Shown one piece after another: positions 1 through 53,045 of a DNA stretch of 53,045 nt. How positions within the stretch are numbered: the first letter of the stretch is position 1; each line of letters begins with the position of its first letter. The notes under the pieces are model-generated. The model was not told the origin of the DNA, did not search any database, and worked only from the letters and a program-made list of their open reading frames with translations. The stretch comes from Escherichia phage AV127. Where the stretch lies: the sequence record OR352957; one strand, written 5' to 3'. The translations under genes were made by a program, and so were the position numbers.

Positions 1-227
1 GCGCAAAGTAAGGTATACAATTTCGGCAGTATCATTGTGTACAATTACGCTAATGTCAACGATGTCGCTGGTACGGAAGGTAACAAAGTGCTCTTCAATT
101 ACTTGTTCGTCGGTATTAGGGCTGACGCCCTGAAAGGTCTTGAGTGTGTGAAACATTGGTTGTATCTCCTTAGCAGAATATACGTCTATTATGTATATAA
201 AGGAGGGGAAAGTAAATAGATATAAAT
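1..227. repeat. Terminal redundancy copy 1, identical to 52819-53045; carries the 5' end of the minus-strand gene (1-156) and half of the divergent control region
   Basis: Read directly: bases 1-227 match 52819-53045 base for base. Confidence 0.9.
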
Positions 228-249
228 GTATAAAATACATAAAAGTCTA

Positions 250-279
250 TTTACTCTGGTTTAATAACGTGTATATAAT
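250..279 (+). promoter_or_regulatory. Sigma70-like promoter TTTACT-N18-TATAAT upstream of gene 310
   Basis: TTTACT 250-255, TATAAT 274-279; member of a recurring late promoter family. Confidence 0.45.
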
Positions 280-309
280 GAGAGCCCCACAAACAAGAGG
301 AGAGACTCA

Positions 310-642
310 ATGATAAAGCCAAAACTGTTGCGGCATATTCGCAACGGTATTAAGCTACTCGCTGAAGGCAATGAATATGCCTGCAAGCAACGCGGTATTA
401 CAAAAGTCGGCCTGTTCAATAAAGAGTTACCAACTCGCTACTTTACCAAATCACCACTAACACTCGTACCTGCAGCGGAGTATTATAAAGACCCCGAAGC
501 AGCCCGGGCTAAAATCAAGGAAGGTCTTGACCGACTTGTAGAGGAAGGCTATTTGACAGTACGTCAACACACTGAATCATCTTATTACTACAAGCCAACT
601 TCTAAGGTAACCAGCAATGACAATGACGAGTCAGCCGAGTGA
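310..642 (+). CDS. Hypothetical protein (110 aa)
   Basis: ORF with GAGGAG SD 7 nt upstream of ATG; first gene of the plus-strand block. Confidence 0.5.
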   Translation: MIKPKLLRHIRNGIKLLAEGNEYACKQRGITKVGLFNKELPTRYFTKSPLTLVPAAEYYKDPEAARAKIKEGLDRLVEEGYLTVRQHTESSYYYKPTSKVTSNDNDESAE

Positions 643-3151
643 TATTCTCGGTCTGAAATACTTTAAGCCAGAAGGGATTCCCCAAGTCTTCAAAGATATG
701 AAGCGCTGGGCTATCTTTGAGCTAACGTACGAAGACGAGACTCTTGAAGTTCAATCCAAACCGAAGAAACCTGCAAGAGCGCCATCAGGCCGTTCCTTCA
801 GCACAACAGTGCCTGAAGAGTGGATGACTTTCGACGACGCCCTGACACGTTGTATTCGCAATCGTGAAATGAAGATTAAAGCTGTACAGGGGAATATCAC
901 CTTTGTGCCGGCTTTGGTTGTTCCTCGCCAGTGGTACTTTGTCGACCTGGACAACCATGAAGATAACCCAGACATTGAAGCTACCCACAAAGCGATAATT
1001 GAAGGGACTCGTGGTGCTTATGCCGAGACGTCAATCTCTGGCAAAGGGCAACACATTGCAATCCCTTTACCCTGGACTGCGGCAACATCTAAAGAGAAAG
1101 ACGAACAGCTGGACATCAAAATCCAGAAGGCTGAGATGTTCCTGGTAATGACGGGTAACGTGTTGAGTGAGTTCAATGCTAATCCTGTTTCAGCCCGTGA
1201 ATGGCATGCAGCAATTGAGAAGTTCTTTCTTGAATCAAGCGCACCTGACATTGATGTTGAGTTTGAGCAAGACGAAGACCGTGGCGAAGAGTATGACAAA
1301 GAGCTGTACGAACAGCTAGCCGACAATACTCGCTGGGCTTTAGAACACTATCTGAACGAGCACGCACCCGACGGTGTTGGTGTGAGTAATGACGGTTCTG
1401 AACGTTTAAGCCGTATCTTAAAAGACTTGCTTCGTGTAACCCGTAACTATGAAGTTACACAACGCATCTTCATGGCCAGCAAAGCTGCAGCATACGAAGG
1501 TCGTCGTGCAAGCCGACATAACTTGTCTGTTGACAAGTACCATCAGTGGTTCAGTCGTGTTGGTAAGACTGTGCTGAAAGAGATGCAACGTGATGGCTTA
1601 TTCGTCAAGACCAAGTTTGCTCTTGACATCAACAAAGAGTTAACCAAGAATTCTGGTGTGTCACTGGCTGAGAACGTTGAGTTCAAAGTCAATGACGATA
1701 TTCTGCCATCTGACGTATTTGTCAGGACGGCCCCGTCCGGGTTTAAACGGCTTATTGCTGAGATACAGGATAACATATCTCCGGCTAACAGGGTTAACGA
1801 CTATGCAATTGGCACAGCTCTTAACATCCTGAGCAACTGCGCTGGTCGCAAGTATGTTTGTCCAGTAGGCGGTCATGCTAACTTCCTGGTAACCAACATA
1901 ATTCTTGTGGGTGGTTCATCAATCGGTAAATCGTTGTATACCGAAATGTTCCCACAAATCCAGGCAAGTTTACCTGATACATCACCTATCAGCCTTAATC
2001 GTATTCCAAGGGAGCAGACTTTTGCAACCAGGACGTTTGCTGAACTGATGTCAAACCCGTCATACCATTCAGTCCAGTTGTTCTATCCTGAGTTTGGTCT
2101 GGCTTTAGGTTCAGGCTTACGCATGAATCCTAACAACCCGGACAACTTTCAGAAAGCTCTGATGGACGCTTCAACCAAGCGTAAGGTTGGTGGTATACTG
2201 ACAGGTATCAAACGTGCTAATGCTGACAATGATGTTAAGACAGTAAGCGAACCGTGCTACTCTATCCTGGGCGACTCAACTCAAGAGCTTATTCTTGACA
2301 ACACCCGCAAACAAGACTTCTCAAGTGGCTTTTTGCCCCGCTTCCTGTTCATCCCGAACTATGAGCGAGCGGAGTTTGCCAAACCTGAGAAAGTAGGACG
2401 TCGCCAGCAGATTCGCCGTACATCCTTTTCAAAGGAGCTGATTGAGAAGCTGGAAGCAATCGCTTATGTGAATGCTATCCCGCCTAACGGTAAATTAAGG
2501 CACGACCCGATTCCTATTTACGACGAATCGGATGATGATGACTTCCTGTACGAATACCAGTGCAACATTAATGACATGCGCCAGTATTACAGGGACAACG
2601 AAGTAGCATCCGCCTTTGTGGGCCGAATGGGTGAGTATGTATTCAACATAGCAGCACTGATTGGCTTACTCGACAACTGGGATGCTCCTGTAATGACCAG
2701 GGACAACATCGAATGGGCTTACAAATACGTTCTTCGTTGTATAACCGCCTGGGTCAATAACACAAGCAGGATAGTAGCACCACCAACTACCAACGCCGAA
2801 GTAGTTGATGGCTTCCTCAAAGTCTACAGGGACATTTTGGCCCTTTACACCAAAAGAGGATGGTCTGGCATAGTCAAGCATTATCCTGAGGGTGTTGTGA
2901 GAAGTATCCGAGAAGAACACCTCCAGATGAATGGTTTAAGCATATATGCTATTCGTCAGTCTTTGAGCTGGTTTAAATCAAATTACGGTTTTAATATCAC
3001 AGCTAATAATAAAGTCATTGACGGAATGCTACAGGACATGATTGACCAGGACTATTTAGCGGTTCAAGTATATAAGCCCACAAGAGGCCGAACTGCTAAC
3101 ATTTACTGCCTGACAGAGCGAGGATATGACACTGCTAAGAAACTAAAATAA
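617..3151 (+). CDS. Primase-polymerase (AEP-type) fused to SF3/D5-like helicase
   Basis: 844 aa; FVDLDN acidic motif in N-terminal half; Walker A GGSSIGKS mid-protein; start uncertain (overlaps previous ORF). Confidence 0.6.
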   Translation: MTMTSQPSDILGLKYFKPEGIPQVFKDMKRWAIFELTYEDETLEVQSKPKKPARAPSGRSFSTTVPEEWMTFDDALTRCIRNREMKIKAVQGNITFVPALVVPRQWYFVDLDNHEDNPDIEATHKAIIEGTRGAYAETSISGKGQHIAIPLPWTAATSKEKDEQLDIKIQKAEMFLVMTGNVLSEFNANPVSAREWHAAIEKFFLESSAPDIDVEFEQDEDRGEEYDKELYEQLADNTRWALEHYLNEHAPDGVGVSNDGSERLSRILKDLLRVTRNYEVTQRIFMASKAAAYEGRRASRHNLSVDKYHQWFSRVGKTVLKEMQRDGLFVKTKFALDINKELTKNSGVSLAENVEFKVNDDILPSDVFVRTAPSGFKRLIAEIQDNISPANRVNDYAIGTALNILSNCAGRKYVCPVGGHANFLVTNIILVGGSSIGKSLYTEMFPQIQASLPDTSPISLNRIPREQTFATRTFAELMSNPSYHSVQLFYPEFGLALGSGLRMNPNNPDNFQKALMDASTKRKVGGILTGIKRANADNDVKTVSEPCYSILGDSTQELILDNTRKQDFSSGFLPRFLFIPNYERAEFAKPEKVGRRQQIRRTSFSKELIEKLEAIAYVNAIPPNGKLRHDPIPIYDESDDDDFLYEYQCNINDMRQYYRDNEVASAFVGRMGEYVFNIAALIGLLDNWDAPVMTRDNIEWAYKYVLRCITAWVNNTSRIVAPPTTNAEVVDGFLKVYRDILALYTKRGWSGIVKHYPEGVVRSIREEHLQMNGLSIYAIRQSLSWFKSNYGFNITANNKVIDGMLQDMIDQDYLAVQVYKPTRGRTANIYCLTERGYDTAKKLK

Positions 3152-3162
3152 GTAAGTAAATC

Positions 3163-3204
3163 AAGGGCTTGGGTAATTGTAAAAATCCTAAGCCCTTATT
3201 TTTT
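3163..3204 (+). terminator. Rho-independent terminator after primase-helicase gene
   Basis: AAGGGCTT...AAGCCCTT stem followed by ATTTTTT. Confidence 0.6.
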
Positions 3205-3370
3205 AAGCTTATTTTACAAACTGATTAATATTTAAACTATAATTAAATATATGGGCGATAAGAGTATGATTTTATTACTCTTTTACTAGTCATAATATAT
3301 GGCCTCGATAAATAAAAATAAAGGGGGTAATAAGGGGATACAAGTACCGGATAAAAGGGGGTATATATTT

Positions 3371-3402
3371 ATTTATTATTATTATTATTATTATTTATTA
3401 TT
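3371..3402. repeat. (ATT)n microsatellite in AT-rich intergenic region
   Basis: Read directly: about 10 ATT units with one interruption. Confidence 0.85.
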
Positions 3403-3653
3403 AATTATATTAGAAGTAATAAAAACAGCTACTTAGAGGCGTCTATATGTATGATCCGGTTTATCTCTTTATTAATATCAGAACCGGATGAAAAAAATTT
3501 ACGCCGGTGAAAAATAATAAAAAACCGGACTGATAAATAATTCGTAGGCATGTCTAAAGCCAGGCGTGGCAAGCTTCGGTGATATTTACTATGTTATTGT
3601 ATGTTAGTGTGCGTTATAATATATTTATTATTCAACAGATGAGTTGTGCAACT

Positions 3654-4090
3654 ATGAATCCAATTGTAAAAGTATTTGAAGGTAAAAATATCACATTTTC
3701 ATCAATTAATAGAGGAACCAAAATGGTTCCCCTCATTGTTGTTAAAGGAAGCGATTTAGCTAAAGCGCTAGGTTACAGTCACTCGAAAAAAAACTTTATA
3801 AAAGGTTAGACAGCGATTATAAAATTACTGACGACAAAGGAACAGTATGGGTAACTGAACCAGGTATTTATCAGGCTATATTCGGTTCACATCTTGAATC
3901 AGCTAAAGCATTTCAGCGCTGGGCGTACGAAGAAGTATTCCCAACCATTCGTGGGAATGGTTATTACGTTACACCAGAGCTTCAACCAGCGCTGGATCTA
4001 CTGTCTGATGAAATAGACTTACTCCGTGCGTATGCTACAGCTGACTGTCACGGAAGAGCAAGGCTTAAGTCAAGAATTATGACAGTATGA
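3654..4090 (+). pseudogene. Bro-N domain (antirepressor-like) gene interrupted by a -1 frame change inside an A8 homopolymer (3786-3793)
   Basis: Frame 0 reads ...DLAKALGYSHSKK then stops at 3807; frame -1 continues ...LYKRLDSDYKITDDKGTVWVTEPGIYQAIFGS...AKAFQRWAYEEVFPTIRGNGYYV to stop 4088-4090; together a typical Bro-N domain. Confidence 0.55.
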
Positions 4091-4155
4091 AAAAAACAAG
4101 TAGAAAATGGTAACTCTTTGGACCGCGTAGTCCAGATTTTAAAAGGAAACAGTGC

Positions 4156-4587
4156 ATGGTAAATATTAGAGCGAAGGGCCAAAACTTTGAGCGTAAAATG
4201 GCTAAAAAATTTAATAGCTCGTTCGGATTAACTGTTGAGCGCAATCTTCAACAGTCTATTAATGGCGGGGATGACTTGTTGGGTGTGCCGTTTTTCAGCG
4301 TTGAACTGAAGAAGCACAATACCAAGTCTATCGGAACATGGTGGAGACAGTGTGCGGCATCGGCAAAGGCTCAGAACAAGATGCCAGTGCTTATATACGA
4401 ACTACCAAGAAAACAGCCTACCGTGGTGATGAATAAGGCTGATGTGATTGACTGCTTTCCAAGTGGCACGACTTTTAACGAGGCATCAAATCGCCTCTTT
4501 GTGGGTCTAGTAGAATTAACATGGGAACAATTTTGCCGGGTCTACAACTATTACGTTGCGCCCGGCACTCAGTATCATGTCAATTAA
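4156..4587 (+). CDS. Putative T7 endonuclease I-like Holliday junction resolvase
   Basis: 143 aa; GGDDLLGVPFFSVELKK resembles the PDFLLPNGIFVETK catalytic D...ExK segment of T7 gp3 (recalled, not searched). Confidence 0.4.
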   Translation: MVNIRAKGQNFERKMAKKFNSSFGLTVERNLQQSINGGDDLLGVPFFSVELKKHNTKSIGTWWRQCAASAKAQNKMPVLIYELPRKQPTVVMNKADVIDCFPSGTTFNEASNRLFVGLVELTWEQFCRVYNYYVAPGTQYHVN

Positions 4588-4769
4588 TCTTGTTTCAGCT
4601 CGTCGCAAATAACACGCTGATTTTTGGCAGGTATAATGCCAAGATTTAGCAAGGTGTATGGACTATCGGCGGCACATTGTTCAACGGTAGTCCATTCAGG
4701 TTTGGATTCAACAATTTTGTAACTACAATCATGAGTAGCCACACATGTTGCCAGGATTAAGCCAATCAC
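4584..4769 (-). CDS. Hypothetical small protein (61 aa)
   Basis: ORF track; hydrophobic N-terminus; convergent with 4156-4587. Confidence 0.3.
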   Translation of the reverse strand: MIGLILATCVATHDCSYKIVESKPEWTTVEQCAADSPYTLLNLGIIPAKNQRVICDELKQD

Positions 4770-4944
4770 AAGTAATCACCTTCAACCAGGAACTCAAACA
4801 ACTGGTTGTAAACGTTGCAACCTTTAGCGAAAGAACTTTCAGCAGGTTTACCATCGCGGACGATCATCATATACTCACCGCCATGGATGTCCACCCAGTA
4901 TTGCATGCCACCTTTGACCGGATTACGTTGTAAGAATTTAAACA

Positions 4945-5190
4945 TTATTTGCTCCTTATTCCAAGTTTATTCAATAACCAAATTGTCATGTCAACCCATG
5001 TTAACGGTACAGTTTTCGGGGGTTGATAATCCCAGCAGCTTGCAGTTCTTTGTATTTCTGCTTGGCGCCGCTCCGCTTCGCGTAATACCGCATCGTCAGA
5101 AGTGCCGGCAGAAAAAAGATCGGTAACACCAGATAAATCGCGTTGATTAACACGTCGAGCAATGTCATATAAATCATCCTTAGAAAACAT
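4945..5190 (-). CDS. Hypothetical protein (81 aa)
   Basis: ORF track. Confidence 0.35.
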   Translation of the reverse strand: MFSKDDLYDIARRVNQRDLSGVTDLFSAGTSDDAVLREAERRQAEIQRTASCWDYQPPKTVPLTWVDMTIWLLNKLGIRSK

Positions 5191-5417
5191 AAGCCAATAC
5201 CATAAGAATTATCAGAAAGATCCCAACCAGCTTCCTTATAGCCCGACCTTCAGCATATGCAGGATTCACAACAGAATACTCAACAACATGTTTACAGCGG
5301 ACCATAAGGCCTCCACTTGTGGGTTAATTCAATCATGAGGACTTTTGGCAAATCCTCATTGTTGAATCAATTACCAGCTTTTAATCAAGCCCTGTCAGTA
5401 TCAGGACTTGATTAATA

Positions 5418-5621
5418 TCACTCTATCATTACCTGAACTACTATTATACACTCTTTATTGAAGCGGGTAAACACTTTTCCACCATTGGTGCGTTTAGCCC
5501 CTGCTTTTAGAGCTGACTGGCACCAGATCTGCCACTCCTCAACTGTCAAGAATTTTTGCTCAGCTTTGGGTGGCAATCCATTGGCAAGGTCTACCGTAGT
5601 AAATTTGACTAGTGGCATCAC
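5418..5621 (-). CDS. Hypothetical protein (67 aa)
   Basis: ORF track; 4-nt overlap with upstream ORF suggests coupling. Confidence 0.35.
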   Translation of the reverse strand: MMPLVKFTTVDLANGLPPKAEQKFLTVEEWQIWCQSALKAGAKRTNGGKVFTRFNKECIIVVQVMIE

Positions 5622-6007
5622 TTGACCTCAAATTTTGACTCGTCATATTCCGGATCAGTCACGTCCCGGGTCGCACAATTTTTGATTGCCTCCCAGTAAC
5701 GTTGGGCATCATCGCCATCGACATAAACTGTCCAGTGGCCGTAACCACCTTCAAATCTGTCCCAGGCTTGTTCCCAGACTTTGCCATCTTCCAGCTTGTA
5801 CCAAGTTGGACGACTGTCAAACTCGCGGATTGGATGGTACCCCATCAAAGGATTCATTAGGTCAATAATGTCTTCCCGACTAATCTCCTGGTTCTCCCAC
5901 AACACCATCATGAATTGCTCAAACTTGAAGGCGTTTGGCAGAACTTTGAGGACTTCACCATCACGATATACGGTATAGGTGCCATCTTCGCATTTTGCAC
6001 TATACAT
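5618..6007 (-). CDS. Hypothetical protein (129 aa)
   Basis: ORF track; W/Y/E-rich. Confidence 0.45.
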   Translation of the reverse strand: MYSAKCEDGTYTVYRDGEVLKVLPNAFKFEQFMMVLWENQEISREDIIDLMNPLMGYHPIREFDSRPTWYKLEDGKVWEQAWDRFEGGYGHWTVYVDGDDAQRYWEAIKNCATRDVTDPEYDESKFEVK

Positions 6008-6073
6008 GTTTCTCTCTCCTGTTGATTGTGAATAATTTCAATTGATGGCACTACTTGAGTGCCATCTCAAAAA

Positions 6074-6640
6074 TTACTCAGTTTCTTGTTCTTCAATTTC
6101 AGGTTTTTCTTCAGCTTCAGGTTTTTTGCCTGTTACTGATTTGCCGTCAGTCACTTTACCAGATTTTACATCATTACGGTAGTATGACATATATGATTGG
6201 ACAACACGTTTTGCCCTAATATCATCCGCTTCCATCCCACAGGCTTTCATGGCATCAGCCAGCGCCAATTTGGAATCTTCTTTGTCCATCAAATTGTAAT
6301 CCTTGAATACTGCATAGCAGGTATCTTTGGTTGACGGACCGGATGAAGTTTTGCGGGTGCCACCTGCAGATGCACGTGATGCCGCAACTTTGACCTCTTC
6401 AACTTCCAGTTGGTTAAGCTCATCAAATAGGGCTTTCACCAGCACTTCTTTTGAGTCTTTGACACTTACAGAACTTTCATCATTAAGGGACTTGATCATC
6501 TTAATGATTTGGTTATTGGCAAAGTACTGCAGGCTATCCATCTGCACTACAATAGTCCCAAGGCTTTCAGTAGTCAGACCAGATTTTACAGACTCGACAG
6601 AAAAGGCGGAAGTCAGGTAAACGTAGTTAGTAGCAGTCAT
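6074..6640 (-). CDS. Hypothetical protein (188 aa), acidic C-terminal tail
   Basis: ORF track. Confidence 0.45.
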   Translation of the reverse strand: MTATNYVYLTSAFSVESVKSGLTTESLGTIVVQMDSLQYFANNQIIKMIKSLNDESSVSVKDSKEVLVKALFDELNQLEVEEVKVAASRASAGGTRKTSSGPSTKDTCYAVFKDYNLMDKEDSKLALADAMKACGMEADDIRAKRVVQSYMSYYRNDVKSGKVTDGKSVTGKKPEAEEKPEIEEQETE

Positions 6641-6735
6641 TTTGATGTATCCTCGTCAATAGAATTTTGGTAAGCGCCAATCCCTGGCAAGTAAGTCCAA
6701 ACATGACAACTTTTGTCAAGCTGTCATGATTGAAA

Positions 6736-6915
6736 TCACTTCAATTTGTTAAGTATTTTGGTCAATAGCTCAACTCTTTCTTCCTGGTCAGTAGGGTCAA
6801 AGTTTTCAATTGACTCCTTCCAGTCCTCCAGCAGTTCCTTTTCATTAAATATTGAAATGTCAAGAAATTCAACCAATAACTCAACTTCTTTTTTAGTCAG
6901 TTTCAAATCTTTCAT
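6736..6915 (-). CDS. Small K/E-rich protein (59 aa), missing from the ORF track because it is under 60 aa
   Basis: Hand translation of minus strand: MKDLKLTKKEVELLVEFLDISIFNEKELLEDWKESIENFDPTDQEERVELLTKILNKLK. Confidence 0.35.
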   Translation of the reverse strand: MKDLKLTKKEVELLVEFLDISIFNEKELLEDWKESIENFDPTDQEERVELLTKILNKLK

Positions 6916-6929
6916 CTTGTATGACCCTC

Positions 6930-7079
6930 TTACCCTTGATATTTGACTACTTGCGACTGGATGAAATCAACACAATCTTCCACGTCCATTGATTCAAAGT
7001 CTGGGACTGGTCCATTATTAATGTTGACACACCATAGCCCTTCATTACAATCATACCAAAGCGCGTAGTTGTCTTTCAT
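6930..7079 (-). CDS. Hypothetical small protein (internal ATG start of ORF 6930-7133)
   Basis: AGGAGT SD precedes the internal ATG (MKDNYALWYDCNEG...). Confidence 0.35.
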   Translation of the reverse strand: MKDNYALWYDCNEGLWCVNINNGPVPDFESMDVEDCVDFIQSQVVKYQG

Positions 7080-7296
7080 AATAGTTACTCCTGCTATTAG
7101 TTTCCAGGCGTGGCTACTGCTTCCAATAGCCACTAGTTGAAACTATTACCAGCGTTACTATCAACAAGAAACATGTTACCAAATTGTTAAAGAGCGGTCT
7201 GGTACTATTCGACCAGGTAAAGTTATTATTTGCGCATCTTGACGACGCGCGCCAGACAAGACGCTTGACACATTCATCATTCGTCTTGATGTAATA

Positions 7297-7325
7297 ATTA
7301 TAGGCCAGTCAATCAATGTTGTACA
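7297..7325 (-). promoter_or_regulatory. Sigma70-like promoter TGTACA-N17-TATAAT driving the leftward small-ORF island
   Basis: Minus-strand hexamers read from plus 7320-7325 and 7297-7302. Confidence 0.35.
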
Positions 7326-7370
7326 TAAAAGAATTGCAAGTTTATGCAAGTTTTTAGAAATGATAATCAC

Positions 7371-7889
7371 TTGCGATTGAGAGTGGTTCTCGTATGCAAT
7401 TGATATAGTTTCGCATGTAATTACTCAATCCAAAATGGTCGGCAGGGGTTATAATCACATAGGGGTGCCACTTAAAGGAGCCGGCGAAATTATTTCTAAA
7501 AATATAATTTCAATCTGAATTATAGACGCTTTATGTTATAACGGCCGAAGTAGTTCATACGGTAATTGTATCAATCGCAATAGTTACCATAGTAATCATT
7601 TCAATCGAAATAGGTGCGGCGGGGGGTAATTTCGCAAGGGTGCTACCTGCCAGGAGCCAGCAAAATTTTTTATTTTTTTCTCTATTTTCTCCTTATCAGT
7701 ACCAATCATCATCAGATTGATACGACAGGAGCTAACCTTTTGCCTAACACAATAATAAGTGAAGCCCCTCTAAAATTTTTTTATATTTTTCGGAAATTGT
7801 GTAGACACTCACTAAAAAGTGGTGTACTTTCTCTCCTCCACGCGCTATCATTAATGTGAATCATCAAACGGCCTCACGGTCTCCTACTT
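7371..7889. promoter_or_regulatory. Repeat-rich divergent intergenic region: two ~57-bp direct repeats (7440-7497, 7618-7670) and at least five TCAATYGMAAT-like motifs
   Basis: Read directly; repeats share CGGCRGGGG...GGGTGC...AGGAGCCRGCRAAATT. Confidence 0.5.
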
Positions 7890-8384
7890 GTGGGTAACAT
7901 TATGAAAATTGTTCAATTAGAGCCATATCCGCCTCAATTGGCTATCGTTTGTAGCGAAAAAGAGCACGAAGAGCTCCAAAAACTGATGGATTTGCCTGAT
8001 TTTGGCAACTGGAATGACCGGGAAACGCGTAATGCATCTACCTTTACATTCTCTCGCGTTAACTATCCGTACCTGTTAATCGTCGTCGAACTGTACCACC
8101 CGGACGACCTGAAGTACAACACCATTTCCCACGAAGGCATTCACGTAATGTCGTCGCTGATGAACTATGTAGGACTTAAATACGACCCAGAAAACGACGA
8201 ATGGTACGCATATCAGCATGATTTCATCGTAAATGCCATTTGTAAGGCCCATGATGAGTACCTGGAGCGCAAAAAAGCGCCAAAAACTAAGCCAAAAATC
8301 GAAACAGGTAACCATCCTGCTATACTGCCACAAGACGTTATGAACTCGCTTTTGACTGACACTACTGGGGACTTTTTTAGGTGA
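7890..8384 (+). CDS. Hypothetical protein with HEGIH (HExxH-like) motif
   Basis: ORF track; GTG at 7890 or ATG at 7902, weak SD. Confidence 0.4.
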   Translation: MGNIMKIVQLEPYPPQLAIVCSEKEHEELQKLMDLPDFGNWNDRETRNASTFTFSRVNYPYLLIVVELYHPDDLKYNTISHEGIHVMSSLMNYVGLKYDPENDEWYAYQHDFIVNAICKAHDEYLERKKAPKTKPKIETGNHPAILPQDVMNSLLTDTTGDFFR

Positions 8385-9055
8385 TTAATATTATCTTTGC
8401 AATGGGCCAAAATGGGGAATTCGGGTTATCTCCGGAGTTTATGAAGCATCAGGTTGACTCGTGTAAGACCATGGAAGAGGTTCGTGCGCTTCCTAAGTCG
8501 GGTTTGCCCTGGAAGTGTCCGTCAGATATGCTCTTTTTCAGGACTATGACTAATTCAATTGCGACAGAACCAGGCTATAATGCATATCAGCAACTACGGG
8601 GACAATTCCCGAGCGACCAGTTGCGAAACATGATAGCTGATGTAACGGTAAAAATGGTAGGGCATAGTGTATTGTTAGCCGGTCGTAACACGTATATGAC
8701 TATGAGTCTGCCTATGTCAGCCCACAGAATACTGCTGCCGGTATCTCGACAGATTATGGCTTCAGAAGGCTACAATAATCTGGGTGAGATGGCAGCAGAC
8801 CTTGAGTCCAGAGGTACTGACGTCTGGATTGTAGGCGGTGCCGAGTTGATACTTTCGGCCCTTGAAGAGCATGCAAAAGACTTACTCCGTATCGACAACA
8901 TGTTTATCAGTACAATTAAGCAATCAGGTCCAAGTGATATTTTAATGGATCGTAGCAAATTAATGATGTACATTGATAGCGACTTTACATATAATGATGA
9001 ATATGTTGATAACAAACAAGTTCTGATACAACGATACAGGAGTTTACACAAATGA
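8381..9055 (+). CDS. Dihydrofolate reductase-like protein
   Basis: MINIIFAMGQNGEFG...LPW...GRNTY...IVGGAEL matches DHFR layout; GTG start overlaps upstream stop. Confidence 0.55.
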   Translation: MINIIFAMGQNGEFGLSPEFMKHQVDSCKTMEEVRALPKSGLPWKCPSDMLFFRTMTNSIATEPGYNAYQQLRGQFPSDQLRNMIADVTVKMVGHSVLLAGRNTYMTMSLPMSAHRILLPVSRQIMASEGYNNLGEMAADLESRGTDVWIVGGAELILSALEEHAKDLLRIDNMFISTIKQSGPSDILMDRSKLMMYIDSDFTYNDEYVDNKQVLIQRYRSLHK

Positions 9056-9558
9056 ACATCATAATCGAGGGCCCGGATAATGCTGGTAAAACTACAGTTA
9101 TTGAGTTCCTTAAATCTAGTACTGGCCGCAGTATTATTCATAATACTGTTGACAAAGATCCCGAATCAGTCATGGCTAAACAGGCCAAAGAAAACGCGTT
9201 GGAAGGCGATTGTATTTATGACCGTAGCGCTGTTATATCTGAGTATATCTATTGCCTGGTTCTTCAACGTACGCCTGTCATCAATATTAATATATCACAT
9301 GTAGCAGACATGTGTGACAACGCCATCGTTATCTTTTGTATGCCACCTGTTGAAAAGGTACTGGCAACTACAAAAGAAGAGATGCCTGGTGTTGTGGAAA
9401 ATCTTGAGGCGTTATACAACCAGTATGACAACCTCATTGACGAGCTGGTTATGATGGGCAAGCAGTTTTTTATTTATGACTGGACTGCTGAAGAAAATGG
9501 CCCTGAAGCAGTTCTCGAATACATCAATGAACGTATTAATAAGGAGTGGAACAAATGA
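9052..9558 (+). CDS. P-loop deoxynucleoside monophosphate kinase (thymidylate-kinase-like fold)
   Basis: Walker A GPDNAGKTT near N-terminus, DRS motif; AGGAG SD; ATGA overlap with DHFR stop. Confidence 0.55.
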   Translation: MNIIIEGPDNAGKTTVIEFLKSSTGRSIIHNTVDKDPESVMAKQAKENALEGDCIYDRSAVISEYIYCLVLQRTPVININISHVADMCDNAIVIFCMPPVEKVLATTKEEMPGVVENLEALYNQYDNLIDELVMMGKQFFIYDWTAEENGPEAVLEYINERINKEWNK

Positions 9559-10256
9559 GCCCAGTATACAATACCTCAGTCACGCTGTCCGCAACCGTAG
9601 GGGACGTCAACAAGACAGTTACTGTGGGTTCAACTAACCCGAACCTGTCAGGTGACGACCTGTTACGTCTGGCTAAACGTGCTCTTGAAGATAACGAAGT
9701 GACTGGTACTGAAGGTGTCAGCATTGAGATTAACACCGAGGGGTGTGAAGAAAGCATCAGCATTACTACTTCTGACGATGAAACCAGTGAACAGCTAAAG
9801 TTCAACGACGAACTGGAATATCGCACCGGTGAGATGTTCAGCAGTGCGCTAAACTGGTACTTGTGCAAGGCTTCAAACTATGCTGGCGCTCCTATGTCAG
9901 ACCGTATGTTAGCTGATATGTCAGCTCGCGAAATTGCTAAAGGCTGGGCGCATGTACAGATGCTGCAGGAGCGCATCTGTAAGCTGGAAAGCTGCAATAA
10001 AGATGCGTCTGAGCTTATTACTGCCTATAAGCGACAGATTACTGACCTGCAGCAACTGATGGGCAAACGCGCTGAAGAATATGAGGCTGAGATTCGTAGT
10101 CTTAACGGTACGGCTGTTGCTAACAACCGTGCTTTCAGCGAAGAGCGTAAAGCGCTTATTGCCCAGCGTGACGCTGAAAAACGTCGTGCAGACGACCTGG
10201 CAGACCGTCTTAACTTTATCCGTAAGCACATGGATGCTATGGAAGGGGTAATCTGA
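9555..10256 (+). CDS. Hypothetical protein with coiled-coil C-terminus
   Basis: AAGGAG SD 8 nt upstream of ATG 9555. Confidence 0.5.
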   Translation: MSPVYNTSVTLSATVGDVNKTVTVGSTNPNLSGDDLLRLAKRALEDNEVTGTEGVSIEINTEGCEESISITTSDDETSEQLKFNDELEYRTGEMFSSALNWYLCKASNYAGAPMSDRMLADMSAREIAKGWAHVQMLQERICKLESCNKDASELITAYKRQITDLQQLMGKRAEEYEAEIRSLNGTAVANNRAFSEERKALIAQRDAEKRRADDLADRLNFIRKHMDAMEGVI

Positions 10257-10546
10257 TGGACTTGTTCGATATGGTCGAACATCCTGAAGTAAACGGCTTG
10301 GCGGAAGCTAAGCCTTTTAACTGGGATGAATTCGTAGCAGGCAAACCTGCTGTAACCCACAACGGGCAGATTGCATATTACGGAGGCCATAGCGAACATC
10401 CGATGTGCACTCACCTGTACAACGCTATCACAACCATAGCCGACGAAAACGTTATTAAATACGGAAAAGATGTAATGCCTTTTCTTGTAGATGAGCGCGG
10501 TTACTTCGAAGGTAAATGGTTCCCGTTTCTGGTAGAAATGGCCTAA
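10256..10546 (+). CDS. Hypothetical protein (96 aa)
   Basis: ORF track; ATGA overlap with upstream gene. Confidence 0.45.
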   Translation: MDLFDMVEHPEVNGLAEAKPFNWDEFVAGKPAVTHNGQIAYYGGHSEHPMCTHLYNAITTIADENVIKYGKDVMPFLVDERGYFEGKWFPFLVEMA

Positions 10547-10662
10547 AAACCGGATAAATATAAAGGCGTCTAAGCTAGTTCTTCATCTATATAAGCTACT
10601 TATTCGCCTTTCTACTGTAGACTTTCTCATCATCTCTCTAGACACTTCATTTTTATATTCTG

Positions 10663-10691
10663 TTTACTTACTCCGCGTAACTCGTTATAAT
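10663..10691 (+). promoter_or_regulatory. Late promoter TTTACT-N17-TATAAT upstream of terminase genes
   Basis: TTTACT 10663-10668, TATAAT 10686-10691. Confidence 0.5.
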
Positions 10692-10723
10692 CCCGACTAT
10701 CCGGATTAACGAGGACGATACCC

Positions 10724-11014
10724 ATGGCAAAACCGAAAAAAACCCGTGAGGCAACAGAAGAACTGTTGGCCACGATGCGACGTATCCAGCTGGACCCGTT
10801 GGAAGTTATGCAACGAGCTATCATCCTTGCTGAACGTGAAGACGACTATAAAGCAATGATGGATGGTGCACTGGGCGTTATGCCGTACATGTATCCTAAG
10901 CTGAAAGAGTCCGTTGTCAAAGCAGACATCGACCAGAACTTGTCTGGTAACGGCGTCAACCTGAATATTACAATCGGTGACCAGAAAGTGGTAGATACTA
11001 CTGGGGAAGAGTAA
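10724..11014 (+). CDS. Putative terminase small subunit
   Basis: 96-aa basic N-terminus protein immediately upstream of terminase large subunit. Confidence 0.4.
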   Translation: MAKPKKTREATEELLATMRRIQLDPLEVMQRAIILAEREDDYKAMMDGALGVMPYMYPKLKESVVKADIDQNLSGNGVNLNITIGDQKVVDTTGEE

Positions 11015-11017
11015 TAA

Positions 11018-12466
11018 ATGAATCTTGACTTTCACCTGCATGACAGACAAGGTGCCGCTCTGCAGTCTCAGGCAACTGAGATTCTGTACGGTGGCGCCGC
11101 TGGTGGTGGTAAGTCTCACCTTATGCGGGTAATGTCGATTATCATGTGCTGCATGATACCTGACTTGCAGATTTACCTTTTCCGCCGAAACTATAACGAC
11201 CTTACGGCTAACCACATGGTTGGTCCCACAAGTTATCCTGCCTTGCTGGACGGTATGTGCAAAGCTGGCAAGTGCAAGATTAACTACTCGAGCAACACGA
11301 TTAAATTCTGGAATGGTGCGAACATCAAACTCTGTCACCTCCAGTACGAAAAAGATATTTATACCTACCAGGGTGCGGAGATTCACGTTCTGCTGATGGA
11401 TGAGCTTACTCACTTCACAGAAACGATGTACCGCTTCTTGCGTAACCGTGTCCGACTCGGTGCTCTCAAAGTCCCTGAGAACTTTTTCCGGCCTCTGCCA
11501 CTCATCTTTTGTGGGTCAAACCCCGGTGGTGTAGGTCACAACTGGGTTAAGCGTACTTTCGTAACTGCTGCTCCTCCGATGAAAATCGTTAAGCAGGAAA
11601 AACGCGAAGGTGGTATGGCGCGTCAGTACATACCAGCTAAGATGACTGATAACCCTACGTTGATGGAAAACGACCCTGATTACGGCGACCGTCTTGAAGG
11701 TCTTGGTGACCCGGCTCTTGTTGCGGCGATGAAAGAGGGTGACTGGGATATTGTTGCTGGTGGTGCGCTTGACGACGTATGGTCAACCAAGTGTATTCTG
11801 CCGCGTATGCGTATTCCTAAAGGCTGGACTATCGAACGTTCTCTTGACTGGGGTTCTACTCACCCGTTCTCTGTTGGTATCTGGGCTATCGCAAATGGTG
11901 CGTCGCTTACAGACGACGAAGGCAATGAGTACTTTATTCCGCGTGGTTCCATTATACGTATAGCTGAATGGTATGGGTGCTCTGAAAAAGAAGCTAACAG
12001 GGGCATTAAGTTATCTGCTGCCGAAGTCGCTCAAGGTGTTCTTCGCCTACAGGAAAATCTGCAAGCTGGTGGCTGGATTCAAAGCAACGTTAATCCTGGT
12101 CCGGCTGATAGTCAAATTTATGCGTGCAAGGAAAAAGACGTTGAGACTATCGCGAAGAAAATGGAAGACGAAGGCGTAACCTGGGTCAAGGCCGACAAGT
12201 CACAAGGTTCGAGAATAAATGGCTTAGAGCTATTCCGTCAGCTTCTGAAAAATGTTAAGATGGACGAAACGGAAAAGCCGGGCATTTATTTCATGGAAAA
12301 CTGTCCAGCAGCCATAAACACGTTGCCGGTTCTGCCGCGTGACAAGAACAACACGGAAGATGTCGACACGAACTCTGAAGACCACGTATACGATGACTGT
12401 CGTTACATGGTGTTGCGTGGCATCAACCGTTATACTACCAAGCTCAAAATAAATATGGGACGGTAA
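11018..12466 (+). CDS. terL: Terminase large subunit
   Basis: 482 aa; Walker A GGAAGGGKSH near N-terminus; sits directly before portal. Confidence 0.8.
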   Translation: MNLDFHLHDRQGAALQSQATEILYGGAAGGGKSHLMRVMSIIMCCMIPDLQIYLFRRNYNDLTANHMVGPTSYPALLDGMCKAGKCKINYSSNTIKFWNGANIKLCHLQYEKDIYTYQGAEIHVLLMDELTHFTETMYRFLRNRVRLGALKVPENFFRPLPLIFCGSNPGGVGHNWVKRTFVTAAPPMKIVKQEKREGGMARQYIPAKMTDNPTLMENDPDYGDRLEGLGDPALVAAMKEGDWDIVAGGALDDVWSTKCILPRMRIPKGWTIERSLDWGSTHPFSVGIWAIANGASLTDDEGNEYFIPRGSIIRIAEWYGCSEKEANRGIKLSAAEVAQGVLRLQENLQAGGWIQSNVNPGPADSQIYACKEKDVETIAKKMEDEGVTWVKADKSQGSRINGLELFRQLLKNVKMDETEKPGIYFMENCPAAINTLPVLPRDKNNTEDVDTNSEDHVYDDCRYMVLRGINRYTTKLKINMGR

Positions 12467-12467
12467 A

Positions 12468-14030
12468 ATGTCGATAACCCCAAGCAGCACGCCTAACGTC
12501 GGATACCAGCGTCCTGAGTTGACTAAGAACGCTGGTAAGTACCGAATGATTAAGGACTGCATCGAGGGTCAGGAAGCTGTTAAAGCACGCGGTGATTTTT
12601 ATCTGCCTCGTCCTGACCCTACGAACTGCACAGAAGAAAACCTGATGCGGTACAATTCGTACCTGCGTCGCGCTGTGTTCTATAACGTACTACAGCGAAC
12701 TCTTTCGGGTATGACTGGCCTGGTATTCCAGCAGCAACCTGAGATGCTGATGCCTGATGATATGGAAGTGCTGAAAGTAAATATCGACGGTGCAGGTATC
12801 GGTGCTATTCAGCAAATGCGTAAGTGCTTTAAATCAGTGCTTGCGTTTGGACGAGCAGGATTGCTGACTGATTTTCCAAAAGCACGTATCGGTGAGTTTG
12901 GCGAGTCCATTGGGTTTACCCGTAAAGAACTAATGGATGGAGAAGTGCAGCCGACAGTAACGCTGTACATGCCATGGCAGATTATAAACTGGCGAGAAGA
13001 GTATCGCAACGGTAAAGTGATGCTCACTCAAGTTGTCATTTGCGAGCAAATACCGGGGGTTACTGATGGCTTTCAGCAAGACTACACACCCGTGTGGCGT
13101 CACCTTTACCTGGATGAAGAAGGCAATTGCAACCAGTCTTTGTGGGTCAATAAGGGCGACAAGAACGCGCAGAACGTCTCCGGCGGCGCGGTGTATGTCA
13201 CGCAAGAGAATGTTGTCCTACGCGACTCCAATGGCTTACCGCTGAAGTTTATTCCGTTCCAGTTTATTGGTTCTGAAACAAATAGCGCTGAGATTGACCC
13301 TCCGCCGATGTACGACTTAGCTGTGCTTAATATTGCACACTACCGTAACTCTGCTGACTACGAAGAATCATGCTTCGTAACAGGTCAACCCACAGTATGG
13401 GCTTCTGGACTTACTGAGGCCTGGGTTGAGGATGTGCTTAAAGGTGAACTGCGGCTAGGTTCGTTTGGTGGTATTCCTCTGCCGGCTAATGCTGCTGTAG
13501 GTATCATTCAGACCAGTCCTAATACCCAGCCGTTTGAAGCGATGAAGCAAAAAGAAGCACAGATGATTGCAATCGGTGCTCGACTCATTCGTGAGAATGG
13601 TAAGGTAGAACGACGCGAAGTTGAGATTAAGAACGAAGCTGCATCTGAAGCCTCGCTTATCGTAACTGTTGCGCAGAACGTTGAAGCTGCTTACCGTAAG
13701 GCAATCGAGTGGTGTGGTCTGTTCTACGGACACCCTAAAGAAGAGATTACGATTAACCTCAGCTACAACTTCATCTATAGCCAGTTGACGTATCAAGAAC
13801 GCCAACAGCTGGTTAATGAATGGATTGCTGGCGCTATCACGTTTAGTGAGATGCGTAGTAATCTTAAACAGGCTGGCATTGCTAAACTCACTGACGAAGA
13901 AGCTAAGAAGCTCATTGATGAAGAACTGGCTGAACGTGATGCACGTGAGGTAGCAAAAGAAGCAGAAAAGAACGCTCAAGCAGCTAAGAACAGCGATGGG
14001 CAGGAAAATAATCCAGAAAAAACTGAATAA
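12468..14030 (+). CDS. Portal protein
   Basis: 520 aa between terminase and scaffold; acidic C-terminus. Confidence 0.7.
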   Translation: MSITPSSTPNVGYQRPELTKNAGKYRMIKDCIEGQEAVKARGDFYLPRPDPTNCTEENLMRYNSYLRRAVFYNVLQRTLSGMTGLVFQQQPEMLMPDDMEVLKVNIDGAGIGAIQQMRKCFKSVLAFGRAGLLTDFPKARIGEFGESIGFTRKELMDGEVQPTVTLYMPWQIINWREEYRNGKVMLTQVVICEQIPGVTDGFQQDYTPVWRHLYLDEEGNCNQSLWVNKGDKNAQNVSGGAVYVTQENVVLRDSNGLPLKFIPFQFIGSETNSAEIDPPPMYDLAVLNIAHYRNSADYEESCFVTGQPTVWASGLTEAWVEDVLKGELRLGSFGGIPLPANAAVGIIQTSPNTQPFEAMKQKEAQMIAIGARLIRENGKVERREVEIKNEAASEASLIVTVAQNVEAAYRKAIEWCGLFYGHPKEEITINLSYNFIYSQLTYQERQQLVNEWIAGAITFSEMRSNLKQAGIAKLTDEEAKKLIDEELAERDAREVAKEAEKNAQAAKNSDGQENNPEKTE

Positions 14031-14035
14031 AGCTA

Positions 14036-14064
14036 TTTACTTTCGGTTTACCTGGCTGTATAAT
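14036..14064 (+). promoter_or_regulatory. Late promoter TTTACT-N17-TATAAT upstream of scaffold/capsid genes
   Basis: TTTACT 14036-14041, TATAAT 14059-14064; followed by 140-nt leader. Confidence 0.5.
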
Positions 14065-14207
14065 CCTTCATGTCAACCGCGCAACAGCCGGCCACGAGAG
14101 TCTGCAGGGCTCAGTGGATTTCGGATGGCTGGCTGCGCGGTTTGACCCAAACCTGTTCGGAGCCCACTTGAGTGGATTGAGCCCCTCTCATATAGGATTG
14201 TAAAATT

Positions 14208-14921
14208 ATGGCACTTAAAACAGTTGTAACTGACCTTAACGAAGTTGATGAAGGCTTCCGTGGCCTGTATATCAAAGACGACGCGTCCGGTGCGTTTCGT
14301 TTGGATGTTGAACCAGACGAAAAAACGCTGAAAGAATTAGAAGACCTGCGCAAAGAAAAACAGCGTATGGAGCAGCACACCAAAAAACTTCTCGAAGAGA
14401 AGAAAAAAGAAGCTGAACGTGCTCGCCTCGCTGAAGAAGAACGCGCACGTCGTGAGCGTGATGTTGAATCTCTTGAGCGTTCAATCAAAGAGAAGCATCA
14501 GGCTGAACTGGAACAGTATACCAGTCGTCAGGCACAGCTGCAAGCACAGCTGGAAGCGCAGATGGTTGATAACATCGCGTTGAACCTGGCTAACCAACTC
14601 TCTGACACCCCGGCATTAATTATGCCACACATCAAGGCCCGACTGCGCGCTCAGGAAATTGATGGTAAGTGGCGTACTATCGTCGTGGATGTTATGGGTA
14701 ACCCGACTGCTACAACGCCAGATGAGCTAGTGGAGCATATGCGCGCTGATAAGCAGTTTGCACCTCTTGTGCGTGGAACCAAGGCTGGCGGTGGCGGTGC
14801 CAACGGCGGCGGAGCTAATCCTGGTGGGAACGGCGGTGGCGAACAGCACACTTTCGGAGGCGGGGACGACCGCATAGCACGTGCTCGTGCTAAAATCCAA
14901 AACACACAATGGGGCAAATAA
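14208..14921 (+). CDS. Putative scaffold protein
   Basis: Highly charged coiled-coil ORF (E/K/R/Q-rich) with Gly/Asn-rich tail, immediately before capsid gene. Confidence 0.5.
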   Translation: MALKTVVTDLNEVDEGFRGLYIKDDASGAFRLDVEPDEKTLKELEDLRKEKQRMEQHTKKLLEEKKKEAERARLAEEERARRERDVESLERSIKEKHQAELEQYTSRQAQLQAQLEAQMVDNIALNLANQLSDTPALIMPHIKARLRAQEIDGKWRTIVVDVMGNPTATTPDELVEHMRADKQFAPLVRGTKAGGGGANGGGANPGGNGGGEQHTFGGGDDRIARARAKIQNTQWGK

Positions 14922-14924
14922 TTT

Positions 14925-15902
14925 ATGTCACTGTATATTTTTAACGAACAAGTACGTTCTACCGCCACCGAACTGGTCGACCAGGACGTACAGAAGTTTA
15001 ACGAAGCTTCTGCTGGTACCCTTATCCTGGGTAACCAGTACGTAATCGGTGATTACGTTGAGCAGGCAATGTGGCAGCTGGTTGACGGTATCGCTACCCG
15101 CCGTAACGCTTACGCAGGCACCAACAAAGTTGATGCGCAGACTCTGGGCCAGATTCTGGACCGCTCTGTTAAAATCGACGGCCGTGTTGGTCCTCTGAAC
15201 ATTACCGGTACTATGATGCGTCGCATCGGTGCAGGTGACACTGAACCAGCCGCTGTTGTTGCTGCACAGGCTTCTGCTGCAATGTTCCAGGATTACCTGA
15301 ACACCACTGCTGCTTGTCTGGTAGCTGCTATCGGCGCAAACGCTGATGTTGTTCTGGACGTAACTTCAGGCTCCGGTGCTGCTGCAAATATCACCATGCA
15401 GAACCTGAACAAAGTCAACGCGAAGATGGGTGACCGTTCTCAGCAGATTCGTGCATACATCATGCACTCTACTGCGTTCCACTCCCTCATCGATCAGGCT
15501 ATCAACAACACGGAACACCTGTTCCAGATTGGTGACCTGAACGTGTACAAAGACTTCCTGGGTCGTCGCTATGTCGTTTCCGACATCCCGGCTCTGGTTG
15601 ATGGCTCCGGTGCTTCCGCTAAGTACCGTACTCTGGGTCTGACCCCGTCTGCTGCAATCGTTCAGGTCGGCGGCCTGTACGACATGGTTACCTCCGAGCA
15701 AACCGGTGGTGAAAACATCCTGCGTCAGATGCAGGGTGAATACGACTTCAACGTGTCGCTGAAAGGCTACAGCTGGGTCGGTCACAAAGCTGGTCAGTCT
15801 CCGACTGACGAAGACCTGGCTGCTCAGGCTTCCTGGTCTAAAGTTGCGACTTCCAACAAAGACACCGCTGGTGTTATGTTGCTGGCTAAGTCTGCAATCT
15901 AA
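14925..15902 (+). CDS. Major capsid protein
   Basis: 325 aa after scaffold, followed by strong terminator; position and size. Confidence 0.65.
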   Translation: MSLYIFNEQVRSTATELVDQDVQKFNEASAGTLILGNQYVIGDYVEQAMWQLVDGIATRRNAYAGTNKVDAQTLGQILDRSVKIDGRVGPLNITGTMMRRIGAGDTEPAAVVAAQASAAMFQDYLNTTAACLVAAIGANADVVLDVTSGSGAAANITMQNLNKVNAKMGDRSQQIRAYIMHSTAFHSLIDQAINNTEHLFQIGDLNVYKDFLGRRYVVSDIPALVDGSGASAKYRTLGLTPSAAIVQVGGLYDMVTSEQTGGENILRQMQGEYDFNVSLKGYSWVGHKAGQSPTDEDLAAQASWSKVATSNKDTAGVMLLAKSAI

Positions 15903-15924
15903 CCCACAAACGGGACTAACAAAA

Positions 15925-15950
15925 GGCGAGCTGACGAGCTCGCCTTTTTT
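15925..15950 (+). terminator. Rho-independent terminator after capsid gene
   Basis: GGCGAGC-TGACGA-GCTCGCC then TTTTTT. Confidence 0.75.
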
Positions 15951-15951
15951 A

Positions 15952-15980
15952 TTTACACGTATAAAGTTCTGGTATATAAT
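15952..15980 (+). promoter_or_regulatory. Promoter TTTACA-N17-TATAAT for neck/tail genes
   Basis: TTTACA 15952-15957, TATAAT 15975-15980. Confidence 0.5.
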
Positions 15981-16006
15981 CGGACTAAACTTGCTGGAGG
16001 CTTTGT

Positions 16007-16507
16007 ATGGCATACACACTTGTTGTGGAAGACGGTTCAATCGTTCCGGGTGCTAACTCGTATGTTAGCACTGCAGAAGTAGATGAGTTTATCACTAACG
16101 AAGGTATTCTCATTCAACCAGGAACTGACCCGTACTACCAGGCTGCTAAAGCAGCTATTCGACTGGATAACCAATTTAACTGGTTAGGTCGTAAGGTCAG
16201 CAAAGCACAGAACATGGCCTGGCCGCGTACAGGCCTCGGTGCATGCAATGTTGACATCGCGGAGTCTGTAATTCCGCGAGAAGTTAAGCTGGCACAGCTT
16301 TATATGATGGCCAGTGTATTGAGCTACGACGGTGAAGAAGGTGTGCGTAGCGACCAGGCTTTGCGCCGTAAGAAAGTTGGTAACCTGGAGATTGAATACT
16401 TCGACTCCAAATCAGGTGTTACCGGTGCAACTGACCTTTGGACGTCAGACGTCAAGGTCATGCTCAAGCACCTTGTGGGTGCAGCACTGAGAACGCGGAG
16501 AGTATAA
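16007..16507 (+). CDS. Putative head-tail adaptor
   Basis: Position after capsid gene; 166 aa. Confidence 0.45.
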   Translation: MAYTLVVEDGSIVPGANSYVSTAEVDEFITNEGILIQPGTDPYYQAAKAAIRLDNQFNWLGRKVSKAQNMAWPRTGLGACNVDIAESVIPREVKLAQLYMMASVLSYDGEEGVRSDQALRRKKVGNLEIEYFDSKSGVTGATDLWTSDVKVMLKHLVGAALRTRRV

Positions 16508-16995
16508 TGATTCGCATACGCCTTTACCGTCGTGACAAACAAAAGTTCGAGTTCACCTACCGTGCCTTTAAGTCATTCGAGGGTCAAGGCGTATCAGTAG
16601 GTGTTCACCCAGAACATAACAGACGTGTAAACCCCAGGGACCGTATAACAAACGCCGAGCTAGCAATGGTGCATGAGTACGGTCTTAACGGTCTGCCAGA
16701 ACGAAGCTTTCTTCGTAGTGCTGTTGGTGGCAGGGGTAAAGGCCGACAGGCAATAAACAAAGCTTTCCGCGATAATGTGCCTGCTGTTCTCAGAGGAAGC
16801 ATGACTGCGCATGAGCTCAACGACAAAATAGGTCGTATGCTTGTTGACGCTGTTCACGACAGAATGGACAGTGACGTACCACCTCCTAACACCGAGCTGA
16901 CAGAAGAACGCAAACGCGGGCCAGGTACACTTAGAGAATCTATGCAGTTATATGATTCGATAGGGTACAAGGTCGGCAGAAACTGGAGGCTATAA
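16507..16995 (+). CDS. Putative head closure/neck protein
   Basis: ATG 16507 overlaps upstream stop (TAATG); ORF track 16438 start judged upstream extension. Confidence 0.45.
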   Translation: MIRIRLYRRDKQKFEFTYRAFKSFEGQGVSVGVHPEHNRRVNPRDRITNAELAMVHEYGLNGLPERSFLRSAVGGRGKGRQAINKAFRDNVPAVLRGSMTAHELNDKIGRMLVDAVHDRMDSDVPPPNTELTEERKRGPGTLRESMQLYDSIGYKVGRNWRL

Positions 16996-17372
16996 TGCTC
17001 AAGATAACTTCGCTAATGAAGGATAAAACCTTTGTAGCATTAACAGATGTTCTTCTCCGAAATGATTCGCGCTTACCAAACGGCGACTTCGAAGACGAAT
17101 ATACAGCTGCAAAGTATCTGTGTAACATTCAACCTGGTGCAGCTACCAACCAGCCTAACCTGTTGACTAAAGACGATGGCGAGCATGAGTTCCCACGTAT
17201 TGCGATATACTGTGGACAAGAACTGAAGCTCGGAGACTTCGTTATATACGAAGACCAGCCATACCGTGTATTCCGTATCGACCCATGGAGTCGTCATGGC
17301 CACTACTACGTTACAGCAATTCTACATAAAGGACCTCAGGGAGCTCGTTCAGAAGCTTTTAACATTACCTGA
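16995..17372 (+). CDS. Putative neck/tail completion protein
   Basis: ORF track, position. Confidence 0.4.
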   Translation: MLKITSLMKDKTFVALTDVLLRNDSRLPNGDFEDEYTAAKYLCNIQPGAATNQPNLLTKDDGEHEFPRIAIYCGQELKLGDFVIYEDQPYRVFRIDPWSRHGHYYVTAILHKGPQGARSEAFNIT

Positions 17373-17823
17373 TGGTTCATGCATTATTGGTGAAGAGTCT
17401 GGTACAGTTGATGGTACACCGTATGTTTACTTGCGCCCTGGCGACGCATATGACTTCGGACCTCCTCGAACCAGACAAGGCGCTGACGGCTTTGAGTACG
17501 TCAGCAAGCCAATGATGACAGCTGTACGTATTACAGCTGTCGGTAAGAATGCTGCTGAGCTAATGCGTAAGCTACACATAGCACTAGGTAGTTCACCAGC
17601 TAAGCAGTTTAACCATTTACGACATTATGCAATAACCAAAATATCGAAGATTGATAATGTCGGTGGTGCTATCGGTGCAGGCTATGCACAGAAGTCAATG
17701 ATGACTGTTGACATTAGCTATGTGCATAAAGTTAAAATTGAGCAACCGTACATCTACAAGGCTGACATCACTTGTATGGATGACAACGGTAACAAAGCGA
17801 CTGGTACAGTAGAGGAACCGTAA
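17266..17823 (+). CDS. Putative tail completion protein (start uncertain)
   Basis: ORF track; overlaps previous gene by about 100 nt, true start may be internal. Confidence 0.35.
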   Translation: MYSVSTHGVVMATTTLQQFYIKDLRELVQKLLTLPDGSCIIGEESGTVDGTPYVYLRPGDAYDFGPPRTRQGADGFEYVSKPMMTAVRITAVGKNAAELMRKLHIALGSSPAKQFNHLRHYAITKISKIDNVGGAIGAGYAQKSMMTVDISYVHKVKIEQPYIYKADITCMDDNGNKATGTVEEP

Positions 17824-18446
17824 TGGCAACTGGAGTAGACCCGGAACTGCAAGCGCAGCTGGATAAGCTAACAACTGCTGTCCAGCTCATTCATGACTTC
17901 GGTATGTCAGACGACCCAAACATCCCTAACCCGGAAGGCGGTGTCATACGCACACTCGAAGGCATTAACGCTGCAATCAATGAAGCTATACCAAACTTTG
18001 AAAATGCTAACGAAGCTGCTATCCAGGCGCGCGCTGCTCGTGATGCAGCTATTGCAGCCAAAGAAGCTGCAGAAACCGCAGCTGAACAGGCTACAGTATC
18101 TTCGACGTCAGCAATCTATGAGTACGGCAACGTTGCAAGTGCAGCTACTGTAACTATACCTGCTGCATCTAAAACAATTGTCAGTCTTACTCTTAACCAG
18201 CCAAACACCGTAATTAATATCGGTGGTGTATCTGACCCGTCTACTGTTGCGCGTCAGATTACTATTGCTATTAAGCAAGGCACTGGTTCTAACAAGGTGA
18301 CTGCCTGGGATCCCAGAATAAAATGGGCCAACAACAGAAAGCCCGTTCTGTCATTCCTTGTGGGTTACACAGATGTTGTTACGTTGCTGACCTTTGACTC
18401 AGGAGCAACTTGGATGGGTTTCTTTAACGGTGGATGGATTAAATAA
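17823..18446 (+). CDS. Hypothetical virion protein, Ala-rich helical N-terminal half
   Basis: ORF track; ATGA overlap with neighbours. Confidence 0.4.
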   Translation: MATGVDPELQAQLDKLTTAVQLIHDFGMSDDPNIPNPEGGVIRTLEGINAAINEAIPNFENANEAAIQARAARDAAIAAKEAAETAAEQATVSSTSAIYEYGNVASAATVTIPAASKTIVSLTLNQPNTVINIGGVSDPSTVARQITIAIKQGTGSNKVTAWDPRIKWANNRKPVLSFLVGYTDVVTLLTFDSGATWMGFFNGGWIK

Positions 18447-21403
18447 TGCACACGATGTTGCTTAAAGACGGATCAGACCATCGAGCTAATGTCGAAAGCC
18501 TTATCGAAGGTCACCACCATTTTCTTGAGCGCAATACTGGTAGAACTGACGACGCTACACGTCAGCACTATATCTTCAACCCAGAAGGAGTAGTGTCGAA
18601 CAACCGCCATTTTATTGCGCACACTATGATGGAGTACCAGCCTAACGGTGATGCTCCGTCTGAAAGTCAGTCGCTGCTAATACTCGGCGAAATTCACGCG
18701 TACCTTGCTACTAAGGAACAGCGGTACCTTGATAAAGCAATTGAGTACTTCAATGCTTACGTCAAGTACTATTACGAGGGGGACCCAATCCCTGATACTC
18801 CTCGTCGCTGGATCGCTAACTGGCTTTGTAATGGCAAAGAGCCTGTGCTAGCCAGCTTCCCAATCAACCCTGATTCACCAACACAAGGCGGCTATAAAAA
18901 TGTGCCAGTTAAATTTGTTAACGGCAAAGCACAAATCCCTCATGGTTCTCCTTTCTGGGGCGAGTACCTGGATGTTGCTACTTGGGCCCACAGGGGACAC
19001 ATGGCTTGGCCTGCTATTAATGGTGGTGTCCGTGTTATTAAAAATAAAGTTGACTGGGACGATATTTACAACAATTATCGCATCACTACCATGCCAGCTG
19101 ACCCGTGGAATCAGTTAGCCTGGATTGACTGGCCGAGGTATCTGGGCGAACCAAGCTACACTGTGGACTGGTCAGCTGCTGAACCTCCTGTACATCTCAT
19201 CGAGTATATTGTTGCGTGGACCAATAACAAGATTGGTGTTCTACCTGGCAAAAACGATGAGCTATGGGGAGGCGAGATTCTTGAGTCTGGACTGCCTGAC
19301 TCTCGCAGAGGTGAGATTCAACTCCGTGACCACACTGTCAACGGTGTGTATCTGCTTAACTATGCTGTTAAGCTTCCTGTTGAACACGGTGGTTATTTGC
19401 TTAAGCGAAATGAAGTATGGCACAACAGACCGGTAAACGTTCCATTGTACGGCGAGCTTCAACGCGGTAACGCTGCTGATGCTGAGTTGTGGTTCTGTGA
19501 CTGCTGCTATATGCTGTGGCGAATTACTAACGAGCAAAAGTATTACAACGCTTGGCAAGCTGTCCTGTTTACACTGGAGGAGTATATTGACATCGATAAA
19601 CAAGACCAGTTCTTCCGACAAGACACTCACGCGTCGTCTCCGTTTACTGATGGCATCTCTTATGATTGGTCTTATCCTGAACTGGCACAAGCTATATACT
19701 CACGTGATGAAAATGGTTATATAGTTCTACGTCAGAACCAAAAAGCTCAATCATCTCTGGAGCAACAGGCTGTATGGTTTAAGTGTAAGCCAACAGCTAA
19801 GATACGTACAGAGGTTGGTGGTAAAGACGATGCTGGTCAGAATATCAGTGTCAAAGTGGAAATGTACATGAACCGTGAAAAGGTTGATGTTGAGCAAAAC
19901 ATCTATCGTTTTGTTGCGCAGCTACCTGCACTTGGCGCTTCACCTGCTAACTACGATATTCCGTTAAGCGACTTTGTTGCAGGTACTAAGCCGGACGGTT
20001 CTGAGTATATCTTAGCTGATATTCGTTCATCCACTGAGTATGGTAATGCCACTATTGCGGTGTCTTACCGTACTGACATACTTGACGGCAGACGTGGCAA
20101 CACTGTTCGTATGACAATACCGGATAGTTCGTCAGGTGCCATTATAGGCTTTTGGTTACTGGAATCTTCACAGGCACCTTTAAACTCGCTGACGTATACT
20201 TCTACAGGTCCGTTGTACATCAAAGTAACTGACGCACAGGGCTGGAGTTGGGTACGTGATTTACCTGCCGCACCAGGCTGGGTAACTCGGCAGATTCGTA
20301 CATGGGAGTTCAGGCTGGCGTCATACCAGGAAAACACAGGTACACCACCAGCTAACCCACAATTCGGCGAGATTAAGCAGTTCTCGTTTGTACTGCCTGA
20401 CGGCGTTAATACGTCGACAAGTATTAGCTGGTACTGTGTGAATGATGTTCCGCCTCGCTATAACTGGCCAATTGGTTATACGATTAAGTATCGTCTTACT
20501 TTCTCGGCTGATAACCCGTACACAGCTAAGCTTGGTGACTGTACTGTGCTGGACTATGAGAATGATAACCTTGCTTATACGCCAGGTGTTATTCCGTTCT
20601 CCAACATTTATAACCCTGACTCTCAGCAGTTTGACGGTTGGCACGGTCTACCTTACCCTGGGTATCAGTATCCGTTTGTCTTTACGCATGACGATACTGC
20701 AGCAGGTACAATCAGGCTGAACAACATGGTTAACTTTTTGTACGATTCTCAGCAATGGTACTTTAAGAAGTTTGGTCAGCTAGGTCCTGGTGCATCTGCT
20801 TTTATCTGGAACCGCTGGGATAACTTTAAATACGGTGTACCTGATACATTTACCATGTATCACTGGGGCAACGGTAGTGCATGGTCAGGTTACCAGCCTC
20901 GTGCTTACTTCTCCGCAGCACGTGGATGGTATGAGCTAGTAAACCGTGGTAAGCCGGTTCCGAGTAAGCTTATTGCTTATGTGGATAACTGGTCAAAATG
21001 GTTGCTTGACTTCATGGAAAGGTCAGGAGGTGTGTCACCTTCTAACTTCCCGCAAGAAGGTGTTGCTCTGCCAGTCCCTTCAGACTTCACAGGTCACATG
21101 TGTGGACTATGGCTTGCTGGTGCAGCTATGTCAGCCCTTTGTGGGTCAACAGTATCAGGACTTGATAAGCTGATGGATATGCTTGTCAATGAGCTAGAAG
21201 ACCACTATGACATAACTGGTATTCCGGGACATGTGATGGATGGTGGTTGGTCGCCAGCGTTACGCCTTGAAACTGGTACAGGACCTGAGAGCAACGCCAT
21301 GTACTATGGTTTTTACTCTGGCGAAATATTGCGAGGGTTGGGCTTATACCTGCTGTACAAAAACAAAGGGGCTAAAGCAGATATTTATGATTTAGGCCAG
21401 TAA
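18446..21403 (+). CDS. Large (985 aa) W/Y-rich protein, possible virion-associated carbohydrate-active enzyme
   Basis: Very high Trp/Tyr/Gly/Asn content; sits between neck genes and Ig-like proteins. Confidence 0.45.
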   Translation: MHTMLLKDGSDHRANVESLIEGHHHFLERNTGRTDDATRQHYIFNPEGVVSNNRHFIAHTMMEYQPNGDAPSESQSLLILGEIHAYLATKEQRYLDKAIEYFNAYVKYYYEGDPIPDTPRRWIANWLCNGKEPVLASFPINPDSPTQGGYKNVPVKFVNGKAQIPHGSPFWGEYLDVATWAHRGHMAWPAINGGVRVIKNKVDWDDIYNNYRITTMPADPWNQLAWIDWPRYLGEPSYTVDWSAAEPPVHLIEYIVAWTNNKIGVLPGKNDELWGGEILESGLPDSRRGEIQLRDHTVNGVYLLNYAVKLPVEHGGYLLKRNEVWHNRPVNVPLYGELQRGNAADAELWFCDCCYMLWRITNEQKYYNAWQAVLFTLEEYIDIDKQDQFFRQDTHASSPFTDGISYDWSYPELAQAIYSRDENGYIVLRQNQKAQSSLEQQAVWFKCKPTAKIRTEVGGKDDAGQNISVKVEMYMNREKVDVEQNIYRFVAQLPALGASPANYDIPLSDFVAGTKPDGSEYILADIRSSTEYGNATIAVSYRTDILDGRRGNTVRMTIPDSSSGAIIGFWLLESSQAPLNSLTYTSTGPLYIKVTDAQGWSWVRDLPAAPGWVTRQIRTWEFRLASYQENTGTPPANPQFGEIKQFSFVLPDGVNTSTSISWYCVNDVPPRYNWPIGYTIKYRLTFSADNPYTAKLGDCTVLDYENDNLAYTPGVIPFSNIYNPDSQQFDGWHGLPYPGYQYPFVFTHDDTAAGTIRLNNMVNFLYDSQQWYFKKFGQLGPGASAFIWNRWDNFKYGVPDTFTMYHWGNGSAWSGYQPRAYFSAARGWYELVNRGKPVPSKLIAYVDNWSKWLLDFMERSGGVSPSNFPQEGVALPVPSDFTGHMCGLWLAGAAMSALCGSTVSGLDKLMDMLVNELEDHYDITGIPGHVMDGGWSPALRLETGTGPESNAMYYGFYSGEILRGLGLYLLYKNKGAKADIYDLGQ

Positions 21404-21409
21404 CCACTA

Positions 21410-21438
21410 TTTACTTAACCGAGGCGCCAGCCTATAAT
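21410..21438 (+). promoter_or_regulatory. Promoter TTTACT-N17-TATAAT; -10 lies in the loop of an 8-bp GC palindrome (21424-21448)
   Basis: TTTACT 21410-21415, TATAAT 21433-21438; arms GCGCCAGC / GCTGGCGC. Confidence 0.5.
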
Positions 21439-21470
21439 AAGCTGGCGCACCCAATAAGAGGATTCTCCAG

Positions 21471-22109
21471 ATGGCAAATCGTACTACAGCCAACCGTCCT
21501 GTTAAAGACGCAGACCTGCGTCAAGAGTCGGTTACTCAGTTCCCGTTATCCAAGCCTACCAAGCTTGACGAGAACGGAAAGTTCATTCCAACTCCAGTTA
21601 CTGGTGTAACTGTTACCCCTGATTCTAAGTCAATTGCTGTTGGTGAGTTTACTACTCTGACAGCAGCAGTAGCCCCGGCAGACGCAGATGACGTCACCGT
21701 ATTGTGGGAAAGTGATACACCTGCTAATGCCACTGTTGATGGTTCAGGTCGTGTTCAGGGTATCAAAGTAGGTTCAGCAACTATTACTGCTCGATCCAAG
21801 CTTGACCCTGCCAAAACCGATACTGTAGCAATTACGGTAACTGCTCCACCTGTAGCTGTCACCGGTGTTACGTTAGCACCTAAGTCGCCCAGCGTTGTAG
21901 TAGGCTATACTGTACAACTGACTGCAACTGTGCTGCCTGCTGGCGCTACTAACAAAGCTGTTACTTACGAATCAAACGACCAGGCTAAAGCCACCGTTAG
22001 TGCAACTGGTCTGGTAACCGGTAAAGCAGCTGGTGTCGTCACCATCACTGTCAAAACAGCTGATGGCAGCTTCACTGACACCGCGTCAGTAACTGTTACT
22101 GCCGAGTAA
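21471..22109 (+). CDS. Ig-like (Big_2-type) domain protein
   Basis: Repeats such as VTGVTLAPKSPSVVVGYTVQLTATVLPAGATNKAVTYESND...ATVSATGLVTGKAAG. Confidence 0.6.
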   Translation: MANRTTANRPVKDADLRQESVTQFPLSKPTKLDENGKFIPTPVTGVTVTPDSKSIAVGEFTTLTAAVAPADADDVTVLWESDTPANATVDGSGRVQGIKVGSATITARSKLDPAKTDTVAITVTAPPVAVTGVTLAPKSPSVVVGYTVQLTATVLPAGATNKAVTYESNDQAKATVSATGLVTGKAAGVVTITVKTADGSFTDTASVTVTAE

Positions 22110-22117
22110 GGAGCTGA

Positions 22118-24250
22118 TTGATGTCGCTTCCACTTAATGAGGTTGTCGACGTCCAGTTCAGTAAGAGCAACGGGGGTAAAGGCTTTACCCCCAGTGTTCC
22201 GCTGGAAGGTATAATGCTTTCCAACTACGAGTACTCAATCGTTGCGGGTGATGACCCTGTTCAGCTAGTTGTGCGTTACATTCCAAACAACGCTACTGAG
22301 CGTGGTATGGCATGGAAATCTAGCGACCCAGATGTTATCACTGTTGATGAGCTCGGATTTGTGAAGCCACTGGCGGAAGGTGTTGCATACGTGACTGGTA
22401 CGTCTGTTGACGGCGGTTATACAGTACGGGCAAAGTTTAACATTGCTCGGGCACCTATCCTTGTTGAATCTGTTACAGTGTCTCCCACAAGTGTGACACT
22501 TGAAGAGGGCAAGACTCAACGCCTGACATACACCTATTTACCTGCTAATGCAGACAAACCTGATTTCTACTGGATTTCAGACGATGAGTCTGTTGCTATC
22601 GTTAACGACAGCGGGCTTGTCACTGCCATTGGAGATGGCGAAACAACTGTAAACGTACAGTACGGTGTTGACAGCTCTATATTCGATAGCTGTACTGTAA
22701 CTGTTATTCCGCCTGTTGTACACGTTACAGGAGTTGAGTTTCTTACTCAGTCGCCTCTTAACGTTAATATCGGAAGCACAGCTGGGACTAGTATTCGTAT
22801 ATCGCCAGAATACGCCACTGATAAAACAGTGACATACGAAAGCAGTGCGCCTGATGTAGCAACTGTGGATACTGACGGAAATGTTACTGGTATTATAGCT
22901 GGTAATGCCACTGTTACTGTTAAGACTAATGACGGTGATAAGACTGACACTCTTGACATTATAGTCAGGGTGCCTGCTGTAAATGTTACCGGTGTAAGTA
23001 TTGACGAAGGCGATACAGCTTCCATGGAAGTTGGAGACACTCTTCAGCTGCATGCCACTGTGACTCCTGAAAATGCTACTGACCCATCTGTTGTATGGAG
23101 TGCTCCTGTATCAGAAGTTGCGTCTGTTACTGAAGCTGGTTTGGTAACCGCTAACGCTGCAGGCTTAATTGATGTTACTGTTATCACTAACGACGGGAAC
23201 TTTACTGACAGAATCGAGGTTAAAGTTACAGACCCAAGTATCGCAGTTACGGATGTTGCATGGGCTCCTGACTCTCCGACTAAAGTAAGCGCTGGCCATC
23301 AGGTGCAGACTAAAATTGTTATAACACCTGACAACGCAACCAACAAAAAAGTCAGTTACAATAGCTCAAACCCTGACGCTGTTACTGTTGACACTAACGG
23401 AGTTATATACGGTCAATCCCCTGGAACTTCGACTATTACAGTTACAACAGACGACGGTGGACTTGAGGCTTCATTTGTAGCGACTTGCACGGAGGTGGCT
23501 GTTATTACACCAGATGGTCTTGGTGGTATTCCAATTGGTGGTACTCAGCAGTTCACTTATACTGTTAGCCCGTCTGATGCGGATCTAACTGATATTCGTT
23601 ACGAATCTGCTAACCCAGCTATTGCAACTGTTGATTCGTCTGGCGTTGTAACTGGTGTTGCTGAGGGCGGATGTAATATCTGGATTTACGCAACTAGTAA
23701 TGGCGCTGACATTAGCGTAGCTACGTGGGCACAAATTTCTGAGAGGGTACAGGTCTATCCGCAGTATGCTGAATGGCTTGTGGGTAACACCAAACAGCTT
23801 GATGTTGAGATCTATCCGTCGGACTCTAAGAGCGTTACTGTTACTTATGAATCGTCAAATGACGCTATCATTAGTATAGATGCAAATGGCTTGATGACTG
23901 CTAAGTCTGAAGGTTCAGCAACTATTACTGCTAACGTTGTGATGAACGGTGTTGCTGCTTCTGGTACAACATCTCCTTACGTGTCTGAGCTTTCTGTTAC
24001 TACCGATTCGCTGCCTGCACTTACTGTTGGCAACACGCAGCAGCTGGTTGTAACTGTTAGACCTGAATACGCTAAGACAGACCCAGGCTATAACATTCAG
24101 TATACAACTACAGACGATACTGTCGCTACTGTAAGTAATACCGGTGTTATTACTGGCGTTGGTAACGGTGGATGTCGTATTGGTGCCACAGTAACTGTGA
24201 GAAATGCTACAGCGTCGGACAGCTCTTATCAGTCCGTCGATGCAGCATAA
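22118..24250 (+). CDS. Multi-repeat Ig-like (Big_2-type) domain protein, 710 aa
   Basis: At least six tandem ~90-aa units with the V.VTGV...L.V...L.ATV.P..AT...V.W.S motif. Confidence 0.6.
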   Translation: MMSLPLNEVVDVQFSKSNGGKGFTPSVPLEGIMLSNYEYSIVAGDDPVQLVVRYIPNNATERGMAWKSSDPDVITVDELGFVKPLAEGVAYVTGTSVDGGYTVRAKFNIARAPILVESVTVSPTSVTLEEGKTQRLTYTYLPANADKPDFYWISDDESVAIVNDSGLVTAIGDGETTVNVQYGVDSSIFDSCTVTVIPPVVHVTGVEFLTQSPLNVNIGSTAGTSIRISPEYATDKTVTYESSAPDVATVDTDGNVTGIIAGNATVTVKTNDGDKTDTLDIIVRVPAVNVTGVSIDEGDTASMEVGDTLQLHATVTPENATDPSVVWSAPVSEVASVTEAGLVTANAAGLIDVTVITNDGNFTDRIEVKVTDPSIAVTDVAWAPDSPTKVSAGHQVQTKIVITPDNATNKKVSYNSSNPDAVTVDTNGVIYGQSPGTSTITVTTDDGGLEASFVATCTEVAVITPDGLGGIPIGGTQQFTYTVSPSDADLTDIRYESANPAIATVDSSGVVTGVAEGGCNIWIYATSNGADISVATWAQISERVQVYPQYAEWLVGNTKQLDVEIYPSDSKSVTVTYESSNDAIISIDANGLMTAKSEGSATITANVVMNGVAASGTTSPYVSELSVTTDSLPALTVGNTQQLVVTVRPEYAKTDPGYNIQYTTTDDTVATVSNTGVITGVGNGGCRIGATVTVRNATASDSSYQSVDAA

Positions 24251-24275
24251 AAATTAATTAACTTTGCACTGGCCA

Positions 24276-24304
24276 TTTACTTGGTTAAACTTACTGAGTA
24301 TAAT
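24276..24304 (+). promoter_or_regulatory. Promoter TTTACT-N17-TATAAT bracketed by 7-bp inverted repeat GGCCATT/AATGGCC
   Basis: TTTACT 24276-24281, TATAAT 24299-24304; IR arms 24271-24277 and 24302-24308. Confidence 0.5.
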
Positions 24305-24336
24305 GGCCGGAAAGTCCACCCAAGAGGTAAACAAAA

Positions 24337-25476
24337 ATGCCGTTGAATGTAAACCAGATTGTAAACGTTCAACTGAACAACACTCCAACTGGTATCAGCA
24401 AAGGTGACTTCGGTAAGCTGGCTCTTTTAACTCAGGACCCTGGCACTGCTTTTCCTGACAGCGAAAACGGACACTATGTTGAAATCGGCAGCTACGCTGA
24501 CGCCGAGTCTTATTGGGGTTCTGGTTCAGTTGTACTTGGCGCGTTGAAGATTTTCTTTGCACAATCTCCGCGTCCTCGTTCAGTAGTTATCGCCTCATGG
24601 AACAGCACCTCTACTCTGGATGCGGCTATTAAAGCATTCAACGATGTGTACCCTGACTGGTATGTTCTGCGTCCGCTTCCACCTACTGGTGAGCTGTCTG
24701 ACGCTGACATCGATTTGCTGGCGTCAACTGTTGCTGCTTACGACAAAAAGCGTTGTAGCTATACTACCACTAAAGCAACTCATATTGAAAACAGCGACTC
24801 CAACCCGATTAAAGTTCTGGCTGGTAAAGGCTACAACAATATGTGGCTTCAGTACGATAAGAACAACCAACACTACGCAGATATTTCTGCTATGGCGCGT
24901 GCTCTGTCTGTTAACTTCTCTGGTAACCGCACTACGATTACCATGAAGTTCAAACAAGAGCCTGGTATTACACCGAACAACACTTTAACGCTCACTGAAG
25001 CTAACAAGTGTAAAGCGCTGGGTATTAACTGGTACACCTACTACAGCACCTTTGCTATGCTTGCAGAAGGTACTGTCCTCGGTACGTCCAAGCCGCCGCG
25101 CTTCTGGGATGAAGTACATGGTCTCGACTGGTTCTGTAACGCTGTCCAGACTTATGTCTTCAACTCAATCGCTACGTCACCCACGAAGGTGCCGCAGACG
25201 AACAAAGGTCACGAGCGCCTTACCGGTGCTGCAGCTGTTGCCTGTCAGCAGGCTGTCGACAACGGCTTGGTTGCGCCTGGTATCTGGTACGGTGATGAGT
25301 TTGGTACACTGTCTTATGGCGACCGACTCGAAACAGGTTTCTACATCTACATCCCTGACGTAGATGACCAGCCTCTGGATGAGCGTGAAGCTCGTCAGGC
25401 CGTTGTAATGCAAATCGCGATTAAGCTGGCTGGTGCAATCCACTCCAGCGACATCCTGATTAACTTCACTCGCTAA
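24337..25476 (+). CDS. Putative tail sheath protein
   Basis: 379 aa immediately before a 140-aa tube-like ORF, chaperone and tape measure. Confidence 0.5.
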   Translation: MPLNVNQIVNVQLNNTPTGISKGDFGKLALLTQDPGTAFPDSENGHYVEIGSYADAESYWGSGSVVLGALKIFFAQSPRPRSVVIASWNSTSTLDAAIKAFNDVYPDWYVLRPLPPTGELSDADIDLLASTVAAYDKKRCSYTTTKATHIENSDSNPIKVLAGKGYNNMWLQYDKNNQHYADISAMARALSVNFSGNRTTITMKFKQEPGITPNNTLTLTEANKCKALGINWYTYYSTFAMLAEGTVLGTSKPPRFWDEVHGLDWFCNAVQTYVFNSIATSPTKVPQTNKGHERLTGAAAVACQQAVDNGLVAPGIWYGDEFGTLSYGDRLETGFYIYIPDVDDQPLDEREARQAVVMQIAIKLAGAIHSSDILINFTR

Positions 25477-25487
25477 GGAGCAGATCA

Positions 25488-25910
25488 ATGATCATCGATT
25501 CTTCTGAATGCGTGTTGAGCCTGAATGGTGTTCAGCTGTCCGACTGGGCAGACGGTGCCGATGTCATTGACGTGCAATGGGTGGACCCAGCTTCCACCTA
25601 TCTTGCAGGTGCAGATGGCAATGGCATTCAGATTATGAACCCGTCCAAAGCNNCTATCAAGGTTAAGCAAAATGGTCCGGATGCCAAATGGCTTAACGAC
25701 CAGTACAACCTGCAGCGTAACAACATTCGTGGATTTGTCCCGTTTGTGCTGCAAGCCAAAGACCTGCTAAACCAGGATTTGGCATGGGGCAAAAAAGGTT
25801 ACTTTACCGATGGTTCCCCGTGGACTCGCGGTAACGGCCATAACCCGACTACCTTCGCTATTGTGTTCCACCAAGGTGGTATGCAGTTGACTGAAGGCTT
25901 TGACCAGTAA
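25488..25910 (+). CDS. Putative tail tube protein (contains 2-nt N gap at 25651-25652)
   Basis: 140 aa after sheath-like gene. Confidence 0.5.
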   Translation: MIIDSSECVLSLNGVQLSDWADGADVIDVQWVDPASTYLAGADGNGIQIMNPSKXXIKVKQNGPDAKWLNDQYNLQRNNIRGFVPFVLQAKDLLNQDLAWGKKGYFTDGSPWTRGNGHNPTTFAIVFHQGGMQLTEGFDQ

Positions 25911-25928
25911 CAATAGAGGAAAGCACAA

Positions 25929-26357
25929 ATGACTGAGCCCAAATCATTTGACATCGACGACGTAACGTACAACATGACACTCGCAAACGCGCTACAAGCC
26001 TGGACGGTCCTGAAAAAAGCAGGTAAGCTGTTCAAAGGCATCGGTAACGCTGACATTGTGGGTAAAGACGGCAAAGTGGACGGTAAGAAAGCAATGCTGG
26101 TCCTGTTGGACGCTGTTCTGGAGAACGCAGGTTCTGACGAGATGACAGCTATTGAGGAACTAATCTTCCGCAATACTGTTGTTGTAGTTGATGGCAAACC
26201 GCGTAAGCTGTCTGACTGTAAAGACCAACACTTCAACGCACATCGTAGCCATATCTTCGGTGTGCTCAAGGAGGGATTGGTATATCAGTTCGCGGATTTT
26301 TTCAAAGGGAATGGCCTGTCAGGTCTAGCGGGTCTAGCCACGCCCTTGACGAAATAA
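25929..26357 (+). CDS. Tail assembly chaperone
   Basis: 142 aa directly upstream of tape measure; slippery heptamer near its 3' end. Confidence 0.5.
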   Translation: MTEPKSFDIDDVTYNMTLANALQAWTVLKKAGKLFKGIGNADIVGKDGKVDGKKAMLVLLDAVLENAGSDEMTAIEELIFRNTVVVVDGKPRKLSDCKDQHFNAHRSHIFGVLKEGLVYQFADFFKGNGLSGLAGLATPLTK

Positions 26358-26539
26358 AACGCAAGCAACAGTCAGGGACGCAAGAAACTGACTGGTTCGT
26401 TTGGCTTCCTATTCTCAAGGGTCATGTGACCCTTGCAGAATTAAAGTCGTCTTATAGCTTGTGTGATTTGTGCGACCTGCATATTGCTATTCTGGACTAT
26501 GCCGAGTTAGAGGAAATCCATGGCGACCATAATCGATAG
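26297..26539 (+). other. Candidate -1 programmed frameshift: slippery heptamer T TTT TTC (26297-26303) opens a -1 frame to stop 26537-26539
   Basis: Hand translation: -1 frame from 26300 is stop-free for ~80 codons and ends just inside the tape-measure start. Confidence 0.45.
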
Positions 26540-28202
26540 CTTTCTGGTAACGCTTGAGAGTAAAGCCGATAGTACTGGCTTTGACCTCTTCGACCAGCTG
26601 TCCCGCCGTTTTGTGATTACCCTCGGCGATGTAATCAATCTTGCTGAGCGTGCTGCTGGTGCGCTCGGCAGGATGTTTGCGCCTGCGTTAGAGGCCGACG
26701 TACTCGCTGCCAAGATTAAAGGCTTCGGCTACGACGTCGAATCGACGTGGAAAACGCTGATGGATATGTCTCTGCAAATGGGTACACCATTCCAGGAGGC
26801 ACTAGACGGCTTTACTAAACTTAAATCGTATGGCGTTGACCCATTAAACGGTTCGCTACAAATGCTCAAAACAATCACTGCTGCAACAGGCGGTGATTTG
26901 GCACGTACCATTGTTGCGTATGGCCAGGCGTCTGCGATGGGTTCATTGCAGGGCCAGGAAAAGAACCAGTTCATTAACGCCGGTGTTGACGTCTGGGGCG
27001 CATTGTCCCGCTACACTGGTAAGAAGCTTGGCGAGCTTCAGGATATGATGCGGCAGAAGCAAATCACTGCCGACATACTGACTAGCGCGCTCAAACAAGA
27101 AGCCGAACGTTTAAAACCAATTGCCCACGAAGTGTCTCAGACACTCAAAGCGCAGTTAACTAACCTGAGCACAATTTGGTATGCTGCTCGTTCTAAGATT
27201 GCCCAGACCAGAGTATGGGATGAGGTAACTAAAGGTGCGATAGGTATGGTTAAGTCACTCACAGCAGTGCTTAACGATACCACACTTACTGCGGCATTTA
27301 AAAAGTTCGACGAAGTTGTATTCAATACAATTGAAAACGTAAAACGACTTATCTACGTTATCGGGGATAACTTCCCGTTAATGGTTGCGATAACCTCATA
27401 CGCACTGCTGTCACTTATTCCCGTGCTGGCGGCACTTATTCCCTGGCTAGCTAAGGTCGGCAACGCCTTTGTGGGTTTAGCTACCAAAATGCTTATGAAT
27501 CCGCTCACGTGGTATGCACTGGCTATCGGCACAGTTGTTGCTGTACTCACTGACCTCGACGACGCTCTGGCAGGACGTGAGACAGTTGTTAAGTGGTCAA
27601 AAGATGTTGTAGCCGCATGGGGAATTGTCAAGCAGTATATCGTAGTTATTGCAGACTTTATTCTGTCAATATTTGACGGTCGCTTATGGAACAAACTCGG
27701 TAACTGGTGGCAAGGTTTCCTTGTTGAAGTTAAGCAAGGCATAGAGCAGATAAAGCTTTGGTTGTCTGAAGCACTTTACCAGCTGCCTGGTGGTAAGTTC
27801 CTGATGGCGTTGTTTGGTAAACTCGATTCTACACTAGGCTTTGCGGGCAACAAACTCGTGGCTGGTGCTGAAGCTACTGCTAACGCTGTGTCGCCTACAA
27901 CTGAACGGGGCGGAAGCTTCTGGAGTAGGGCGCTCAACTGGTCCATGCGTAACTTCAACCCTATCACAGGGGAGATGACAGCTGGCGGTCAGGCTATGCA
28001 GTCAGCTATAAATACTGCTAAGCAAAACCAACAGCAGAACGCAACTGTTATCCACCAGGATAATAGCGTTAAAGTTGATGCTACTATTACCGGTGTACAG
28101 AACCCACAAGAAGTAGGTCGTGAGGTCAATGACCAGGTCAAACAGGCGCAGAAAGAGAATGCTACTGTAAGGGCTAACAACAAAACGGCGGTAACACAAT
28201 GA
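26520..28202 (+). CDS. Tail tape measure protein
   Basis: 560 aa, Ala/Leu-rich helical, follows chaperone. Confidence 0.6.
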   Translation: MATIIDSFLVTLESKADSTGFDLFDQLSRRFVITLGDVINLAERAAGALGRMFAPALEADVLAAKIKGFGYDVESTWKTLMDMSLQMGTPFQEALDGFTKLKSYGVDPLNGSLQMLKTITAATGGDLARTIVAYGQASAMGSLQGQEKNQFINAGVDVWGALSRYTGKKLGELQDMMRQKQITADILTSALKQEAERLKPIAHEVSQTLKAQLTNLSTIWYAARSKIAQTRVWDEVTKGAIGMVKSLTAVLNDTTLTAAFKKFDEVVFNTIENVKRLIYVIGDNFPLMVAITSYALLSLIPVLAALIPWLAKVGNAFVGLATKMLMNPLTWYALAIGTVVAVLTDLDDALAGRETVVKWSKDVVAAWGIVKQYIVVIADFILSIFDGRLWNKLGNWWQGFLVEVKQGIEQIKLWLSEALYQLPGGKFLMALFGKLDSTLGFAGNKLVAGAEATANAVSPTTERGGSFWSRALNWSMRNFNPITGEMTAGGQAMQSAINTAKQNQQQNATVIHQDNSVKVDATITGVQNPQEVGREVNDQVKQAQKENATVRANNKTAVTQ

Positions 28203-29095
28203 GTGACATCTTTGCTGGAATTACTGATGCTGCCAACAACTTGTACCAGGACGCCCGTGACAGACTCATGGGCGACGGTACAACCACCTTACGCTTCCGC
28301 AACTGCGGAGGTATTAAGATGGATGCTGTCACAAATGAAGAGCATCAGTCGGACCTTGACATCGCTGACAACGAACTTGAGTCCGGGGCTAAGGCTTCGG
28401 ACCATGCTGCAGTACAACCAAAAGTTATTACTGTAACTGGTGTGGTAGTTGGCTATATTGACGAGTCGATTCAAGAGTCAACAGTTAACGACGTAACCGG
28501 CTTACGGTCTATGGATTTCTTGGATGATATTCAGCTTCCACAGGTAGTGTCTACTGTCCTCGAAGGAACAAGGGACTTTGCTGTTAACAAGCTAGTCTCA
28601 TTCATAGACTGGGGCGGTTTAGACGCTACCATTTCACGCTCTTTAGTTCCATGGCTTCCTGACTTTAGTATAGCTGAACAACTTAAGTCTTCGGACAACA
28701 TGAGGATTGAACAGGTATACCGTACATTGCTGGATTTACAGAAAAACGTTATCTACTGTGACGTTGACACTGGTATCTTCAAGTATACGAATATGCTTTT
28801 GAAGTCTGTTCGTGTTGTACAGGAGAAAGATGGTTCAGCTACGTTTACCCTTACGTTCCGTGAAGTCATTGAAGTGCCGATTGTAGTTACAAACGCTGTA
28901 GCCGCTAAGTCGACAGGTCGCCCTGCTAATAACGGCACTAAGAAAAGCGGACGTGCACAAGGTCAGGGTGATGCCACCAGTAAGAAGGACATAAACACAA
29001 CTACACCGATTAGCGAGAAACGTGTAAACGATAACCGCGGTTTTGGTGTAACACTCGGTGACATGTTTGGCTTTAACTTACGAGGCATATTCTGA
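28199..29095 (+). CDS. Putative tail/baseplate protein (Mu DNA-circulation-like position)
   Basis: Position after tape measure; ATGA overlap. Confidence 0.4.
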   Translation: MSDIFAGITDAANNLYQDARDRLMGDGTTTLRFRNCGGIKMDAVTNEEHQSDLDIADNELESGAKASDHAAVQPKVITVTGVVVGYIDESIQESTVNDVTGLRSMDFLDDIQLPQVVSTVLEGTRDFAVNKLVSFIDWGGLDATISRSLVPWLPDFSIAEQLKSSDNMRIEQVYRTLLDLQKNVIYCDVDTGIFKYTNMLLKSVRVVQEKDGSATFTLTFREVIEVPIVVTNAVAAKSTGRPANNGTKKSGRAQGQGDATSKKDINTTTPISEKRVNDNRGFGVTLGDMFGFNLRGIF

Positions 29096-29511
29096 TGATA
29101 TTTACCACAACNNNNNNNNNNNNNNNNNNNNNNNNNNNNNNNNNNNNNNNNNNNNNNNNNNNNNNNNNNNNTATTTACGACTTGGAACCTACCTCCGAAG
29201 GTAAGCAATCAATATCAATTTCTACCGCTGGATATACGTATAACATTGAGTTGTACTATAACACGGTAGGTCAGCTCTGGCAGGCTACAGTGACTGACAT
29301 ATCAAGTAATGCTGTACTTTGTTCCAGTTATGCTTTACAATATGGGCGTATTGCTTTTGGTAACTGGGACACGCGTATAGCGTTGCTGGTAAGTGACAAA
29401 TCCTCCAGCCGCATCGGTCCTATGACTACAGATGACATGGGAGGACGTTGCAGTGTCTACATCGTCGACAAAACAGCCTACCCGTCAGTTTGGCCGCGCG
29501 TTAAAGCTTGA
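29095..29511 (+). CDS. Hypothetical tail protein interrupted by 60-nt N gap
   Basis: ORF track; N-run 29112-29171 makes frame and length unreliable. Confidence 0.3.
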   Translation: MIFTTXXXXXXXXXXXXXXXXXXXXXIYDLEPTSEGKQSISISTAGYTYNIELYYNTVGQLWQATVTDISSNAVLCSSYALQYGRIAFGNWDTRIALLVSDKSSSRIGPMTTDDMGGRCSVYIVDKTAYPSVWPRVKA

Positions 29512-30412
29512 GGTCAGCAACGGTAAAGATGAAGGCATAATCATCTCAAATCTTCGTGTTACCTTTGACATTCAAAAGGGTAACACGAAGCATCCAAATA
29601 AAGCGACAATCACAGTGTTCAACTTGACTGAATCCAACCGTTATAAGTTGACGTCAGGTACCTGGGATTACGTCCGTCTCTCTGTGGGTTACGGTCTTGA
29701 CAACATAGTTTATCGCTTGATATTCGAAGGCGATATTACTCGGGCTAATGACCAACGGAATGGCCTTGACATTCAGACTGTTCTCGAATGTGGCGATGCC
29801 CGTAAATCTTACAACGATGGCTTTGTTAATACGACGCTAGCTGCTGGTTCTACATATGACAGTGTTGTTGACGTTTGCCTGGCTAGCGTGCCAAACGTTG
29901 AAGAAGGGTACGTCTGCCTTGACAGCAACAAACCAGCTTTCCTGAGAGCACGTACTCTGTTCGGACAAACGCACAGCATACTCGACCAGGTTGCTGCTGC
30001 CAACAAGGCTACCTGGTCTATACAAGACAATAAACTCAATATCATTCCTAATGACTCTGTTACTGACTACGACGTTGTTGTGCTGTCAGAATCGTCTGGT
30101 ATGATTGGTGCTCCTCGCGGCACAGACAAAGGTCTTGAGGTTACTTGCAACCTGAATCCTACTCTGGCCATTGGTGGTCTCGTACAAGTAAATTCTATGT
30201 TTACACAGTACAACGGACAGTATAAAATCGACACTATAAGATTTCGGGGTGACAATAAACCGAAAGGACCGTGGCGTGCTGACTTGACGGTTCTCGGTGG
30301 ACAGTTTGCGAAGAAAGTTCGTCGACTCAAGAAGCCACGCAAGCTGTCGAAGATTGAGTACGACTATGTTACTGAACCCGGTGTTGATCATACAGTAGGC
30401 GGAGGTAGCTGA
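29432..30412 (+). CDS. Putative baseplate hub protein (start uncertain, possibly GTG 29453)
   Basis: Position in Mu/P2-like baseplate order; GGAGG precedes GTG 29453. Confidence 0.4.
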   Translation: MTWEDVAVSTSSTKQPTRQFGRALKLEVSNGKDEGIIISNLRVTFDIQKGNTKHPNKATITVFNLTESNRYKLTSGTWDYVRLSVGYGLDNIVYRLIFEGDITRANDQRNGLDIQTVLECGDARKSYNDGFVNTTLAAGSTYDSVVDVCLASVPNVEEGYVCLDSNKPAFLRARTLFGQTHSILDQVAAANKATWSIQDNKLNIIPNDSVTDYDVVVLSESSGMIGAPRGTDKGLEVTCNLNPTLAIGGLVQVNSMFTQYNGQYKIDTIRFRGDNKPKGPWRADLTVLGGQFAKKVRRLKKPRKLSKIEYDYVTEPGVDHTVGGGS

Positions 30413-31059
30413 TGTCAGCTATTGACTATAACACAGCAACACTTGATGAGGCCATTGAAGCTGCACTGTTTGCTGCAATGATTGGTAAGCGCCACTGTTT
30501 ACCTGGCCGTATAGTATCGTTTAACAGCAAACTACAGACTGTTGTTGTTGAACCTATGGTTAGTGCCGAAAACGAAGATGGTTCAATGAGACCACTACCA
30601 CCAGCAGCTGATGTTCCTTTATTCCAGCTAGGCGGTGGTGATTTTGTTATAACGCTTGAACCAAAGAAAGGCGACCCGTGCTTACTTCTTGTTGCCGACA
30701 GGTGTATTGACGTATGGTATGAGCTGGCTGAAAACGCTATACCAGGTGACTTCCGACAGAATGACCTGTCAGACTGCTTCTGTCTTGTGGGCTTCAGGCC
30801 TAAACCTCTGAAGATAACAAACTGGATGGAAGGTGTAACTATCCGTAAGGTTGATGGTAGCCACTATATCAATATTAATAATGCTGGCAAGGTATCGATA
30901 AAGGCCACAGCAGTAGACTTGCTTGATACACCAACACTTAATGCACCAAACACAGAAGCCAAGTTTAAAGAAGTTAATATTGGCGGCGTTAAGATGTCCA
31001 AACACAGACACCAAGAAAACGGTGACGGTGGCGGTATTACTAACGGCCCGCAAAACTAG
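30412..31059 (+). CDS. Putative baseplate spike protein
   Basis: 215 aa, position; ATGA overlap. Confidence 0.4.
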   Translation: MSAIDYNTATLDEAIEAALFAAMIGKRHCLPGRIVSFNSKLQTVVVEPMVSAENEDGSMRPLPPAADVPLFQLGGGDFVITLEPKKGDPCLLLVADRCIDVWYELAENAIPGDFRQNDLSDCFCLVGFRPKPLKITNWMEGVTIRKVDGSHYININNAGKVSIKATAVDLLDTPTLNAPNTEAKFKEVNIGGVKMSKHRHQENGDGGGITNGPQN

Positions 31060-31069
31060 GTAACCCACA

Positions 31070-31441
31070 ATGCGAACTAGACGACTCGATTCAAACTGGG
31101 ACTGGAATTTTGGGCGTGGCCGACTTGACTACGCCGATACGTCTGAGTCCATTGAACAACGCATCGTGCAGATACTCCGCTGTTATACTATGGACTGGGT
31201 ACACGACCTGGACTATGGCATTGACTGGTTCGGACTAATGGAGAAGCCTGTTCGATGGGCTGACCTGGAAGCTGCAATCAAGACAGCAATACTTGCGGAG
31301 TATGGAGTTAGTTCTATCGAGAGCTTTACATTGAGCTTCGACCCTGACTCACGTCACGCTGTTTATTCGGTTGAGGTTAATGATATTTACCACAACACAA
31401 CCTCTATTAACAGAAGTATTAATTTAACCGGAGAAAACTGA
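31070..31441 (+). CDS. Putative small baseplate protein (gp25/W-like position)
   Basis: 123 aa immediately before the J-like gene. Confidence 0.4.
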   Translation: MRTRRLDSNWDWNFGRGRLDYADTSESIEQRIVQILRCYTMDWVHDLDYGIDWFGLMEKPVRWADLEAAIKTAILAEYGVSSIESFTLSFDPDSRHAVYSVEVNDIYHNTTSINRSINLTGEN

Positions 31442-32613
31442 TGGGCTCTGTAACTAGCACAGGCTATGTTCCCGTCAAGCTAGACGACTGGATCAGCAGA
31501 TTCGAAACGCTCTTCCGTCGTGTGTACGGCGCGGATATTGATTTGTCAGCTAAGTCTGCTGACGGACAAATGGTTGGTATTCTGGCGCAGATGTTTGCAG
31601 ACCAGGACGAGCAAGTTGCAATTCTGTTTTCTATGCTTGACCCTAACCAGGCATCTGGTGTATACGTAGACCAGTTCCTTGCATACGTAGCGCTTCAGCG
31701 TAAAGGTGAGATGTCAACTCTGTTGACCAGGGTTAAGATTGAAGGTGACCGTAACACTATTATACGTACTCCTTACTACGTAACTGACAGCTCGAATAAC
31801 GTGTACCAGCTTAACTCCACTGTTGCGCTGGATGATAACGGTGTAGTCGAAACAAGCTTCAGTTCTGTTAAGACTGGCCGCTTTGTCGTACTTGCAAACG
31901 ATGAGCTTAAACCCCAGACCATCGTTTCTGGTGTGCGTAAAGTTACCAACATGCAAGTGTCGTCTGGCGGTGCGTCCACTGAGCTCGACTCTGAGGCAAT
32001 AGACCGTGCGTATAACTCTTACGGCAAACCTGGCACGAACAGCTTAGACGGTATTGTTGCTGAGATTCGTCAGATGACTGATGTTATCGCGTGTAACGGT
32101 TACGAGAACGAAGAAGATACTCGGGACCCGTTAACTGGCTTACCTCCTCACAGTATGCAGATTGTTGTGGATGGTGGTTCGCCTGCTGCTATTGCTGACT
32201 GTATCTTCCGTCGTAAAACTAATGGCTGTAAGCAGATTGGCACTGTGTCTTATCAGATTACGGATAAGTCAGGTACACAGCGCACAATGAAATGGAGTCA
32301 GCCTACTTATGTTGAGGCTTATGCTTCACTCGTTGTAGCCCGTAAGGAACTGTTTACCGACGTTTCCGAGGAACTTATCAAGAATGCTATTCTGTCCAAG
32401 GTGTACAATATCGGTGAAGAGGTATCAACCTACGAACTGGGTCAGCTAATTCAAGAAGCGAATGGCGTAAGCCCTAACTTCTACATCAAGACTTTCTTTG
32501 TGGGTAAATCAGCTAATCCGTCGACAGATACGATTCTGCGTATCACTGCTCTTGAGCGTGCAATATTCGCTGCAGACCGTATCACTATTGCAGTGGTGAA
32601 TGCTGATGGCTGA
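31441..32613 (+). CDS. Putative baseplate J-like protein
   Basis: 390 aa, position within baseplate cluster. Confidence 0.5.
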   Translation: MGSVTSTGYVPVKLDDWISRFETLFRRVYGADIDLSAKSADGQMVGILAQMFADQDEQVAILFSMLDPNQASGVYVDQFLAYVALQRKGEMSTLLTRVKIEGDRNTIIRTPYYVTDSSNNVYQLNSTVALDDNGVVETSFSSVKTGRFVVLANDELKPQTIVSGVRKVTNMQVSSGGASTELDSEAIDRAYNSYGKPGTNSLDGIVAEIRQMTDVIACNGYENEEDTRDPLTGLPPHSMQIVVDGGSPAAIADCIFRRKTNGCKQIGTVSYQITDKSGTQRTMKWSQPTYVEAYASLVVARKELFTDVSEELIKNAILSKVYNIGEEVSTYELGQLIQEANGVSPNFYIKTFFVGKSANPSTDTILRITALERAIFAADRITIAVVNADG

Positions 32614-33259
32614 ATATCATAAACTACTTATTCAACAGTACGCTGATAAACCAAAAGCTGTTGCAACTATTAAGGGCTTCGATGATGCAATTCAAGGTAT
32701 CTGGGACGGCGCCCAACAAGTTGTTGATAGCCTTAATATCGATAAAGCTTTTGGTAAAGGTCTTGATAATGTTGCAGCCCGCGTTGGCGCATCTCGTGTT
32801 CTCAAGAAAGGCGTAGACCGTAAGTTCTTCGGCTTTACCAACAAAGTACCAGACGTGCTTGGCTTCGGTGGTTCGTCTGGTAATAAAGGCGGTCCGTTCT
32901 ATCGCTACGGTGCATCAGTATGGGACCCGGTAATTCTTGACGACATTGACCTGCGTACTTACATCAAGATGAAAATCTGGAAGAACATGCAAGACGGTAC
33001 TATGCCGTATCTAATTGACTTCCTGATTGAATTCTTCGGAATGAATAACTTCGTTATAACTGACAACGAAGATATGACAATGACTCTGGAGATATACAGT
33101 ACTCTGACTCCGCTTAAACAAGTGTTGATTCAGAACTACGATATTCTTCCGCGCCCCACAGGGGTGAAGATTGAACTTAATACGAGCGTTGACGTTACGG
33201 ATAGTCTGTACCGTTACGCTACTGTAAACTTACCAGCACAGGTGAATGTATATGGCTGA
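32600..33259 (+). CDS. Putative baseplate protein (I-like position)
   Basis: 219 aa between J-like gene and fibre gene. Confidence 0.45.
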   Translation: MLMAEYHKLLIQQYADKPKAVATIKGFDDAIQGIWDGAQQVVDSLNIDKAFGKGLDNVAARVGASRVLKKGVDRKFFGFTNKVPDVLGFGGSSGNKGGPFYRYGASVWDPVILDDIDLRTYIKMKIWKNMQDGTMPYLIDFLIEFFGMNNFVITDNEDMTMTLEIYSTLTPLKQVLIQNYDILPRPTGVKIELNTSVDVTDSLYRYATVNLPAQVNVYG

Positions 33260-34586
33260 TGTACAAACAAGACCCGATAACGACATCTTCGCCAGCTCCG
33301 CGGGTACTGGTGAACTGCTGCCGTTCGGTGACCTTGCTCGTGGCTGGGGTGCAACCCTTGGCTACTCGGAAGGTATTCCTCCGATGGAGTGGTTTAACTT
33401 TATTGGTAACCGTACTGACAAAGGTATCCACTACATCCTTCAGCAGGGTGTTGACGTATGGGTAGAAACTGAGACCTACCCGGTTGGTGCACTGGTTAAA
33501 GTTAACGCCGACAATATGCTATACCGTTGTCTGGTGCAGAACATTAATATGCCACCGTCTGCTAACCCTACGCAGTGGCGCCCTGTACTCGACCTGACTG
33601 CAGCAACTGCTGCAGCACGACAGGTTGGTAAAGCTTCTGGTAACGTAATCCAGGTCGGTGCATTTGGCTTAGGTGGCAACGCTGAGGTAGTTACTAATGT
33701 TAACAGCATTGTAAACGACGGTATCTACCAGCTTCCAGCGTCAGGTACTGGCGGACCTACTAACGGCGTTGAGACTGAGATTCTGCATATCAACTGGGAT
33801 GCGAAAAACGCTTCACAGTGGGGACGCACCAAGGGTAAGCGCGTAATAGCCATGCGCGAGAAGGTTAACAATACCTGGGGCGGATGGTCATACTCTTACG
33901 GGCCTGACAATAAGCCTACTGCCTCTGAGCTGGGTATTAATCAGGACTTCATCCCTATGGATGGTTCTGACTCAATCCGCGGCAACTTAGGTACTGTTGG
34001 CTGGCTGCATATTGCGCGTACTACTTCCGACTTGCTACGCGCTGCTAACTCCGCCGGCGTAGGTACTGTTGAGTACTCCGGTAACATTGCAGGCGGTACT
34101 GCTGTTCAGGAATTGCTGACTTCGGTTTCTGTTGCGGCTAACAGTAACGTTGTCACTGCGGCTCGCTGGGGTTCTGTGCCTATGTCACATATCCAGCACA
34201 TTCTTACGGCAGGTGGTGCCACCCAGATTAACATGGCAGTGTGTCGTCCTGGCGGTATTGCCGACCGTCGTACAGTAGCTTTGCAGGTAGACGGTCTTAA
34301 TAGCAGAGTAACTACCACAAACAGCTTTATTTTATGCGAAAATGGTGTTAGAGTATACTCACCTAACAACCCGCAGCCTATCGATACTTCAGCCGGTAAC
34401 GTTCGGGGTATTCGACTTGGTGCTCGTATTGCTGCTGGCGTATCCGAGTCAACGTTCTACCCGGGGCATGTAATGACTGGCTGGCGCTTCGGTGATAAGA
34501 AAGAGTTGCGTGGTGGCACATACTGGTCAGCGCCGTTACAGTATTACATTAACGGCACTTGGATTAACGTAAGCAACGTATCATAA
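33246..34586 (+). CDS. Putative tail fibre protein
   Basis: 446 aa, Gly/Ser/Thr/Asn-rich, followed by two chaperone-like genes. Confidence 0.5.
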   Translation: MYMADVQTRPDNDIFASSAGTGELLPFGDLARGWGATLGYSEGIPPMEWFNFIGNRTDKGIHYILQQGVDVWVETETYPVGALVKVNADNMLYRCLVQNINMPPSANPTQWRPVLDLTAATAAARQVGKASGNVIQVGAFGLGGNAEVVTNVNSIVNDGIYQLPASGTGGPTNGVETEILHINWDAKNASQWGRTKGKRVIAMREKVNNTWGGWSYSYGPDNKPTASELGINQDFIPMDGSDSIRGNLGTVGWLHIARTTSDLLRAANSAGVGTVEYSGNIAGGTAVQELLTSVSVAANSNVVTAARWGSVPMSHIQHILTAGGATQINMAVCRPGGIADRRTVALQVDGLNSRVTTTNSFILCENGVRVYSPNNPQPIDTSAGNVRGIRLGARIAAGVSESTFYPGHVMTGWRFGDKKELRGGTYWSAPLQYYINGTWINVSNVS

Positions 34587-34594
34587 AGGTTACT

Positions 34595-35137
34595 ATGACT
34601 AAGCATAAAGTGTTCCGTAATTTTACCATGTACCATCCTGAGGTAACAGAAGAGAACGAGAACATTGTAAATGCTGGTGCAATCTTCCTCAAGGATGAGG
34701 AAGGTCGCGACTGGTACGATCTCGCAAAAGAGCTCATTAACGAATATAATGGTGCAACGTTCTTGCAGGTAGATAAGAACGGAGTGGTTGTAGCCGCACA
34801 TACCGACCCAACTATGTTCCATCCTGTGGGCTGCGATATGGTTGTGACTTACGACCCGCCTTTCAACATCTTCGAAACTGTTGGCGAATGGCTGTTTGAC
34901 GGTAAAGAGTTTACGCTTAACGCACCAATGATGAAGGAGATTGCTCGTGAGCGTAAAGAACAAGCTCTGTCCATCGCTTCGACCAAGGTCAGTGTTTTAC
35001 GCGACACAGTTGATAGTGGCAATGCTACCGATGAAGAAAAAGAGCTATTTGCTAAATGGCGTGATTACAGGATTGCTGTCAATCGTCTTGACATTAACCT
35101 TGGTTCCGCTATGGTTGTTCCACCTATGCCGGAGTAA
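34595..35137 (+). CDS. Putative tail fibre assembly protein
   Basis: 180 aa; paralogous to next ORF (shared NDWY.LAKEL and W.DYR motifs). Confidence 0.45.
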   Translation: MTKHKVFRNFTMYHPEVTEENENIVNAGAIFLKDEEGRDWYDLAKELINEYNGATFLQVDKNGVVVAAHTDPTMFHPVGCDMVVTYDPPFNIFETVGEWLFDGKEFTLNAPMMKEIARERKEQALSIASTKVSVLRDTVDSGNATDEEKELFAKWRDYRIAVNRLDINLGSAMVVPPMPE

Positions 35138-35140
35138 GCC

Positions 35141-35644
35141 ATGCAACTGTCATTTTTCAACTTTACAGAATACAACCCACAAAGGACGGCGGAGACCCTT
35201 CCGCTGATTAAGCAAGGCGTTGTATTCATCAAGGATAACAACGGTAATGACTGGCGCAAGCTGGCTAAAGAGCTGGTTAAGAATAAAGAGCTGGTTCATT
35301 ATATTGTTGTGGACAAGTACAATGCTGTTGCCGCGTATGCTAACGATCCTACGTTACTGTTTCCTGTTAACTGTGATTTGCATATTGTTGACTCTGTGCC
35401 TGTTGCTAAGTTTGCGGATTGCTACTACGAGTGGTCTTACGTTAATGGCAAATTCGTTAAGCACTCGGAGCTACAGCTAGCAATTGCAGAAGAGCGCCTG
35501 CAGGAAGAACAGGCTTGGGTTGAAGAGCAACTCGATACTGAAGAGGATGAAGAACGTATCATCGCTTTGCATAAATTCCGTGCTGATTTGATGTTGCTTG
35601 TAATGTCAGATGCGCCGCATATTGACTGGCCTGTACGACCATAA
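35141..35644 (+). CDS. Putative tail fibre assembly protein (paralog)
   Basis: 167 aa; similar N-terminal pattern to 34595-35137. Confidence 0.45.
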   Translation: MQLSFFNFTEYNPQRTAETLPLIKQGVVFIKDNNGNDWRKLAKELVKNKELVHYIVVDKYNAVAAYANDPTLLFPVNCDLHIVDSVPVAKFADCYYEWSYVNGKFVKHSELQLAIAEERLQEEQAWVEEQLDTEEDEERIIALHKFRADLMLLVMSDAPHIDWPVRP

Positions 35645-35650
35645 CTAATT

Positions 35651-35690
35651 GCTACCAGCAAGCTTGTGCAGTTGCTGGTAGTGTTTCTTT
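35651..35690 (+). terminator. Rho-independent terminator after tail genes
   Basis: TACCAGCAA...TTGCTGGTA 9-bp stem followed by GTTTCTTTT. Confidence 0.6.
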
Positions 35691-35712
35691 TATGCTTGAG
35701 TCGTGTTATAAT
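35684..35712 (+). promoter_or_regulatory. Weak promoter TTTCTT-N17-TATAAT upstream of lysis cassette
   Basis: TATAAT 35707-35712 within GTGTTATAATCCCC, same context as 10683-10694. Confidence 0.4.
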
Positions 35713-35746
35713 CCCCTCTGGGTATACAATAAACCGGAGATATGGG

Positions 35747-36007
35747 ATGTTTGACTACAACGACAAGTCTTCCCTTATTGGCCAGTTTGTGGCTTGGGTA
35801 ACAATAACAGTAAGTACTTTATCACTAAGTGATTGGGGTACTCTTATCGGTATACTCAGTTCCTTAGTGATGCTTATTGTTGTTACGTATAACCAAACAC
35901 GGCGAACCAAAATTATGTCGGATTATTACAATCGTAAGAAGCCGGTAGAGGATGAAGTCGCATCGAAAGAAGAGGTGTTGCGTGAGTCTGAAATCAGCAG
36001 CGACTAA
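35747..36007 (+). CDS. Putative holin
   Basis: 86 aa from internal ATG with GGAGA SD; two hydrophobic helices; precedes endolysin. Confidence 0.5.
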   Translation: MFDYNDKSSLIGQFVAWVTITVSTLSLSDWGTLIGILSSLVMLIVVTYNQTRRTKIMSDYYNRKKPVEDEVASKEEVLRESEISSD

Positions 36008-36020
36008 AGGAGGTTGTAGC

Positions 36021-36527
36021 GTGCTCGCTATCATCGGACTTGTTCTGTCGATGACAAGTACGCATGTCCGTACTAATAAAGAAGGCCTTGAGATAATCGG
36101 TAATGCAGAAGGTTGTATGCGCAACCCGTATGTGTGCCCTACTGGTTATTTAACAGTTGGTATTGGTAGCCGCATCTACAGCGATGAGCCCGCTGTACGC
36201 CGCGAAGGCTTGACAGACCAGGAGATTGCTGACCGCTGGGTCAAGAATATTCAAGAGGCTGAAAAGTGTGTTAATGACTGGTTCCACGGTAAAGATATGA
36301 ACACCAATCAGTTCAGTGCCATGACATCTATGGTATTCAACCATGGTTGCACTAGACTCCGTAAGAACAAGGATGGTTCACCTACCAAAATATATACTGC
36401 TGCTCGTAAACAAAACTGGACTGAAATGTGTAACCGCATAACGGACTGGGATATGGGCGGTAAGTACAGGGGCTTGACAATACGTAAGCAAAAGGAAAAG
36501 GCGCTATGTCTAAAACCGGTGCAATAA
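36021..36527 (+). CDS. Endolysin, phage lysozyme (GH24-like), probable signal-anchor-release type
   Basis: AAGGAGG SD then GTG 36021; hydrophobic N-terminus LAIIGLVLSMTS; EG...PTGYLTVGIG catalytic region. Confidence 0.6.
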   Translation: MLAIIGLVLSMTSTHVRTNKEGLEIIGNAEGCMRNPYVCPTGYLTVGIGSRIYSDEPAVRREGLTDQEIADRWVKNIQEAEKCVNDWFHGKDMNTNQFSAMTSMVFNHGCTRLRKNKDGSPTKIYTAARKQNWTEMCNRITDWDMGGKYRGLTIRKQKEKALCLKPVQ

Positions 36528-36835
36528 TTGCAGTTATTCTCGGCATCGCCATTGTATTCTTGTCCTTGTGGGTACGTGAGCTGAAAGATGATGTTGCCGA
36601 CCGCGACTGTACAATCAAACAGCTTAACAAGACTAATGGCGAATTGTCTGCTGCTAATCAAACGCTGATTAATTCCGTAAAGGATGAACGTGAGGCTTCA
36701 GCCAAACGCGCCAGTAAGATAGCTGAGCTTGAGCAACAACTGCGTGACAGGAAAGGTAAATATGACGAAGCTACAAAAGATGATTCGTGCGCTAATACCG
36801 TTGCTCCTTCTGCCGTTCTTGACCTCATGCGCTGA
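36506..36835 (+). CDS. i-spanin (Rz-like)
   Basis: N-terminal TM helix IIAVILGIAIVFLSLWV then coiled coil. Confidence 0.55.
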   Translation: MSKTGAIIAVILGIAIVFLSLWVRELKDDVADRDCTIKQLNKTNGELSAANQTLINSVKDEREASAKRASKIAELEQQLRDRKGKYDEATKDDSCANTVAPSAVLDLMR

Positions 36836-37037
36836 TAAACCTGAAGTTGTTTATGTTGACAGGATAGTCAAGGTTTATCCGCCTGGCGCATACATGGTTA
36901 AATGCCATAAACCTGAATTAACCGGTAATACCTGGAAAGCAATAGGTCAGTTAGCTATTGAACGCGGAACAGCTCTTGATGACTGTGCAGACAAGATGGA
37001 CAGCATAATTGACTGGAGTAACAAAGGGGCCGAGTGA
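36762..37037 (+). CDS. o-spanin (Rz1-like lipoprotein) overlapping the i-spanin 3' end
   Basis: Signal peptide ending in lipobox LTSC; starts inside Rz in +1 frame and extends past it. Confidence 0.55.
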   Translation: MTKLQKMIRALIPLLLLPFLTSCADKPEVVYVDRIVKVYPPGAYMVKCHKPELTGNTWKAIGQLAIERGTALDDCADKMDSIIDWSNKGAE

Positions 37038-37051
37038 AGGCCCCTTTATTT
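37026..37051 (+). terminator. Rho-independent terminator ending the plus-strand late block, at the convergence point with the minus block
   Basis: GGGGCC-GAGTGAA-GGCCCC then TTTATTT. Confidence 0.7.
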
Positions 37052-37066
37052 ATTAGCGTTTACCTT

Positions 37067-37276
37067 TTAGTTCGTTATACTGCGCACACGCCGCACACAA
37101 TACTGTACCAGGTAAAAGCTGACGCCTCTTTTCTTCAATATCATCCCACACTGGTAGCACGTCAGCGGGCTTACGCCTGTATATCTGACACGGTTTGACA
37201 GTGCTGCTTCACGGGCCACTTGTTCAGCTTCTGCCGCCATATCATTAAGGTCTGATGTGCGTGTAGTTTCAATCAT
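37067..37276 (-). CDS. Hypothetical small protein (69 aa)
   Basis: ORF track; last gene of minus-strand block. Confidence 0.35.
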   Translation of the reverse strand: MIETTRTSDLNDMAAEAEQVAREAALSNRVRYTGVSPLTCYQCGMILKKRGVSFYLVQYCVRRVRSITN

Positions 37277-37551
37277 TATTTTCCCTCTTCTTCACAATAC
37301 AGGGTTTCTAATTCATCGCATAGCTGTTGCGTCCAGCAATCATCATCGCCACGTATCTGGAAACACAACACAGGAATATCCTGCCGTAAAATATCACTCT
37401 TGTAAATCTTTTTGGCAACAGCTTCTGGTTCTTCCTGGAATATCTTCATAAACCAGTCCAGGCTTGATATACATCCTGAGGCGTCTAGTATCTCCTTCGC
37501 CCTTAACTTAAGCGTTTCATCTGCCTCATACTCTAAACCTATCTTAGACAT
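37276..37551 (-). CDS. Hypothetical acidic protein (91 aa)
   Basis: ORF track. Confidence 0.45.
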   Translation of the reverse strand: MSKIGLEYEADETLKLRAKEILDASGCISSLDWFMKIFQEEPEAVAKKIYKSDILRQDIPVLCFQIRGDDDCWTQQLCDELETLYCEEEGK

Positions 37552-37566
37552 ACTATAGACCTTTAA

Positions 37567-39534
37567 TTAGTGTGCCTCTGCCCAGTTACTTTCTATCTTA
37601 GCATCAGTAAGAACAGGCACACGAAGCGGTAGCACAGTTTCCATGACCCGTACGAAATCATAGAATCCATCTTCTGCTTGCTTACCAGTTGGTAGAGAGA
37701 AGTTAAGCTCATCGTGTACCGTCAGGCGAGGTACGCCAATCACGTCGAAGTAACCGTCTTCATACCCTTTCAGCATTGCAGACTTCATCTGGTCTGCTGA
37801 CGACCCTTGCAGCACCCGGTTGATTGCCTTGTGGGTGTCTGCCAGCTTAATGTTCGGGCCGTATTCCTGACGAGCTTCTTCAAATGGCAAAGGCATCTTG
37901 CCGAATCCACCACGCTTTGGAACCCATTTGTTGAACCACGTCTTACGGCCCATAAAGGTTTCTACATACCCCTGGCTATAGCATAAATCTTCGTAATGCT
38001 TCATGGTAGCGCCGATAAATGGCGCACCCTGATGATACGCCTTCAGAACAGGTTCTGCTTCTTCAGGCGTCATTGCTAACTTACGGGCAAGAGCATTAAG
38101 CATCATGCCATACAACAAACCAAAGTTAATGGTCTTAGCCGGTTTACGCTCTATAACGTGACCTGAGGCTTCCTTGATAATATCGACCATAACATTGTGG
38201 TAATCTGCTTCCGGGTTAGCCGCGAAAATTGCTCGTAACTCATCAGCGCCCGGGCCGACTGCAAAATGCGCCATGAATCGATATTCAATTTGGGCGTAGT
38301 CTGCTGATCCCCATCTGTGTCCGACATCCGGTACGAAACAAGCACGAAGGAGTGGTCCCAGTATTTTGTGTCTAGACGGTATATTCTGCAGATTAGGGTC
38401 AGATGAGCTAAACCGACCACTAACGGTTCCACCGTCATCACCGCGCATTTGATGGAATTGACCGTGAAGGAAGCCATTTGTATTCATCCCCAATATATAG
38501 CCACGAATAAACGTGGACTGGATTTTTTCATAAGACTTAATCTCAGACACCAGTTCCGCAAACGGATGGTGCAAGCCTGCTAAGAAGTCCGCTGTAAACG
38601 ACGGATTACCCGCCGCTGTTTTGAAGTACTCCAGACCTAAATGGTCAAATGCAAGTGCTAAATCAGGACCAGAGTTAACGTTAATGTTAAAGCCAATCTG
38701 GTCTTTAATCTGCTGGTGCATTTTCCTTATTTCAGCGCTAAGCGTATCATCCGCCTCTTTGGCTTTGTCAAGGTCAACACGCACACCTGCAAAACGCATC
38801 TTAAGCATTAATGGAATGAGCTTGCACTCCATATAGAATACGTCTGTTAAACACCAGCGACTTAACAAAGGCCACTGGGCTTTGATAATGTGTATTGGTA
38901 AGTCGGCGTCAGATTCAGCATAGTAACCCACAAGACGAGGAGGCGTTTTGTAGATGTACTTTCTGGCTTCACCTGTTGGCTTACAGCCATAAGCATCTGA
39001 AATCCATTGGTACATCTCAGCTGAGTCTTTACCTTCGCCTACGTATTTTCGTCCAAGTCCTTCAAGTGCAACACGCGCGCCTGGGTCAAGTAATGCTTCC
39101 GCGAATTGTACATCCATGCACAATCCTTTGACTTCCACGCCTTCTGCTGCAAGCCAGCCCAAGTCATATGTGATGTTAGCACCGACTTTAACTTGGTTAG
39201 GTCGTGAGAGTTCGAGCCGAAGCCAACCAAGTACTTCCTCAGCTGGAAGGTTATCCTCTTCGCCGAGCTCGTGTCTGATTGGGTAGTAAGCCTTGAAGCC
39301 ATTGTCCGTAGCGATACTAACTCCAACGATATGACCTTCCCTCCTGGCCCAACCACTACCATTTGCATCCATCCCTGGGTCATATGTTTCACAGTCAAGA
39401 CCGATAATCTTCGCAGAAGACAAATCCGGGTAATGCGCGCGCGGCCGCCATCCAGTATCCCTGACGTATGGTATAGGACGGTTGATAGGTTTAACATTCT
39501 TTGCACCTTCAAAGCTATCGAATAAAAAGCTCAT
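37567..39534 (-). CDS. DNA polymerase, family A, with 3'-5' exonuclease domain
   Basis: Exo I motif LDCET; motif A DYAQIEYR; motif B RKPAKTINFGLLYG; motif C VHDE. Confidence 0.85.
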   Translation of the reverse strand: MSFLFDSFEGAKNVKPINRPIPYVRDTGWRPRAHYPDLSSAKIIGLDCETYDPGMDANGSGWARREGHIVGVSIATDNGFKAYYPIRHELGEEDNLPAEEVLGWLRLELSRPNQVKVGANITYDLGWLAAEGVEVKGLCMDVQFAEALLDPGARVALEGLGRKYVGEGKDSAEMYQWISDAYGCKPTGEARKYIYKTPPRLVGYYAESDADLPIHIIKAQWPLLSRWCLTDVFYMECKLIPLMLKMRFAGVRVDLDKAKEADDTLSAEIRKMHQQIKDQIGFNINVNSGPDLALAFDHLGLEYFKTAAGNPSFTADFLAGLHHPFAELVSEIKSYEKIQSTFIRGYILGMNTNGFLHGQFHQMRGDDGGTVSGRFSSSDPNLQNIPSRHKILGPLLRACFVPDVGHRWGSADYAQIEYRFMAHFAVGPGADELRAIFAANPEADYHNVMVDIIKEASGHVIERKPAKTINFGLLYGMMLNALARKLAMTPEEAEPVLKAYHQGAPFIGATMKHYEDLCYSQGYVETFMGRKTWFNKWVPKRGGFGKMPLPFEEARQEYGPNIKLADTHKAINRVLQGSSADQMKSAMLKGYEDGYFDVIGVPRLTVHDELNFSLPTGKQAEDGFYDFVRVMETVLPLRVPVLTDAKIESNWAEAH

Positions 39535-40529
39535 CAGTCCCCTCTCACATACGCAATTACAACTGTACGAGTTGAGTTTTCCATTTTGAGCGCCTGACTA
39601 CCAAGCCCTATTCTTTCCATGCCTTTAGCCAGTTTACTCATCTGACTAATAACACAGTTGAACGGTTTACTAAACTTAGTCGACTGGAACTTAATGTCGA
39701 CGGACATCTTAGGAATAATCTTGTCTGGTAAGTCTGCTTTTGCTGTTGACTCGCCAGTTATCTCCAGAATGGCTTGACCTTCGTCATACCCAGTAAGCTG
39801 GTCCATAACCTCCAGGAATTCAGGAGTGATGGCCTGCATATCCATTTCCATATTGAAGAACTTCGATACGTCTGGCCATTTGGCTGCGAGTACCGGAGCA
39901 TCCATCTGTACGCCATCCGCAAAGCCGAAGAACATCTGACCGCGGGCATATCCTACGCTTGTGGGTTCCATCTTCAGCTTAACCAAGGCCTCAAGCATTG
40001 GCTTGGCTATGGCGCATTCAAATTCAAAATCTACGTTCAACTTCTCGCGTATCATATACTTGCCGTTAGTGGCGTAAGCATAACCATCGCGCAAAAGTAA
40101 AGATGTTGCCCATACCTGCGGTGCTTCGTTAGGTACCCATTTGGCCAGGGCAGTTAGCACCGGGAGTAATTCGCCATGCGCTGAATACCAGTTGTTAACT
40201 GTAGCAAGCGGCGGTATTGGTTCATTAAGCGCTTGCATTCTTGTTTTAAGTACGCCTGCTGTGACTGTGAGGTTTCCAGCGGCTGTAATGTTAAAAGTAA
40301 TCTGTTCGGTTCTTGCCGCATTAACGGCCTTACGAAATGATTCAGCATCCACTTGCAGGTCTGGGAATCCTTTACATGGTGCTCGTAGTAATACGTTCTT
40401 GTAGTATGAATGGATTGTTTCGTTTGCAATCCATATTTTGCCCATAAGACCGCTATCAGTATACTTGATGGGACGAGCTTGTTGAACGGCAATCTGTATT
40501 TGTTTGGTGTCATAGTTAAACTTGCTCAT
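39534..40529 (-). CDS. Putative beta-sliding-clamp-like protein
   Basis: 331 aa; recalled resemblance to DnaN layout (N-terminal MSKF...QQ, mid-protein ATNGKYMI versus ATDGHRLA); weak. Confidence 0.35.
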   Translation of the reverse strand: MSKFNYDTKQIQIAVQQARPIKYTDSGLMGKIWIANETIHSYYKNVLLRAPCKGFPDLQVDAESFRKAVNAARTEQITFNITAAGNLTVTAGVLKTRMQALNEPIPPLATVNNWYSAHGELLPVLTALAKWVPNEAPQVWATSLLLRDGYAYATNGKYMIREKLNVDFEFECAIAKPMLEALVKLKMEPTSVGYARGQMFFGFADGVQMDAPVLAAKWPDVSKFFNMEMDMQAITPEFLEVMDQLTGYDEGQAILEITGESTAKADLPDKIIPKMSVDIKFQSTKFSKPFNCVISQMSKLAKGMERIGLGSQALKMENSTRTVVIAYVRGD

Positions 40530-40536
40530 AGTATAA

Positions 40537-40552
40537 CGGGGCCGAAGCCCCG
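40537..40552 (-). promoter_or_regulatory. Intercistronic RNA hairpin CGGGGC-UUCG-GCCCCG, 8 nt upstream of the 40529 start codon
   Basis: Read directly; UUCG tetraloop on the transcribed strand; no SD between hairpin and ATG. Confidence 0.55.
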
Positions 40553-40559
40553 CTCCATC

Positions 40560-41542
40560 TTATACGGCCATTTGGAGTTTGATGTTTGGCATTGGTTTGT
40601 ACTTCTCAACCATTGGCGCAACATCGGTAGGAGTGAAGTCAAATACTGACACGTCATAAATCGCGTTAATGTCAGGACGACCTTCAAAGTTAGTGTCCAG
40701 TGTAGTATCAGAATTGCTTACGATACGTTGCAGGAAAATCTTTGCCGCATCGATATGATTCTGATAGATGTGATAGTCACCCAACGTAACAGTCATATCA
40801 CCTACCCCAGTACCCAGCTCAGCAGCAATGGTAATCTGCAGCATTTGATGCAACAGAATATCGTGAGGCAGACCCAGAATAACATCCGCGCTACGCATGT
40901 GGAACATCAGCTCTAATTCATTACGGTTGTTAATGAACAGCTGAAAACCATGGTAACAAGGCGGAAGGGCCATGGCGTCCATCTCTTGTGGGTTCCACGC
41001 CGTAATGTACGCCCTGCGGTCAGTAGGCTTAACCTTCAGCGTTTCAATAACATCTTTAAGCTGGTTAGTAAGAACACCATTCTTATAGAAAGGCTTAATC
41101 CATTGCACGCCGTATACCGGACCTAAGTCACGGTTGTCTGGTGTACCCCAACGTTTGTTTGCATCCTGCAGGTTACCTTCCCACCAGTTGCAGCCAAAGC
41201 CTTTGAGCGTGTCGACGTTTGAAATGCCGTTGATAAAGCAGTAAAGCTCAGCAGCAACAGCTTTGATGTTAACAGGTTTAAACACCGGCACCATCAGTTT
41301 GTTGTCGTTGAAAGCCAGTTTAAACGCTGTACCAAAACAACGGCGGGTNNNNNNNNNNNNNNNNNNNNNNNNNNNNNNNNNNNNNNNNNNNNNNNNNNNN
41401 NNNNNNNNNNNNNNNNNNNNNNNNNNNNNNNNNNNNNNNNNNNNNNACCAACACCTGTACGGTCTACAACATCCTCACCTTTACGCAGGATAAAAGAAAT
41501 GATGTCGCTGTAAAGAGAATCGACAGTGCTGTATGTTTTCAT
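40560..41542 (-). CDS. Thymidylate-synthase-fold pyrimidine C5-modifying enzyme, predicted dCMP-directed; interrupted by 98-nt N gap
   Basis: DRTGVG, LGPVYGVQW, DRRAYITAWNPQEMDAMALPPCYHGFQ; Asp in GLPHDILL where ThyA has Asn (GLPFNIAS). Confidence 0.65.
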
Positions 41543-42135
41543 TAAAACAGTTCCTTTTGAGCCGGGTTAACGTGTGCATCGATAATTGCCTGGATGTCAG
41601 GTGCTTTCCATCCTTCAGGCTTAACAATATCCTGACTAGACTTATGCTTGCTGTTGCTTGCATCAGGCTTAGCGCGTTCTTTCGCCATGTTAGCAGCCTG
41701 TACCGCATCCCATGCTGCGTCAAGTGGCCAGTTGTTGTTTGCACACCAGGTAATCAGGTGGATAATTAACTGGGCTAGACGGTCGCAATGAGTGTCTTCA
41801 GTATCCTTAACGTATACAATAAGGCCATCAGCATCGAAACGGTCCATAAATCCGCATGGCGTAGTTAACAGAATCGGATACTCAAATTCGTTGGTGAACC
41901 ATGCAGTCTGGTCATACAGGTATAACGTACCTGCAGCAATGTAAATTAAATCTACAATACCATCTAAGAAGCCAGCTTTGTCGCCGTCTTTCTTAGCTTG
42001 TTTAATTTCTTCCATCTCCTCAATAAGACGGTCATAGCGAAGCTTGAACTCAGGTTTACCGCCTTGACTAACAGGCTTGAGGTCAAACTTCTCATGAAAA
42101 GCGGTAACGCCTGCAGCAATTTTACTGAATCGCAT
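41542..42135 (-). CDS. MazG-like (all-alpha) nucleoside triphosphate pyrophosphohydrolase
   Basis: EEMEEIKQA...DGIVDLIYIAAG acidic helix pattern; immediately upstream of the TS-fold gene. Confidence 0.45.
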   Translation of the reverse strand: MRFSKIAAGVTAFHEKFDLKPVSQGGKPEFKLRYDRLIEEMEEIKQAKKDGDKAGFLDGIVDLIYIAAGTLYLYDQTAWFTNEFEYPILLTTPCGFMDRFDADGLIVYVKDTEDTHCDRLAQLIIHLITWCANNNWPLDAAWDAVQAANMAKERAKPDASNSKHKSSQDIVKPEGWKAPDIQAIIDAHVNPAQKELF

Positions 42136-42520
42136 TTCGTAACTCCTTACAAACAGTTTCGATAAACTTACGTTTAATTTCTGTAGACCAGATAATATGA
42201 CGAGCCTGTTCTAAAGTGTCCCAACGTTCTTTACCCACAGGAAAGGGAACAATGAAAAGGCCGGTACGGGATATGCGCTTGATAAACGGGAATTTACAGC
42301 GCATGGTTGTTTCAAACTTGATAAAGTTGGTTTGCACATCGCGTGTAAACTTGACCTTATCAAATTCATGTTCAAGAGTTTGAGCAAGGTTGCATACTTC
42401 CTGGAAAGAAGATGTGGGCAAGTAATCTTCGCGGCCGACGGTGTTCACGTAGTCGATTTGGCCCTCTAGCCGAAGTATCCAAATCCTGTAATAAGCTTCA
42501 GCAACACGTTGTAGGTTCAT
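42122..42520 (-). CDS. Hypothetical protein (132 aa)
   Basis: ORF track; overlaps MazG-like start. Confidence 0.45.
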   Translation of the reverse strand: MNLQRVAEAYYRIWILRLEGQIDYVNTVGREDYLPTSSFQEVCNLAQTLEHEFDKVKFTRDVQTNFIKFETTMRCKFPFIKRISRTGLFIVPFPVGKERWDTLEQARHIIWSTEIKRKFIETVCKELRNAIQ

Positions 42521-42546
42521 TGTATCTCTCCTCTAAAAGATAACTT

Positions 42547-42575
42547 ATTATACCACATCACTCTCTAGTGGTAAA
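42547..42575 (-). promoter_or_regulatory. Early promoter TTTACC-N17-TATAAT with ACCAC...GTGGT inverted repeat overlapping spacer and -10
   Basis: Minus strand reads TTTACCACTAGAGAGTGATGTGGTATAAT. Confidence 0.5.
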
Positions 42576-42601
42576 GCACTTTTTATGCTTCTGGTAAAAA
42601 T

Positions 42602-42630
42602 AAAAAGGACCAGCGTTAACTGGTCCTTTT
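42602..42630 (-). terminator. Bidirectional rho-independent terminator
   Basis: A5-AGGACCA-GCGTTAAC-TGGTCCT-T4. Confidence 0.65.
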
Positions 42631-42639
42631 GGCAGGGTG

Positions 42640-43197
42640 GTGTAAGGAGATACAAGGAATCGCAGTTATGCAACCAGGCAGCGCATATGAGATTGGCTAA
42701 AGGACTGACCGACTTAATCCCCACGACAAGTCAGAAAGGAGGTACCATCAAGTAGCCAATCACATATGCGTTACTTGCTGTGTGCTCTCACCGCGGAAAG
42801 TATAGAGCGTTGCACTTATCATACCGATGGAGTGGCAAAAGCACACAGCAAGTACAACCTTAGTTGTGGTGTCTTAGCACCTGAGTTACTGTGGATAACC
42901 TGCACCCGACGGGTGTCAAAAAGATACGCCAAAACACCACAACTAAAATTGTGACCGCCGTCTACACCAGGCGCCTGGGGTCAAGGTAGCGAGCCAATAC
43001 CCTTTTCAGCGTTGGAGGAATCGAACCTCACACATCACGGCTTTTACCAAATCTCGGTCAGCGAGCAGAATTGAACTGCATTCACTGGACACCCTCACTG
43101 TTTCAACACACCAGGCTTAATTGATTGTTGATAAGAAGAGAGATGTAAGGATGTCCATTGAATGCACCTCCGTAGAGGTGCGTTCAGATCAGCGCTA
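42640..43197 (-). other. Structured noncoding region with three successive long inverted repeats
   Basis: IRs 42681-42698/42754-42770 (17 bp, 1 mismatch), 42772-42786/42840-42854 (15 bp), 42860-42872/42934-42946 (13 bp); palindrome CCAGGCGCCTGG 42967-42978. Confidence 0.5.
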
Positions 43198-43665
43198 TTA
43201 TTCAGCAACTTCTACGTTGTCGCCTTCAATTGCGCCAGCCAGTTTAGCGGCTTCAGCTTTAGCAGCTTCTGCTTTCTGGCGAGCTTTTTCAGCTTTCTCT
43301 TCAGCTTTGCGAATCTGCTCAGCAGCTTTCGCTTCAGCTTTTTCAGCTTTGATGCGTGCACGCTCTTCAGCTTTACGCTGTTTTTCAGCGGCTTTAGCAG
43401 CATCGCGTTCTGCTTTAGCGGTATCAACGCGCTTAGCCAGAACCTTACCAGTGGCTTTACGCCAGTAGGTCAGCTGAGAAGAAACAGTACCACGGGACAT
43501 TTCGGTAGTAGCAACAACTTCGTCCATAACGTCAGAGCTGGACTTGCCTTCTTCGTGGGCTTTGTCAGCCAGGTCCCATACATAACGTGCGCCAGTACCA
43601 GATGCCGGATACAGTACGCCGTTAACTTCTTCTTTACCAGTTACAAAAGTCAGTTTCTCGCTCAT
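43198..43665 (-). CDS. Putative DNA-binding protein with K/A/E-rich histone-H1-like C-terminal tail
   Basis: Internal ATG with GAGGAAAA SD; C-terminal KAAEKQRKAEERARIKAEKAEAKAAEQ repeats. Confidence 0.45.
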   Translation of the reverse strand: MSEKLTFVTGKEEVNGVLYPASGTGARYVWDLADKAHEEGKSSSDVMDEVVATTEMSRGTVSSQLTYWRKATGKVLAKRVDTAKAERDAAKAAEKQRKAEERARIKAEKAEAKAAEQIRKAEEKAEKARQKAEAAKAEAAKLAGAIEGDNVEVAE

Positions 43666-43771
43666 AATTTTTTCCTCGTCTACAGGGCTTAATGTTTGTT
43701 CGTTACGTGAGTTAATATACGTCATTTAAAAGAGAGTGTAAACACCTTTTTTAAACTTTTTTCATTAGTGT

Positions 43772-43993
43772 CTAGAAAGGCACATCATAGTCAAAAAGTT
43801 TACATCCGGAAGACAGGACTGCCGGCGGTGGTGTTTTGCCTCCGGATAATAGACAACCTCCTGCCTGGAAACTACGGCAGTTCGCACAGCTCATATCCTG
43901 CAGGTATATAATAAGCTGCCGGCGGACGTGCCGTGGTAAAGCTTTAGCCTGGGTTGCTACCCGTTCAAATAGTTCTCTGTCATCGAGCGCCAT
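43772..43993 (-). CDS. Hypothetical small Cys-containing protein (73 aa)
   Basis: ORF track; CANC...GGC...GC cysteines; overlaps helicase 3' end. Confidence 0.3.
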   Translation of the reverse strand: MALDDRELFERVATQAKALPRHVRRQLIIYLQDMSCANCRSFQAGGCLLSGGKTPPPAVLSSGCKLFDYDVPF

Positions 43994-45650
43994 ATCCGTT
44001 CCCCCAATCGTAGTTCATGATTTGTGGGTAGGGACGTTTAATCCATACCTTAATACGCTTAGGAATGGCCAGCTCACCCTTACGGCGGATAAACTCGTCG
44101 CATGTTTCAGGTGGTTCGGTTCCTGCAGCATTACGCCACCAGGCATCTGCCATTTGTTTAGCATTACCATGGGCCTCAATATTTACCCAAGTTGTGTACA
44201 CTTCCAGGTTTGAATAATACACAACCTTTATACTGTCAGGCCGTCCTTGCTTCTGGAATAAGGAATAGTTTACCAGCGTAACGTCTTTGTCTACAACACG
44301 AAGCTGGCCATTAGTCATTACCTCTTCTTCTGACGAAGTGAATGCAATAGCCGGTCCGTTAACTGTAAATTCAAATTCATGTCCGCACATCGGATATACA
44401 CCATTCTCGTCTGGCGTACTTCCTTTAGCCGGATGCTTACACGTACGAGCAGCATAGCCACTTACCTGGTGACAGATAGGGCACTCTTTACCACCAGGCG
44501 TTTTCTCTGACCGTTTCTTTTTCTTCTTACCAAGACGTGGCGGAACAGCTGGGTCATCAATAGGACCAAGGTCAATGGTATTAGATGTAAAGTCCATAAC
44601 AAGACAGTCATGCTTGCCAGGCGCTGTACGTAGTCCTCGGCCGAGTATCTGCACCCACAAAGCAACAGACGTGGACGGGCGCAAGATGCCGAGCATATCA
44701 ATCTCAGGATAGTCAAATCCTGTCGTCAATACGTTTACGTTTACACATACCCGTGCTCGTCCGCTTGTAAACTCTTCCAGTGCGGCTTCACGTTCTTTCT
44801 TTGTAAGACCGCCATGTACAACAACAGTCTGCCAGCCTCGCAGATTAAATTCGTCTGCTATGTTGTGGGCGTGTTCAACACTTGTGGCGAATACAAGAAC
44901 GTGGTTCCTGTCTTTACCGTAGTGCATCATCTCACGAATAGCCGCGACTGTTATACTATGCTGGTTGGCTACCTTCTCAAGCTCTGACGGGATATAGTCA
45001 CCCATCCTTTCGCCAACATTACTGGTGTCAATCTTGGTTAACACTTTCTTGTTGACCAGGCGTGACAGGAAGCCTTCATTTACCAGTCTGGTAAATGCGT
45101 CAGGTGTTGTAAGGTCATAGCAGATGTCGGTAAATATACCGCAGTCAAGTAAATGACCCCCTGCCAGGCGATACGGAGTTGCTGTAAGTCCTGTTACTTT
45201 TACCTTAGGATTAAGCTCTTTGAAGTGAGCAATAACCTTACGGTATGTTGTTTCAGACTTCTCAGGAACAAGATGGGCTTCGTCAACGAATATAAGATTG
45301 AACTTACCTGCTTCTTCCAGGTTCTTAATGATTGACTGTACTGACGCTACAACGATACGACCTGAAAAGTCTTTGTGTCCTGCGCCTGAAGAGTAGATAG
45401 ATACTGGGGCTTGTGGCCAGTGACGTACAATCGCTTTGGCGTCTTGTTCTACCAGCTCCTTGACGTGTGTCAATATAAGAATGCGCTGACGGGGATAGCT
45501 GGTAAGAATATCCTTCATCAACATACCAAGCACAGGTGATTTACCTGAACCTGTCGGCATGACAATAAGTGGATTACCACTATAAGAATTGAAGTACGAC
45601 CACCAAGCTGTGACCGCTTCTTGTTGATACCAGCGAGCTTCAAAAGCCAT
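43980..45650 (-). CDS. SF2 DNA helicase (DEAH-type) with C-terminal Cys cluster
   Basis: Walker A MPTGSGKS; Walker B FVDEAHL; CPICHQ...C near C-terminus; GAGGAG SD. Confidence 0.7.
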   Translation of the reverse strand: MAFEARWYQQEAVTAWWSYFNSYSGNPLIVMPTGSGKSPVLGMLMKDILTSYPRQRILILTHVKELVEQDAKAIVRHWPQAPVSIYSSGAGHKDFSGRIVVASVQSIIKNLEEAGKFNLIFVDEAHLVPEKSETTYRKVIAHFKELNPKVKVTGLTATPYRLAGGHLLDCGIFTDICYDLTTPDAFTRLVNEGFLSRLVNKKVLTKIDTSNVGERMGDYIPSELEKVANQHSITVAAIREMMHYGKDRNHVLVFATSVEHAHNIADEFNLRGWQTVVVHGGLTKKEREAALEEFTSGRARVCVNVNVLTTGFDYPEIDMLGILRPSTSVALWVQILGRGLRTAPGKHDCLVMDFTSNTIDLGPIDDPAVPPRLGKKKKKRSEKTPGGKECPICHQVSGYAARTCKHPAKGSTPDENGVYPMCGHEFEFTVNGPAIAFTSSEEEVMTNGQLRVVDKDVTLVNYSLFQKQGRPDSIKVVYYSNLEVYTTWVNIEAHGNAKQMADAWWRNAAGTEPPETCDEFIRRKGELAIPKRIKVWIKRPYPQIMNYDWGNGYGAR

Positions 45651-45671
45651 TTATCATCTCCTCATTAACTT

Positions 45672-45700
45672 TATATATTATACCACTTCCTTGTGGTAAA
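45672..45700 (-). promoter_or_regulatory. Early promoter with ACCAC...GTGGT inverted repeat upstream of helicase
   Basis: Minus strand reads TTTACCACAAGGAAGTGGTATAATATATAA. Confidence 0.5.
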
Positions 45701-45708
45701 GTATACTT

Positions 45709-46587
45709 TTATTTTAAGGAAAGTTTAACGGGCTTCTCATCCTGCGGGAAGACATCAGCAGGTCGATAATCATCACAAGCTGCTAATTGCTCTTCGAGTG
45801 TTTCGAGCTCTTTCTGGTGCTTGTTACAATACCACACTTTGCCCTGAAGCGGTTTACTATAGTGGCAGGTTCTGCAGTTCCTGTCGGGCATTGCTCCTTT
45901 GTGGCATAAGTGGTGGTACGTGCACATTCCTGGCTTGCACTCCCACCAAATAGGCGATTCAGAAATCTTCGGCATATCCAAACCAGATTCCGCATATACG
46001 ACAGCCTCTGCTTTGCTCAGTTGTATGTCGCTTTCCAGTAAGTCAATCTCGACCACTTCAAAATACATCTCATCGGTGTTCTTGTTAATTGCAATATACA
46101 CAGCTTGATTCAGCTTAAGCTTCCGCATGTATACCTGCATTTGAGCATAGTGCACCGGCTTACTGGCTTTAACAGACTTGAGCTTGATTAGCTCTTTAAA
46201 CGACTTATCACCATGCGTTTTGAATTCAGCAAGTGCCCAAACGCCTTTGTATTTGATTACACAGTCACAAGACCCAGAGAAGATGTCATTGAAGTCGTGT
46301 ATGCGCCACTGCTTACCTGTTTTAGGGTTGACGTCCAGCACTTCATCACATACGGAACGAAGCCACTTCACAATTCTGCTTTCTTCAAGGTTACCACGTT
46401 CAAACAGACGAAGTTGCTTAGCGGTAAACTTCTCCTTGAACGACCAATGCAGAACGTGCCAAAGATAGCGATAGCAGTTGTGTCCTATCTGCGATGCTCC
46501 AAGATGCCCGCGTCGTTCTTCTCTTTCGTGGGCTTCGACTATCTTGACATCAATACGTTTCTGCAGGTCGTCAAACGGACTGGGCAT
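45709..46587 (-). CDS. RecB-family (Cas4-like) PD-(D/E)XK nuclease with 4-Cys cluster
   Basis: Start ATG 46587 with GAGGAG SD; D...LAEFK motif; one N-terminal and three C-terminal Cys (CKPGMCTYHHLC). Confidence 0.45.
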   Translation of the reverse strand: MPSPFDDLQKRIDVKIVEAHEREERRGHLGASQIGHNCYRYLWHVLHWSFKEKFTAKQLRLFERGNLEESRIVKWLRSVCDEVLDVNPKTGKQWRIHDFNDIFSGSCDCVIKYKGVWALAEFKTHGDKSFKELIKLKSVKASKPVHYAQMQVYMRKLKLNQAVYIAINKNTDEMYFEVVEIDLLESDIQLSKAEAVVYAESGLDMPKISESPIWWECKPGMCTYHHLCHKGAMPDRNCRTCHYSKPLQGKVWYCNKHQKELETLEEQLAACDDYRPADVFPQDEKPVKLSLK

Positions 46588-47056
46588 CGTTAAACTCCTC
46601 AATGCTGAATTCATCGTATACAATATTATGTGCCCACAAATGAGCGACGGCATTTGCCATGCTATCCTTCCATTTGGATTGTGAAGCTGTATGTGCCAAT
46701 GCAACTACACGTACCAGGTTAAGGTTGGCTATCAGCATGTTAGCACAATGTTCGCACGGCGGGTAGGTTATGTAGATGGTAACCGGGCCTAACGAAGGAG
46801 TGTCTAGCTCTCTCCTTATATTAGCTAAGGTGTTTATCTCGCTATGAATAGTTAGAGCGTTCTTGAGGCTATTAGGCACTATTCTTATAGAGTCTAGCTG
46901 CGTAGGTAAGCCGTTATATCCAGTGGAAATAATACGCTTGTTCTGGTCTACAAGAACGCTACCGACCTGGCGTTTCGGGTCATTCGACCAGCTTGCAACT
47001 TCACAAGCTATGCGCATAAACCGCCTGTCCCACTTGTCCATCTTCTTCTTTTGCAT
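46571..47056 (-). CDS. dCMP deaminase (cytidine/deoxycytidylate deaminase family)
   Basis: Zinc-binding motifs HSE and PCEHC. Confidence 0.7.
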   Translation of the reverse strand: MQKKKMDKWDRRFMRIACEVASWSNDPKRQVGSVLVDQNKRIISTGYNGLPTQLDSIRIVPNSLKNALTIHSEINTLANIRRELDTPSLGPVTIYITYPPCEHCANMLIANLNLVRVVALAHTASQSKWKDSMANAVAHLWAHNIVYDEFSIEEFNDAQSV

Positions 47057-47078
47057 GGTAGTCTCCGTATACGAAAAT

Positions 47079-47094
47079 AGGGGCCGAAGCCCCT
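47079..47094 (-). promoter_or_regulatory. Intercistronic RNA hairpin GGGGC-UUCG-GCCCC between SSB-like gene and dCMP deaminase
   Basis: Same 14-nt core as 40538-40551; lies at the left edge of the tandem duplication. Confidence 0.55.
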
Positions 47095-47769
47095 ATTGAA
47101 TATCTACTCGGCAGGGATTACTCTTCCCAAGGAGCTGCTTCACCGTCATCAGCACCAGGTGCCGTTGCAGTAGCATTCGCCTTCGTTGAAGTACCCGCAC
47201 CTGCACCTACTTTCTTCGTCGTCGATGCAGTTGCTTGAGACTGACCGCCTACTGCAGTAGTTGCTTCAGTTGACGCTTTGTATTCACGAATATCGTTCTG
47301 TGGGTCGTACTCACCGGTCTTGTCAACGCGAATACCTACTTTGCCAGCTACGATACGGTTTTCCAGCATACCAGTAGAAGTCAGTTCAACAATACCCAGA
47401 GCACGGCACAATGCAGACAGTTTGCGCCGAAGCCCCTATTGAATATCTACTCGGCAGGGATTACTCTTCCCAAGGAGCTGCTTCACCGTCATCAGCACCA
47501 GGTGCCGTTGCAGTAGCATTCGCCTTCGTTGAAGTACCCGCACCTGCACCTACTTTCTTCGTCGTCGATGCAGTTGCTTGAGACTGACCGCCTACTGCAG
47601 TAGTTGCTTCAGTTGACGCTTTGTATTCACGAATATCGTTCTGTGGGTCGTACTCACCGGTCTTGTCAACGCGAATACCTACTTTGCCAGCTACGATACG
47701 GTTTTCCAGCATACCAGTAGAAGTCAGTTCAACAATACCCAGAGCACGGCACAATGCAGACAGTTTGCG
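47084..47769. repeat. Tandem direct duplication, two 343-bp units (47084-47426 and 47427-47769)
   Basis: Units read as identical; junction CAGTTTGCG|CCGAAGCCCC. Confidence 0.85.
47118..47411 (-). pseudogene. Truncated duplicate of the SSB-like gene 3' half (97 codons, no proper start)
   Basis: Protein identical to C-terminus of 47461-48006; upstream frame hits a stop at the duplication junction. Confidence 0.55.
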
Positions 47770-48006
47770 ATGACCGATTTCAACAGCTTGTGAGTTAGGG
47801 TTGGAGTAAGTAATCATGTCAAACACAACACGGTTAGCGAACTCACCTTCCTGCACTTTCAAACGCAGGGACAGATAAGAACCGGTGCCTGCTTTAGTCG
47901 GCTTCAGCTCAACCTCTTCAATCATGAAGTTGTACCAGCCTTTCGGGATCGGGTCAAAAGACTGTTGCGGTTCGACGGTAGAGCTGTTGAAGTTTAATTC
48001 AGCCAT
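47461..48006 (-). CDS. Putative ssDNA-binding protein (Sak4-associated type)
   Basis: 181 aa with low-complexity T/A/G linker and acidic-aromatic tail ...DDGEAAPWEE; next to RecA-like ATPase. Confidence 0.4.
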   Translation of the reverse strand: MAELNFNSSTVEPQQSFDPIPKGWYNFMIEEVELKPTKAGTGSYLSLRLKVQEGEFANRVVFDMITYSNPNSQAVEIGHRKLSALCRALGIVELTSTGMLENRIVAGKVGIRVDKTGEYDPQNDIREYKASTEATTAVGGQSQATASTTKKVGAGAGTSTKANATATAPGADDGEAAPWEE

Positions 48007-48113
48007 TGTTTGGTATCCTGTTTAAGTTTAGTTTAATTTCGTTTAACGCTTTACCGGCAGCGTTCGGCCGTGATGCTTATTATACGCCACTTTTTATCAT
48101 GGCGTAAACACTT

Positions 48114-48998
48114 TTATTCGCCGGATTCTTTTTCAGCTTGAGCAGCTTTCTTCGCCATCCAGGCTTGGTGCTTCTCTTTCGATTCGTCTGAACCGATTTT
48201 AGTGAGTTGCACATTCGGGTCGTCGTTCTGCATTTGCTCTGCAGCTCGACCAGTCAGAAGCAGGTAGCTGTCTGACTCCGGATGATAATACCACAGCTGG
48301 TAAGGATGATAGCCTTGTAGCTTATCATAAATCCAGCCCAGATCTGCAGGTTCACGTGCATCCAGTTCACGGCCTGGTGCGTTACGGCACTTAGCTTCCC
48401 ATTGATAGTCAGGTTGTGTCTGAATATAACGTTCGCTGTTACCGTTGGCGTCTGGTGCAGTCATACGCAAAGCAAGTACCGCATCCATAAGATACGGCAA
48501 CTGTTTAGGTAACTGCTGGCCTGGCATAAGAGGTGAGTACAACATTGCACCAGTAACCTCGTCCTTGTTCTTCTCAAGCTTGCACAAGTATGCAACGCTG
48601 AAAGGCAAGTCACGGAACTGGCGCATGATGTACATCATCTTGTCGTTGGTGCTACCATACGCCTGTCGTTTGTCGTTAACCTGCGACTTCTCGTAGTCCA
48701 GACAAACCTCAGCTACATATGACAACGAGTCGAAAATCAGATGCTCATACTTCTGCGCATCCTTACTTTCGGTAAGCCATTTGTATAACGCCAGAATGTC
48801 GTTGAACGTATTGATTGGTGTAGAGTCAATGTCAGCGTCTGCAATTGACATCAAACCGCCTTCAGCATTAATGACAAGAACCTTGTCATGAGGCAAGGTC
48901 TTAGCCAGGGTTGTTTTACCAACACCTGACGCGCCGTAAATAGCGACCTTAGGTCGCTTATTTTCTACGGCTTGTTTAGTAGATACAATCTGAACCAT
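48114..48998 (-). CDS. Sak4-like RecA-fold ATPase
   Basis: Walker A GASGVGKTT near N-terminus, about 290 aa, adjacent to SSB-like gene. Confidence 0.5.
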   Translation of the reverse strand: MVQIVSTKQAVENKRPKVAIYGASGVGKTTLAKTLPHDKVLVINAEGGLMSIADADIDSTPINTFNDILALYKWLTESKDAQKYEHLIFDSLSYVAEVCLDYEKSQVNDKRQAYGSTNDKMMYIMRQFRDLPFSVAYLCKLEKNKDEVTGAMLYSPLMPGQQLPKQLPYLMDAVLALRMTAPDANGNSERYIQTQPDYQWEAKCRNAPGRELDAREPADLGWIYDKLQGYHPYQLWYYHPESDSYLLLTGRAAEQMQNDDPNVQLTKIGSDESKEKHQAWMAKKAAQAEKESGE

Positions 48999-49228
48999 TA
49001 ATGATAGTCCTCGTAAAGTGATTCTTCATCGCAATACATACGATAAAGAGCTTCTTCGGCTTCTTCCAGAGTGTCGAACTCCTCGCCACAGACGGAGTAC
49101 GTTGTGGGTTCATCAAATGACTCGACGATGTGCCAGTCATGATGAACGCCATATGTCAATAAATCGCAGTTATCTTTTGCGACAAGCTTACGTGTTGAAC
49201 GAAATTGCTCGATAGTTTGGATGCTCAT
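48998..49228 (-). CDS. Hypothetical small acidic protein (start at internal ATG)
   Basis: GAGGAG SD precedes ATG 49228 (MSIQTIEQ...). Confidence 0.4.
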   Translation of the reverse strand: MSIQTIEQFRSTRKLVAKDNCDLLTYGVHHDWHIVESFDEPTTYSVCGEEFDTLEEAEEALYRMYCDEESLYEDYH

Positions 49229-49255
49229 ATTCTCTCTCCTCATGTGTATGAGGAT

Positions 49256-49285
49256 ATTATACACCACTTACATGTGATATGTACA
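49256..49285 (-). promoter_or_regulatory. Early promoter TGTACA-N18-TATAAT with GTGGTG upstream of -10
   Basis: Minus strand reads AAGTGGTGTATAAT. Confidence 0.4.
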
Positions 49286-49288
49286 CTA

Positions 49289-49735
49289 CTATTTTACACG
49301 AACAGCTTGACACGATAAACGCGACAAACCGAGATTAGCTATAACGCCATCAAGCAATACGCCTGCATGCTCTTCATTGTATGCTTCTACCCACAAAGGG
49401 ATGGTTACGCCTTTCATATGGTCGCTGTATACGTTGAACGTAAACAATTGTTTGTGTGCTTTGTCAACACGCACAACAGTAAGATTACCATCCTCGCGTG
49501 ACGGAAGCTCAACGCCGTTATTACTCCAGAAGTTACGGAACTCGTCGCTGTTAACAATACCATGCACGACACGTTCTGTAAGTTCTGTTTTGAGGTCAGC
49601 ACGTGCCTTTGTACTGATAAAGAAACGACAAGAGAAGAAGGCATTGACGTTTAGCACATCGACAGCATACACAACGTTATGCTCTTCAGTAGTTGGCGCT
49701 TTATAAACAATATATTTAGTTTTGAACAGGTCCAT
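49289..49735 (-). CDS. Hypothetical protein (148 aa)
   Basis: ORF track. Confidence 0.45.
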   Translation of the reverse strand: MDLFKTKYIVYKAPTTEEHNVVYAVDVLNVNAFFSCRFFISTKARADLKTELTERVVHGIVNSDEFRNFWSNNGVELPSREDGNLTVVRVDKAHKQLFTFNVYSDHMKGVTIPLWVEAYNEEHAGVLLDGVIANLGLSRLSCQAVRVK

Positions 49736-49783
49736 AGTACTCTCCAGGGAGGAAGACTGGCGGGCTTGTACCCGCCAAAGTTA

Positions 49784-50689
49784 TTACAGCAGTTCTGCTT
49801 TAAGTGCAGCGATACCATCGAGCAACGCTTTGATGTCAGGGTTAGATGCTGCCAGGTCTGCAACAACTGACTGACGACGACGTTCCAGCTCTTTCTCAAC
49901 TTCCAGGTCGAGGCGTGCTGATGCTTCACGCAGTAAGTCTTCAACCTGCTGACGACGCTGGTACTTGTTAAAGTCAGGTACATCAACCAGCCATTTGAGA
50001 GTCGCAGTGTTATAGCCAGAAGTATTGGCTGCACTTACAGACACAACATCAACCAGCTTGGTACCGTTCAGCTCCGGATAGTTAACATTGCGAACGTCAA
50101 CAACCGCTTTGTCACCTACACTTACTTTGCCGATGTACTTGTAAGTGTACACACGACCATTCGGTTCAAACTTAACACCGACGAACTTCAGTTTATCGTC
50201 GGCAATAACTTCTTCTTCAACTTTGAAGTTGATTGCTGTGTTCTTGACAGGTGCAGCTGCTTTGAGCTTAGCAACCATGTACTGTTCGGAATGAGCAGGA
50301 CGGCACAGACGGAATACGTCTTCATTGTACGTCAGCCAGTTACCGGTTTCGTCCATGCATGCAATCTGATTAGTGCCATCCAGCGAACGAACGCCAGGGC
50401 GATTCTTCTCAACACGATACAGCTTACCTTTTTTCAGGTTAGCATAAGAACGGCGGGCGATACCCCAGTTGTGTTTTTCAGATTCATACTTAGCGAAACG
50501 GTCAACACTGAAGTTCTGCTTCAGACCGCGGTCGTCAATTACCCATAAGTTATCGTAAGCACCGCCGAAAGAACCCAGGTTGGCATACACTTTGCCCTGC
50601 GTCAGCAGGGAAGTGTTTCCCTCGTCAACACAGATAACAAAACCCAGAGCTTCGTGTGCTTTACCGCTGCGGTCAAATACTGTAGTCAT
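49784..50689 (-). CDS. Hypothetical protein (301 aa)
   Basis: ORF track; coiled-coil C-terminus. Confidence 0.45.
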   Translation of the reverse strand: MTTVFDRSGKAHEALGFVICVDEGNTSLLTQGKVYANLGSFGGAYDNLWVIDDRGLKQNFSVDRFAKYESEKHNWGIARRSYANLKKGKLYRVEKNRPGVRSLDGTNQIACMDETGNWLTYNEDVFRLCRPAHSEQYMVAKLKAAAPVKNTAINFKVEEEVIADDKLKFVGVKFEPNGRVYTYKYIGKVSVGDKAVVDVRNVNYPELNGTKLVDVVSVSAANTSGYNTATLKWLVDVPDFNKYQRRQQVEDLLREASARLDLEVEKELERRRQSVVADLAASNPDIKALLDGIAALKAELL

Positions 50690-50803
50690 TTCTTGTTTCC
50701 TTGTATACCAGTTTGATTGTATGCCAGAGATATTCCCTGCGCATGTGCTTTATTGCTTAACCGTTAAAGACATTATGTCATTAGTGAGTGGTGACGTACA
50801 CAT

Positions 50804-51094
50804 TTATTTTAAGGCAGAAGTGCAAATAGCATCACACAAACAATAATGAGCACGGTCGTAGTCCTCAAACAGGAACACTTCACCATTGGCGACTACTTCT
50901 GTATCGTTAACATGCAGGTCAATACCCGCATGGATGAGTACGTCCATAGCCTGGTCCTTGTTCTTATACGGATCCCAAATAAGCTGGAAGCCTGACCCAC
51001 AAAGGAGACAACCTTTGAGCTCCGGAAGAGATGACTCTTTCACAGTCACATTACAAATCTTAGCCAGCTTAGCGCGAGAATCGAGAGTGCTCAT
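50804..51094 (-). CDS. Hypothetical Cys-containing protein (96 aa)
   Basis: ORF track; 4-nt overlap with upstream gene. Confidence 0.4.
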   Translation of the reverse strand: MSTLDSRAKLAKICNVTVKESSLPELKGCLLCGSGFQLIWDPYKNKDQAMDVLIHAGIDLHVNDTEVVANGEVFLFEDYDRAHYCLCDAICTSALK

Positions 51095-51393
51095 TTACAT
51101 TTACCTTTACATTTGTGTGGAGGTGTATATGTTTTCTTCGGTACGCCGAACATGGCGGCATAGGTACCGACTTCTTTCTTTGTTGGCTTATCCACAATCT
51201 CGTCGGCCACGATAAAGTCTGGTCTGAGGGCACGACCTGTACAGCCAAAGACTTCAGCCGCTCTTTTCTCAACAGGAGTAAAGTCAATAACCAGCTCTTT
51301 GCCTATCAGACTTTCTTTGAACTTGTCAAATAGCCATTTGTCACGCGGACCAAGATTGCCCATAAACATAACATGCATCTGCTTATTGCCCAT
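51091..51393 (-). CDS. Hypothetical protein (100 aa)
   Basis: ORF track. Confidence 0.4.
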   Translation of the reverse strand: MGNKQMHVMFMGNLGPRDKWLFDKFKESLIGKELVIDFTPVEKRAAEVFGCTGRALRPDFIVADEIVDKPTKKEVGTYAAMFGVPKKTYTPPHKCKGKCK

Positions 51394-51461
51394 GGATGAT
51401 ATACCCCGTTATTTGTGTTGCCAGGTACAAGCCGTATACCACACACCCAACTAGTATGGCA

Positions 51462-51761
51462 TCAAGAATCAGATGAGCTATCTTCACGTTTGACTACCAC
51501 GTTACGGCTGTTAACCACTTCCAGGCTAATACCATCATCTTTGTGGGCTACACGAATAAATGCAACACCTTCGAGTTGTGCCTGTTCAATAGCTTTATTC
51601 AGCACGGCATTATCCTGCACCATATGACGTACACGAGGAAGGATATTGCAAAGTGGTTCCATCTCGTCCATTCCTGCAGTACGCATAATTGACTTGAGAA
51701 TGCCGAGGTGGTGACGGTAACGGTCTTCAACATTATACTTCTTGCCGTTATGCTTTAACAT
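51462..51761 (-). CDS. Hypothetical protein (start at internal ATG)
   Basis: GGAGG SD before ATG 51761 (MLKHNGKK...). Confidence 0.45.
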   Translation of the reverse strand: MLKHNGKKYNVEDRYRHHLGILKSIMRTAGMDEMEPLCNILPRVRHMVQDNAVLNKAIEQAQLEGVAFIRVAHKDDGISLEVVNSRNVVVKREDSSSDS

Positions 51762-51769
51762 GAAAGCCT

Positions 51770-51799
51770 CCAAAAGTCAGGGGGCTTGTGCTAAGCCCC
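51770..51799 (-). terminator. Hairpin GGGGCTT-AGCAC-AAGCCCC plus U-tract, possible attenuating terminator
   Basis: Read directly on minus strand; overlaps SD of the next gene. Confidence 0.35.
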
Positions 51800-51814
51800 G
51801 TTTAATTACTCGGC

Positions 51815-52255
51815 TTATTCCGTATCTGCCGGTGTGAATGTTACAGTCGGAATACCTGGTGAAGTCTTCACAACAGGGTCGACGATAGCCAGCTGTTCTG
51901 GTGTCAGGTTACGATACGCAGTAACTGACATTTCGTACTTGGTTTTAAACAGCTTGGCAACAACAGTCTTCGGTAACTTCTTCATTACGTCAGGCACAAG
52001 CTTCTGATCAAGTGAGCGGTTAACCTTCTGCTCAACCTTGAGTTTACCAGGTACGCCATGCATGCTGAACTCAACCGTTTGTGTACCTTCTTTACCGCGG
52101 TTGATAATCATGTCGCGTTCAAGACGAGCCTTAATGGTCCGGCGCAACGTCTCCTGGTCAGCTTTCGCTTGTGCCATCCAGCGGTTCAGATTCGCCAGCT
52201 TGTCGTACAGCTGTTCCGTGTCCATCGATTCCAGTTCTTGTGGGGTCAGTGCCAT
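51815..52255 (-). CDS. Hypothetical protein (start at internal ATG)
   Basis: GAGGAAA SD before ATG 52255 (MALTPQELESMD...). Confidence 0.45.
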   Translation of the reverse strand: MALTPQELESMDTEQLYDKLANLNRWMAQAKADQETLRRTIKARLERDMIINRGKEGTQTVEFSMHGVPGKLKVEQKVNRSLDQKLVPDVMKKLPKTVVAKLFKTKYEMSVTAYRNLTPEQLAIVDPVVKTSPGIPTVTFTPADTE

Positions 52256-52526
52256 CAGTTGTTTCCTCAGGTTGCATGTGTATAGTTGCACCGATCAGTA
52301 AGCAATAGTTATTGAACATTGTACGTAGGGCTTGGCCCGCAGCAATATCCGTTACGTCTATTATACCACTTTTAGTGGTGACGCGTAAAGCTTTTTCTTT
52401 CTTTGTTTTTTCCACGAATGCAATGCTGATGATTTCTTCCGCATGGATTACGTGGATGGTACCTGCAAACTCACCAGTCTTAGCTGGCGCCTGGTACACT
52501 AACGACATAGACGGTTGGTTACTCAC
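52158..52526 (-). CDS. Hypothetical protein (122 aa); its 3' part overlaps the next promoter and gene
   Basis: ORF track; AGGAG before GTG 52526; true extent uncertain. Confidence 0.3.
   Translation of the reverse strand: MSNQPSMSLVYQAPAKTGEFAGTIHVIHAEEIISIAFVEKTKKEKALRVTTKSGIIDVTDIAAGQALRTMFNNYCLLIGATIHMQPEETTDGTDPTRTGIDGHGTAVRQAGESEPLDGTSES
52350..52379 (-). promoter_or_regulatory. Early promoter TTTACG-N18-TATAAT with CACCAC...GTGGT inverted repeat
   Basis: Minus strand reads TTTACGCGTCACCACTAAAAGTGGTATAAT. Confidence 0.45.
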
Positions 52527-52536
52527 TTAATTGCTC

Positions 52537-52974
52537 CTATTTATATAAGTCCATCCAGTTACGATACTCGTCATAAAACCGGTCAAACTCGTTTTTGGTG
52601 AGTGCAATAGCAACACCATTTACCAGATGCATGGTTCGTGTTTTGATGTTGACATACATGACATTGCTGTACGGAAATAAGCTACCGTCATTGTCAGTGA
52701 AATAAGTAGGTGTAATATGAAGCGCATCACGCAATGCAACCAGTGATTCAACAGCTTCAGCGTGCCATTCACGTTTGAAGGTCATGCAAGGCGGTGCACC
52801 GTCTTCGTCCTGGGTACCGCGCAAAGTAAGGTATACAATTTCGGCAGTATCATTGTGTACAATTACGCTAATGTCAACGATGTCGCTGGTACGGAAGGTA
52901 ACAAAGTGCTCTTCAATTACTTGTTCGTCGGTATTAGGGCTGACGCCCTGAAAGGTCTTGAGTGTGTGAAACAT
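52537..52974 (-). CDS. Hypothetical protein (145 aa), first gene of the minus-strand early block
   Basis: AAGGAG SD 8 nt before ATG; 5' end lies in the terminal repeat (also present as 1-156). Confidence 0.5.
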   Translation of the reverse strand: MFHTLKTFQGVSPNTDEQVIEEHFVTFRTSDIVDISVIVHNDTAEIVYLTLRGTQDEDGAPPCMTFKREWHAEAVESLVALRDALHITPTYFTDNDGSLFPYSNVMYVNIKTRTMHLVNGVAIALTKNEFDRFYDEYRNWMDLYK

Positions 52975-53045
52975 TGGTTGTATCTCCTTAGCAGAATATA
53001 CGTCTATTATGTATATAAAGGAGGGGAAAGTAAATAGATATAAAT
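52819..53045. repeat. Terminal redundancy copy 2 (direct repeat of 1-227)
   Basis: Exact identity to window start; unit length 52,818 bp. Confidence 0.9.

Follow-up and report, generated by a model that had tools for sequence, protein, structure and literature searches.

Thymidylate synthase homologs and cytosine modification in phages

The closest described systems are those of Xanthomonas phage Xp12 and Pseudomonas phage PaMx74, both of which have 5-methylcytosine in their DNA. The 5-methyl-dCMP (5mdCMP) synthase, or deoxycytidylate methyltransferase, of Xp12 and its homolog in PaMx74 have the thymidylate synthase (TS) fold and are encoded in the gene order PRA-PH hydrolase, TS with Asp177, 5-methyl-dC deaminase and dihydrofolate reductase (DHFR). 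The domains reported to occur together with deaminases on contigs with modified cytosine are PRA-PH, TS and DNA_pol_A. Among metagenomic TS homologs predicted, from the residue in the Asn177 column, to be 5mdCMP makers, seven were tested and five made 5mdCMP, as did the Xp12 enzyme (residue numbers 143 to 177 refer to E. coli ThyA). In ThyA, Asn177 hydrogen-bonds the O4 and N3-H of uracil and shuts out cytosine, and in an engineered TS the N177D substitution results in a preference for dCMP. Positions 147, 148, 176 and 177 contact or neighbor the O4/N3 edge of the pyrimidine, and residues 177 and 147 are those that best tell whether a TS homolog comes from a phage contig with modified or with unmodified cytosine. 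Two further marks have been described, namely L143D/E in hydroxymethylases (T4 gp42, MilA), which is a correlation rather than a demonstrated mechanism, and D169N in flavin-dependent 5-hydroxy-dCMP synthases.

A complete TS homolog in a Rosemountvirus genome

The window analyzed here, a stretch of 53,045 nucleotides from Escherichia phage AV127 (OR352957), represents a Rosemountvirus genome (BP63-like) and encodes on the minus strand (40560..41542) a TS-fold enzyme that, given its match to PF00303, the residue table and the alignments described below, is predicted to be a dCMP C5-methyltransferase (5-methyl-dCMP synthase). The ThyA-like blocks picked out in the sequence-only reading (DRTGVG, LGPVYGVQW, DRRAYITAWN, MALPPC and GLPHDILL) are all present, and the PF00303 profile covers residues 11-294 (E 2.5e-62, 210.9 bits against a cutoff of 24.3); together with the catalytic C146 and the arginines R21, R126, R127 and R166, this match places the protein in the TS/dCMP hydroxymethylase fold superfamily. 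The run of 98 N inside the gene (41349..41446, to which no strand applies) had been taken for a gap with missing sequence but is a scaffold-gap artifact with zero bases missing. Once the run is removed, the open reading frame is complete (294 aa, 885 nt) and the N-free protein is colinear with BP63 gp55 and SB2 in an alignment; the sequences flanking the run abut in BP63 (BLAST of the flanks), and across the junction the protein reads DRTGVG followed directly by TRRCFG, which matches ThyA DRTGTGTLSIFG.

In overall sequence the protein is closest to canonical ThyA, with 33-38% identity and a ThyA as the best PDB match (E 1e-40), and it shares with the enzymes of E. coli and M. tuberculosis the length class, all the residues for catalysis and for the binding of phosphate and folate, and the segment with the C-terminal carboxylate. 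It scores above the cutoff of the NCBIfam equivalog TIGR03284 (172 bits versus 108.35) and below all the NF00249x and PRK01827 equivalog cutoffs (e.g. 187 bits versus 327). In a neighbor-joining tree, which is rough, being based on BLOSUM distances and drawn without support values, the clade of the window enzyme lies beside canonical ThyA, so that the window enzyme falls outside the sequence clade of the Xp12 and PaMx74 enzymes; its identity to the Xp12 enzyme, a proven methylase, is only 28%. The window contains no second TS-family gene and no ThyX motif. In 61 of 61 related public phage records, the gene is named plain "thymidylate synthase" or is left unnamed.

The pyrimidine pocket

Every alignment (HMMER to M. 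tuberculosis ThyA and three MAFFT runs, with ThyA, T4 gp42, Xp12 and PaMx74 among the sequences) puts an Asp in the column of ThyA Asn177, in a region that is gap-free nearby and in which GLPHD of the window enzyme stands opposite GLPFN in ThyA and GLPYD in the Xp12 and PaMx74 enzymes; the assignment of this Asp in the sequence-only reading is thereby upheld. In the numbering of the window protein, the residue is Asp195, with the codon GAT at 40862-40860, next to His194 (40865-40863); the motif around the catalytic cysteine comprises Cys163 (40958-40956), Tyr164 (40955-40953) and His165 (40952-40950), all five codons being read from the sequence of the minus strand. The PPCYH motif noted earlier is present as such; it is not an insertion, however, but the result of H147Y and A148H (Cys163-Tyr164-His165).

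The residue table covers 120 homologs, namely 31 protein clusters of the phage clade (48-99% identity) and 89 canonical ThyA. Tyr147, His148 and His176 are each found in 31/31 clade clusters and Asp177 in 29/31, two clade members having Asn at this position; canonical ThyA show His at 147, a variable residue at 148, Phe at 176 and Asn at 177 in 89/89 cases. In the clade, then, N177D occurs together with H147Y, A148H and F176H, and the window enzyme has none of the canonical Asn177, His147 and Phe176. In an exhaustive search that yielded 149 representatives, the Cys-Tyr-His/His-Asp pocket signature is confined to the window clade, and Asp177 along with the same synteny also occurs in a relative that is further removed (44% identity). 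This residue pattern is not the product of chance. The residues that are kept include R21, E58, W80, W83, Y94, R126, R127, L143, C146, R166, S167, D169, H207, Y209 and the C-terminal A-V; L143 and D169 are present in all clade members (D169 in 31/31 clusters).

With the meaning of these residues taken from the literature, the step from Asp-for-Asn to a dCMP substrate and on to cytosine C5 modification, as already proposed in the sequence-only reading, gains support, given that it matches published experiment-based diagnostics and is also backed by the clade-wide signature, by the gene set shared with Xp12 and PaMx74 and by two restriction-resistant relatives. That reading left the product as 5-hydroxymethyl- or 5-methyl-cytosine; the combination of L143, D169, the C-terminal tail, a DHFR next to a sole TS-family gene and the cutting of fHy-Eco03 DNA by ScaI favors the 5-methyl product and makes the 5-hydroxymethyl product the lesser candidate. 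A non-acidic residue 143 with Asp169 is what published correlations associate with a methyl product. The flavin-dependent 5-hydroxy-dCMP synthases RB69 gp48 and DLP3 gp80 resemble the window enzyme in being TS homologs with N177D that act on dCMP, but they carry the diagnostic D169N and L143E in place of D169 and L143, and no arabinosyl-transfer genes were found; this identity was rejected because D169 is kept rather than replaced by Asn.

Neighboring genes and comparison with Xp12 and PaMx74

A sigma-70-like promoter with an extended -10 element (TG) was located at 42547..42575 on the minus strand by a consensus scan (10/12 matches); it is preceded by a terminator-like hairpin (42630-42603), and the BP63 annotation has a promoter at the same place. 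This promoter is the probable start of a unit that comprises the genes for a conserved 132-aa protein, a pyrophosphatase, the TS homolog and the polymerase genes. The first gene of the operon (42122..42520, minus strand; phrog_36727, E 3e-92), for the product of which no Pfam or NCBIfam match was obtained, is syntenic in phages S144 and fHy-Eco03 and overlaps the start of the pyrophosphatase gene by 14 nt. The latter (41542..42135, minus strand) encodes an all-alpha NTP pyrophosphatase of the PRA-PH/MazG superfamily (PRA-PH E 1.9e-7; phrog_671), as had been surmised; it has conserved acidic motifs for metal binding and a helical-bundle fold closest to the dimeric dUTPases. The stop codon of this gene shares bases with the start codon of the TS gene (TAATG), and the enzyme is predicted to convert dCTP (and dUTP) to dCMP/dUMP.

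The DHFR and dCMP deaminase assignments made from the sequence are likewise borne out by profile matches. A zinc deaminase of the dCMP deaminase family with HSE and PCEHC motifs (46571..47056, minus strand; PF00383 E 3.7e-21; PF14437) is 34-35% identical to the deaminases of Xp12 and PaMx74, with 7fh4 as the best solved relative. In view of the role of such deaminases in 5mC phages, it may turn 5-methyl-dC nucleotides into thymidine nucleotides, dCMP into dUMP, or both. On the plus strand, a DHFR-like protein of 224 aa with a long insertion (8381..9055; PF00186 29.7 bits, cutoff 25; phrog_316 E 3.7e-26; PDB DHFR 1zdr E 1.3e-4) would recycle the dihydrofolate from reductive methyl transfer, and its gene overlaps by 4 nt that of a P-loop dNMP kinase of the thymidylate kinase fold (9052..9558, plus strand), which would phosphorylate 5-methyl-dCMP.

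Direct results of the analysis are the TS fold, the conserved residue pattern, the gene set in common with Xp12 and PaMx74 and the layout of the operon. As in Xp12 and PaMx74, a TS-fold enzyme with Asp in the N177 column, D169 and a non-acidic residue 143 is encoded immediately downstream of a homologous PRA-PH pyrophosphatase, and the genome encodes a homologous dCMP-family deaminase and a DHFR but no second TS, so that the Xp12-type genomic association (PRA-PH pyrophosphatase, dCMP-family deaminase and DHFR in the absence of a dUMP-specific TS) is present in full. The window phage differs from both in that the deaminase and DHFR genes lie scattered rather than adjacent, the former about 5 kb off and the latter in a different operon, in that it possesses a dedicated dNMP kinase, a tblastn search of Xp12 and of the first 50 kb of PaMx74 finding none, and in being a myovirus of an enterobacterial host. 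The enzyme itself keeps the full ThyA-like C-terminus, unlike those of Xp12 and PaMx74, and has Y147/H148/H176 in the pocket where they have P147/(T or A)148/Y176.

No glycosyltransferase, TET/JBP or methyltransferase domains were detected in the approximately 20 uncharacterized window proteins scanned, nor was a kinase-transferase or radical-SAM domain in the proteins scanned, and the earlier statement that no glycosyltransferase is recognizable holds for the genes scanned as well as for the annotations of BP63, S144 and fHy-Eco03. A BAH or "methyltransferase" function has been suggested for S144 ORF63 and AEV23 ORF76. This suggestion could not be reproduced here; a Pfam scan detected no domain in the 301-aa window protein that we guess to be their counterpart.

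Restriction behavior of related phages

The restriction resistance of related phages, known from the literature, concerns S144 and fHy-Eco03. The S144 TS is 73.5% identical to that of the window and has the same PPCYH and GLPHD motifs; SspI and PacI, whose sites consist of A and T alone, digest S144 DNA, whereas the other seven enzymes tested fail. The fHy-Eco03 TS (57.7% identity) carries the same signature, and fHy-Eco03 DNA is cut only by ScaI. In both cases, the cause of the resistance was published as unknown. These data come from two neighboring lineages, not from Rosemountvirus, and do not strictly separate 5-methylcytosine (5mC) from other modifications of C or G. Papers on the Rosemountvirus phages swi3, vB_SenM-1, SE13, PA13076 and LPSEYT yielded no restriction or modification data, and full-text literature searches found no paper linking the modification in this phage group to the TS homolog.

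The 5mC DNA of Xp12 is left uncut by NcoI, NotI, SphI, AflII, Sau3AI, SmaI, XhoI, NarI, PspOMI and SacII and is partially cut by ScaI, whereas ScaI does not cut the 5-hydroxymethylcytosine (5hmC) DNA of T4gt; by this analogy, the ScaI-only pattern of fHy-Eco03 fits 5mC DNA of the Xp12 kind better than 5hmC DNA of the T4gt kind. Against 5mC, digestion by ScaI is complete for fHy-Eco03 DNA but only partial for Xp12 DNA, and the record of the near-identical phage CF2 gives E. coli K-12 MG1655 as the strain on which it was grown. This strain is McrBC-, McrA- and Mrr-positive. McrBC and McrA attack 5mC/5hmC DNA; however, we give the argument from McrBC sensitivity less weight because McrBC showed only marginal activity on Xp12 DNA in vitro.

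Predicted pathway and alternative readings

Taken together, these data make it probable (roughly 60%) that the "thymidylate synthase" gene encodes a folate-dependent dCMP C5-methyltransferase and that the virion DNA contains 5mC in place of cytosine. In the corresponding pathway, of which every substrate, the product and the DNA composition of the window phage are predicted, the co-translated pyrophosphatase would convert dCTP (and dUTP) to the monophosphate, feeding the methylase and keeping plain dCTP from the phage polymerase. The TS homolog would then convert dCMP and methylene-tetrahydrofolate to 5-methyl-dCMP and dihydrofolate; the phage dNMP kinase together with the host NDP kinase would raise 5-methyl-dCMP to the triphosphate, and the phage family A polymerase would incorporate 5-methyl-dCTP, yielding 5mC in place of cytosine in virion DNA. 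The DHFR-like protein would regenerate tetrahydrofolate. Production of dihydrofolate is implied by the retention of DHFR alongside a single TS-family gene, since DHFR is useful only if dihydrofolate is made. The deaminase may convert some of the 5-methyl-dC nucleotides to thymidine nucleotides, a route that would account for the lack of a uracil-specific TS in the phage. Against this methylase reading weigh the low identity to the Xp12 enzyme and the position outside its branch of the tree, the pocket residues that differ from those of Xp12 and PaMx74, and the TIGR03284 score.

A dCMP hydroxymethylase resembling T4 gp42, with 5hmC in the DNA that may be decorated further by an unrecognized enzyme, is a possible but considerably less likely solution. 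The window enzyme shares with gp42 the Asp at the specificity position and the inferred dCMP substrate, and like gp42 it belongs to a phage set of enzymes for dNTP synthesis that includes a dNMP kinase and a pyrophosphatase of the dCTPase type. A water molecule could be held in place by the polar side chains of Y147, H148 and H176, many of the phage's genes are still uncharacterized, and the resistance of S144 DNA does not separate 5mC from 5hmC. Against these points stand the identity to gp42 of only 21%, the hydrophobic L143 where gp42 has Asp in the same column (Asp/Glu in gp42 and MilA), a C-terminal tail that is missing from gp42 in the alignment, and the retention of DHFR in the absence of a dUMP-specific TS, as well as the lack of recognized glycosyltransferases, glucosyltransferases included, in the genes scanned and the annotations of relatives, and the ScaI cutting of fHy-Eco03 but not of T4gt DNA.

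The pocket has three polar ring side chains (Y147, H148 and H176) near C5/N4 that could support other chemistry. It is accordingly conceivable, if rather doubtful, that the enzyme does not copy the Xp12 chemistry and that it installs another C5 group or 5mC is modified further by one of the many uncharacterized conserved proteins, or else that all thymidine is made through 5-methyl-dC deamination and the phage has a counter-measure against McrBC and McrA, the latter being proposed because K-12 MG1655 is the recorded host of CF2. Slightly less credible still is an enzyme that acts on dCMP but leads to a different final base, either a new C5 adduct formed in the Cys-Tyr-His/His-Asp pocket or 5mC processed on DNA by an uncharacterized protein: although the signature is unique to the clade among the 149 representatives, CF2 is recorded on a host whose McrBC and McrA attack 5mC/5hmC DNA, and the phage has more than 12 conserved genes without an assigned function, the folate-binding and hydride-transfer residues are all canonical, D169 excludes the known flavin hydroxylase type, TET/JBP, glycosyltransferase, kinase-transferase and radical-SAM domains were not detected in the proteins scanned, and 5mC already accounts for the restriction pattern. 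An ordinary TS that converts dUMP to dTMP as one step of textbook dTTP synthesis, alongside dCMP deaminase, thymidylate kinase and DHFR (the set was so read by the S144 authors), the modification in the relatives having another cause, is highly improbable, for the proximity to canonical ThyA, the TIGR03284 score and the Asn177 of two clade members are set against the invariance of Asn177, His147 and Phe176 in 89/89 canonical enzymes, the switch of an engineered TS to dCMP by N177D, the maintenance of D177 over 48-99% identity within the clade and the resistance of the relatives' DNA at C-containing sites with no other candidate modification gene found.

Implications

Replacement of cytosine by 5mC is a known phage trick that has so far gone unrecognized in the widely used Rosemountvirus-type group; the lineage described here is new and unannotated, whereas the kind of system, that of 5mC-for-C phages, is already known. 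Rosemountvirus and Loughboroughvirus are repeatedly isolated as candidates for biocontrol or therapy, and one GRAS-listed Salmonella product contains BP63. If the predicted dCMP methylation is correct, it would supply the missing cause of the published "unknown DNA modification" of S144 and fHy-Eco03, and such phages would evade most type II systems while provoking 5mC-dependent type IV enzymes; caution would then be advisable when their DNA is cloned, mapped with restriction enzymes, basecalled from nanopore signals or examined in bisulfite-type assays. An easily grown E. coli/Salmonella phage would also join the few systems that replace C with 5mC, with an enzyme of a ThyA-like rather than an Xp12-like lineage, and would be of interest for obtaining 5mC-selective deaminases and dCMP methylases.

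The gene and its protein product

At the nucleotide level, the 53-kb window is ~97% identical to Rosemountvirus phages of Salmonella and Escherichia, e.g., BP63 and SB2, in which the counterpart of the gene under study (885 nt) is labelled "thymidylate synthase" and lies between the "nucleotide pyrophosphohydrolase" and DNA polymerase genes. Two further records look like labelling problems, namely 'Listeria phage 220426122051', with 96.8% identity to the enterobacterial phage studied here, and Escherichia phage CF2, filed as Tequatrovirus and flagged UNVERIFIED.

The gene lies on the minus strand (41542 to 40560) and contains 98 Ns (41349-41446). The sequence-only reading took this run to hide sequence, but alignment with SB2 and BP63 shows a pure insertion that stands for 0 nt, its flanks abutting in BP63. 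Two reading-frame pieces (32 aa and 262 aa) join into a 294-aa protein that is colinear with its relatives; the junction, DRTGVG-TRRCFG, corresponds to DRTGTG-TLSIFG of ThyA, and Pfam Thymidylat_synt matches this protein along its full length (E 2.5e-62). Relative to BP63, the other two runs, 2 N at 25652-25653 and 60 N at 29112-29171, stand for 11 nt and 36 nt, respectively. Because these lengths are arbitrary, all three runs are scaffold gaps and not masked features.

A distinct clade with a conserved pocket signature

Residue columns (E. coli ThyA numbering) were taken from a HMMER alignment to Mycobacterium tuberculosis ThyA and from three MAFFT alignments, all of which agree and are gap-free nearby. 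The Asp proposed to replace the specificity-determining Asn indeed falls in the Asn177 column, ThyA GLPFN being replaced by GLPHD (F176H and N177D). The PPCYH motif is no insertion; it results from the substitutions H147Y and A148H (PCHA to PCYH).

Among 120 homologues, a distinct clade of 31 clusters (48-99% identity) comes entirely from phage-sized contigs, 45-54 kb where complete. Y147, H148 and H176 are invariant in this clade (31/31 each) and D177 is found in 29 of the 31; the canonical sequences have H147, F176 and N177 without exception (89/89). The rest of the catalytic, phosphate-binding and folate-handling residues are intact: R21, E58, W80, W83, Y94, R126, R127, L143, C146, R166, S167, D169, H207, Y209 and the C-terminal Ala-Val. 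The signature is thus real and conserved, and no product of chance substitution.

Two proteins nested inside the clade, P0013 and P0020 (locus L013, 584-1462), have Asn at 177, with K127 and E144, and still keep Y147, H148 and H176; this Asn is a possible reversion to the use of dUMP. The contigs available for them span only 1-1.5 kb. At least in P0013, a 184-aa gene precedes, at the position of the relatives' pyrophosphatase gene.

When 1.8 billion representatives were searched exhaustively with HMMER, the whole clade collapsed into one 50% cluster, and the Y-H/H-D combination occurred only there. Among the lineages closest to the clade (37-44% identity), D177 with L143 and D169 is enriched (37 of the 149 top representatives), and the nearest representative outside the clade shares the syntenic module of deaminase, helicase, PRA-PH, TS and PolA. 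D177 is thus old in this phage lineage.

Predicted substrate and product

In the experimentally grounded family diagnostics summarised by Lee et al. (NAR 2026, PMC13326640), N177D confers preference for dCMP, an acidic residue 143 (T4 gp42, MilA) accompanies hydroxymethyl products, and D169N is the hallmark of flavin-dependent 5-hydroxy-dCMP synthases, as found in RB69 and DLP3. Residues 177 and 147 best separate the TS homologues of cytosine-modified from those of unmodified phage contigs (Yang et al., eLife 2021). By these rules, D177, L143 and D169 predict dCMP as substrate and a methyl product. The residue-143 rule is correlative, and in Xp12 this residue is alignment-dependent (N, Q or L by run).

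On contigs with modified cytosine, genes for dCMP deaminases cluster with TS homologues and with PRA-PH and DNA_pol_A domains; most of these TS homologues carry dCMP-preference residues, five of seven such homologues produced 5-methyl-dC in vivo, as did the enzyme of Xp12, and the deaminases that accompany them turn 5-methyl-dC nucleotides into thymidine nucleotides (preprint 10.1101/2024.12.05.627091).

Accessory enzymes and operon

Neither a second TS nor a ThyX motif was found in the window, and a DHFR-like protein (8381-9055, plus strand) scores above the Pfam cutoff. Retention of DHFR by a phage with a sole, cytosine-specific TS-family enzyme makes more sense if dihydrofolate is formed by that enzyme, which would favour reductive methyl transfer over hydroxymethyl transfer. 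The Pfam match to the DHFR-like protein covers only residues 94-188 of the 224 aa, implying a long insertion. The deaminase has intact HxE and PCxxC motifs, and its best solved relative is 7fh4, which we take to be a chlorovirus bifunctional dCMP/dCTP deaminase.

A terminator-like hairpin (42630-42603) lies ahead of the operon, as does a promoter-like site with an extended -10 (42575-42547), where the BP63 record has an annotated promoter too. The operon comprises a conserved 132-aa gene, the pyrophosphatase, the TS homologue and then polymerase genes, with overlapping stop and start codons among the first three. The 132-aa protein (phrog_36727; 42122-42520, minus strand), which overlaps the pyrophosphatase start, has no match in Pfam or NCBIfam and could be a further component of the pathway or of anti-restriction. 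In the pyrophosphatase (41542-42135, minus strand), an insertion of ~45 residues (roughly 72-116), partly of lower pLDDT, splits the PRA-PH helices. GenBank marks the homologues of the 132-aa protein, the pyrophosphatase and the TS enzyme in the relative fHy-Eco03 (locus L009, 7014-8930) as 'virion associated' (LC-MS/MS), a tag that is unexpected for nucleotide-metabolism enzymes and may reflect lysate carry-over.

Relationship to the 5mC phages Xp12 and PaMx74

In both Xp12 and PaMx74, the gene order is hydrolase, TS, deaminase, DHFR, and the proteins labelled "hydrolase" are of the PRA-PH type (E about 1e-15). Directly upstream of its TS gene, the window encodes a 197-aa protein with homology to the Xp12 hydrolase (37% over 92 aa, E 2e-9), and the deaminases are 34-35% identical. 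By contrast, identity of the TS homologue to its counterparts in Xp12 and PaMx74 is only 28%, compared with 33-38% to canonical ThyA, and in a rough NJ tree without support values its clade lies beside canonical ThyA, apart from Xp12/PaMx74. The pockets also differ, with P147 and Y176 in Xp12/PaMx74 and Y147, H148 and H176 in the window enzyme; this polar pocket could mean different chemistry.

Just upstream of its hydrolase gene, Xp12 encodes an HhH-GPD base-excision-glycosylase-like protein (locus L006, 46973-47455; PF00730, E 5e-7), for which no counterpart was noticed at the corresponding window position.

Restriction of related phages and site avoidance

The TS of S144 (Loughboroughvirus) is 73.5% identical, shares PPCYH and GLPHD, and lies in the same synteny. 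Of the enzymes tried on S144 DNA, only SspI and PacI, whose sites are A/T-only, cut it; XhoI, EheI, Bsp120I, Cfr42I, NotI, MauBI and SspDI all failed. The S144 authors concluded that cytosine is modified, found no responsible gene and read the TS as ordinary. For fHy-Eco03 (57.7% identity, same signature), one of ten enzymes, ScaI, cuts, and its authors reported an "unknown modification". In the tabulation of >200 enzymes on reference DNAs, 5mC-containing Xp12 DNA blocks NcoI, NotI, SphI, AflII, Sau3AI, SmaI, XhoI, NarI/KasI/SfoI, PspOMI and SacII and is partially cut by ScaI, whereas 5hmC-containing T4gt DNA blocks ScaI (Flodman et al. 2020). The fHy-Eco03 pattern thus fits 5mC better than 5hmC. 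In the literature searched, no restriction data were found for Rosemountvirus proper, and nowhere is the modification of these phages tied to the TS homologue.

A point against 5mC is that the recorded host of growth of CF2 (TS 98.6% identical) is E. coli K-12 MG1655, a McrBC-positive strain. In vitro, McrBC has only marginal activity on Xp12 DNA (Flodman et al. 2020).

The window as a whole has far fewer GATC sites than expected (30 observed vs 152.6 expected, maximal-order Markov), GATATC is missing (0 vs 13.5, z -3.7) and GACNNNGTC is low (2 vs 11.8, z -2.9); CCGG, GCGC, CGCG and CCWGG show no depletion. Enteric phages often avoid GATC in any case. The avoided sites are those whose enzymes still cut C5-modified DNA: MboI and Tth111I/PflFI cut Xp12 DNA, and EcoRV cuts T4gt DNA (Flodman et al. 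2020). Avoidance of only those sites that the modification leaves unprotected would fit this pattern.

Implications

The interpretation as cytosine C5 modification is supported and narrows to 5-methylcytosine as the probable base, given D177/L143/D169, the genes shared with Xp12 and PaMx74, and the restriction of relatives. The TS homologue is very probably cytosine-specific, and we assign a probability of roughly 0.6 to the complete claim, with 5mC replacing C in virion DNA; substrates and product are inferred throughout. This is a so far unannotated and apparently independent lineage of a known kind of system, the Xp12-type phage dCMP methylase pathway, in phages that matter for applications. 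The predicted dCMP methylase gives the two published results that lacked an explanation, those on S144 and fHy-Eco03, a specific one that is cheap to test.

Follow-up and report, generated by a model that had tools for sequence, protein, structure and literature searches.

Escherichia phage AV127 (sequence record OR352957) is a Rosemountvirus, a BP63-like myovirus, and its 53,045-nt genome is the window analysed here. At least nine predicted promoters of the sigma70 type lie in its leftward replication module, and the sites of a palindromic motif, ACCAC...GTGGT, belong among them. A preliminary description of the sequence had read this palindrome, fused to the -10 box of early promoters, as the shared operator of one regulator. 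The relevant features are the following:

P0, 53006..53034, minus strand: TTTACT-17-CATAAT; the promoter that opens the leftward module, within the divergent region, without hairpin
P7, 50772..50800, minus strand: TGTACG-17-CATAAT; spacer TCACCACT conserved, pairing not conserved
P3, 52360..52389, minus strand: TTTACG-18-TGgTATAAT within ORF 52158-52526; arms ACCACT 52374-52379 and AGTGGT 52365-52370
P4, 49256..49285, minus strand: TGTACA-18-TATAAT before a 76-aa gene and Sak4 (ATG 49228)
P4 arms, minus strand: ATCAC 49274-49278 and GTGGT 49263-49267, with one G.U pair
P5, 48079..48108, minus strand: TTTACG-18-TATAAT before the SSB gene (ATG 48006); TACGCCA 48100-48106 pairs with TGGCGTA 48083-48089
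P2, 45677..45705, minus strand: TATACT-17-TGgTATAAT before the helicase gene (ATG 45650); upstream stop codon at 45709-45711
P2 hairpin, minus strand: TACCAC 45693-45698, loop AAGGAA 45687-45692, GTGGTA 45681-45686
P6, 43714..43742, minus strand: TTTACA-17-TATATT; no spacer hairpin (0.0 kcal/mol in all genomes)
Intrinsic terminator, 42603..42630, minus strand: 12-bp stem and T-run directly upstream of P1, in the AT-rich region before the -35
P1, 42547..42575, minus strand: TTTACC-17-TGgTATAAT before a 132-aa gene (ATG 42520); arms ACCAC 42568-42572 and GTGGT 42552-42556

P0 has a second copy at 188-216 through the terminal repeat. The pattern ACCAC-N-GTGGTATAAT has exactly three matches in AV127, all on the minus strand (42547-42572, 45677-45697 and 52360-52379), and none was found in 100 dinucleotide-preserving shuffles. 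The palindrome without the -10 box occurs at the same three places only (3 found, 0.56 expected). The motif noted earlier before three minus-strand genes thus stands well above chance, and its variant before the gene starting at 49228 is also present, as GTGGTGTATAAT at 49256-49267, 27 nt upstream of the ATG. Other details are revised here. The spacing of the arms, given as 5 to 9 nt, is 11, 6 and 5 nt at the 42547, 45677 and 52360 sites, respectively. At the 45677 site the TTTACC proposed as -35 box cannot serve as such because it is only 12 nt from TATAAT, but TATACT is found at the proper distance of 17 nt. The 52360 motif does precede gene 52255, lying 105 nt upstream of its ATG, but inside another ORF (52158-52526). 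A fifth promoter of the same architecture (48079-48108, before the SSB gene), absent from the preliminary description, has different arms, TTTACGCCA-N10-TGGCGTATAAT.

The promoter family has a recognizable form: an A-rich, UP-like upstream tract, T(T/G)TACn, a spacer of 17-18 bp often ending in TGn, and TATAAT. The -10 hexamer is perfect at P1-P5. The -35 boxes with their spacers are TTTACC-17 (P1), TTTACG-18 (P3), TGTACA-18 (P4) and TTTACG-18 (P5), while P2 combines a weak TATACT-17 with TGg; relatives carry TGTACN where AV127 has TATACT. TATAAT is 26-27 nt from the Shine-Dalgarno sequence and ATG at P1, P2 and P4. Promoter positions are kept in 17 genomes from four or five lineages. Predicted promoters were already annotated in silico in BP63 at P1, P2, P5 and P6, and several of these sites also carry predicted promoters in S144 and AEV23. 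Boxes, spacers, distance to the start codon, conservation in the 17 genomes and the BP63 annotation agree with the earlier sigma70 assignment. On balance, the motifs appear to be host sigma70-type promoters punctuating the leftward operon for replication and nucleotide metabolism, as one part of the promoter and hairpin explanation developed below.

The identical ACCAC/GTGGT arms at three sites have mixed origins. All relatives retain the P1 promoter and its spacer (tagagagtgRtgt); the right arm reads GTAGT or ATAGT except in some Rosemountviruses, and the palindrome is missing from most relatives, Rosemountvirus SE13 included. On this distribution, pairing at P1 is a recent product of a single A-to-G change at -14. 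The adjoining terminator is conserved with a compensatory change (GGACCAG/CTGGTCC vs GGACCTG/CAGGTCC). The ORF that hosts P3 is conserved (122 aa), and the two P3 boxes correspond in every lineage to the same codons (L-R/H-V ... G-I-I/M); pairing there is significant in Rosemountviruses only. P1 therefore owes its palindrome to one substitution, and the arms of P3 are tied to codons. GTGGT is itself a good extended -10 sequence, and the left arm is its complement.

The situation is different at P2, P4 and P5, where pairing persists among lineages with about 70-75% DNA identity (four or five lineages only make up the covariation sample). The P2 arms are, according to lineage, ACCAC/GTGGT, ATCAC/GTGAT, CGCGC/GCGCG or ACGC/GCGT, so that pairing is kept across four other lineages, and the loop ATGGAA is invariant while the arms vary. 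In the alignment 88.9% of cells are paired, three of the six pairs show double changes, and one pair is found in all four Watson-Crick types (CG/UA/GC/AU). None of 500 shuffles reached the P2 covariation score, which collapses in slid registers. A search for a larger conserved RNA structure around P2, with RNAalifold on the whole gap, returned the spacer hairpin alone. At P5, 100% of cells are paired throughout the five lineages; the stem shows two G.U pairs and a single compensation, from G-C to A-U. Taken alone, the P5 covariation does not beat the shuffle control (57 of 500). Orthologues of P4 have the arms ACCCCA/TGGGGT, ACCCCT/AGGGGT, ACCTCT/AGGGGT or ATAACC/GGTTAT. When spacers were shuffled with both promoter hexamers held fixed, hairpins were significant in all genomes at P5 (-6.9 to -12.8 kcal/mol) and P2 (-4.7 to -8.4 kcal/mol) and in most genomes at P4; no significant spacer hairpin was detected at P0, P6 or P8 in the relatives compared. 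Among relatives, the promoters and, at these three, the pairing are kept but the sequence of the arms is not. Judging from these alignments, selection keeps pairing rather than sequence at P2 (helicase), P4 (Sak4 operon) and P5 (SSB). Quasi-palindrome template switching could mimic such compensation.

Searches beyond the close relatives widened the sample little. Helicase homologues with 35-43% identity from IMG/VR and metagenomes are uninformative because no promoter was found before their helicase gene, and a scan of viral contigs with a degenerate P2 pattern retrieved only known relatives and unrelated chance matches. No Rfam family matched at gathering scores.

The stems are short (5-8 bp, the one at P2 being weak) and their loops measure 6-11 nt except at P3. 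Folding energies of the hairpins are -6.3 to -11.8 kcal/mol as RNA vs -1.8 to -6.3 kcal/mol as DNA; P5 as RNA reaches -11.8 kcal/mol (z = -5.0), and the AV127 P4 hairpin folds as RNA, not as DNA. All five non-Watson-Crick pairs in the P2, P4 and P5 stems (5/5) are G.T on the sense strand. P2, P4 and P5 are placed 7-15 nt past stop codons, in tight gaps with no upstream terminator. No conserved spacer hairpin is found at P1, which has a terminator just upstream, nor at P0, the first promoter; P6 and P7 are internal intercistronic promoters too, yet lack a conserved hairpin. As each is followed by UAUAAU and not by a U-tract, the stems of P2, P4 and P5 do not qualify as canonical intrinsic terminators, and a terminator scan near these sites yielded only 42603-42630. 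An antisense terminator was also considered and discarded: by inspection, the plus-strand T-run is 6-10 nt from the stem.

We favour, with somewhat more confidence than doubt, the view that the palindrome forms the stem of a small hairpin within a host-type promoter, similar to the PeSLs discussed below, rather than the site of a regulator. The hairpin would be encoded in the spacer, its left arm following the -35 and its right arm spanning -17 to -11, which takes in TGn and the first bases of TATAAT. It would form in mRNA reading through from upstream promoters, and there might attenuate or terminate upstream transcription or else protect the resulting RNA end, while the same 30 bp of DNA would initiate new transcription of the gene that follows. 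That these promoters are active, that the hairpins work as RNA and that they attenuate transcription is what we infer from sequence and from analogy with known elements.

The closest analogue is the group of “promoter-early stem-loops” (PeSLs) of T4-type myoviruses, described in RB49/phi1, PST/T4 and nt-1/KVP40 (Arbiol et al. 2010, PMC2839356; Comeau et al. 2014, PMC4122927). According to PMC2839356, a PeSL begins at a stop codon within AT-rich sequence, continues with a sigma70-like promoter and ends with a Shine-Dalgarno sequence and ATG. Its stem-loop mostly occupies the interval from -35 to -10 or overlaps the -10 box, and the stems are depicted with G-T pairs. One RB49 stem-loop, the sole one tested, cut lacZ expression like rrnB T1 (PMC2839356), and PeSL stem-loops have been proposed to attenuate read-through. 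The PST/T4 PeSL promoter consensus is TTTACW-N17-TAYWAT (PMC4122927). Measured against these descriptions, AV127 has the intergenic cassette of stop codon, AT tract, sigma70-like promoter and SD-ATG at P2, P4 and P5, although not at the intragenic P3. It also has all three stem-loop placements: in the spacer (P2/P4/P5), around the -10 (21410-21448, plus strand, where a stem encloses the box) and upstream (the P1 terminator). G-T pairs in the stems and the T4/PST-type -35 TTTACW are further points in common.

The differences from the PeSLs, as far as those descriptions extend, are also clear. AV127 is a 53-kb Rosemountvirus unrelated to T4-like phages, and its stems are shorter with the C-rich arm first, whereas RB49 stem-loops have the order polyG-loop-polyC. 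Its elements are found between conserved replication genes, whereas PeSLs, as repeated cassettes through which genes are gained and lost, flank ORFans in hyperplastic regions, and around the AV127 elements there are no clear recombination footprints or ORFan shuffling of the kind described for PeSLs. A small ORF is inserted just after P2 in ZCSE2 and AEV23, a variable region (42521-43197) adjoins P1, and none of the compared genomes showed an insertion with a cassette on either side. SPHG1 was considered as a case of cassette recombination and set aside; its junction, at which the helicase leader is repeated in inverted orientation, resembles an artefact of assembly. Covariation of the stem among orthologues is evidence contributed by the present analysis; none appears in the passages of the two PeSL papers that describe the elements (PMC2839356; PMC4122927).

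The promoters also recall the early promoters of T4, in which UP, -35, TGn and -10 elements occur together (Hinton 2010, PMC2988021): both have an A-rich upstream tract, a TTTAC-type -35, TGn, a perfect TATAAT and a predicted dependence on host RNA polymerase. They differ in the hairpin, as none of the seven promoter-like regular-expression matches in 100 kb of T4 (five with a TTTAC -35) had a significant spacer hairpin. A spacer hairpin as general trait of T4-type early promoters was rejected on this small sample (0/7).

Among the alternatives, it seems unlikely to us that the inverted repeat acts in DNA, tuning the promoter by extruding a hairpin or cruciform while the DNA is supercoiled or transiently single-stranded. 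Its right arm is in all cases fused to -12/-11 and takes in the extended -10 region, and the sense-strand G.T pairs would also suit a hairpin in the non-template DNA strand. Promoters for the N4 virion RNA polymerase and the cruciform-repressed promoter of Horwitz and Loeb offer precedents, to the extent that these are cited in PMC6060812 and PMC4496689. The DNA hairpins computed here are weak (-1.8 to -6.3 kcal/mol, with loops of 6-10 nt) and that of AV127 P4 is unfolded. On energetic grounds, arms of 5-7 bp with loops of this size are unlikely to extrude. AV127 shares with the N4 promoters a short stem (5-7 bp) that is part of the promoter. N4 promoters have no sigma70 elements and 3-nt loops, and a giant virion polymerase recognizes them in extruded template-strand DNA; the AV127 sites have perfect sigma70 boxes and, except at P3, loops of 6-11 nt, and the largest ORF of the phage (985 aa) leaves no room for a giant virion RNA polymerase.

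That the pairing has no function is a rather improbable reading. It would be a by-product of the complementarity between TAC of the -35 and GTA of the -10, added to by quasi-palindrome correction through template switching or by promoter duplication. TAC/GTA pairing does follow automatically from TTTAC plus GTATAAT, one substitution was sufficient at P1, and a perfect hairpin of at least 5 bp adjoins 32 of 318 (~10%) -10-like hexamers in AV127. The promoters look paralogous, with TCACCAC in P2, P3 and P7; the recurrence of CACCACT in these three is perhaps a trace of that paralogy, as the heptamer was rejected as a sequence-specific spacer box (9 found genome-wide vs 8 expected). Against this reading, P2, P4 and P5 beat hexamer-fixed shuffles in nearly every genome. 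Pairing remains at the same three promoters in lineages ~70-75% identical and is never found at P0, P6 or P8, and the four Watson-Crick types at one P2 pair and the seven hairpin-less T4 matches point in the same direction.

It is similarly doubtful that spacer stem-loop and consensus -10 form one bifunctional unit, a non-canonical terminator-promoter switch without U-tract. A sigma70-dependent pause at the non-template TATAAT would work together with the hairpin of the nascent RNA and replace the U-run, so that read-through might be stopped or slowed while the promoter fires. If true, this would couple upstream transcription to the output of internal promoters. The geometry is not a clean fit: in a pause of the lambda PR' type the RNA 3′ end would be ~15 nt past the stem, vs the 7-9 nt needed canonically.

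We hold out little prospect for the original proposal, in which a dimeric phage regulator would bind ACCAC...GTGGT over the -10 region and co-switch the promoters. It can draw on arm pairs that are identical at three sites of AV127 and nearly so at a fourth and are confined to promoters, on the common pattern A(C/T)CAC-N6-GTGGT of P2 and P4, and on a half-site that we take to resemble the lambdoid TATCAC type. To our knowledge the arrangement of the arms fits none of the CRP, LexA, Fur or TyrR-type boxes. An inverted repeat between or over -35 and -10 is also the layout of repressor operators such as lambda OR/OL and P22 Arc/Mnt. Those operators keep half-site sequence and spacing, whereas in AV127 the spacing varies (5, 6 or 11 nt for ACCAC/GTGGT; 10 nt for the other arms of P5) and, across orthologues, the arms covary. 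A half-site common to promoters is found in AV127's Rosemountvirus lineage only, and none is shared by the promoters within the S144, KM or SOI901 genome; the centre stays constant among orthologues while the arms change, whereas a dimer operator would show the opposite. Ten small proteins of the module, most of no known function, gave no DNA-binding match in Pfam or PHROG, and this includes both regulators put forward with the proposal (310-642 and the gene starting at 43198, scanned as 43198-43725). A “putative sigma factor” of ZCSE2 is the Sak4 ATPase, most likely misannotated, and offers no regulator there. The operator reading is not supported: spacing varies, arms differ and covary, the P1 palindrome is a recent single-base gain absent from most relatives, that of P3 lies within coding sequence, and no DNA-binding protein was found among the ten scanned.

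If the hairpin-in-promoter explanation is true, the composite of promoter and stem-loop would not be peculiar to T4-like phages but a more general way for compact lytic phages to insulate and restart transcription units within ~30 bp. The covariation among orthologues provides evolutionary evidence for selection on the stem. For genome annotation, it follows that a palindrome embedded in a promoter need not be an operator. The AV127 set also provides strong, compact predicted promoters and candidate attenuators from phages of the type used in Salmonella and E. coli therapy.

The DNA of AV127 is 96-97.5% identical to that of Rosemountvirus phages of Salmonella and Escherichia (e.g., BP63, yarpen and SE-SHZ-R), which are myoviruses with genomes of roughly 53 kb, and the window seems to be a complete genome. 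The 227 bp at its start recur exactly at its end (1-227 and 52819-53045), thereby duplicating promoter P0; this direct repeat could be a circular-assembly overlap or a true terminal redundancy. Runs of N mask the sequence at 25652 (2 nt), 29112 (60 nt) and 41349 (94 nt). The promoters studied here sit in a leftward module, from 52974 down to about 37067, coding for small proteins, Sak4, SSB, a dCMP deaminase, a Cas4-like exonuclease, a helicase, thymidylate synthase, DNA polymerase and a DksA-like protein. Two identical 300-nt copies stand in direct repeat (47083-47382 and 47426-47725, 343 nt apart), which duplicates the SSB gene over its 3′ part together with half of the hairpin that follows it, and creates ORF 47118-47411. 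Neither yarpen nor BP63 has this duplication, which is a genuine tandem event or else an error of assembly.

Permissive -35 and -10 criteria were used to scan the sequence, and matching the hits to relatives gave nine orthologous promoters for the module (P0, P3, P7, P4, P5, P2, P6, P1 and P8). The 17 genomes compared were the window and 16 relatives: the Rosemountvirus phages yarpen, BP63, SE13, birk, BEC1-17 and SPHG1, the Loughboroughvirus phages S144, ZCSE2, SE4 and AEV23, the fHy-Eco03/KM/KE25/L012 group, metagenomic contig L079 and Erwinia phage SOI901. The sites located in the window are:

53006-53034, minus strand: P0, first promoter of the module
52360-52389, minus strand: P3
50772-50800, minus strand: P7
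49256-49285, minus strand: P4, Sak4 operon
48079-48108, minus strand: P5, SSB gene
45677-45705, minus strand: P2, helicase gene
43714-43742, minus strand: P6
42547-42575, minus strand: P1
250-279, plus strand: TTTACT-17-TATAAT, same form as the family
14036-14064, plus strand: TTTACT-17-TATAAT, same form as the family
21410-21438, plus strand: TTTACT-17-TATAAT, same form as the family, following a 985-aa gene

In the family consensus an A-rich tract precedes (G)T(G/T)TACn; a spacer of 17-18 bp, often TGn, and TATAAT follow. At P1, P2 and P4 the TATAAT is 26-27 nt from the ATG, which has GAGGAG ahead of it. Conservation of the boxes in relatives supports in silico the proposal of the preliminary description that these are sigma70-type promoters, and we hold with high confidence, on sequence grounds, that host RNA polymerase with sigma70 would initiate at them. 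Some were annotated before: the GenBank record of BP63 carries P1, P2, P5 and P6 as “similar to TTGACA(N15-18)TATAAT”, and those of S144 and AEV23 have PhagePromoter predictions at several family sites. The design matches that of T4 early promoters, where UP, -35, TGn and -10 elements are combined (PMC2988021); in PST/T4 the -35 consensus of these promoters is TTTACW (PMC4122927). P3 is a full sigma70-type promoter inside the gene for a conserved protein (ORF 52158-52526, minus strand), its -35 and -10 fixed at the same codons (L-R/H-V ... G-I-I/M) in all lineages, from Rosemountvirus to Erwinia phage SOI901. That ORF and the next gene (ATG 52255) overlap by ~100 nt. In ZCSE2 and AEV23 an inserted 150-nt ORF, absent from S144 and SE4, fits precisely between the leader of P2 and the start codon of the helicase gene, whose SD it uses.

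The motif reported before three minus-strand genes, ACCAC-N-GTGGTATAAT, is present at 42547-42572, 45677-45697 and 52360-52379 (minus strand), with no match in 100 shuffles; the palindrome is confined to these three sites of the window. The variant GTGGTGTATAAT likewise stands before ATG 49228. The 52360 site lies within the conserved ORF, 105 nt from ATG 52255. The spacing of the arms (the two halves of the palindrome), described as N5-9, is in fact 11, 6 and 5 nt, and TTTACC at 45677, 12 nt from the -10, is excluded as a -35. The description had also missed a fifth promoter, built alike but carrying different arms (TTTACGCCA-N10-TGGCGTATAAT; 48079-48108, before the SSB gene).

Folding of the spacers was compared with that of shuffles in which both hexamers were held fixed. 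The hairpin is significant at P5 in 17 of 17 genomes (-6.9 to -12.8 kcal/mol as RNA), at P2 in all genomes (-4.7 to -8.4 kcal/mol) and at P4 in most. The spacers of P0, P6 and P8 fold in none of the genomes compared, and at P7 TCACCACT is conserved, yet has no conserved pairing partner among them. At P2, 88.9% of cells are paired, three of the six pairs show changes on both sides, and one pair is found as all four Watson-Crick types; the covariation score was reached by none of 500 shuffles, and all slid registers collapse. At P5 every cell is paired; one compensation (G-C to A-U) and two G.U pairs occur. This compensatory evidence for a stem is, as far as we found, new; quasi-palindrome template switching could in principle also be a source of compensation. 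Narrow gaps hold P2, P4 and P5: each lies 7-15 nt past the stop codon of the preceding gene, with no terminator ahead. P1 has a strong terminator directly upstream (42603-42630), itself conserved with a compensatory change. From the 175-aa gene to P1, ~680 nt (42521-43197) carry no annotated gene in yarpen or BP63; the region varies by lineage, S144 and KM having small ORFs there and SOI901 two tRNA genes.

The palindrome had been suggested to be a shared operator of one regulator. This is not supported, because the arm spacing is inconstant, the P5 stem is longer and of different sequence, in S144, KM and SOI901 no half-site is common to the promoters of one genome, and the arms covary. Among orthologous promoters the arm sequence shifts while pairing is retained. 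The P2 arms are TACCAC/GTGGTA in Rosemountvirus, TATCAC/GTGATA in Loughboroughvirus and the fHy-Eco03 group, CGCGC/GCGCG in SOI901 and ACGC/GCGT in L079, around a six-base loop, (A)TGGAA, constant in all lineages; those of P4 are ATCAC/GTGGT in the window and ACCCCA/TGGGGT, ACCCCT/AGGGGT, ACCTCT/AGGGGT or ATAACC/GGTTAT in orthologues. A dimer operator has fixed half-sites and a free centre, the opposite of what P2, P4 and P5 show. Two further observations and a protein search also argue against an operator. P1 reads (G/A)TAGTATAAT in every lineage except some Rosemountviruses, its ACCAC/GTGGT pairing arising from a single A-to-G change at -14 that also creates TGn, and P3 pairing is significant in Rosemountviruses only. 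Neither proposed regulator (43198-43665 and 310-642), nor any of eight other small proteins, matches a DNA-binding family. Convergence is the best explanation for the three identical ACCAC/GTGGT pairs in this genome, since GTGGT makes a good extended -10 and is accompanied by a complementary left arm; promoter paralogy may have contributed, as TCACCAC recurs in P2, P3 and P7.

Five of five non-Watson-Crick pairs in the stems of P2, P4 and P5 read G.T on the sense strand and none reads A.C, a modest signal from five independent events. The window hairpins have folding energies of -6.3 to -11.8 kcal/mol as RNA and -1.8 to -6.3 as DNA, P4 having no predicted DNA fold. RNAalifold found the spacer hairpin as sole structure in the whole P2 gap. 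Because both arms precede the predicted start site, the hairpin would exist only in read-through transcripts from upstream.

Other leaders of the module also have predicted structures. In the SSB leader (48007-48070, minus strand; ATG 48006), UUAAAC/UAAAC repeats extend up to the SD after an H-type pseudoknot, a layout much like the T4 gene 32 translational operator. Stem 1 (CGGC 48067-48070 with GCCG 48055-48058) covaries by lineage (GAGC/GCTC, AAGC/GCTT, AGGT/ACCT, ATGC/GCAT) and stem 2 (AACGC 48060-48064 with GCGTT 48045-48049) is invariant. Rfam has no match for this leader. These features suggest that SSB autoregulates its translation. In the P4 leader (49229-49255, minus strand), the pyrimidine run TCCTCAT (49248-49254), just past the -10, pairs with ATGAGGA (49237-49243) of the SD region. 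Since the predicted start (A at 49249) is 3′ of most of this arm, read-through RNA is predicted to mask the SD and P4-started RNA to be unstructured, a situation resembling that of lysozyme, soc and gene 49 in T4; this holds in Rosemountvirus and Loughboroughvirus and is not predicted in KM. The “putative sigma factor” at 1901-2791 of ZCSE2 (MK673511) is a Sak4-like ATPase, most likely misannotated. Ahead of ATG 40529 (40530-40562, minus strand), a hairpin capped by a UUCG tetraloop (CGGGGCTTCGGCCCCG, 40537-40552) stands between the SD GGAG (40553-40556) and the ATG, making a “split” ribosome-binding site whose SD and start codon are drawn together by the hairpin. Relatives keep this arrangement but differ in their stems.

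The “promoter-early stem-loops” (PeSLs) of T4-type phages are composite intergenic cassettes (stop codon in an AT-rich tract, strong sigma70-like promoter, SD, ATG) that also mediate gene shuffling and whose stem-loop is a proposed terminator or attenuator of upstream transcription (PMC2839356, PMC4122927). One stem-loop assayed cut lacZ expression like rrnB T1 (PMC2839356). The window shares three PeSL placements: in the spacer (P2, P4, P5), upstream in the AT-rich tract (P1 and its terminator), and around the -10 at 21410-21448 (plus strand), a composite in the structural region:

21424-21431 with 21441-21448, plus strand: 8-bp stem of GCGCCAGC and GCTGGCGC, TATAAT in the loop

On the basis of these placements the finding is filed as a PeSL-like element, in a phage group unrelated to T4. 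Compared with the RB49 cassettes the stems are shorter, the arm order is C-rich then G-rich, and the elements lie between conserved replication genes with no clear recombination footprints seen around them. In T4, none of seven promoter-like regex matches in 100 kb (five with a TTTAC -35) shows a spacer hairpin, a small sample.

In RNA reading through from upstream promoters, the spacer would fold as a small stem-loop ending at the first -10 bases. The lack of a U-run after the stems, their shortness and the stemless spacers of P6 and P7 speak against a role in read-through; with moderate to low confidence, we infer by analogy with PeSLs that the stem-loop may reduce read-through or make the RNA end that forms there more stable. 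The Sak4, SSB and helicase units would then each be driven mainly by their own promoter.

Follow-up and report, generated by a model that had tools for sequence, protein, structure and literature searches.

Conserved strand-specific RNA structure and a tRNA-like element in an intergenic gap of Escherichia phage AV127

What occupies the 567 nt (positions 42631–43197) that separate a gene for a K/A/E-rich protein from the next terminator in Escherichia phage AV127? This phage is a Rosemountvirus, one of the BP63-like myoviruses of Salmonella and E. coli, and the window analysed here is the whole 53,045-nt stretch of its sequence record OR352957. A sequence-only reading of this DNA found no convincing ORF in the gap but noticed three consecutive inverted repeats and a 12-bp palindrome, for which it offered a structured non-coding RNA or 3′UTR, a cluster of protein-binding operators, or a structure in the DNA, for example a secondary origin. 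The gap is 95–98% identical to the genomes of Rosemountvirus, in whose records the matching gap is either unannotated or contains only short hypothetical ORFs. Some GenBank records mark two to five small ORFs there, PGAP gave no annotation in the region, and the papers describing Rosemountvirus and Loughboroughvirus genomes reported zero tRNA genes and passed over the region (PMC7432712, PMC9343928). Phages of both groups are candidates for the biocontrol of Salmonella and E. coli.

Coding status and transcription of the gap

No ORF of at least 25 amino acids was conserved between the Rosemountvirus and Loughboroughvirus copies of the gap, all of them being broken by frameshifting indels or stops, and the gap is non-coding, as the sequence-only reading had it. 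The terminator and the minus-strand orientation that it had assigned to the locus were also confirmed (Table 1). The locus is situated between the helicase and polymerase genes, and the surrounding genes carry the annotations helicase, thymidylate synthase, DNA polymerase, or hypothetical protein. Transcription through the region presumably begins at the sigma-70-like promoter upstream of the K/A/E-rich gene, and a promoter is annotated at the matching place in the BP63 record. The K/A/E-rich gene would be co-transcribed with the gap from its upstream side. The promoter of the next gene, at the end of the cassette, is nearly invariant across all lineages.

The true start of the K/A/E-rich gene is likely M21 of the mechanical ORF (43198–43725), because the PHROG profile begins at residue 21 and the CDS in BP63 has 155 amino acids. 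In the AlphaFold model of the protein, a small beta-hairpin and two helices are followed by a helix of approximately 95 residues. Searches of Pfam, PHROGs, PDB sequences, AlphaFold, and Foldseek returned no informative match and no significant fold match for it. When the 132-amino-acid flanking protein was used as an anchor in IMG/VR, only already known phages were recovered.

Table 1. Features of the locus in the AV127 window, in the order of minus-strand transcription
Feature	Position	Strand	Basis or remark
Sigma-70-like promoter, TTTACA-17-TATATT	43714..43742	-	Consensus scan; upstream of K/A/E-rich gene
K/A/E-rich protein gene	43198..43665	-	ORF list; directly upstream of gap
P1, short GC-rich hairpin	43159..43186	-	Directly after stop codon; without U-tract
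P2, 22-bp stem with one mismatch	43077..43166	-	Conserved apical loop motif AGCCUGGUGYGUUG
Match to covariance model of the phage T-arm/D-loop family	43010..43083	-	48.3 bits, E 5e-15
T1, T-arm-like hairpin GCAG-UUCAAUU-CUGC	43065..43079	-	Stem covaries family-wide
Linker UCGC, U-G, helix strand ACCG, D-loop-like AGAUUUGGUAAAAG	43041..43064	-	
T2, second T-arm-like hairpin GAGG-UUCGAUU-CCUC	43015..43029	-	
Second, degenerate unit: GGGUAUUGGCUCGCUACC, UUGACC, palindrome CCAGGCGCCUGG (42967-42978), CGGUCA	42952..43002	-	
P3, 25-bp stem	42854..42951	-	Apical three-way junction
P4, 20-21-bp stem	42772..42854	-	Apical domain with conserved GAUAAGUGYAACGCU
P5, interrupted 17-18-bp stem	42677..42770	-	Apical part variable; Rosemountvirus only
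Intrinsic terminator, 12-bp stem then U-tract	42602..42630	-	In all lineages including SOI901
Promoter of next gene, TTTACC-17-TATAAT with TG	42547..42575	-	Consensus scan; cassette end

Inverted repeats and strand-specific stems

All the repeats described in the sequence-only reading were located. One is a perfect 15-nt repeat with a 53-nt spacer (42772–42786/42840–42854); the second extends over 25 nt, is 84% matched as DNA, and has a perfect 13-nt core and a 49-nt spacer (42854–42878/42928–42952); and the third, also 25 nt and 84% matched, has a 53-nt spacer (42675–42699/42753–42777). The 12-bp palindrome CCAGGCGCCTGG is present at 42967–42978. Toward the upstream gene there are two extra hairpins that the reading did not list (43077–43098/43145–43166, 22 nt and 86% matched; and 43159–43170/43175–43186). 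Its claim that these repeats are beyond chance was upheld: the region contains two perfect inverted repeats of at least 13 nt with loops of 30–80 nt, and none of 2,000 dinucleotide shuffles produced any. Fold z-scores reached −9.0 (minus strand) and −8.3 (plus strand). Across the 53-kb window, split inverted repeats of comparable size and spacing occur almost only in this gap, with one weaker 17-nt pair at 16516–16594. The gap as a whole consists of four long hairpins (P2–P5, with stems of 17–25 bp), the short hairpin P1, and a tRNA-like element.

The structure in the gap belongs to the minus-strand RNA. In the minus-strand sense, the stems contain 191 G·U cells, in 35 pairs, versus four A·C cells, in three pairs. 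The hairpins also fold better in the sense than in the antisense direction, with energies of −36.6 versus −28.6 kcal/mol for P2, −45.6 versus −31.7 kcal/mol for P3, and −39.1 versus −32.9 kcal/mol for P4. Furthermore, the stems are maintained by compensatory changes across four phage lineages, and in fHy-Eco03, SE1_KM, and SOI901, stems with different sequences preserve their pairing. Between the window and S144, identity is 90% in paired columns and 69% in unpaired columns. Within the close Rosemountvirus and Loughboroughvirus set, most stem pairs are invariant, and two-sided changes are limited to 7 of 142 pairs. The sequence-only reading had named folding and covariation across related phages as a check, and a loss of the inverted-repeat architecture in relatives as a result that would count against it; the architecture is conserved, P2 being found in SE4, fHy-Eco03, SE1_KM, and SOI901, and P3 and P4 in fHy-Eco03 and SE1_KM. 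Among its three options, the structured non-coding RNA or 3′UTR is the one that agrees with strand-specific, compensated stems; the operator cluster and the DNA origin are not supported.

The individual hairpins differ in how far they extend among the relatives. In SOI901, P1 has the stem GCCCCUC/GAGGGGC in place of GCACCUC/GAGGUGC. P2 has undergone many two-sided changes in the four relatives that keep it, and the position of its mismatch is fixed. The P2-loop motif could pair with CAACGC after T2 in a loop–loop contact in Rosemountvirus and Loughboroughvirus, and this potential is absent from fHy-Eco03. The apex of P3 carries two hairpins, a (CACCC-GUC-GGGUG) and b (GUUAU-CCACA-GUAAC); in fHy-Eco03 and SE1_KM, the outer stem of P3 has a different sequence but still a length of approximately 22 bp, and hairpin a covaries (CAUCC/GGAUG). 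The same two phages have a counterpart of P4 with a different stem (GUUGGCUCU/AGAGUCAAC), and in both of them P3 is placed between P2 and T1. P5 is missing in S144, ZCSE2, and SE4, and its apical part occurs as two haplotypes. In IMG/VR, the P3 motif was not found outside the Rosemountvirus clade, and the number of matches to the P2-loop 14-mer was at the chance level. RNase III acts on near-perfect double-stranded RNA of approximately 20 bp or longer, and the stems of P2 (22 bp), P3 (25 bp), P4 (20–21 bp), and P5 (17–18 bp, interrupted) are of this kind, with lengths preserved in other lineages. The long stems may be RNase III-type substrates or stability modules.

The tRNA-like element and its family

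The sequence-only reading was right about the repeats, but it missed the T-arm hairpins and the D-loop-like sequence at 42952–43083, as well as the tRNA genes of a relative. The element at this position is composed, in order, of a T-arm, UCGC, U-G, a helix with a canonical D-loop consensus, a second T-arm, and a closing strand. The D-loop-like AGAUUUGGUAAAAG follows the pattern A14 R15 .. G18 G19 U20 A21, and the stretch in which it lies (43041–43064) is 100% identical in all Rosemountvirus and Loughboroughvirus copies. The T2 stem covaries, appearing as CCUGGG/CCCAGG in S144 and as GCCUG/CAGGC in fHy-Eco03. In the closing helix, the 3′ strand CGGUCA (42952–42957) pairs with UGACCG. The element has the signature of a tRNA elbow, with the loops UUCAAUU in T1 and UUCGAUU in T2 and the D-like loop AGAUUUGGUAA, which supplies A14, R15, G18, G19, and A21. 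It has neither an acceptor arm nor an anticodon arm, and at the position of the Levitt pair (G15 with the base before T1), inspection of the five-bp-stem alignment (A5) showed that G–C is not kept. We infer that the element folds like a tRNA elbow and acts as a tRNA mimic. A 5-bp extension of T1 (AGUGA/UCGCU) is present in AV127 and was set aside as unconserved in the family on sequence inspection, and a seven-codon mini-ORF over T1 (MQFNSAR) was rejected because it is confined to the subgroup with 4-bp stems.

Elements of the same architecture were found in many other phages. The family is defined by a 4–5-bp stem with a UUCRANU loop, followed by UCGC, UGAYCG, and AG N3–4 GGU R A, with a downstream (C)GRUCA that pairs with UGAYCG; in AV127, all these parts are present at 43065–43041 and 42952–42957. 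A 17-mer scan of IMG/VR recovered this architecture in 15 of 17 matches, and a degenerate scan yielded 60 loci, with approximately 45 distinct copies that have the architecture, on unrelated phage contigs. The carriers include jumbo-phage contigs and an N4-like Rhizobium phage, and the form found in jumbo phages is an example of a minimal member, T1-UCGC-UGAUCG-AGGUUAGGUAAGCGCAUG-CGAUCA. Because the search patterns used to gather the family kept the 12-mer UCGCUGAYCGAG fixed, its apparent invariance is partly imposed. The T1 and T2 stems of the family show 93% pairing, and 50 cells carry two-sided changes, a result matched by none of 500 shuffles; the pair counts refer to the 19 five-bp members only (A5), because the MAFFT alignment (A4) put the 4-bp and 5-bp T1 stems out of register. 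The closing helix covaries as well, with a GAUC partner in all eight UGAUCG members and a GGUC partner in 37 of the 39 UGACCG members. tRNAs are present at 20 of 47 family loci, and at 12 of the 47 the element begins 3–11 nt past a real tRNA. Inspection of ORF lists for the other phage contigs revealed no recurrent partner gene beside the element. When the 17-mer was searched for in 596 Gb of bacterial genomes, >120 matches were obtained against approximately 70 expected, which is about the chance level; among the first 120, the only one with a T-arm context was a phage contig.

Nucleotide and covariance-model searches had also been recommended in the sequence-only reading. The AV127 window was left out when the family covariance model (R1) was built, and it nevertheless matches the model (Table 1), on a scale on which the lowest-scoring recognised members reach 28.7–31 bits and T-arm-only partial matches at most 16 bits. 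Rfam gave no match for the gap, neither ARAGORN nor Rfam 15 recognises the element, the family is missing from Rfam, and searches of the literature by sequence word and text found no description of such an RNA. The core family apparently consists of widespread, undescribed phage RNAs that imitate the tRNA elbow.

The slot in which the AV127 element lies is occupied by tRNA genes in a distant relative, Erwinia phage SOI901, which encodes tRNA-Pro(UGG) at 3063–3139 (in L033) and tRNA-Gln(UUG) at 3148–3223. These tRNAs are flanked by homologues of P1 and P2 and by a hairpin with the P2-loop motif, after which the matching terminator and promoter follow. Direct sequence comparison of the window core with the SOI901 tRNAs gave only marginal similarity, with 17 of 500 shuffles scoring equally well, and the second unit shows no homology to the tRNA-Gln. 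A natural deletion of 145 nt in phage rivia, corresponding to 42901–43045 of the window, takes away half of P3 along with T2 and the second unit. Rivia is a viable isolate, and the deleted segment is dispensable to this extent, which suggests that this part is accessory rather than essential. The deletion fits an accessory role and also little or no function of the parts that are lost.

Competing explanations and known RNAs

We consider it probable that the gap is an early-transcribed cassette of small structured RNAs that came from a tRNA cluster, is probably processed by RNase, and has a tRNA-elbow mimic at its core. A minus-strand transcript shared with the upstream early gene would run from the promoter at 43742–43714 to the terminator at 42630–42602, through a cassette that sits in a tRNA-gene slot and would be descended from a tRNA cluster. 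The long double-stranded stems would serve as RNase III-type substrates or as stability modules, and cutting of the precursor at these stems would yield discrete RNAs of roughly 60–130 nt. The T-arm/D-loop element would adopt an elbow-like fold, and the mimic may then engage an elbow-reading host factor, for example an enzyme of tRNA processing or modification, or a decay or defence factor directed at tRNAs. The function of the cassette would be accessory rather than essential. More tentatively, the element at 42952–43083 may represent an undescribed, widespread, phage-restricted class of acceptor-less tRNA-elbow mimics, which phages would carry either singly or within tRNA arrays and which would engage a conserved elbow-reading host factor, with the Rosemountvirus copy among small RNAs released by RNase III; we regard this narrower proposal as possible, with the balance somewhat against it.

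The analysis shows that Rosemountvirus and Loughboroughvirus have retained a conserved cassette of structured RNA in what was formerly a tRNA slot. One possible use of elbow mimicry would be to weaken a defence or decay system directed at tRNAs. If the elbow reading is true, the family would be a compact and tractable model for phage tRNA mimicry beyond tRNA supply, a topical subject given that tRNAs are the target of several bacterial defences. Rivia, with its deletion, and SOI901, with its tRNAs, are natural comparison phages for experiments.

The tRNA ancestry could also mean that the gap contains only the decaying remains of a tRNA cluster, with the T-arms as pseudogene fragments, the hairpins as protection for the 3′ end of the upstream mRNA against exonucleases, and no RNA function. 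Such decay is compatible with the intact tRNAs in the SOI901 slot, the absence of an ARAGORN tRNA call in the AV127 gap, the viability of rivia without 145 nt, and the variability of P5 and its confinement to one lineage. However, the core 45-mer is 95–100% identical in Loughboroughvirus and 91% in the fHy-Eco03 group, whereas the flanking 132-amino-acid protein is 76% and 41% identical, respectively; the stems are compensated in four lineages; and the T-arm/UCGC/D-loop order recurs with covarying stems in approximately 45 unrelated phage contigs, which disfavours neutral relics and makes this explanation unlikely. A more specific functional identity would be a YrlA-type Y-RNA, acting via the host Ro60/Rsr–PNPase machinery or its elbow-binding effector. 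YrlA is the only class of bacterial RNA so far described with the T-arm 5′ of the D-arm, an order shared by AV127 and all members of the family. As in AV127, its D stem is preceded by a U-R dinucleotide; its T and D loops resemble those of tRNA, with the UUCGA sequence and the two elbow guanines; a tRNA origin is presumed; and some copies adjoin tRNA genes or are phage-encoded (Chen et al. 2014, PMC4201824; Wang et al. 2018, bioRxiv 10.1101/312249). YrlA-like RNAs have been reported from 22 phages, and rsr–yrlBA is present in Salmonella. Despite these likenesses, we judge this identity quite improbable. Between T and D, the AV127 element lacks the acceptor-stem-like hairpin and has the invariant 4-nt UCGC alone; the region does not contain the Ro60-binding motif GNCGAAN0–1G; the 5′ and 3′ ends do not pair into a stem around the module; the "D" helix contains a second T-arm and variable hairpins; and the T- and D-stem sequences are unlike the strongly conserved stems of YrlA. 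Moreover, TROVE/Ro60 was not matched in Pfam by any of the four nearest flanking proteins, zero Ro60 annotations lie within approximately 3 kb in six related records, and the family spans phages of many hosts, a far broader range than that of YrlA, whereas Rsr occurs in only approximately 5% of bacteria (PMC4201824).

Explanations in terms of DNA fare worse. An origin of replication, a site under DnaA control, or a cluster of cruciforms is suggested by a perfect DnaA box (TTATCCACA, 42890–42898), which lies within a 19-nt block with one A/G difference among the three P3-bearing lineages and has a TTGACA hexamer approximately 17 nt upstream, and by the helicase and polymerase genes that flank the locus. 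Nevertheless, the one exact box is accompanied by a single one-mismatch site (43126–43134), one-mismatch boxes being at the chance level window-wide, and the region has zero iterons and no AT-rich unwinding stretch noted by eye. The box sequence is accounted for by the 5′ strand and loop of RNA hairpin b, in which the closing pair varies between U·G and U–A, and the structure is strand-asymmetric, with G·U far in excess of A·C. SOI901 does not have this box, rivia lacks the 5′ arm of P3 and 145 nt beside the box, and the GC skew turns at approximately 37 kb, away from 42.6–43.2 kb. A metagenome scan with the DnaA-box block (GCAGGTTATCCACARTAAC) found unrelated bacterial loci at approximately the chance number and no phage relatives. 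The secondary origin of the sequence-only reading is not supported, and we hold any DNA element to be highly improbable. We give even less credence to the hairpin modules as miniature mobile elements (MITE-, Correia-, or ERIC-like) inserted between genes. Their size (83–100 nt), their ends formed by 20–25-nt inverted repeats, a module order that differs between lineages, fHy-Eco03 and SE1_KM having P3 between P2 and T1, and the P2-loop motif carried by another hairpin in SOI901 would suit mobility, but every module is single-copy in the 53-kb genome, the module ends are unlike each other, and target duplications are not established. In addition, 5,426 E. coli genomes contained no copies except in two whole phage genomes filed as plasmids, and the P3 motif in IMG/VR is limited to this clade. 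An unusual genuine tRNA, a two-piece (permuted) tmRNA, or several small protein genes are scarcely credible and were refuted at the sequence level. With its thresholds lowered to 75–85%, ARAGORN reports a permuted tmRNA in three lineages, but its default run gives zero genes, and the region has no Rfam match (RF00005 included) at E values up to 10. The would-be acceptor strand UCGCUGA is unpartnered in four of the five lineages checked, with a wobble candidate (UCAGUGA, sense 103) in S144; CCA is absent; and the predicted tags are wholly unlike among the three lineages and extend into the P4 stem. With the Rfam tmRNA models, one family member (L185) gave a T-arm match only, of 8–13 bits, and the window region gave none. 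The two to five small ORFs in GenBank records, the point in favour of small proteins, are unconserved.

The proposed cassette resembles several known RNA systems in part. The small stable RNAs rnaC and rnaD of phage T4 (species 1 and 2) are co-transcribed with adjoining tRNA genes, and rnaC terminates in a T-arm. However, the family model gives only T-arm-type matches of 9–15 bits in the T4 locus (14.9 bits on the rnaC T-arm), and the T4 T-arm is 3′-terminal and accompanied by an acceptor-like strand, whereas that of AV127 is at the 5′ end and is followed by a D-loop. GOLLD and ROOL are, like the AV127 gap, phage-borne structured non-coding RNAs of approximately 600 nt; they typically adjoin tRNA genes or even contain one. 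The AV127 gap differs in having independent long hairpins and a tRNA-like core rather than a single multi-junction fold, the hosts are Proteobacteria, and neither GOLLD/ROOL nor other Rfam models matched the window at the gathering score or the region at E values up to 10. In T7 early mRNA and in rRNA operons, RNase III stems of approximately two helical turns flank functional RNAs within a polycistronic precursor, as is predicted for AV127; the T7 sites have an internal loop and unconserved apical parts, unlike the AV127 hairpins. The mascRNA of MALAT1 and the t-elements of plant mitochondria are also tRNA-like folds downstream of a coding or long RNA, but the AV127 element has no acceptor stem for RNase P to measure. 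A weak match to the mascRNA–menRNA model (18 bits, E 0.18) was obtained with a GC-rich member of the family (L182), not with AV127 itself.

The gene-free stretch and its hairpins

The stretch downstream of the K/A/E-rich protein gene is a conserved, non-coding RNA cassette on the minus strand that occupies a tRNA slot, with a tRNA-elbow-like element at its core that belongs to a widespread, apparently undescribed phage family. The surrounding genes are on the minus strand throughout, and the region and its flanks share 95–98% identity with Rosemountvirus genomes (such as nenneke, zoltan, yarpen, and BP63), which are BP63-like myoviruses with Salmonella and E. coli hosts. In GenBank records, the stretch is blank or carries two to five short hypothetical ORFs. 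The sequence-only reading had described three inverted repeats and a palindrome here, beyond chance expectation, in a stretch with no convincing ORF that ended at a terminator. The repeats and palindrome were recovered essentially where it had placed them, together with two more hairpins on the side of the upstream gene, and the terminator is of the intrinsic type. None of 2,000 dinucleotide shuffles contained any perfect inverted repeat of at least 13 nt with a 30–80-nt loop, whereas the region contained two, and its minus-strand fold z-score was −9.0. No ORF of at least 25 amino acids survived comparison with the Loughboroughvirus copies. Split repeats of similar size and spacing were almost confined to this region within the 53 kb, with a weaker 17-nt pair at 16516–16594.

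Features of the region, in minus-strand transcript order
Feature	Position	Strand	Sequence or placement
DEAD-box helicase, then small ORF		−	First in transcript order
K/A/E-rich protein gene	43198–43665	−	After helicase and small ORF
Gene-free stretch	42631–43197	−	3′ of K/A/E-rich gene
tRNA-like core	42952–43083	−	T1, UCGC, UGACCG, AGAUUUGGUAAAAG, T2, degenerate second unit including palindrome, CGGUCA
T1 (T-arm-like hairpin)	43065–43079	−	GCAG-UUCAAUU-CUGC
T2 (T-arm-like hairpin)	43015–43029	−	GAGG-UUCGAUU-CCUC
DnaA box	42890–42898		TTATCCACA, within a 19-nt block
P4 hairpin	42772–42854		Loop motif GAUAAGUGCAACGCU
P5 hairpin	42677–42770
Intrinsic terminator	42602–42630	−	After gene-free stretch
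Sigma-70 promoter	42575–42547	−	Strongly conserved; after terminator
132-aa gene, NTP-pyrophosphohydrolase-like gene, thymidylate synthase, DNA polymerase		−	3′ of promoter, in this order

The mechanical K/A/E-rich ORF (43198–43725) encodes 175 amino acids, and residue 21 (ATG 43665) is where the PHROG profile begins and also where the BP63 gene is annotated to start. In the predicted structure, a small head made of a beta-hairpin and two helices is joined by one helix of ~95 residues; the fHy-Eco03 homologue is reportedly virion-associated. Masked N runs occur at 25652–25653, 29112–29171, and 41349–41446, and because the last lies inside the gene, the thymidylate-synthase-like mechanical ORFs are split and contain X in translation. 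The region also occurs at 96% identity in PP583539.1 ("Listeria phage 220426122051"), whose host label looks doubtful, and, in full and near-identically, in the 34-kb JAEWER010000021.1 (L103), a Rosemountvirus contig that was placed in a bacterial MAG labeled "Bacillota bacterium". Two RefSeq E. coli "plasmids", NZ_CP067310.1 (53,474 bp) and NZ_JBVNBN010000003.1 (52,771 bp), carry it at 97% and 96% identity, with no PGAP annotation under it, and appear to be Rosemountvirus genomes deposited as plasmids.

Strand bias and compensatory change

RNAalifold, applied to 11 Rosemountvirus and Loughboroughvirus copies aligned over the full stretch, retained P1, P2, the T1 hairpin, P3, P4 (P1–P5 being the hairpins in transcript order), and the terminator. 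Local helices contained 191 G·U cells versus 4 A·C cells, which would be G·U on the opposite strand (35 versus 3 pairs), in helices predicted on the sense strand, which biases this count toward sense. The folding energies of the individual hairpins agree with this excess (sense versus antisense: P2, −36.6 versus −28.6; P3, −45.6 versus −31.7; P4, −39.1 versus −32.9 kcal/mol). Single-sided stem changes were nearly all U-A to U·G or G·U to A-U, and identity between the window and S144 was 90% in paired versus 69% in unpaired columns. The folding and covariation check proposed by the sequence-only reading showed stems retained with compensatory changes in distant lineages. The outer stem of P3 remains ~22 bp long in fHy-Eco03 and SE1_KM although its sequence there is another one, and hairpin a, in the apical part of P3, changes from CACCC/GGGUG to CAUCC/GGAUG. 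Both arms of P2 carry many changes in Erwinia phage SOI901, with the single mismatch at an unchanged place, and P4 has counterparts with other stem sequences in distant lineages. Identity over the RNA's central 45 nt is 95–100% to Loughboroughvirus and 91% to the fHy-Eco03 group; for the 132-aa protein alongside, it is only 76% to Loughboroughvirus and 41% to both the fHy-Eco03 group and SOI901. Apically, P5 occurs as two Rosemountvirus haplotypes (window/nenneke/yarpen and BP63/SPLA11/Sz) on a constant stem, and the entire hairpin is absent from Loughboroughvirus.

Among the options originally offered, the sense-strand G·U excess, the energies, and the compensation favor a structured non-coding RNA, whereas an origin or operator cluster is poorly supported. 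The DnaA box that would speak for the latter lies in a block near-identical (one A/G difference) across the three P3-bearing lineages, but it is the only one in the region, and the block is missing from SOI901 and confined to the clade in IMG/VR. In the RNA, the box also coincides with the 5′ strand plus the loop of hairpin b, another apical part of P3, whose closing pair varies between U·G and U-A. Other exact DnaA-box 9-mers lie at 20980–20988 (−) and 51188–51196 (+), giving three in 53 kb versus ~0.4 expected by an arithmetic estimate; one-mismatch boxes are at chance level. Many large bacterial metagenome contigs (L011, L012, L014, and similar) also carry the 19-mer GCAGGTTATCCACAGTAAC immediately 3′ of a terminator, at a locus unrelated to the phage. 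For the RNA cassette, the 17–25-bp stems may be RNase III-type processing or stability modules.

The tRNA-like core and its phage family

Both the T1 and T2 loops fit the T-loop pattern, the sequence 3′ of UGACCG fits the D-loop consensus A14 R15 .. G18 G19 U20 A21, and a U-G precedes this D-loop-like part at the place of tRNA U8-N9. The core would fold as a tRNA elbow and, toward a host factor, may mimic a tRNA. ARAGORN found no tRNAs in the window or six relatives, and Rfam 15 gave no match at the gathering score and none relevant at E up to 10. At the sequence level, readings as a tRNA, as a permuted tmRNA, or as small proteins were excluded. With its thresholds relaxed to 75–85%, ARAGORN called a "permuted tmRNA" in the window, S144, and fHy-Eco03, using T2 in all three; the resume-like sequence was the P4-loop motif in the window and in S144, and the tags were unrelated among lineages.

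An IMG/VR scan with the 17-mer GCTCGCTGACCGAGATT yielded 17 loci, 15 of which shared the architecture on otherwise unrelated contigs, and a degenerate pattern yielded 60 loci (~45 distinct copies). Members include contigs of 157–412 kb, the N4-like Rhizobium phage RHph_N38, and a Myoviridae genome from Manatee Spring. Among the 19 members whose T1 stem is 5 bp long, the window being left out, the T1 and T2 stems were 93% paired, with 50 cells altered on both sides; none of 500 shuffles was as good, and slid controls collapsed. In the UGAYCG/GRUCA helix, the partner was A in all eight U-variants and G in 37 of the 39 C-variants, the other two being G·U wobbles. The covariance-model search that had been called for, using a model of these 19 members, scored the window element (43010–43083) at 48.3 bits, compared with 28.7–31 bits for the lowest recognized members, at most 16 bits for T-arm-only matches, and up to 22 bits for a whole-model second tier. 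Second-tier matches of 18–22 bits (L177 1122–1156, L196 7132–7193, L194 1445–1507, and L180 1178–1242), each on a contig already carrying one copy, may be divergent paralogues. Some jumbo-phage copies are minimal and lack T2, consisting of T1, UCGC, and a hairpin that bears the D-loop sequence. Many GC-rich members (L038, L172, L178, L181–L184, L189, L190, L207, L214, and L216) carry an extra motif, GGUCUGRCAG-CCGG-GAAAGA-CCGG-CA, directly after the closing strand, which is absent from the window.

Of the first 120 matches to the 17-mer in bacterial genomes, only one had a T-arm context, and this was the Rosemountvirus contig in a MAG. Full-length members matched Rfam only weakly (mascRNA-menRNA, 18 bits; tmRNA T-arm, 13 bits), and no prior description of the family was found. 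The window element would work like the tRNA-like module of YrlA, with which it shares the order of T before D, yet it is not a YrlA member. It has none of the other features that define YrlA: no acceptor-like hairpin separates T from D, and the GNCGAA motif, an enclosing stem, and a neighboring Ro60 gene are all absent. T4 rnaC and rnaD are parallels in concept, without similarity to it.

The tRNA slot and modular order

tRNA genes are present in 20 of 47 family loci, and 12 of 47 elements start 3–11 nt past a tRNA 3′ end. In SOI901, found by tblastn with the 132-aa protein, the syntenic gap contains tRNA-Pro(UGG) and tRNA-Gln(UUG), according to both the record annotation and ARAGORN. They lie 3′ of clear P1 and P2 homologues and are followed by a long hairpin with AGCCUGGUGCGUUGG, the P2-loop motif of the window, in its loop, and then by the same terminator and promoter as in the window. 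The cassette location is a tRNA slot. Because the fHy-Eco03 group has P3 between P2 and T1, and SOI901 has tRNAs and a relocated P2-loop motif, the cassette is modular.

Phage rivia, a wastewater isolate, lacks sense positions 156–300 (42901–43045), with GGT microhomology at the junction. It has lost T2 and the second unit together with the palindrome, and from P3 both the 5′ arm and hairpin a; at least these parts are non-essential on its laboratory host. The tRNA-Pro(UGG) and tRNA-Gln(UUG) pair also occurs at the locus in RHph_N38 (L171), where the family element lies 3′ of tRNA-Gln, whereas in SOI901 (L033) both tRNAs lie at the place of the element in relatives. The two tRNA-Gln sequences are clearly unlike by inspection, and the sharing of the pair may be a coincidence.

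Follow-up and report, generated by a model that had tools for sequence, protein, structure and literature searches.

The region between positions 47084 and 47769 of the window, by which we mean the whole stretch of 53,045 nucleotides in the record of Escherichia phage AV127 (OR352957), raises the question of whether this phage carries the 3′ end of one of its genes twice, or whether the second copy was introduced when the record was put together. A preliminary description of the letters alone had reported a perfect 343-bp tandem duplication with identical units at 47084-47426 and 47427-47769. This is borne out by Tandem Repeats Finder, which returned one array (47083-47769, period 343, 2.0 copies, 100% matches, no indels, score 1374), and by base-by-base extension, in which the maximal identical run is 344 nt (47083-47426 against 47426-47769). 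The unit is consequently 343 nt long, a single G at the join being ambiguous, and the coordinates first given are a valid phasing of it. The two copies are 100% identical, lie head-to-tail and are exactly adjacent, and the join between 47426 and 47427 contains no N. Chance origin is ruled out since the probability of an exact 343-nt match is about 4^-343. The only further exact repeat of at least 20 nt in the window is the 227-nt identity of its two ends. The novel junction, at 47412-47441, reads GCAGACAGTTTGCG followed by CCGAAGCCCCTATTGA, with the one G at the join ambiguous, and the string diagnostic of the two-copy join is GCAGACAGTTTGCGCCGAAGCCCCTATTGA.

The duplicated sequence is derived from an intact gene of 181 codons at 47461-48006 on the minus strand, assigned as a DUF669/phage SSB-like gene by Pfam, PHROG and identity to phage SB2. 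Residues 5-117 of its product match Pfam PF05037 (DUF669) with an E-value of 8e-14 and 52.4 bits against a gathering cutoff of 21, and the protein matches PHROG 6015 (7e-37) and PHROG 378 (1e-7), both named 'single strand DNA binding protein'. Orthologues are called SSB in RefSeq. The label SSB-like used in the preliminary description is thereby upheld as an assignment by homology at the level of annotation (DUF669, PHROG 6015 and the RefSeq annotation of relatives), and a sequence search of solved structures with the protein gave no match (best E = 0.35, irrelevant). The 181-aa protein is 100% identical to that of phage SB2, the only other place where this exact sequence is on record. All genes of the region are on the minus strand. 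The SSB-like gene is flanked on one side, immediately upstream, by a gene for a Sak4-like AAA_24 ATPase, an ssDNA annealing protein (48114-48998; Pfam PF13479, 6.6e-28; PHROG 124, 7e-51), and on the other side by a dCMP deaminase gene immediately downstream (46571-47056, minus strand; Pfam PF00383, 3.7e-21) and by Cas4-like exonuclease and helicase genes.

Copy 2 of the unit (47427-47769) is the 3′ part of the intact SSB-like gene, and copy 1 (47084-47426) is promoter-distal to it on the transcribed minus strand. The start of the unit coincides exactly with codon 80 of the gene, and the unit length is not a multiple of 3. Only one of the breakpoints falls within the gene, so that the full-length gene survives. 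What copy 1 holds is codons 80-181 without a start, the stop codon, 34 nt of 3′ untranslated sequence, and the 5′ arm and loop of a terminator. The truncated second copy of the 3′ end accordingly comprises the last 102 codons (47118-47435, minus strand) in a frame that is open from a TAG at 47436-47438. The in-frame starts available to it are a TTG at 47411 and an ATG at 47369, neither of which has a Shine-Dalgarno-like motif, while the true start of the SSB-like gene has AGGA at -13. The ORF at 47118-47411 (97 aa from the TTG) had been described as identical to the C-terminal 97 residues of 47461-48006 and as lacking a proper start, and both statements are correct. No gene call matching the product of this truncated ORF was found in public assemblies. 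Expression of the truncated copy as a gene is unlikely, given that its starts are without a Shine-Dalgarno-like motif and its product is called in no public assembly. A known structured RNA within the unit was also considered and rejected, since Rfam gave no family over the repeat region and the single match was far below threshold.

The left boundary of the unit coincides with a structured element between the SSB-like and dCMP deaminase genes. An intrinsic-terminator-type hairpin, AAUAGGGGC-UUCG-GCCCCUAUU followed by a U run, is located at 47076-47097 on the minus strand, as judged from folding and conservation. Folding gives a 9-bp stem with a UUCG loop, and with the U run included the element reads AAUAGGGGC-UUCG-GCCCCUAUUUU. 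The hairpin, with its UAUUUU tail, begins 20 nt past the stop codon of the SSB-like gene, and the boundary of the unit lies within it, at the stem pair adjoining the loop. At the internal junction GCGCAAACUG stands in place of the 3′ arm, leaving an orphan half-hairpin at 47427-47440 (minus strand) that consists, in the RNA sense, of the 5′ arm and loop only. It follows that an intact terminator is found only downstream of the truncated copy, and none stands directly behind the intact SSB-like gene. The preliminary description of a GGGGC-UUCG-GCCCC hairpin at the boundary, intact at the left copy only, therefore holds for position and state and has to be amended for the stem, which at 9 bp is longer than was claimed.

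The position and structure of the hairpin are kept in three distant relatives (loci L007, L008 and L009) with compensatory changes in the stem, which reads CAGGAGC-TTCG-GCTCCTG or GGGTAGC-TTCG-GCTGCCC, and the T run is retained; the SSB-like proteins of these relatives are 67-76% identical to that of the window. The hairpin is thus a real conserved element, and on the strength of its sequence pattern it is a predicted Rho-independent terminator. A simple consensus terminator scan did not list it, and folding and comparison were used instead. Throughout Rosemountvirus and in more distant relatives (L005-L009, at about positions 2570-2600), the UUCG tetraloop and the T run of this hairpin are invariant. 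Perfect hairpins with a stem of at least 9 bp number only 12 in the genome, and two endpoints placed at random would have a probability of about 0.7% of hitting such a hairpin at least once, or 1.4% when stems of at least 8 bp are counted.

The window is a Rosemountvirus genome, from a myovirus of Salmonella and Escherichia resembling Salmonella phage BP63, and copy number could be compared across this group. The closest deposited relative over the repeat region, among the matches listed, is phage SB2 with 98.2% identity. The GenBank relatives listed span 2,085-2,088 bp against a query of 2,428 bp, apart from phage UPF_BP2, which is longer for other reasons. Their span is about 343 bp short of the query, which indicates a single copy in each of those listed, and SB2 also has one copy despite its identical SSB-like protein. 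A 120-nt probe centred on the junction was contiguous in none of 42 GenBank records, its halves mapping to both ends of one 344-bp stretch. Six relatives in IMG/VR showed no duplication, and the junction 30-mer was absent, as was a strain-specific 41-mer, from IMG/VR, from GTDB genomes (one per GTDB species) and from JGI metagenomes. The duplication is accordingly unique among about 50 relatives. A recurrent hotspot common to the relatives was considered and rejected, since none of them carries a repeat at this site and the extra length of UPF_BP2 is due to different duplications in neighbouring genes.

Comparison with SB2 also bears on whether two strains were joined at the repeat. From 47013 to 48039 there are no differences between the window and SB2 (0 over 684 non-redundant nt, the 343-bp unit being counted once), and no mosaic or SNP discontinuity is present at the junction. 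There is therefore no support for a chimera of two strains joined at this point, the change in SNP density lying at about 47012, away from the join. That change is sharp: 28 differences from SB2 are found in the 574 nt of 46439-47012, within the dCMP deaminase gene. Judged from the sequence pattern, the shift suggests a recombination (mosaic) boundary some 70 nt from the repeat unit.

The quality of the record as a whole is relevant to the origin of the repeat. The window is a draft scaffold of several contigs in which gap lengths were estimated and a circular end overlap was left untrimmed. It contains three runs of N. A gap of 2 N at 25652-25653 corresponds to 11 nt in relatives (25 of the 25 listed span 710 against 701), and one of 60 N at 29112-29171 corresponds to 36 nt (all 25 listed span 677 of 701). 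The third, 98 N at 41349-41446, lies inside the thymidylate synthase gene and corresponds to 0 nt, every listed full-length relative spanning 903 bp, that is 1001 minus 98. When SB2 proteins were compared with the window, the flanks of this gap abutted exactly in SB2 with no residue missing, and the left flank departs from SB2 at its third-last base (GGCGgGT against GGCGtGT). All three runs are mis-sized with respect to every relative checked, which identifies them as estimates of a scaffolder, with errors of -9, +24 and +98 nt. The possibility that the N runs mask real sequence was rejected: no relative checked agrees with their lengths, and 98 N stand for 0 nt in the gene of a conserved enzyme. 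In addition, a 1-nt deletion in a C run at about 37145 (CCCC to CCC; compared with SB2 only) frameshifts a conserved gene for a regulator of 74 aa. The pattern, a one-base loss in a homopolymer, probably reflects a sequencing error and could be a real mutation. The frameshifted gene, at about 37056-37276 on the minus strand, encodes a transcriptional regulator that is annotated in UPF_BP2 as a DksA-like zinc-finger protein.

The two ends of the record add a further defect. Positions 1-227 are identical to 52819-53045, and this overlap lies at SB2 coordinates 49694-49920. Relatives read straight across this place, which shows that the 227 bp are an untrimmed circular overlap and do not represent a physical terminal repeat. 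Once the end overlap and the second copy are subtracted, the record amounts to 52,475 bp, the usual size for the genus. Untrimmed circular overlaps are the usual source of perfect direct repeats in records of small genomes; that of the window measures 227 bp and that of SB2 264 bp. The SB2 record (OP745622.1) has its untrimmed overlap at 1-264 and 52935-53198, corresponding to a different place in the genome, at about 3242-3504 of the window. When a record is rotated, or pieces are pasted together, without trimming, an end overlap is turned into a tandem duplication in the interior. Since a single rotation removes the terminal overlap, the presence of both an internal and a terminal repeat in the window implies at least two pieces or processing steps. 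Formally, the window is composed of A (1-47426) and B (47427-53045), where the end of B equals the start of A and the end of A equals the start of B.

Genuine terminal repeats are known in this genus and are of another kind. The direct terminal repeats of fHy-Eco03 are 3,699 bp long and hold 11 small genes (PMC8145870), and the record of vB_SalM_Sz has perfect repeats of 4,263 bp at both ends. The latter map to about 3.55-7.66 kb of the window, just after the primase gene and some 40 kb from the unit. This region is present once in the window, and was hence collapsed by the assembly. It consists of small minus-strand genes (about 3550-7660) and is the most divergent part of the genome, with 82-94% identity and many indels. 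The direct terminal repeats of Rosemountvirus (3.7-4.3 kb) resemble the unit in being perfect direct repeats in the same type of genome. They differ from it in place (about 3.5-7.7 kb of the window against 47.1-47.8 kb), in size (about 4 kb against 343 bp) and in nature, being a block of small genes at both ends of the molecule, whereas the unit is the 3′ end of one gene repeated in tandem.

Probable false tandem duplications have a precedent within the genus. The RefSeq record of UPF_BP2 (NC_048649.1/KX826077; 54,894 bp) contains six direct repeats within about 10 kb, ranging from 172 to 1,084 bp. Four of these are exactly tandem, copy identity is 94-98%, and the record as a whole has 1 N. 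Two annotated CDS stand for each of the Cas4-like exonuclease and Sak4-like genes, which are split by the repeats of 421 and 172 bp. Three of the six repeats were compared with other genomes, and each maps to one single-copy site. The repeats are probably co-assembled variants, i.e. false duplications in a reference genome, and the case indicates that N-free false tandem duplications occur in deposited records of this phage group. UPF_BP2 resembles the window in that repeats of a few hundred bp, exactly tandem and N-free, lie in its replication/recombination module as well. It differs in that its copies diverge by 2-6% and in that the two repeats examined in detail are wholly intragenic and split genes, whereas the copies in the window are identical and leave all genes intact. 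The individual UPF_BP2 repeats, at record positions 3233-13010, measure 534, about 1,074, 667, 421, 280 and 172 bp.

More generally, 'duplicated overlapping contigs' are a documented class of artefact, and duplications within one contig are rarely mis-assemblies (Kelley & Salzberg 2010, PMC2864568), while in homotype false duplications the copies are connected through gaps or through faulty gap filling (Ko et al. 2022, PMC9516828). The window agrees with this class in that the copies are adjacent on one scaffold and identical, relatives have a single copy, a false partial paralogue is created, and the scaffold has gaps of wrong size together with other defects of draft quality. It differs in having no gap between the copies. 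Also, the two studies concern diploid vertebrate genomes, in which haplotype divergence is the main cause, and the copies in the window are identical. A literature search for gap closers that make tandem duplications yielded nothing more specific than the study by Ko et al.

Taken in this setting, we consider it likely that the second copy is a false 'homotype' tandem duplication which arose from a contig join or gap fill and is absent from the phage genome. The preliminary description had offered an assembly artefact or a very recent duplication; these remain the only two live explanations, and the uniqueness of the repeat and the draft defects favour the former. Several independent defects in the same record point in this direction, and 100% identity of the copies is what is expected if both derive from the same reads. 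Furthermore, judged from the biology of direct repeats, instability of a 343-bp direct repeat is to be expected in a phage with its own Sak4/SSB/exonuclease recombination module. As to how the false copy came about, we infer a gap-filling mechanism. A contig would have ended or started at the GC-rich terminator hairpin, and the scaffolder would have placed a positive gap between contigs that in truth touch or overlap, just as it put 98 N for 0 nt into the thymidylate synthase gene. A gap filler may then have walked reads from one contig until the estimated gap was full and joined the next contig, or two pieces with 343 nt in common may have been pasted end to end. By both routes the same 343 nt would be written twice with no N between. 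By the gap-filler route one boundary would be the old contig end and the other would be arbitrary. In the thymidylate synthase gap an erroneous base at the contig tip may have blocked extension, so that the Ns stayed, and the 227-bp end repeat of the record may be a product of the same carelessness.

Several observations speak against an artefact, and most of them fit the alternative that the duplication is genuine, very recent and either fixed or highly frequent in the phage stock that was sequenced, which is possible and in our judgement unlikely. The junction is clean and N-free, with exact unit boundaries, though the other three joins in the record carry N runs, one of them of just 2 N, and perfectly identical overlaps are normally merged by assemblers. 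Nor is there any SNP discontinuity at the join. A real duplication in a short-read graph would give exactly such a contig, since a loop in the assembly graph made by real junction reads would be expected to resolve to the very sequence of the window. A breakpoint in a conserved hairpin with a 9-bp stem is improbable by chance (0.7-1.4%), polymerases are known to stall at structured DNA, and template switching during replication could explain this position as well as a drop in coverage does. Spontaneous tandem duplications in phage and bacterial genomes arise by illegitimate recombination or template switching. A genuine event would have followed this route, using 0-1 nt of homology to join a point in the hairpin with one lying 343 nt upstream, within the SSB-like gene of a sister or concatemeric copy. 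The head-to-tail arrangement with a 1-nt overlap at the junction, the endpoint in a hairpin and the identity of the copies, which would mark a recent event, are shared with such duplications. Every gene is left intact, and the genus packages fixed long terminal repeats, so that 0.6% of extra length should be tolerated. Against a genuine origin stands the finding that none of about 50 relatives and none of the collections searched contains the repeat, along with the several independent assembly defects of the record. The copies show zero divergence, and evolutionary persistence is therefore not demonstrable; unlike established spontaneous duplications, the repeat shows no sign of inheritance or selection and no second independent occurrence. 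A selective benefit is not apparent either, since the truncated copy is without a start codon bearing a ribosome-binding site, and fixed perfect duplications of about 343 bp are rare in phage isolates.

The remaining explanations carry little weight. The junction may have been made in the library, as a template-switch chimera formed when multiple-displacement or PCR amplification stalled at the GC-rich hairpin and then assembled, in which case the duplication would be real in the data and not in the virus. Amplification chimeras at structured sites are established, the breakpoint does lie in a stable hairpin, and a clean N-free junction is compatible with read support; chimeric reads are, however, normally a small minority that is removed by coverage filters, and there is no sign that the sample was amplified, which makes this origin very unlikely. 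It is scarcely credible that the molecule's physical ends lie at the repeat, as a direct terminal repeat of short length that was read in tandem through ligated ends or a concatemer junction. A perfect repeat of a few hundred bp in a group that packages with direct terminal repeats offers a formal resemblance only, while the repeat of the genus is 3,699 bp (fHy-Eco03) or 4,263 bp (vB_SalM_Sz) and maps about 40 kb away, and the unit is situated within a coding gene in the central part of the replication operon. A concatemer junction at the unit was rejected on the same grounds.

The feature is of an already known kind whether it is an artefact or a recent duplication, and the consequences of the two differ. 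If the second copy is false, as we favour, the genome has a collapsed length of about 52,475 bp with a single SSB-like gene and the terminator immediately behind it, which is the arrangement of every relative. Taken at face value, the record leads gene callers to report a spurious partial SSB paralogue, makes the genome too long by 343 bp (duplication) plus 227 bp (end overlap), and lets the terminator seem displaced from its gene. The practical value of the observation is that of a quality-control flag: the contig of the window and the UPF_BP2 reference genome need re-finishing. If the duplication were real, the SSB-like gene would be intact and its mRNA would gain an untranslated extension of 343 nt, with transcription reading through the orphan half-hairpin and stopping or pausing at the intact terminator 343 nt further on. 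Such a change would be neutral or slightly costly, and quick loss by homologous recombination would be expected. It would then represent a small, datable case of hairpin-associated illegitimate recombination in a virulent Salmonella phage, of modest interest.

One may also speculate that a real duplication has been kept for a function, either because the shifted terminator alters mRNA stability or downstream read-through, or because a C-terminal fragment competes with the full-length protein. In the read-through variant the targets would be the dCMP deaminase, exonuclease and helicase genes. In the fragment variant, low-level translation of the start-less copy would yield a piece of the protein bearing the acidic tail (...DDGEAAPWEE), and this piece would compete for the partners of the SSB-like protein. 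We regard retention for function as highly improbable.

Diverged repeats, as distinct from the perfect one discussed here, were noted elsewhere in the window. Two neighbouring genes at about 21470-24250, which are tail or structural genes homologous to SB2_0028 and SB2_0029, have multiple diverged internal repeats of a common domain of about 130-170 aa with 32-45% identity. One of these homologues is annotated in UPF_BP2 as a structural protein with an Ig domain.
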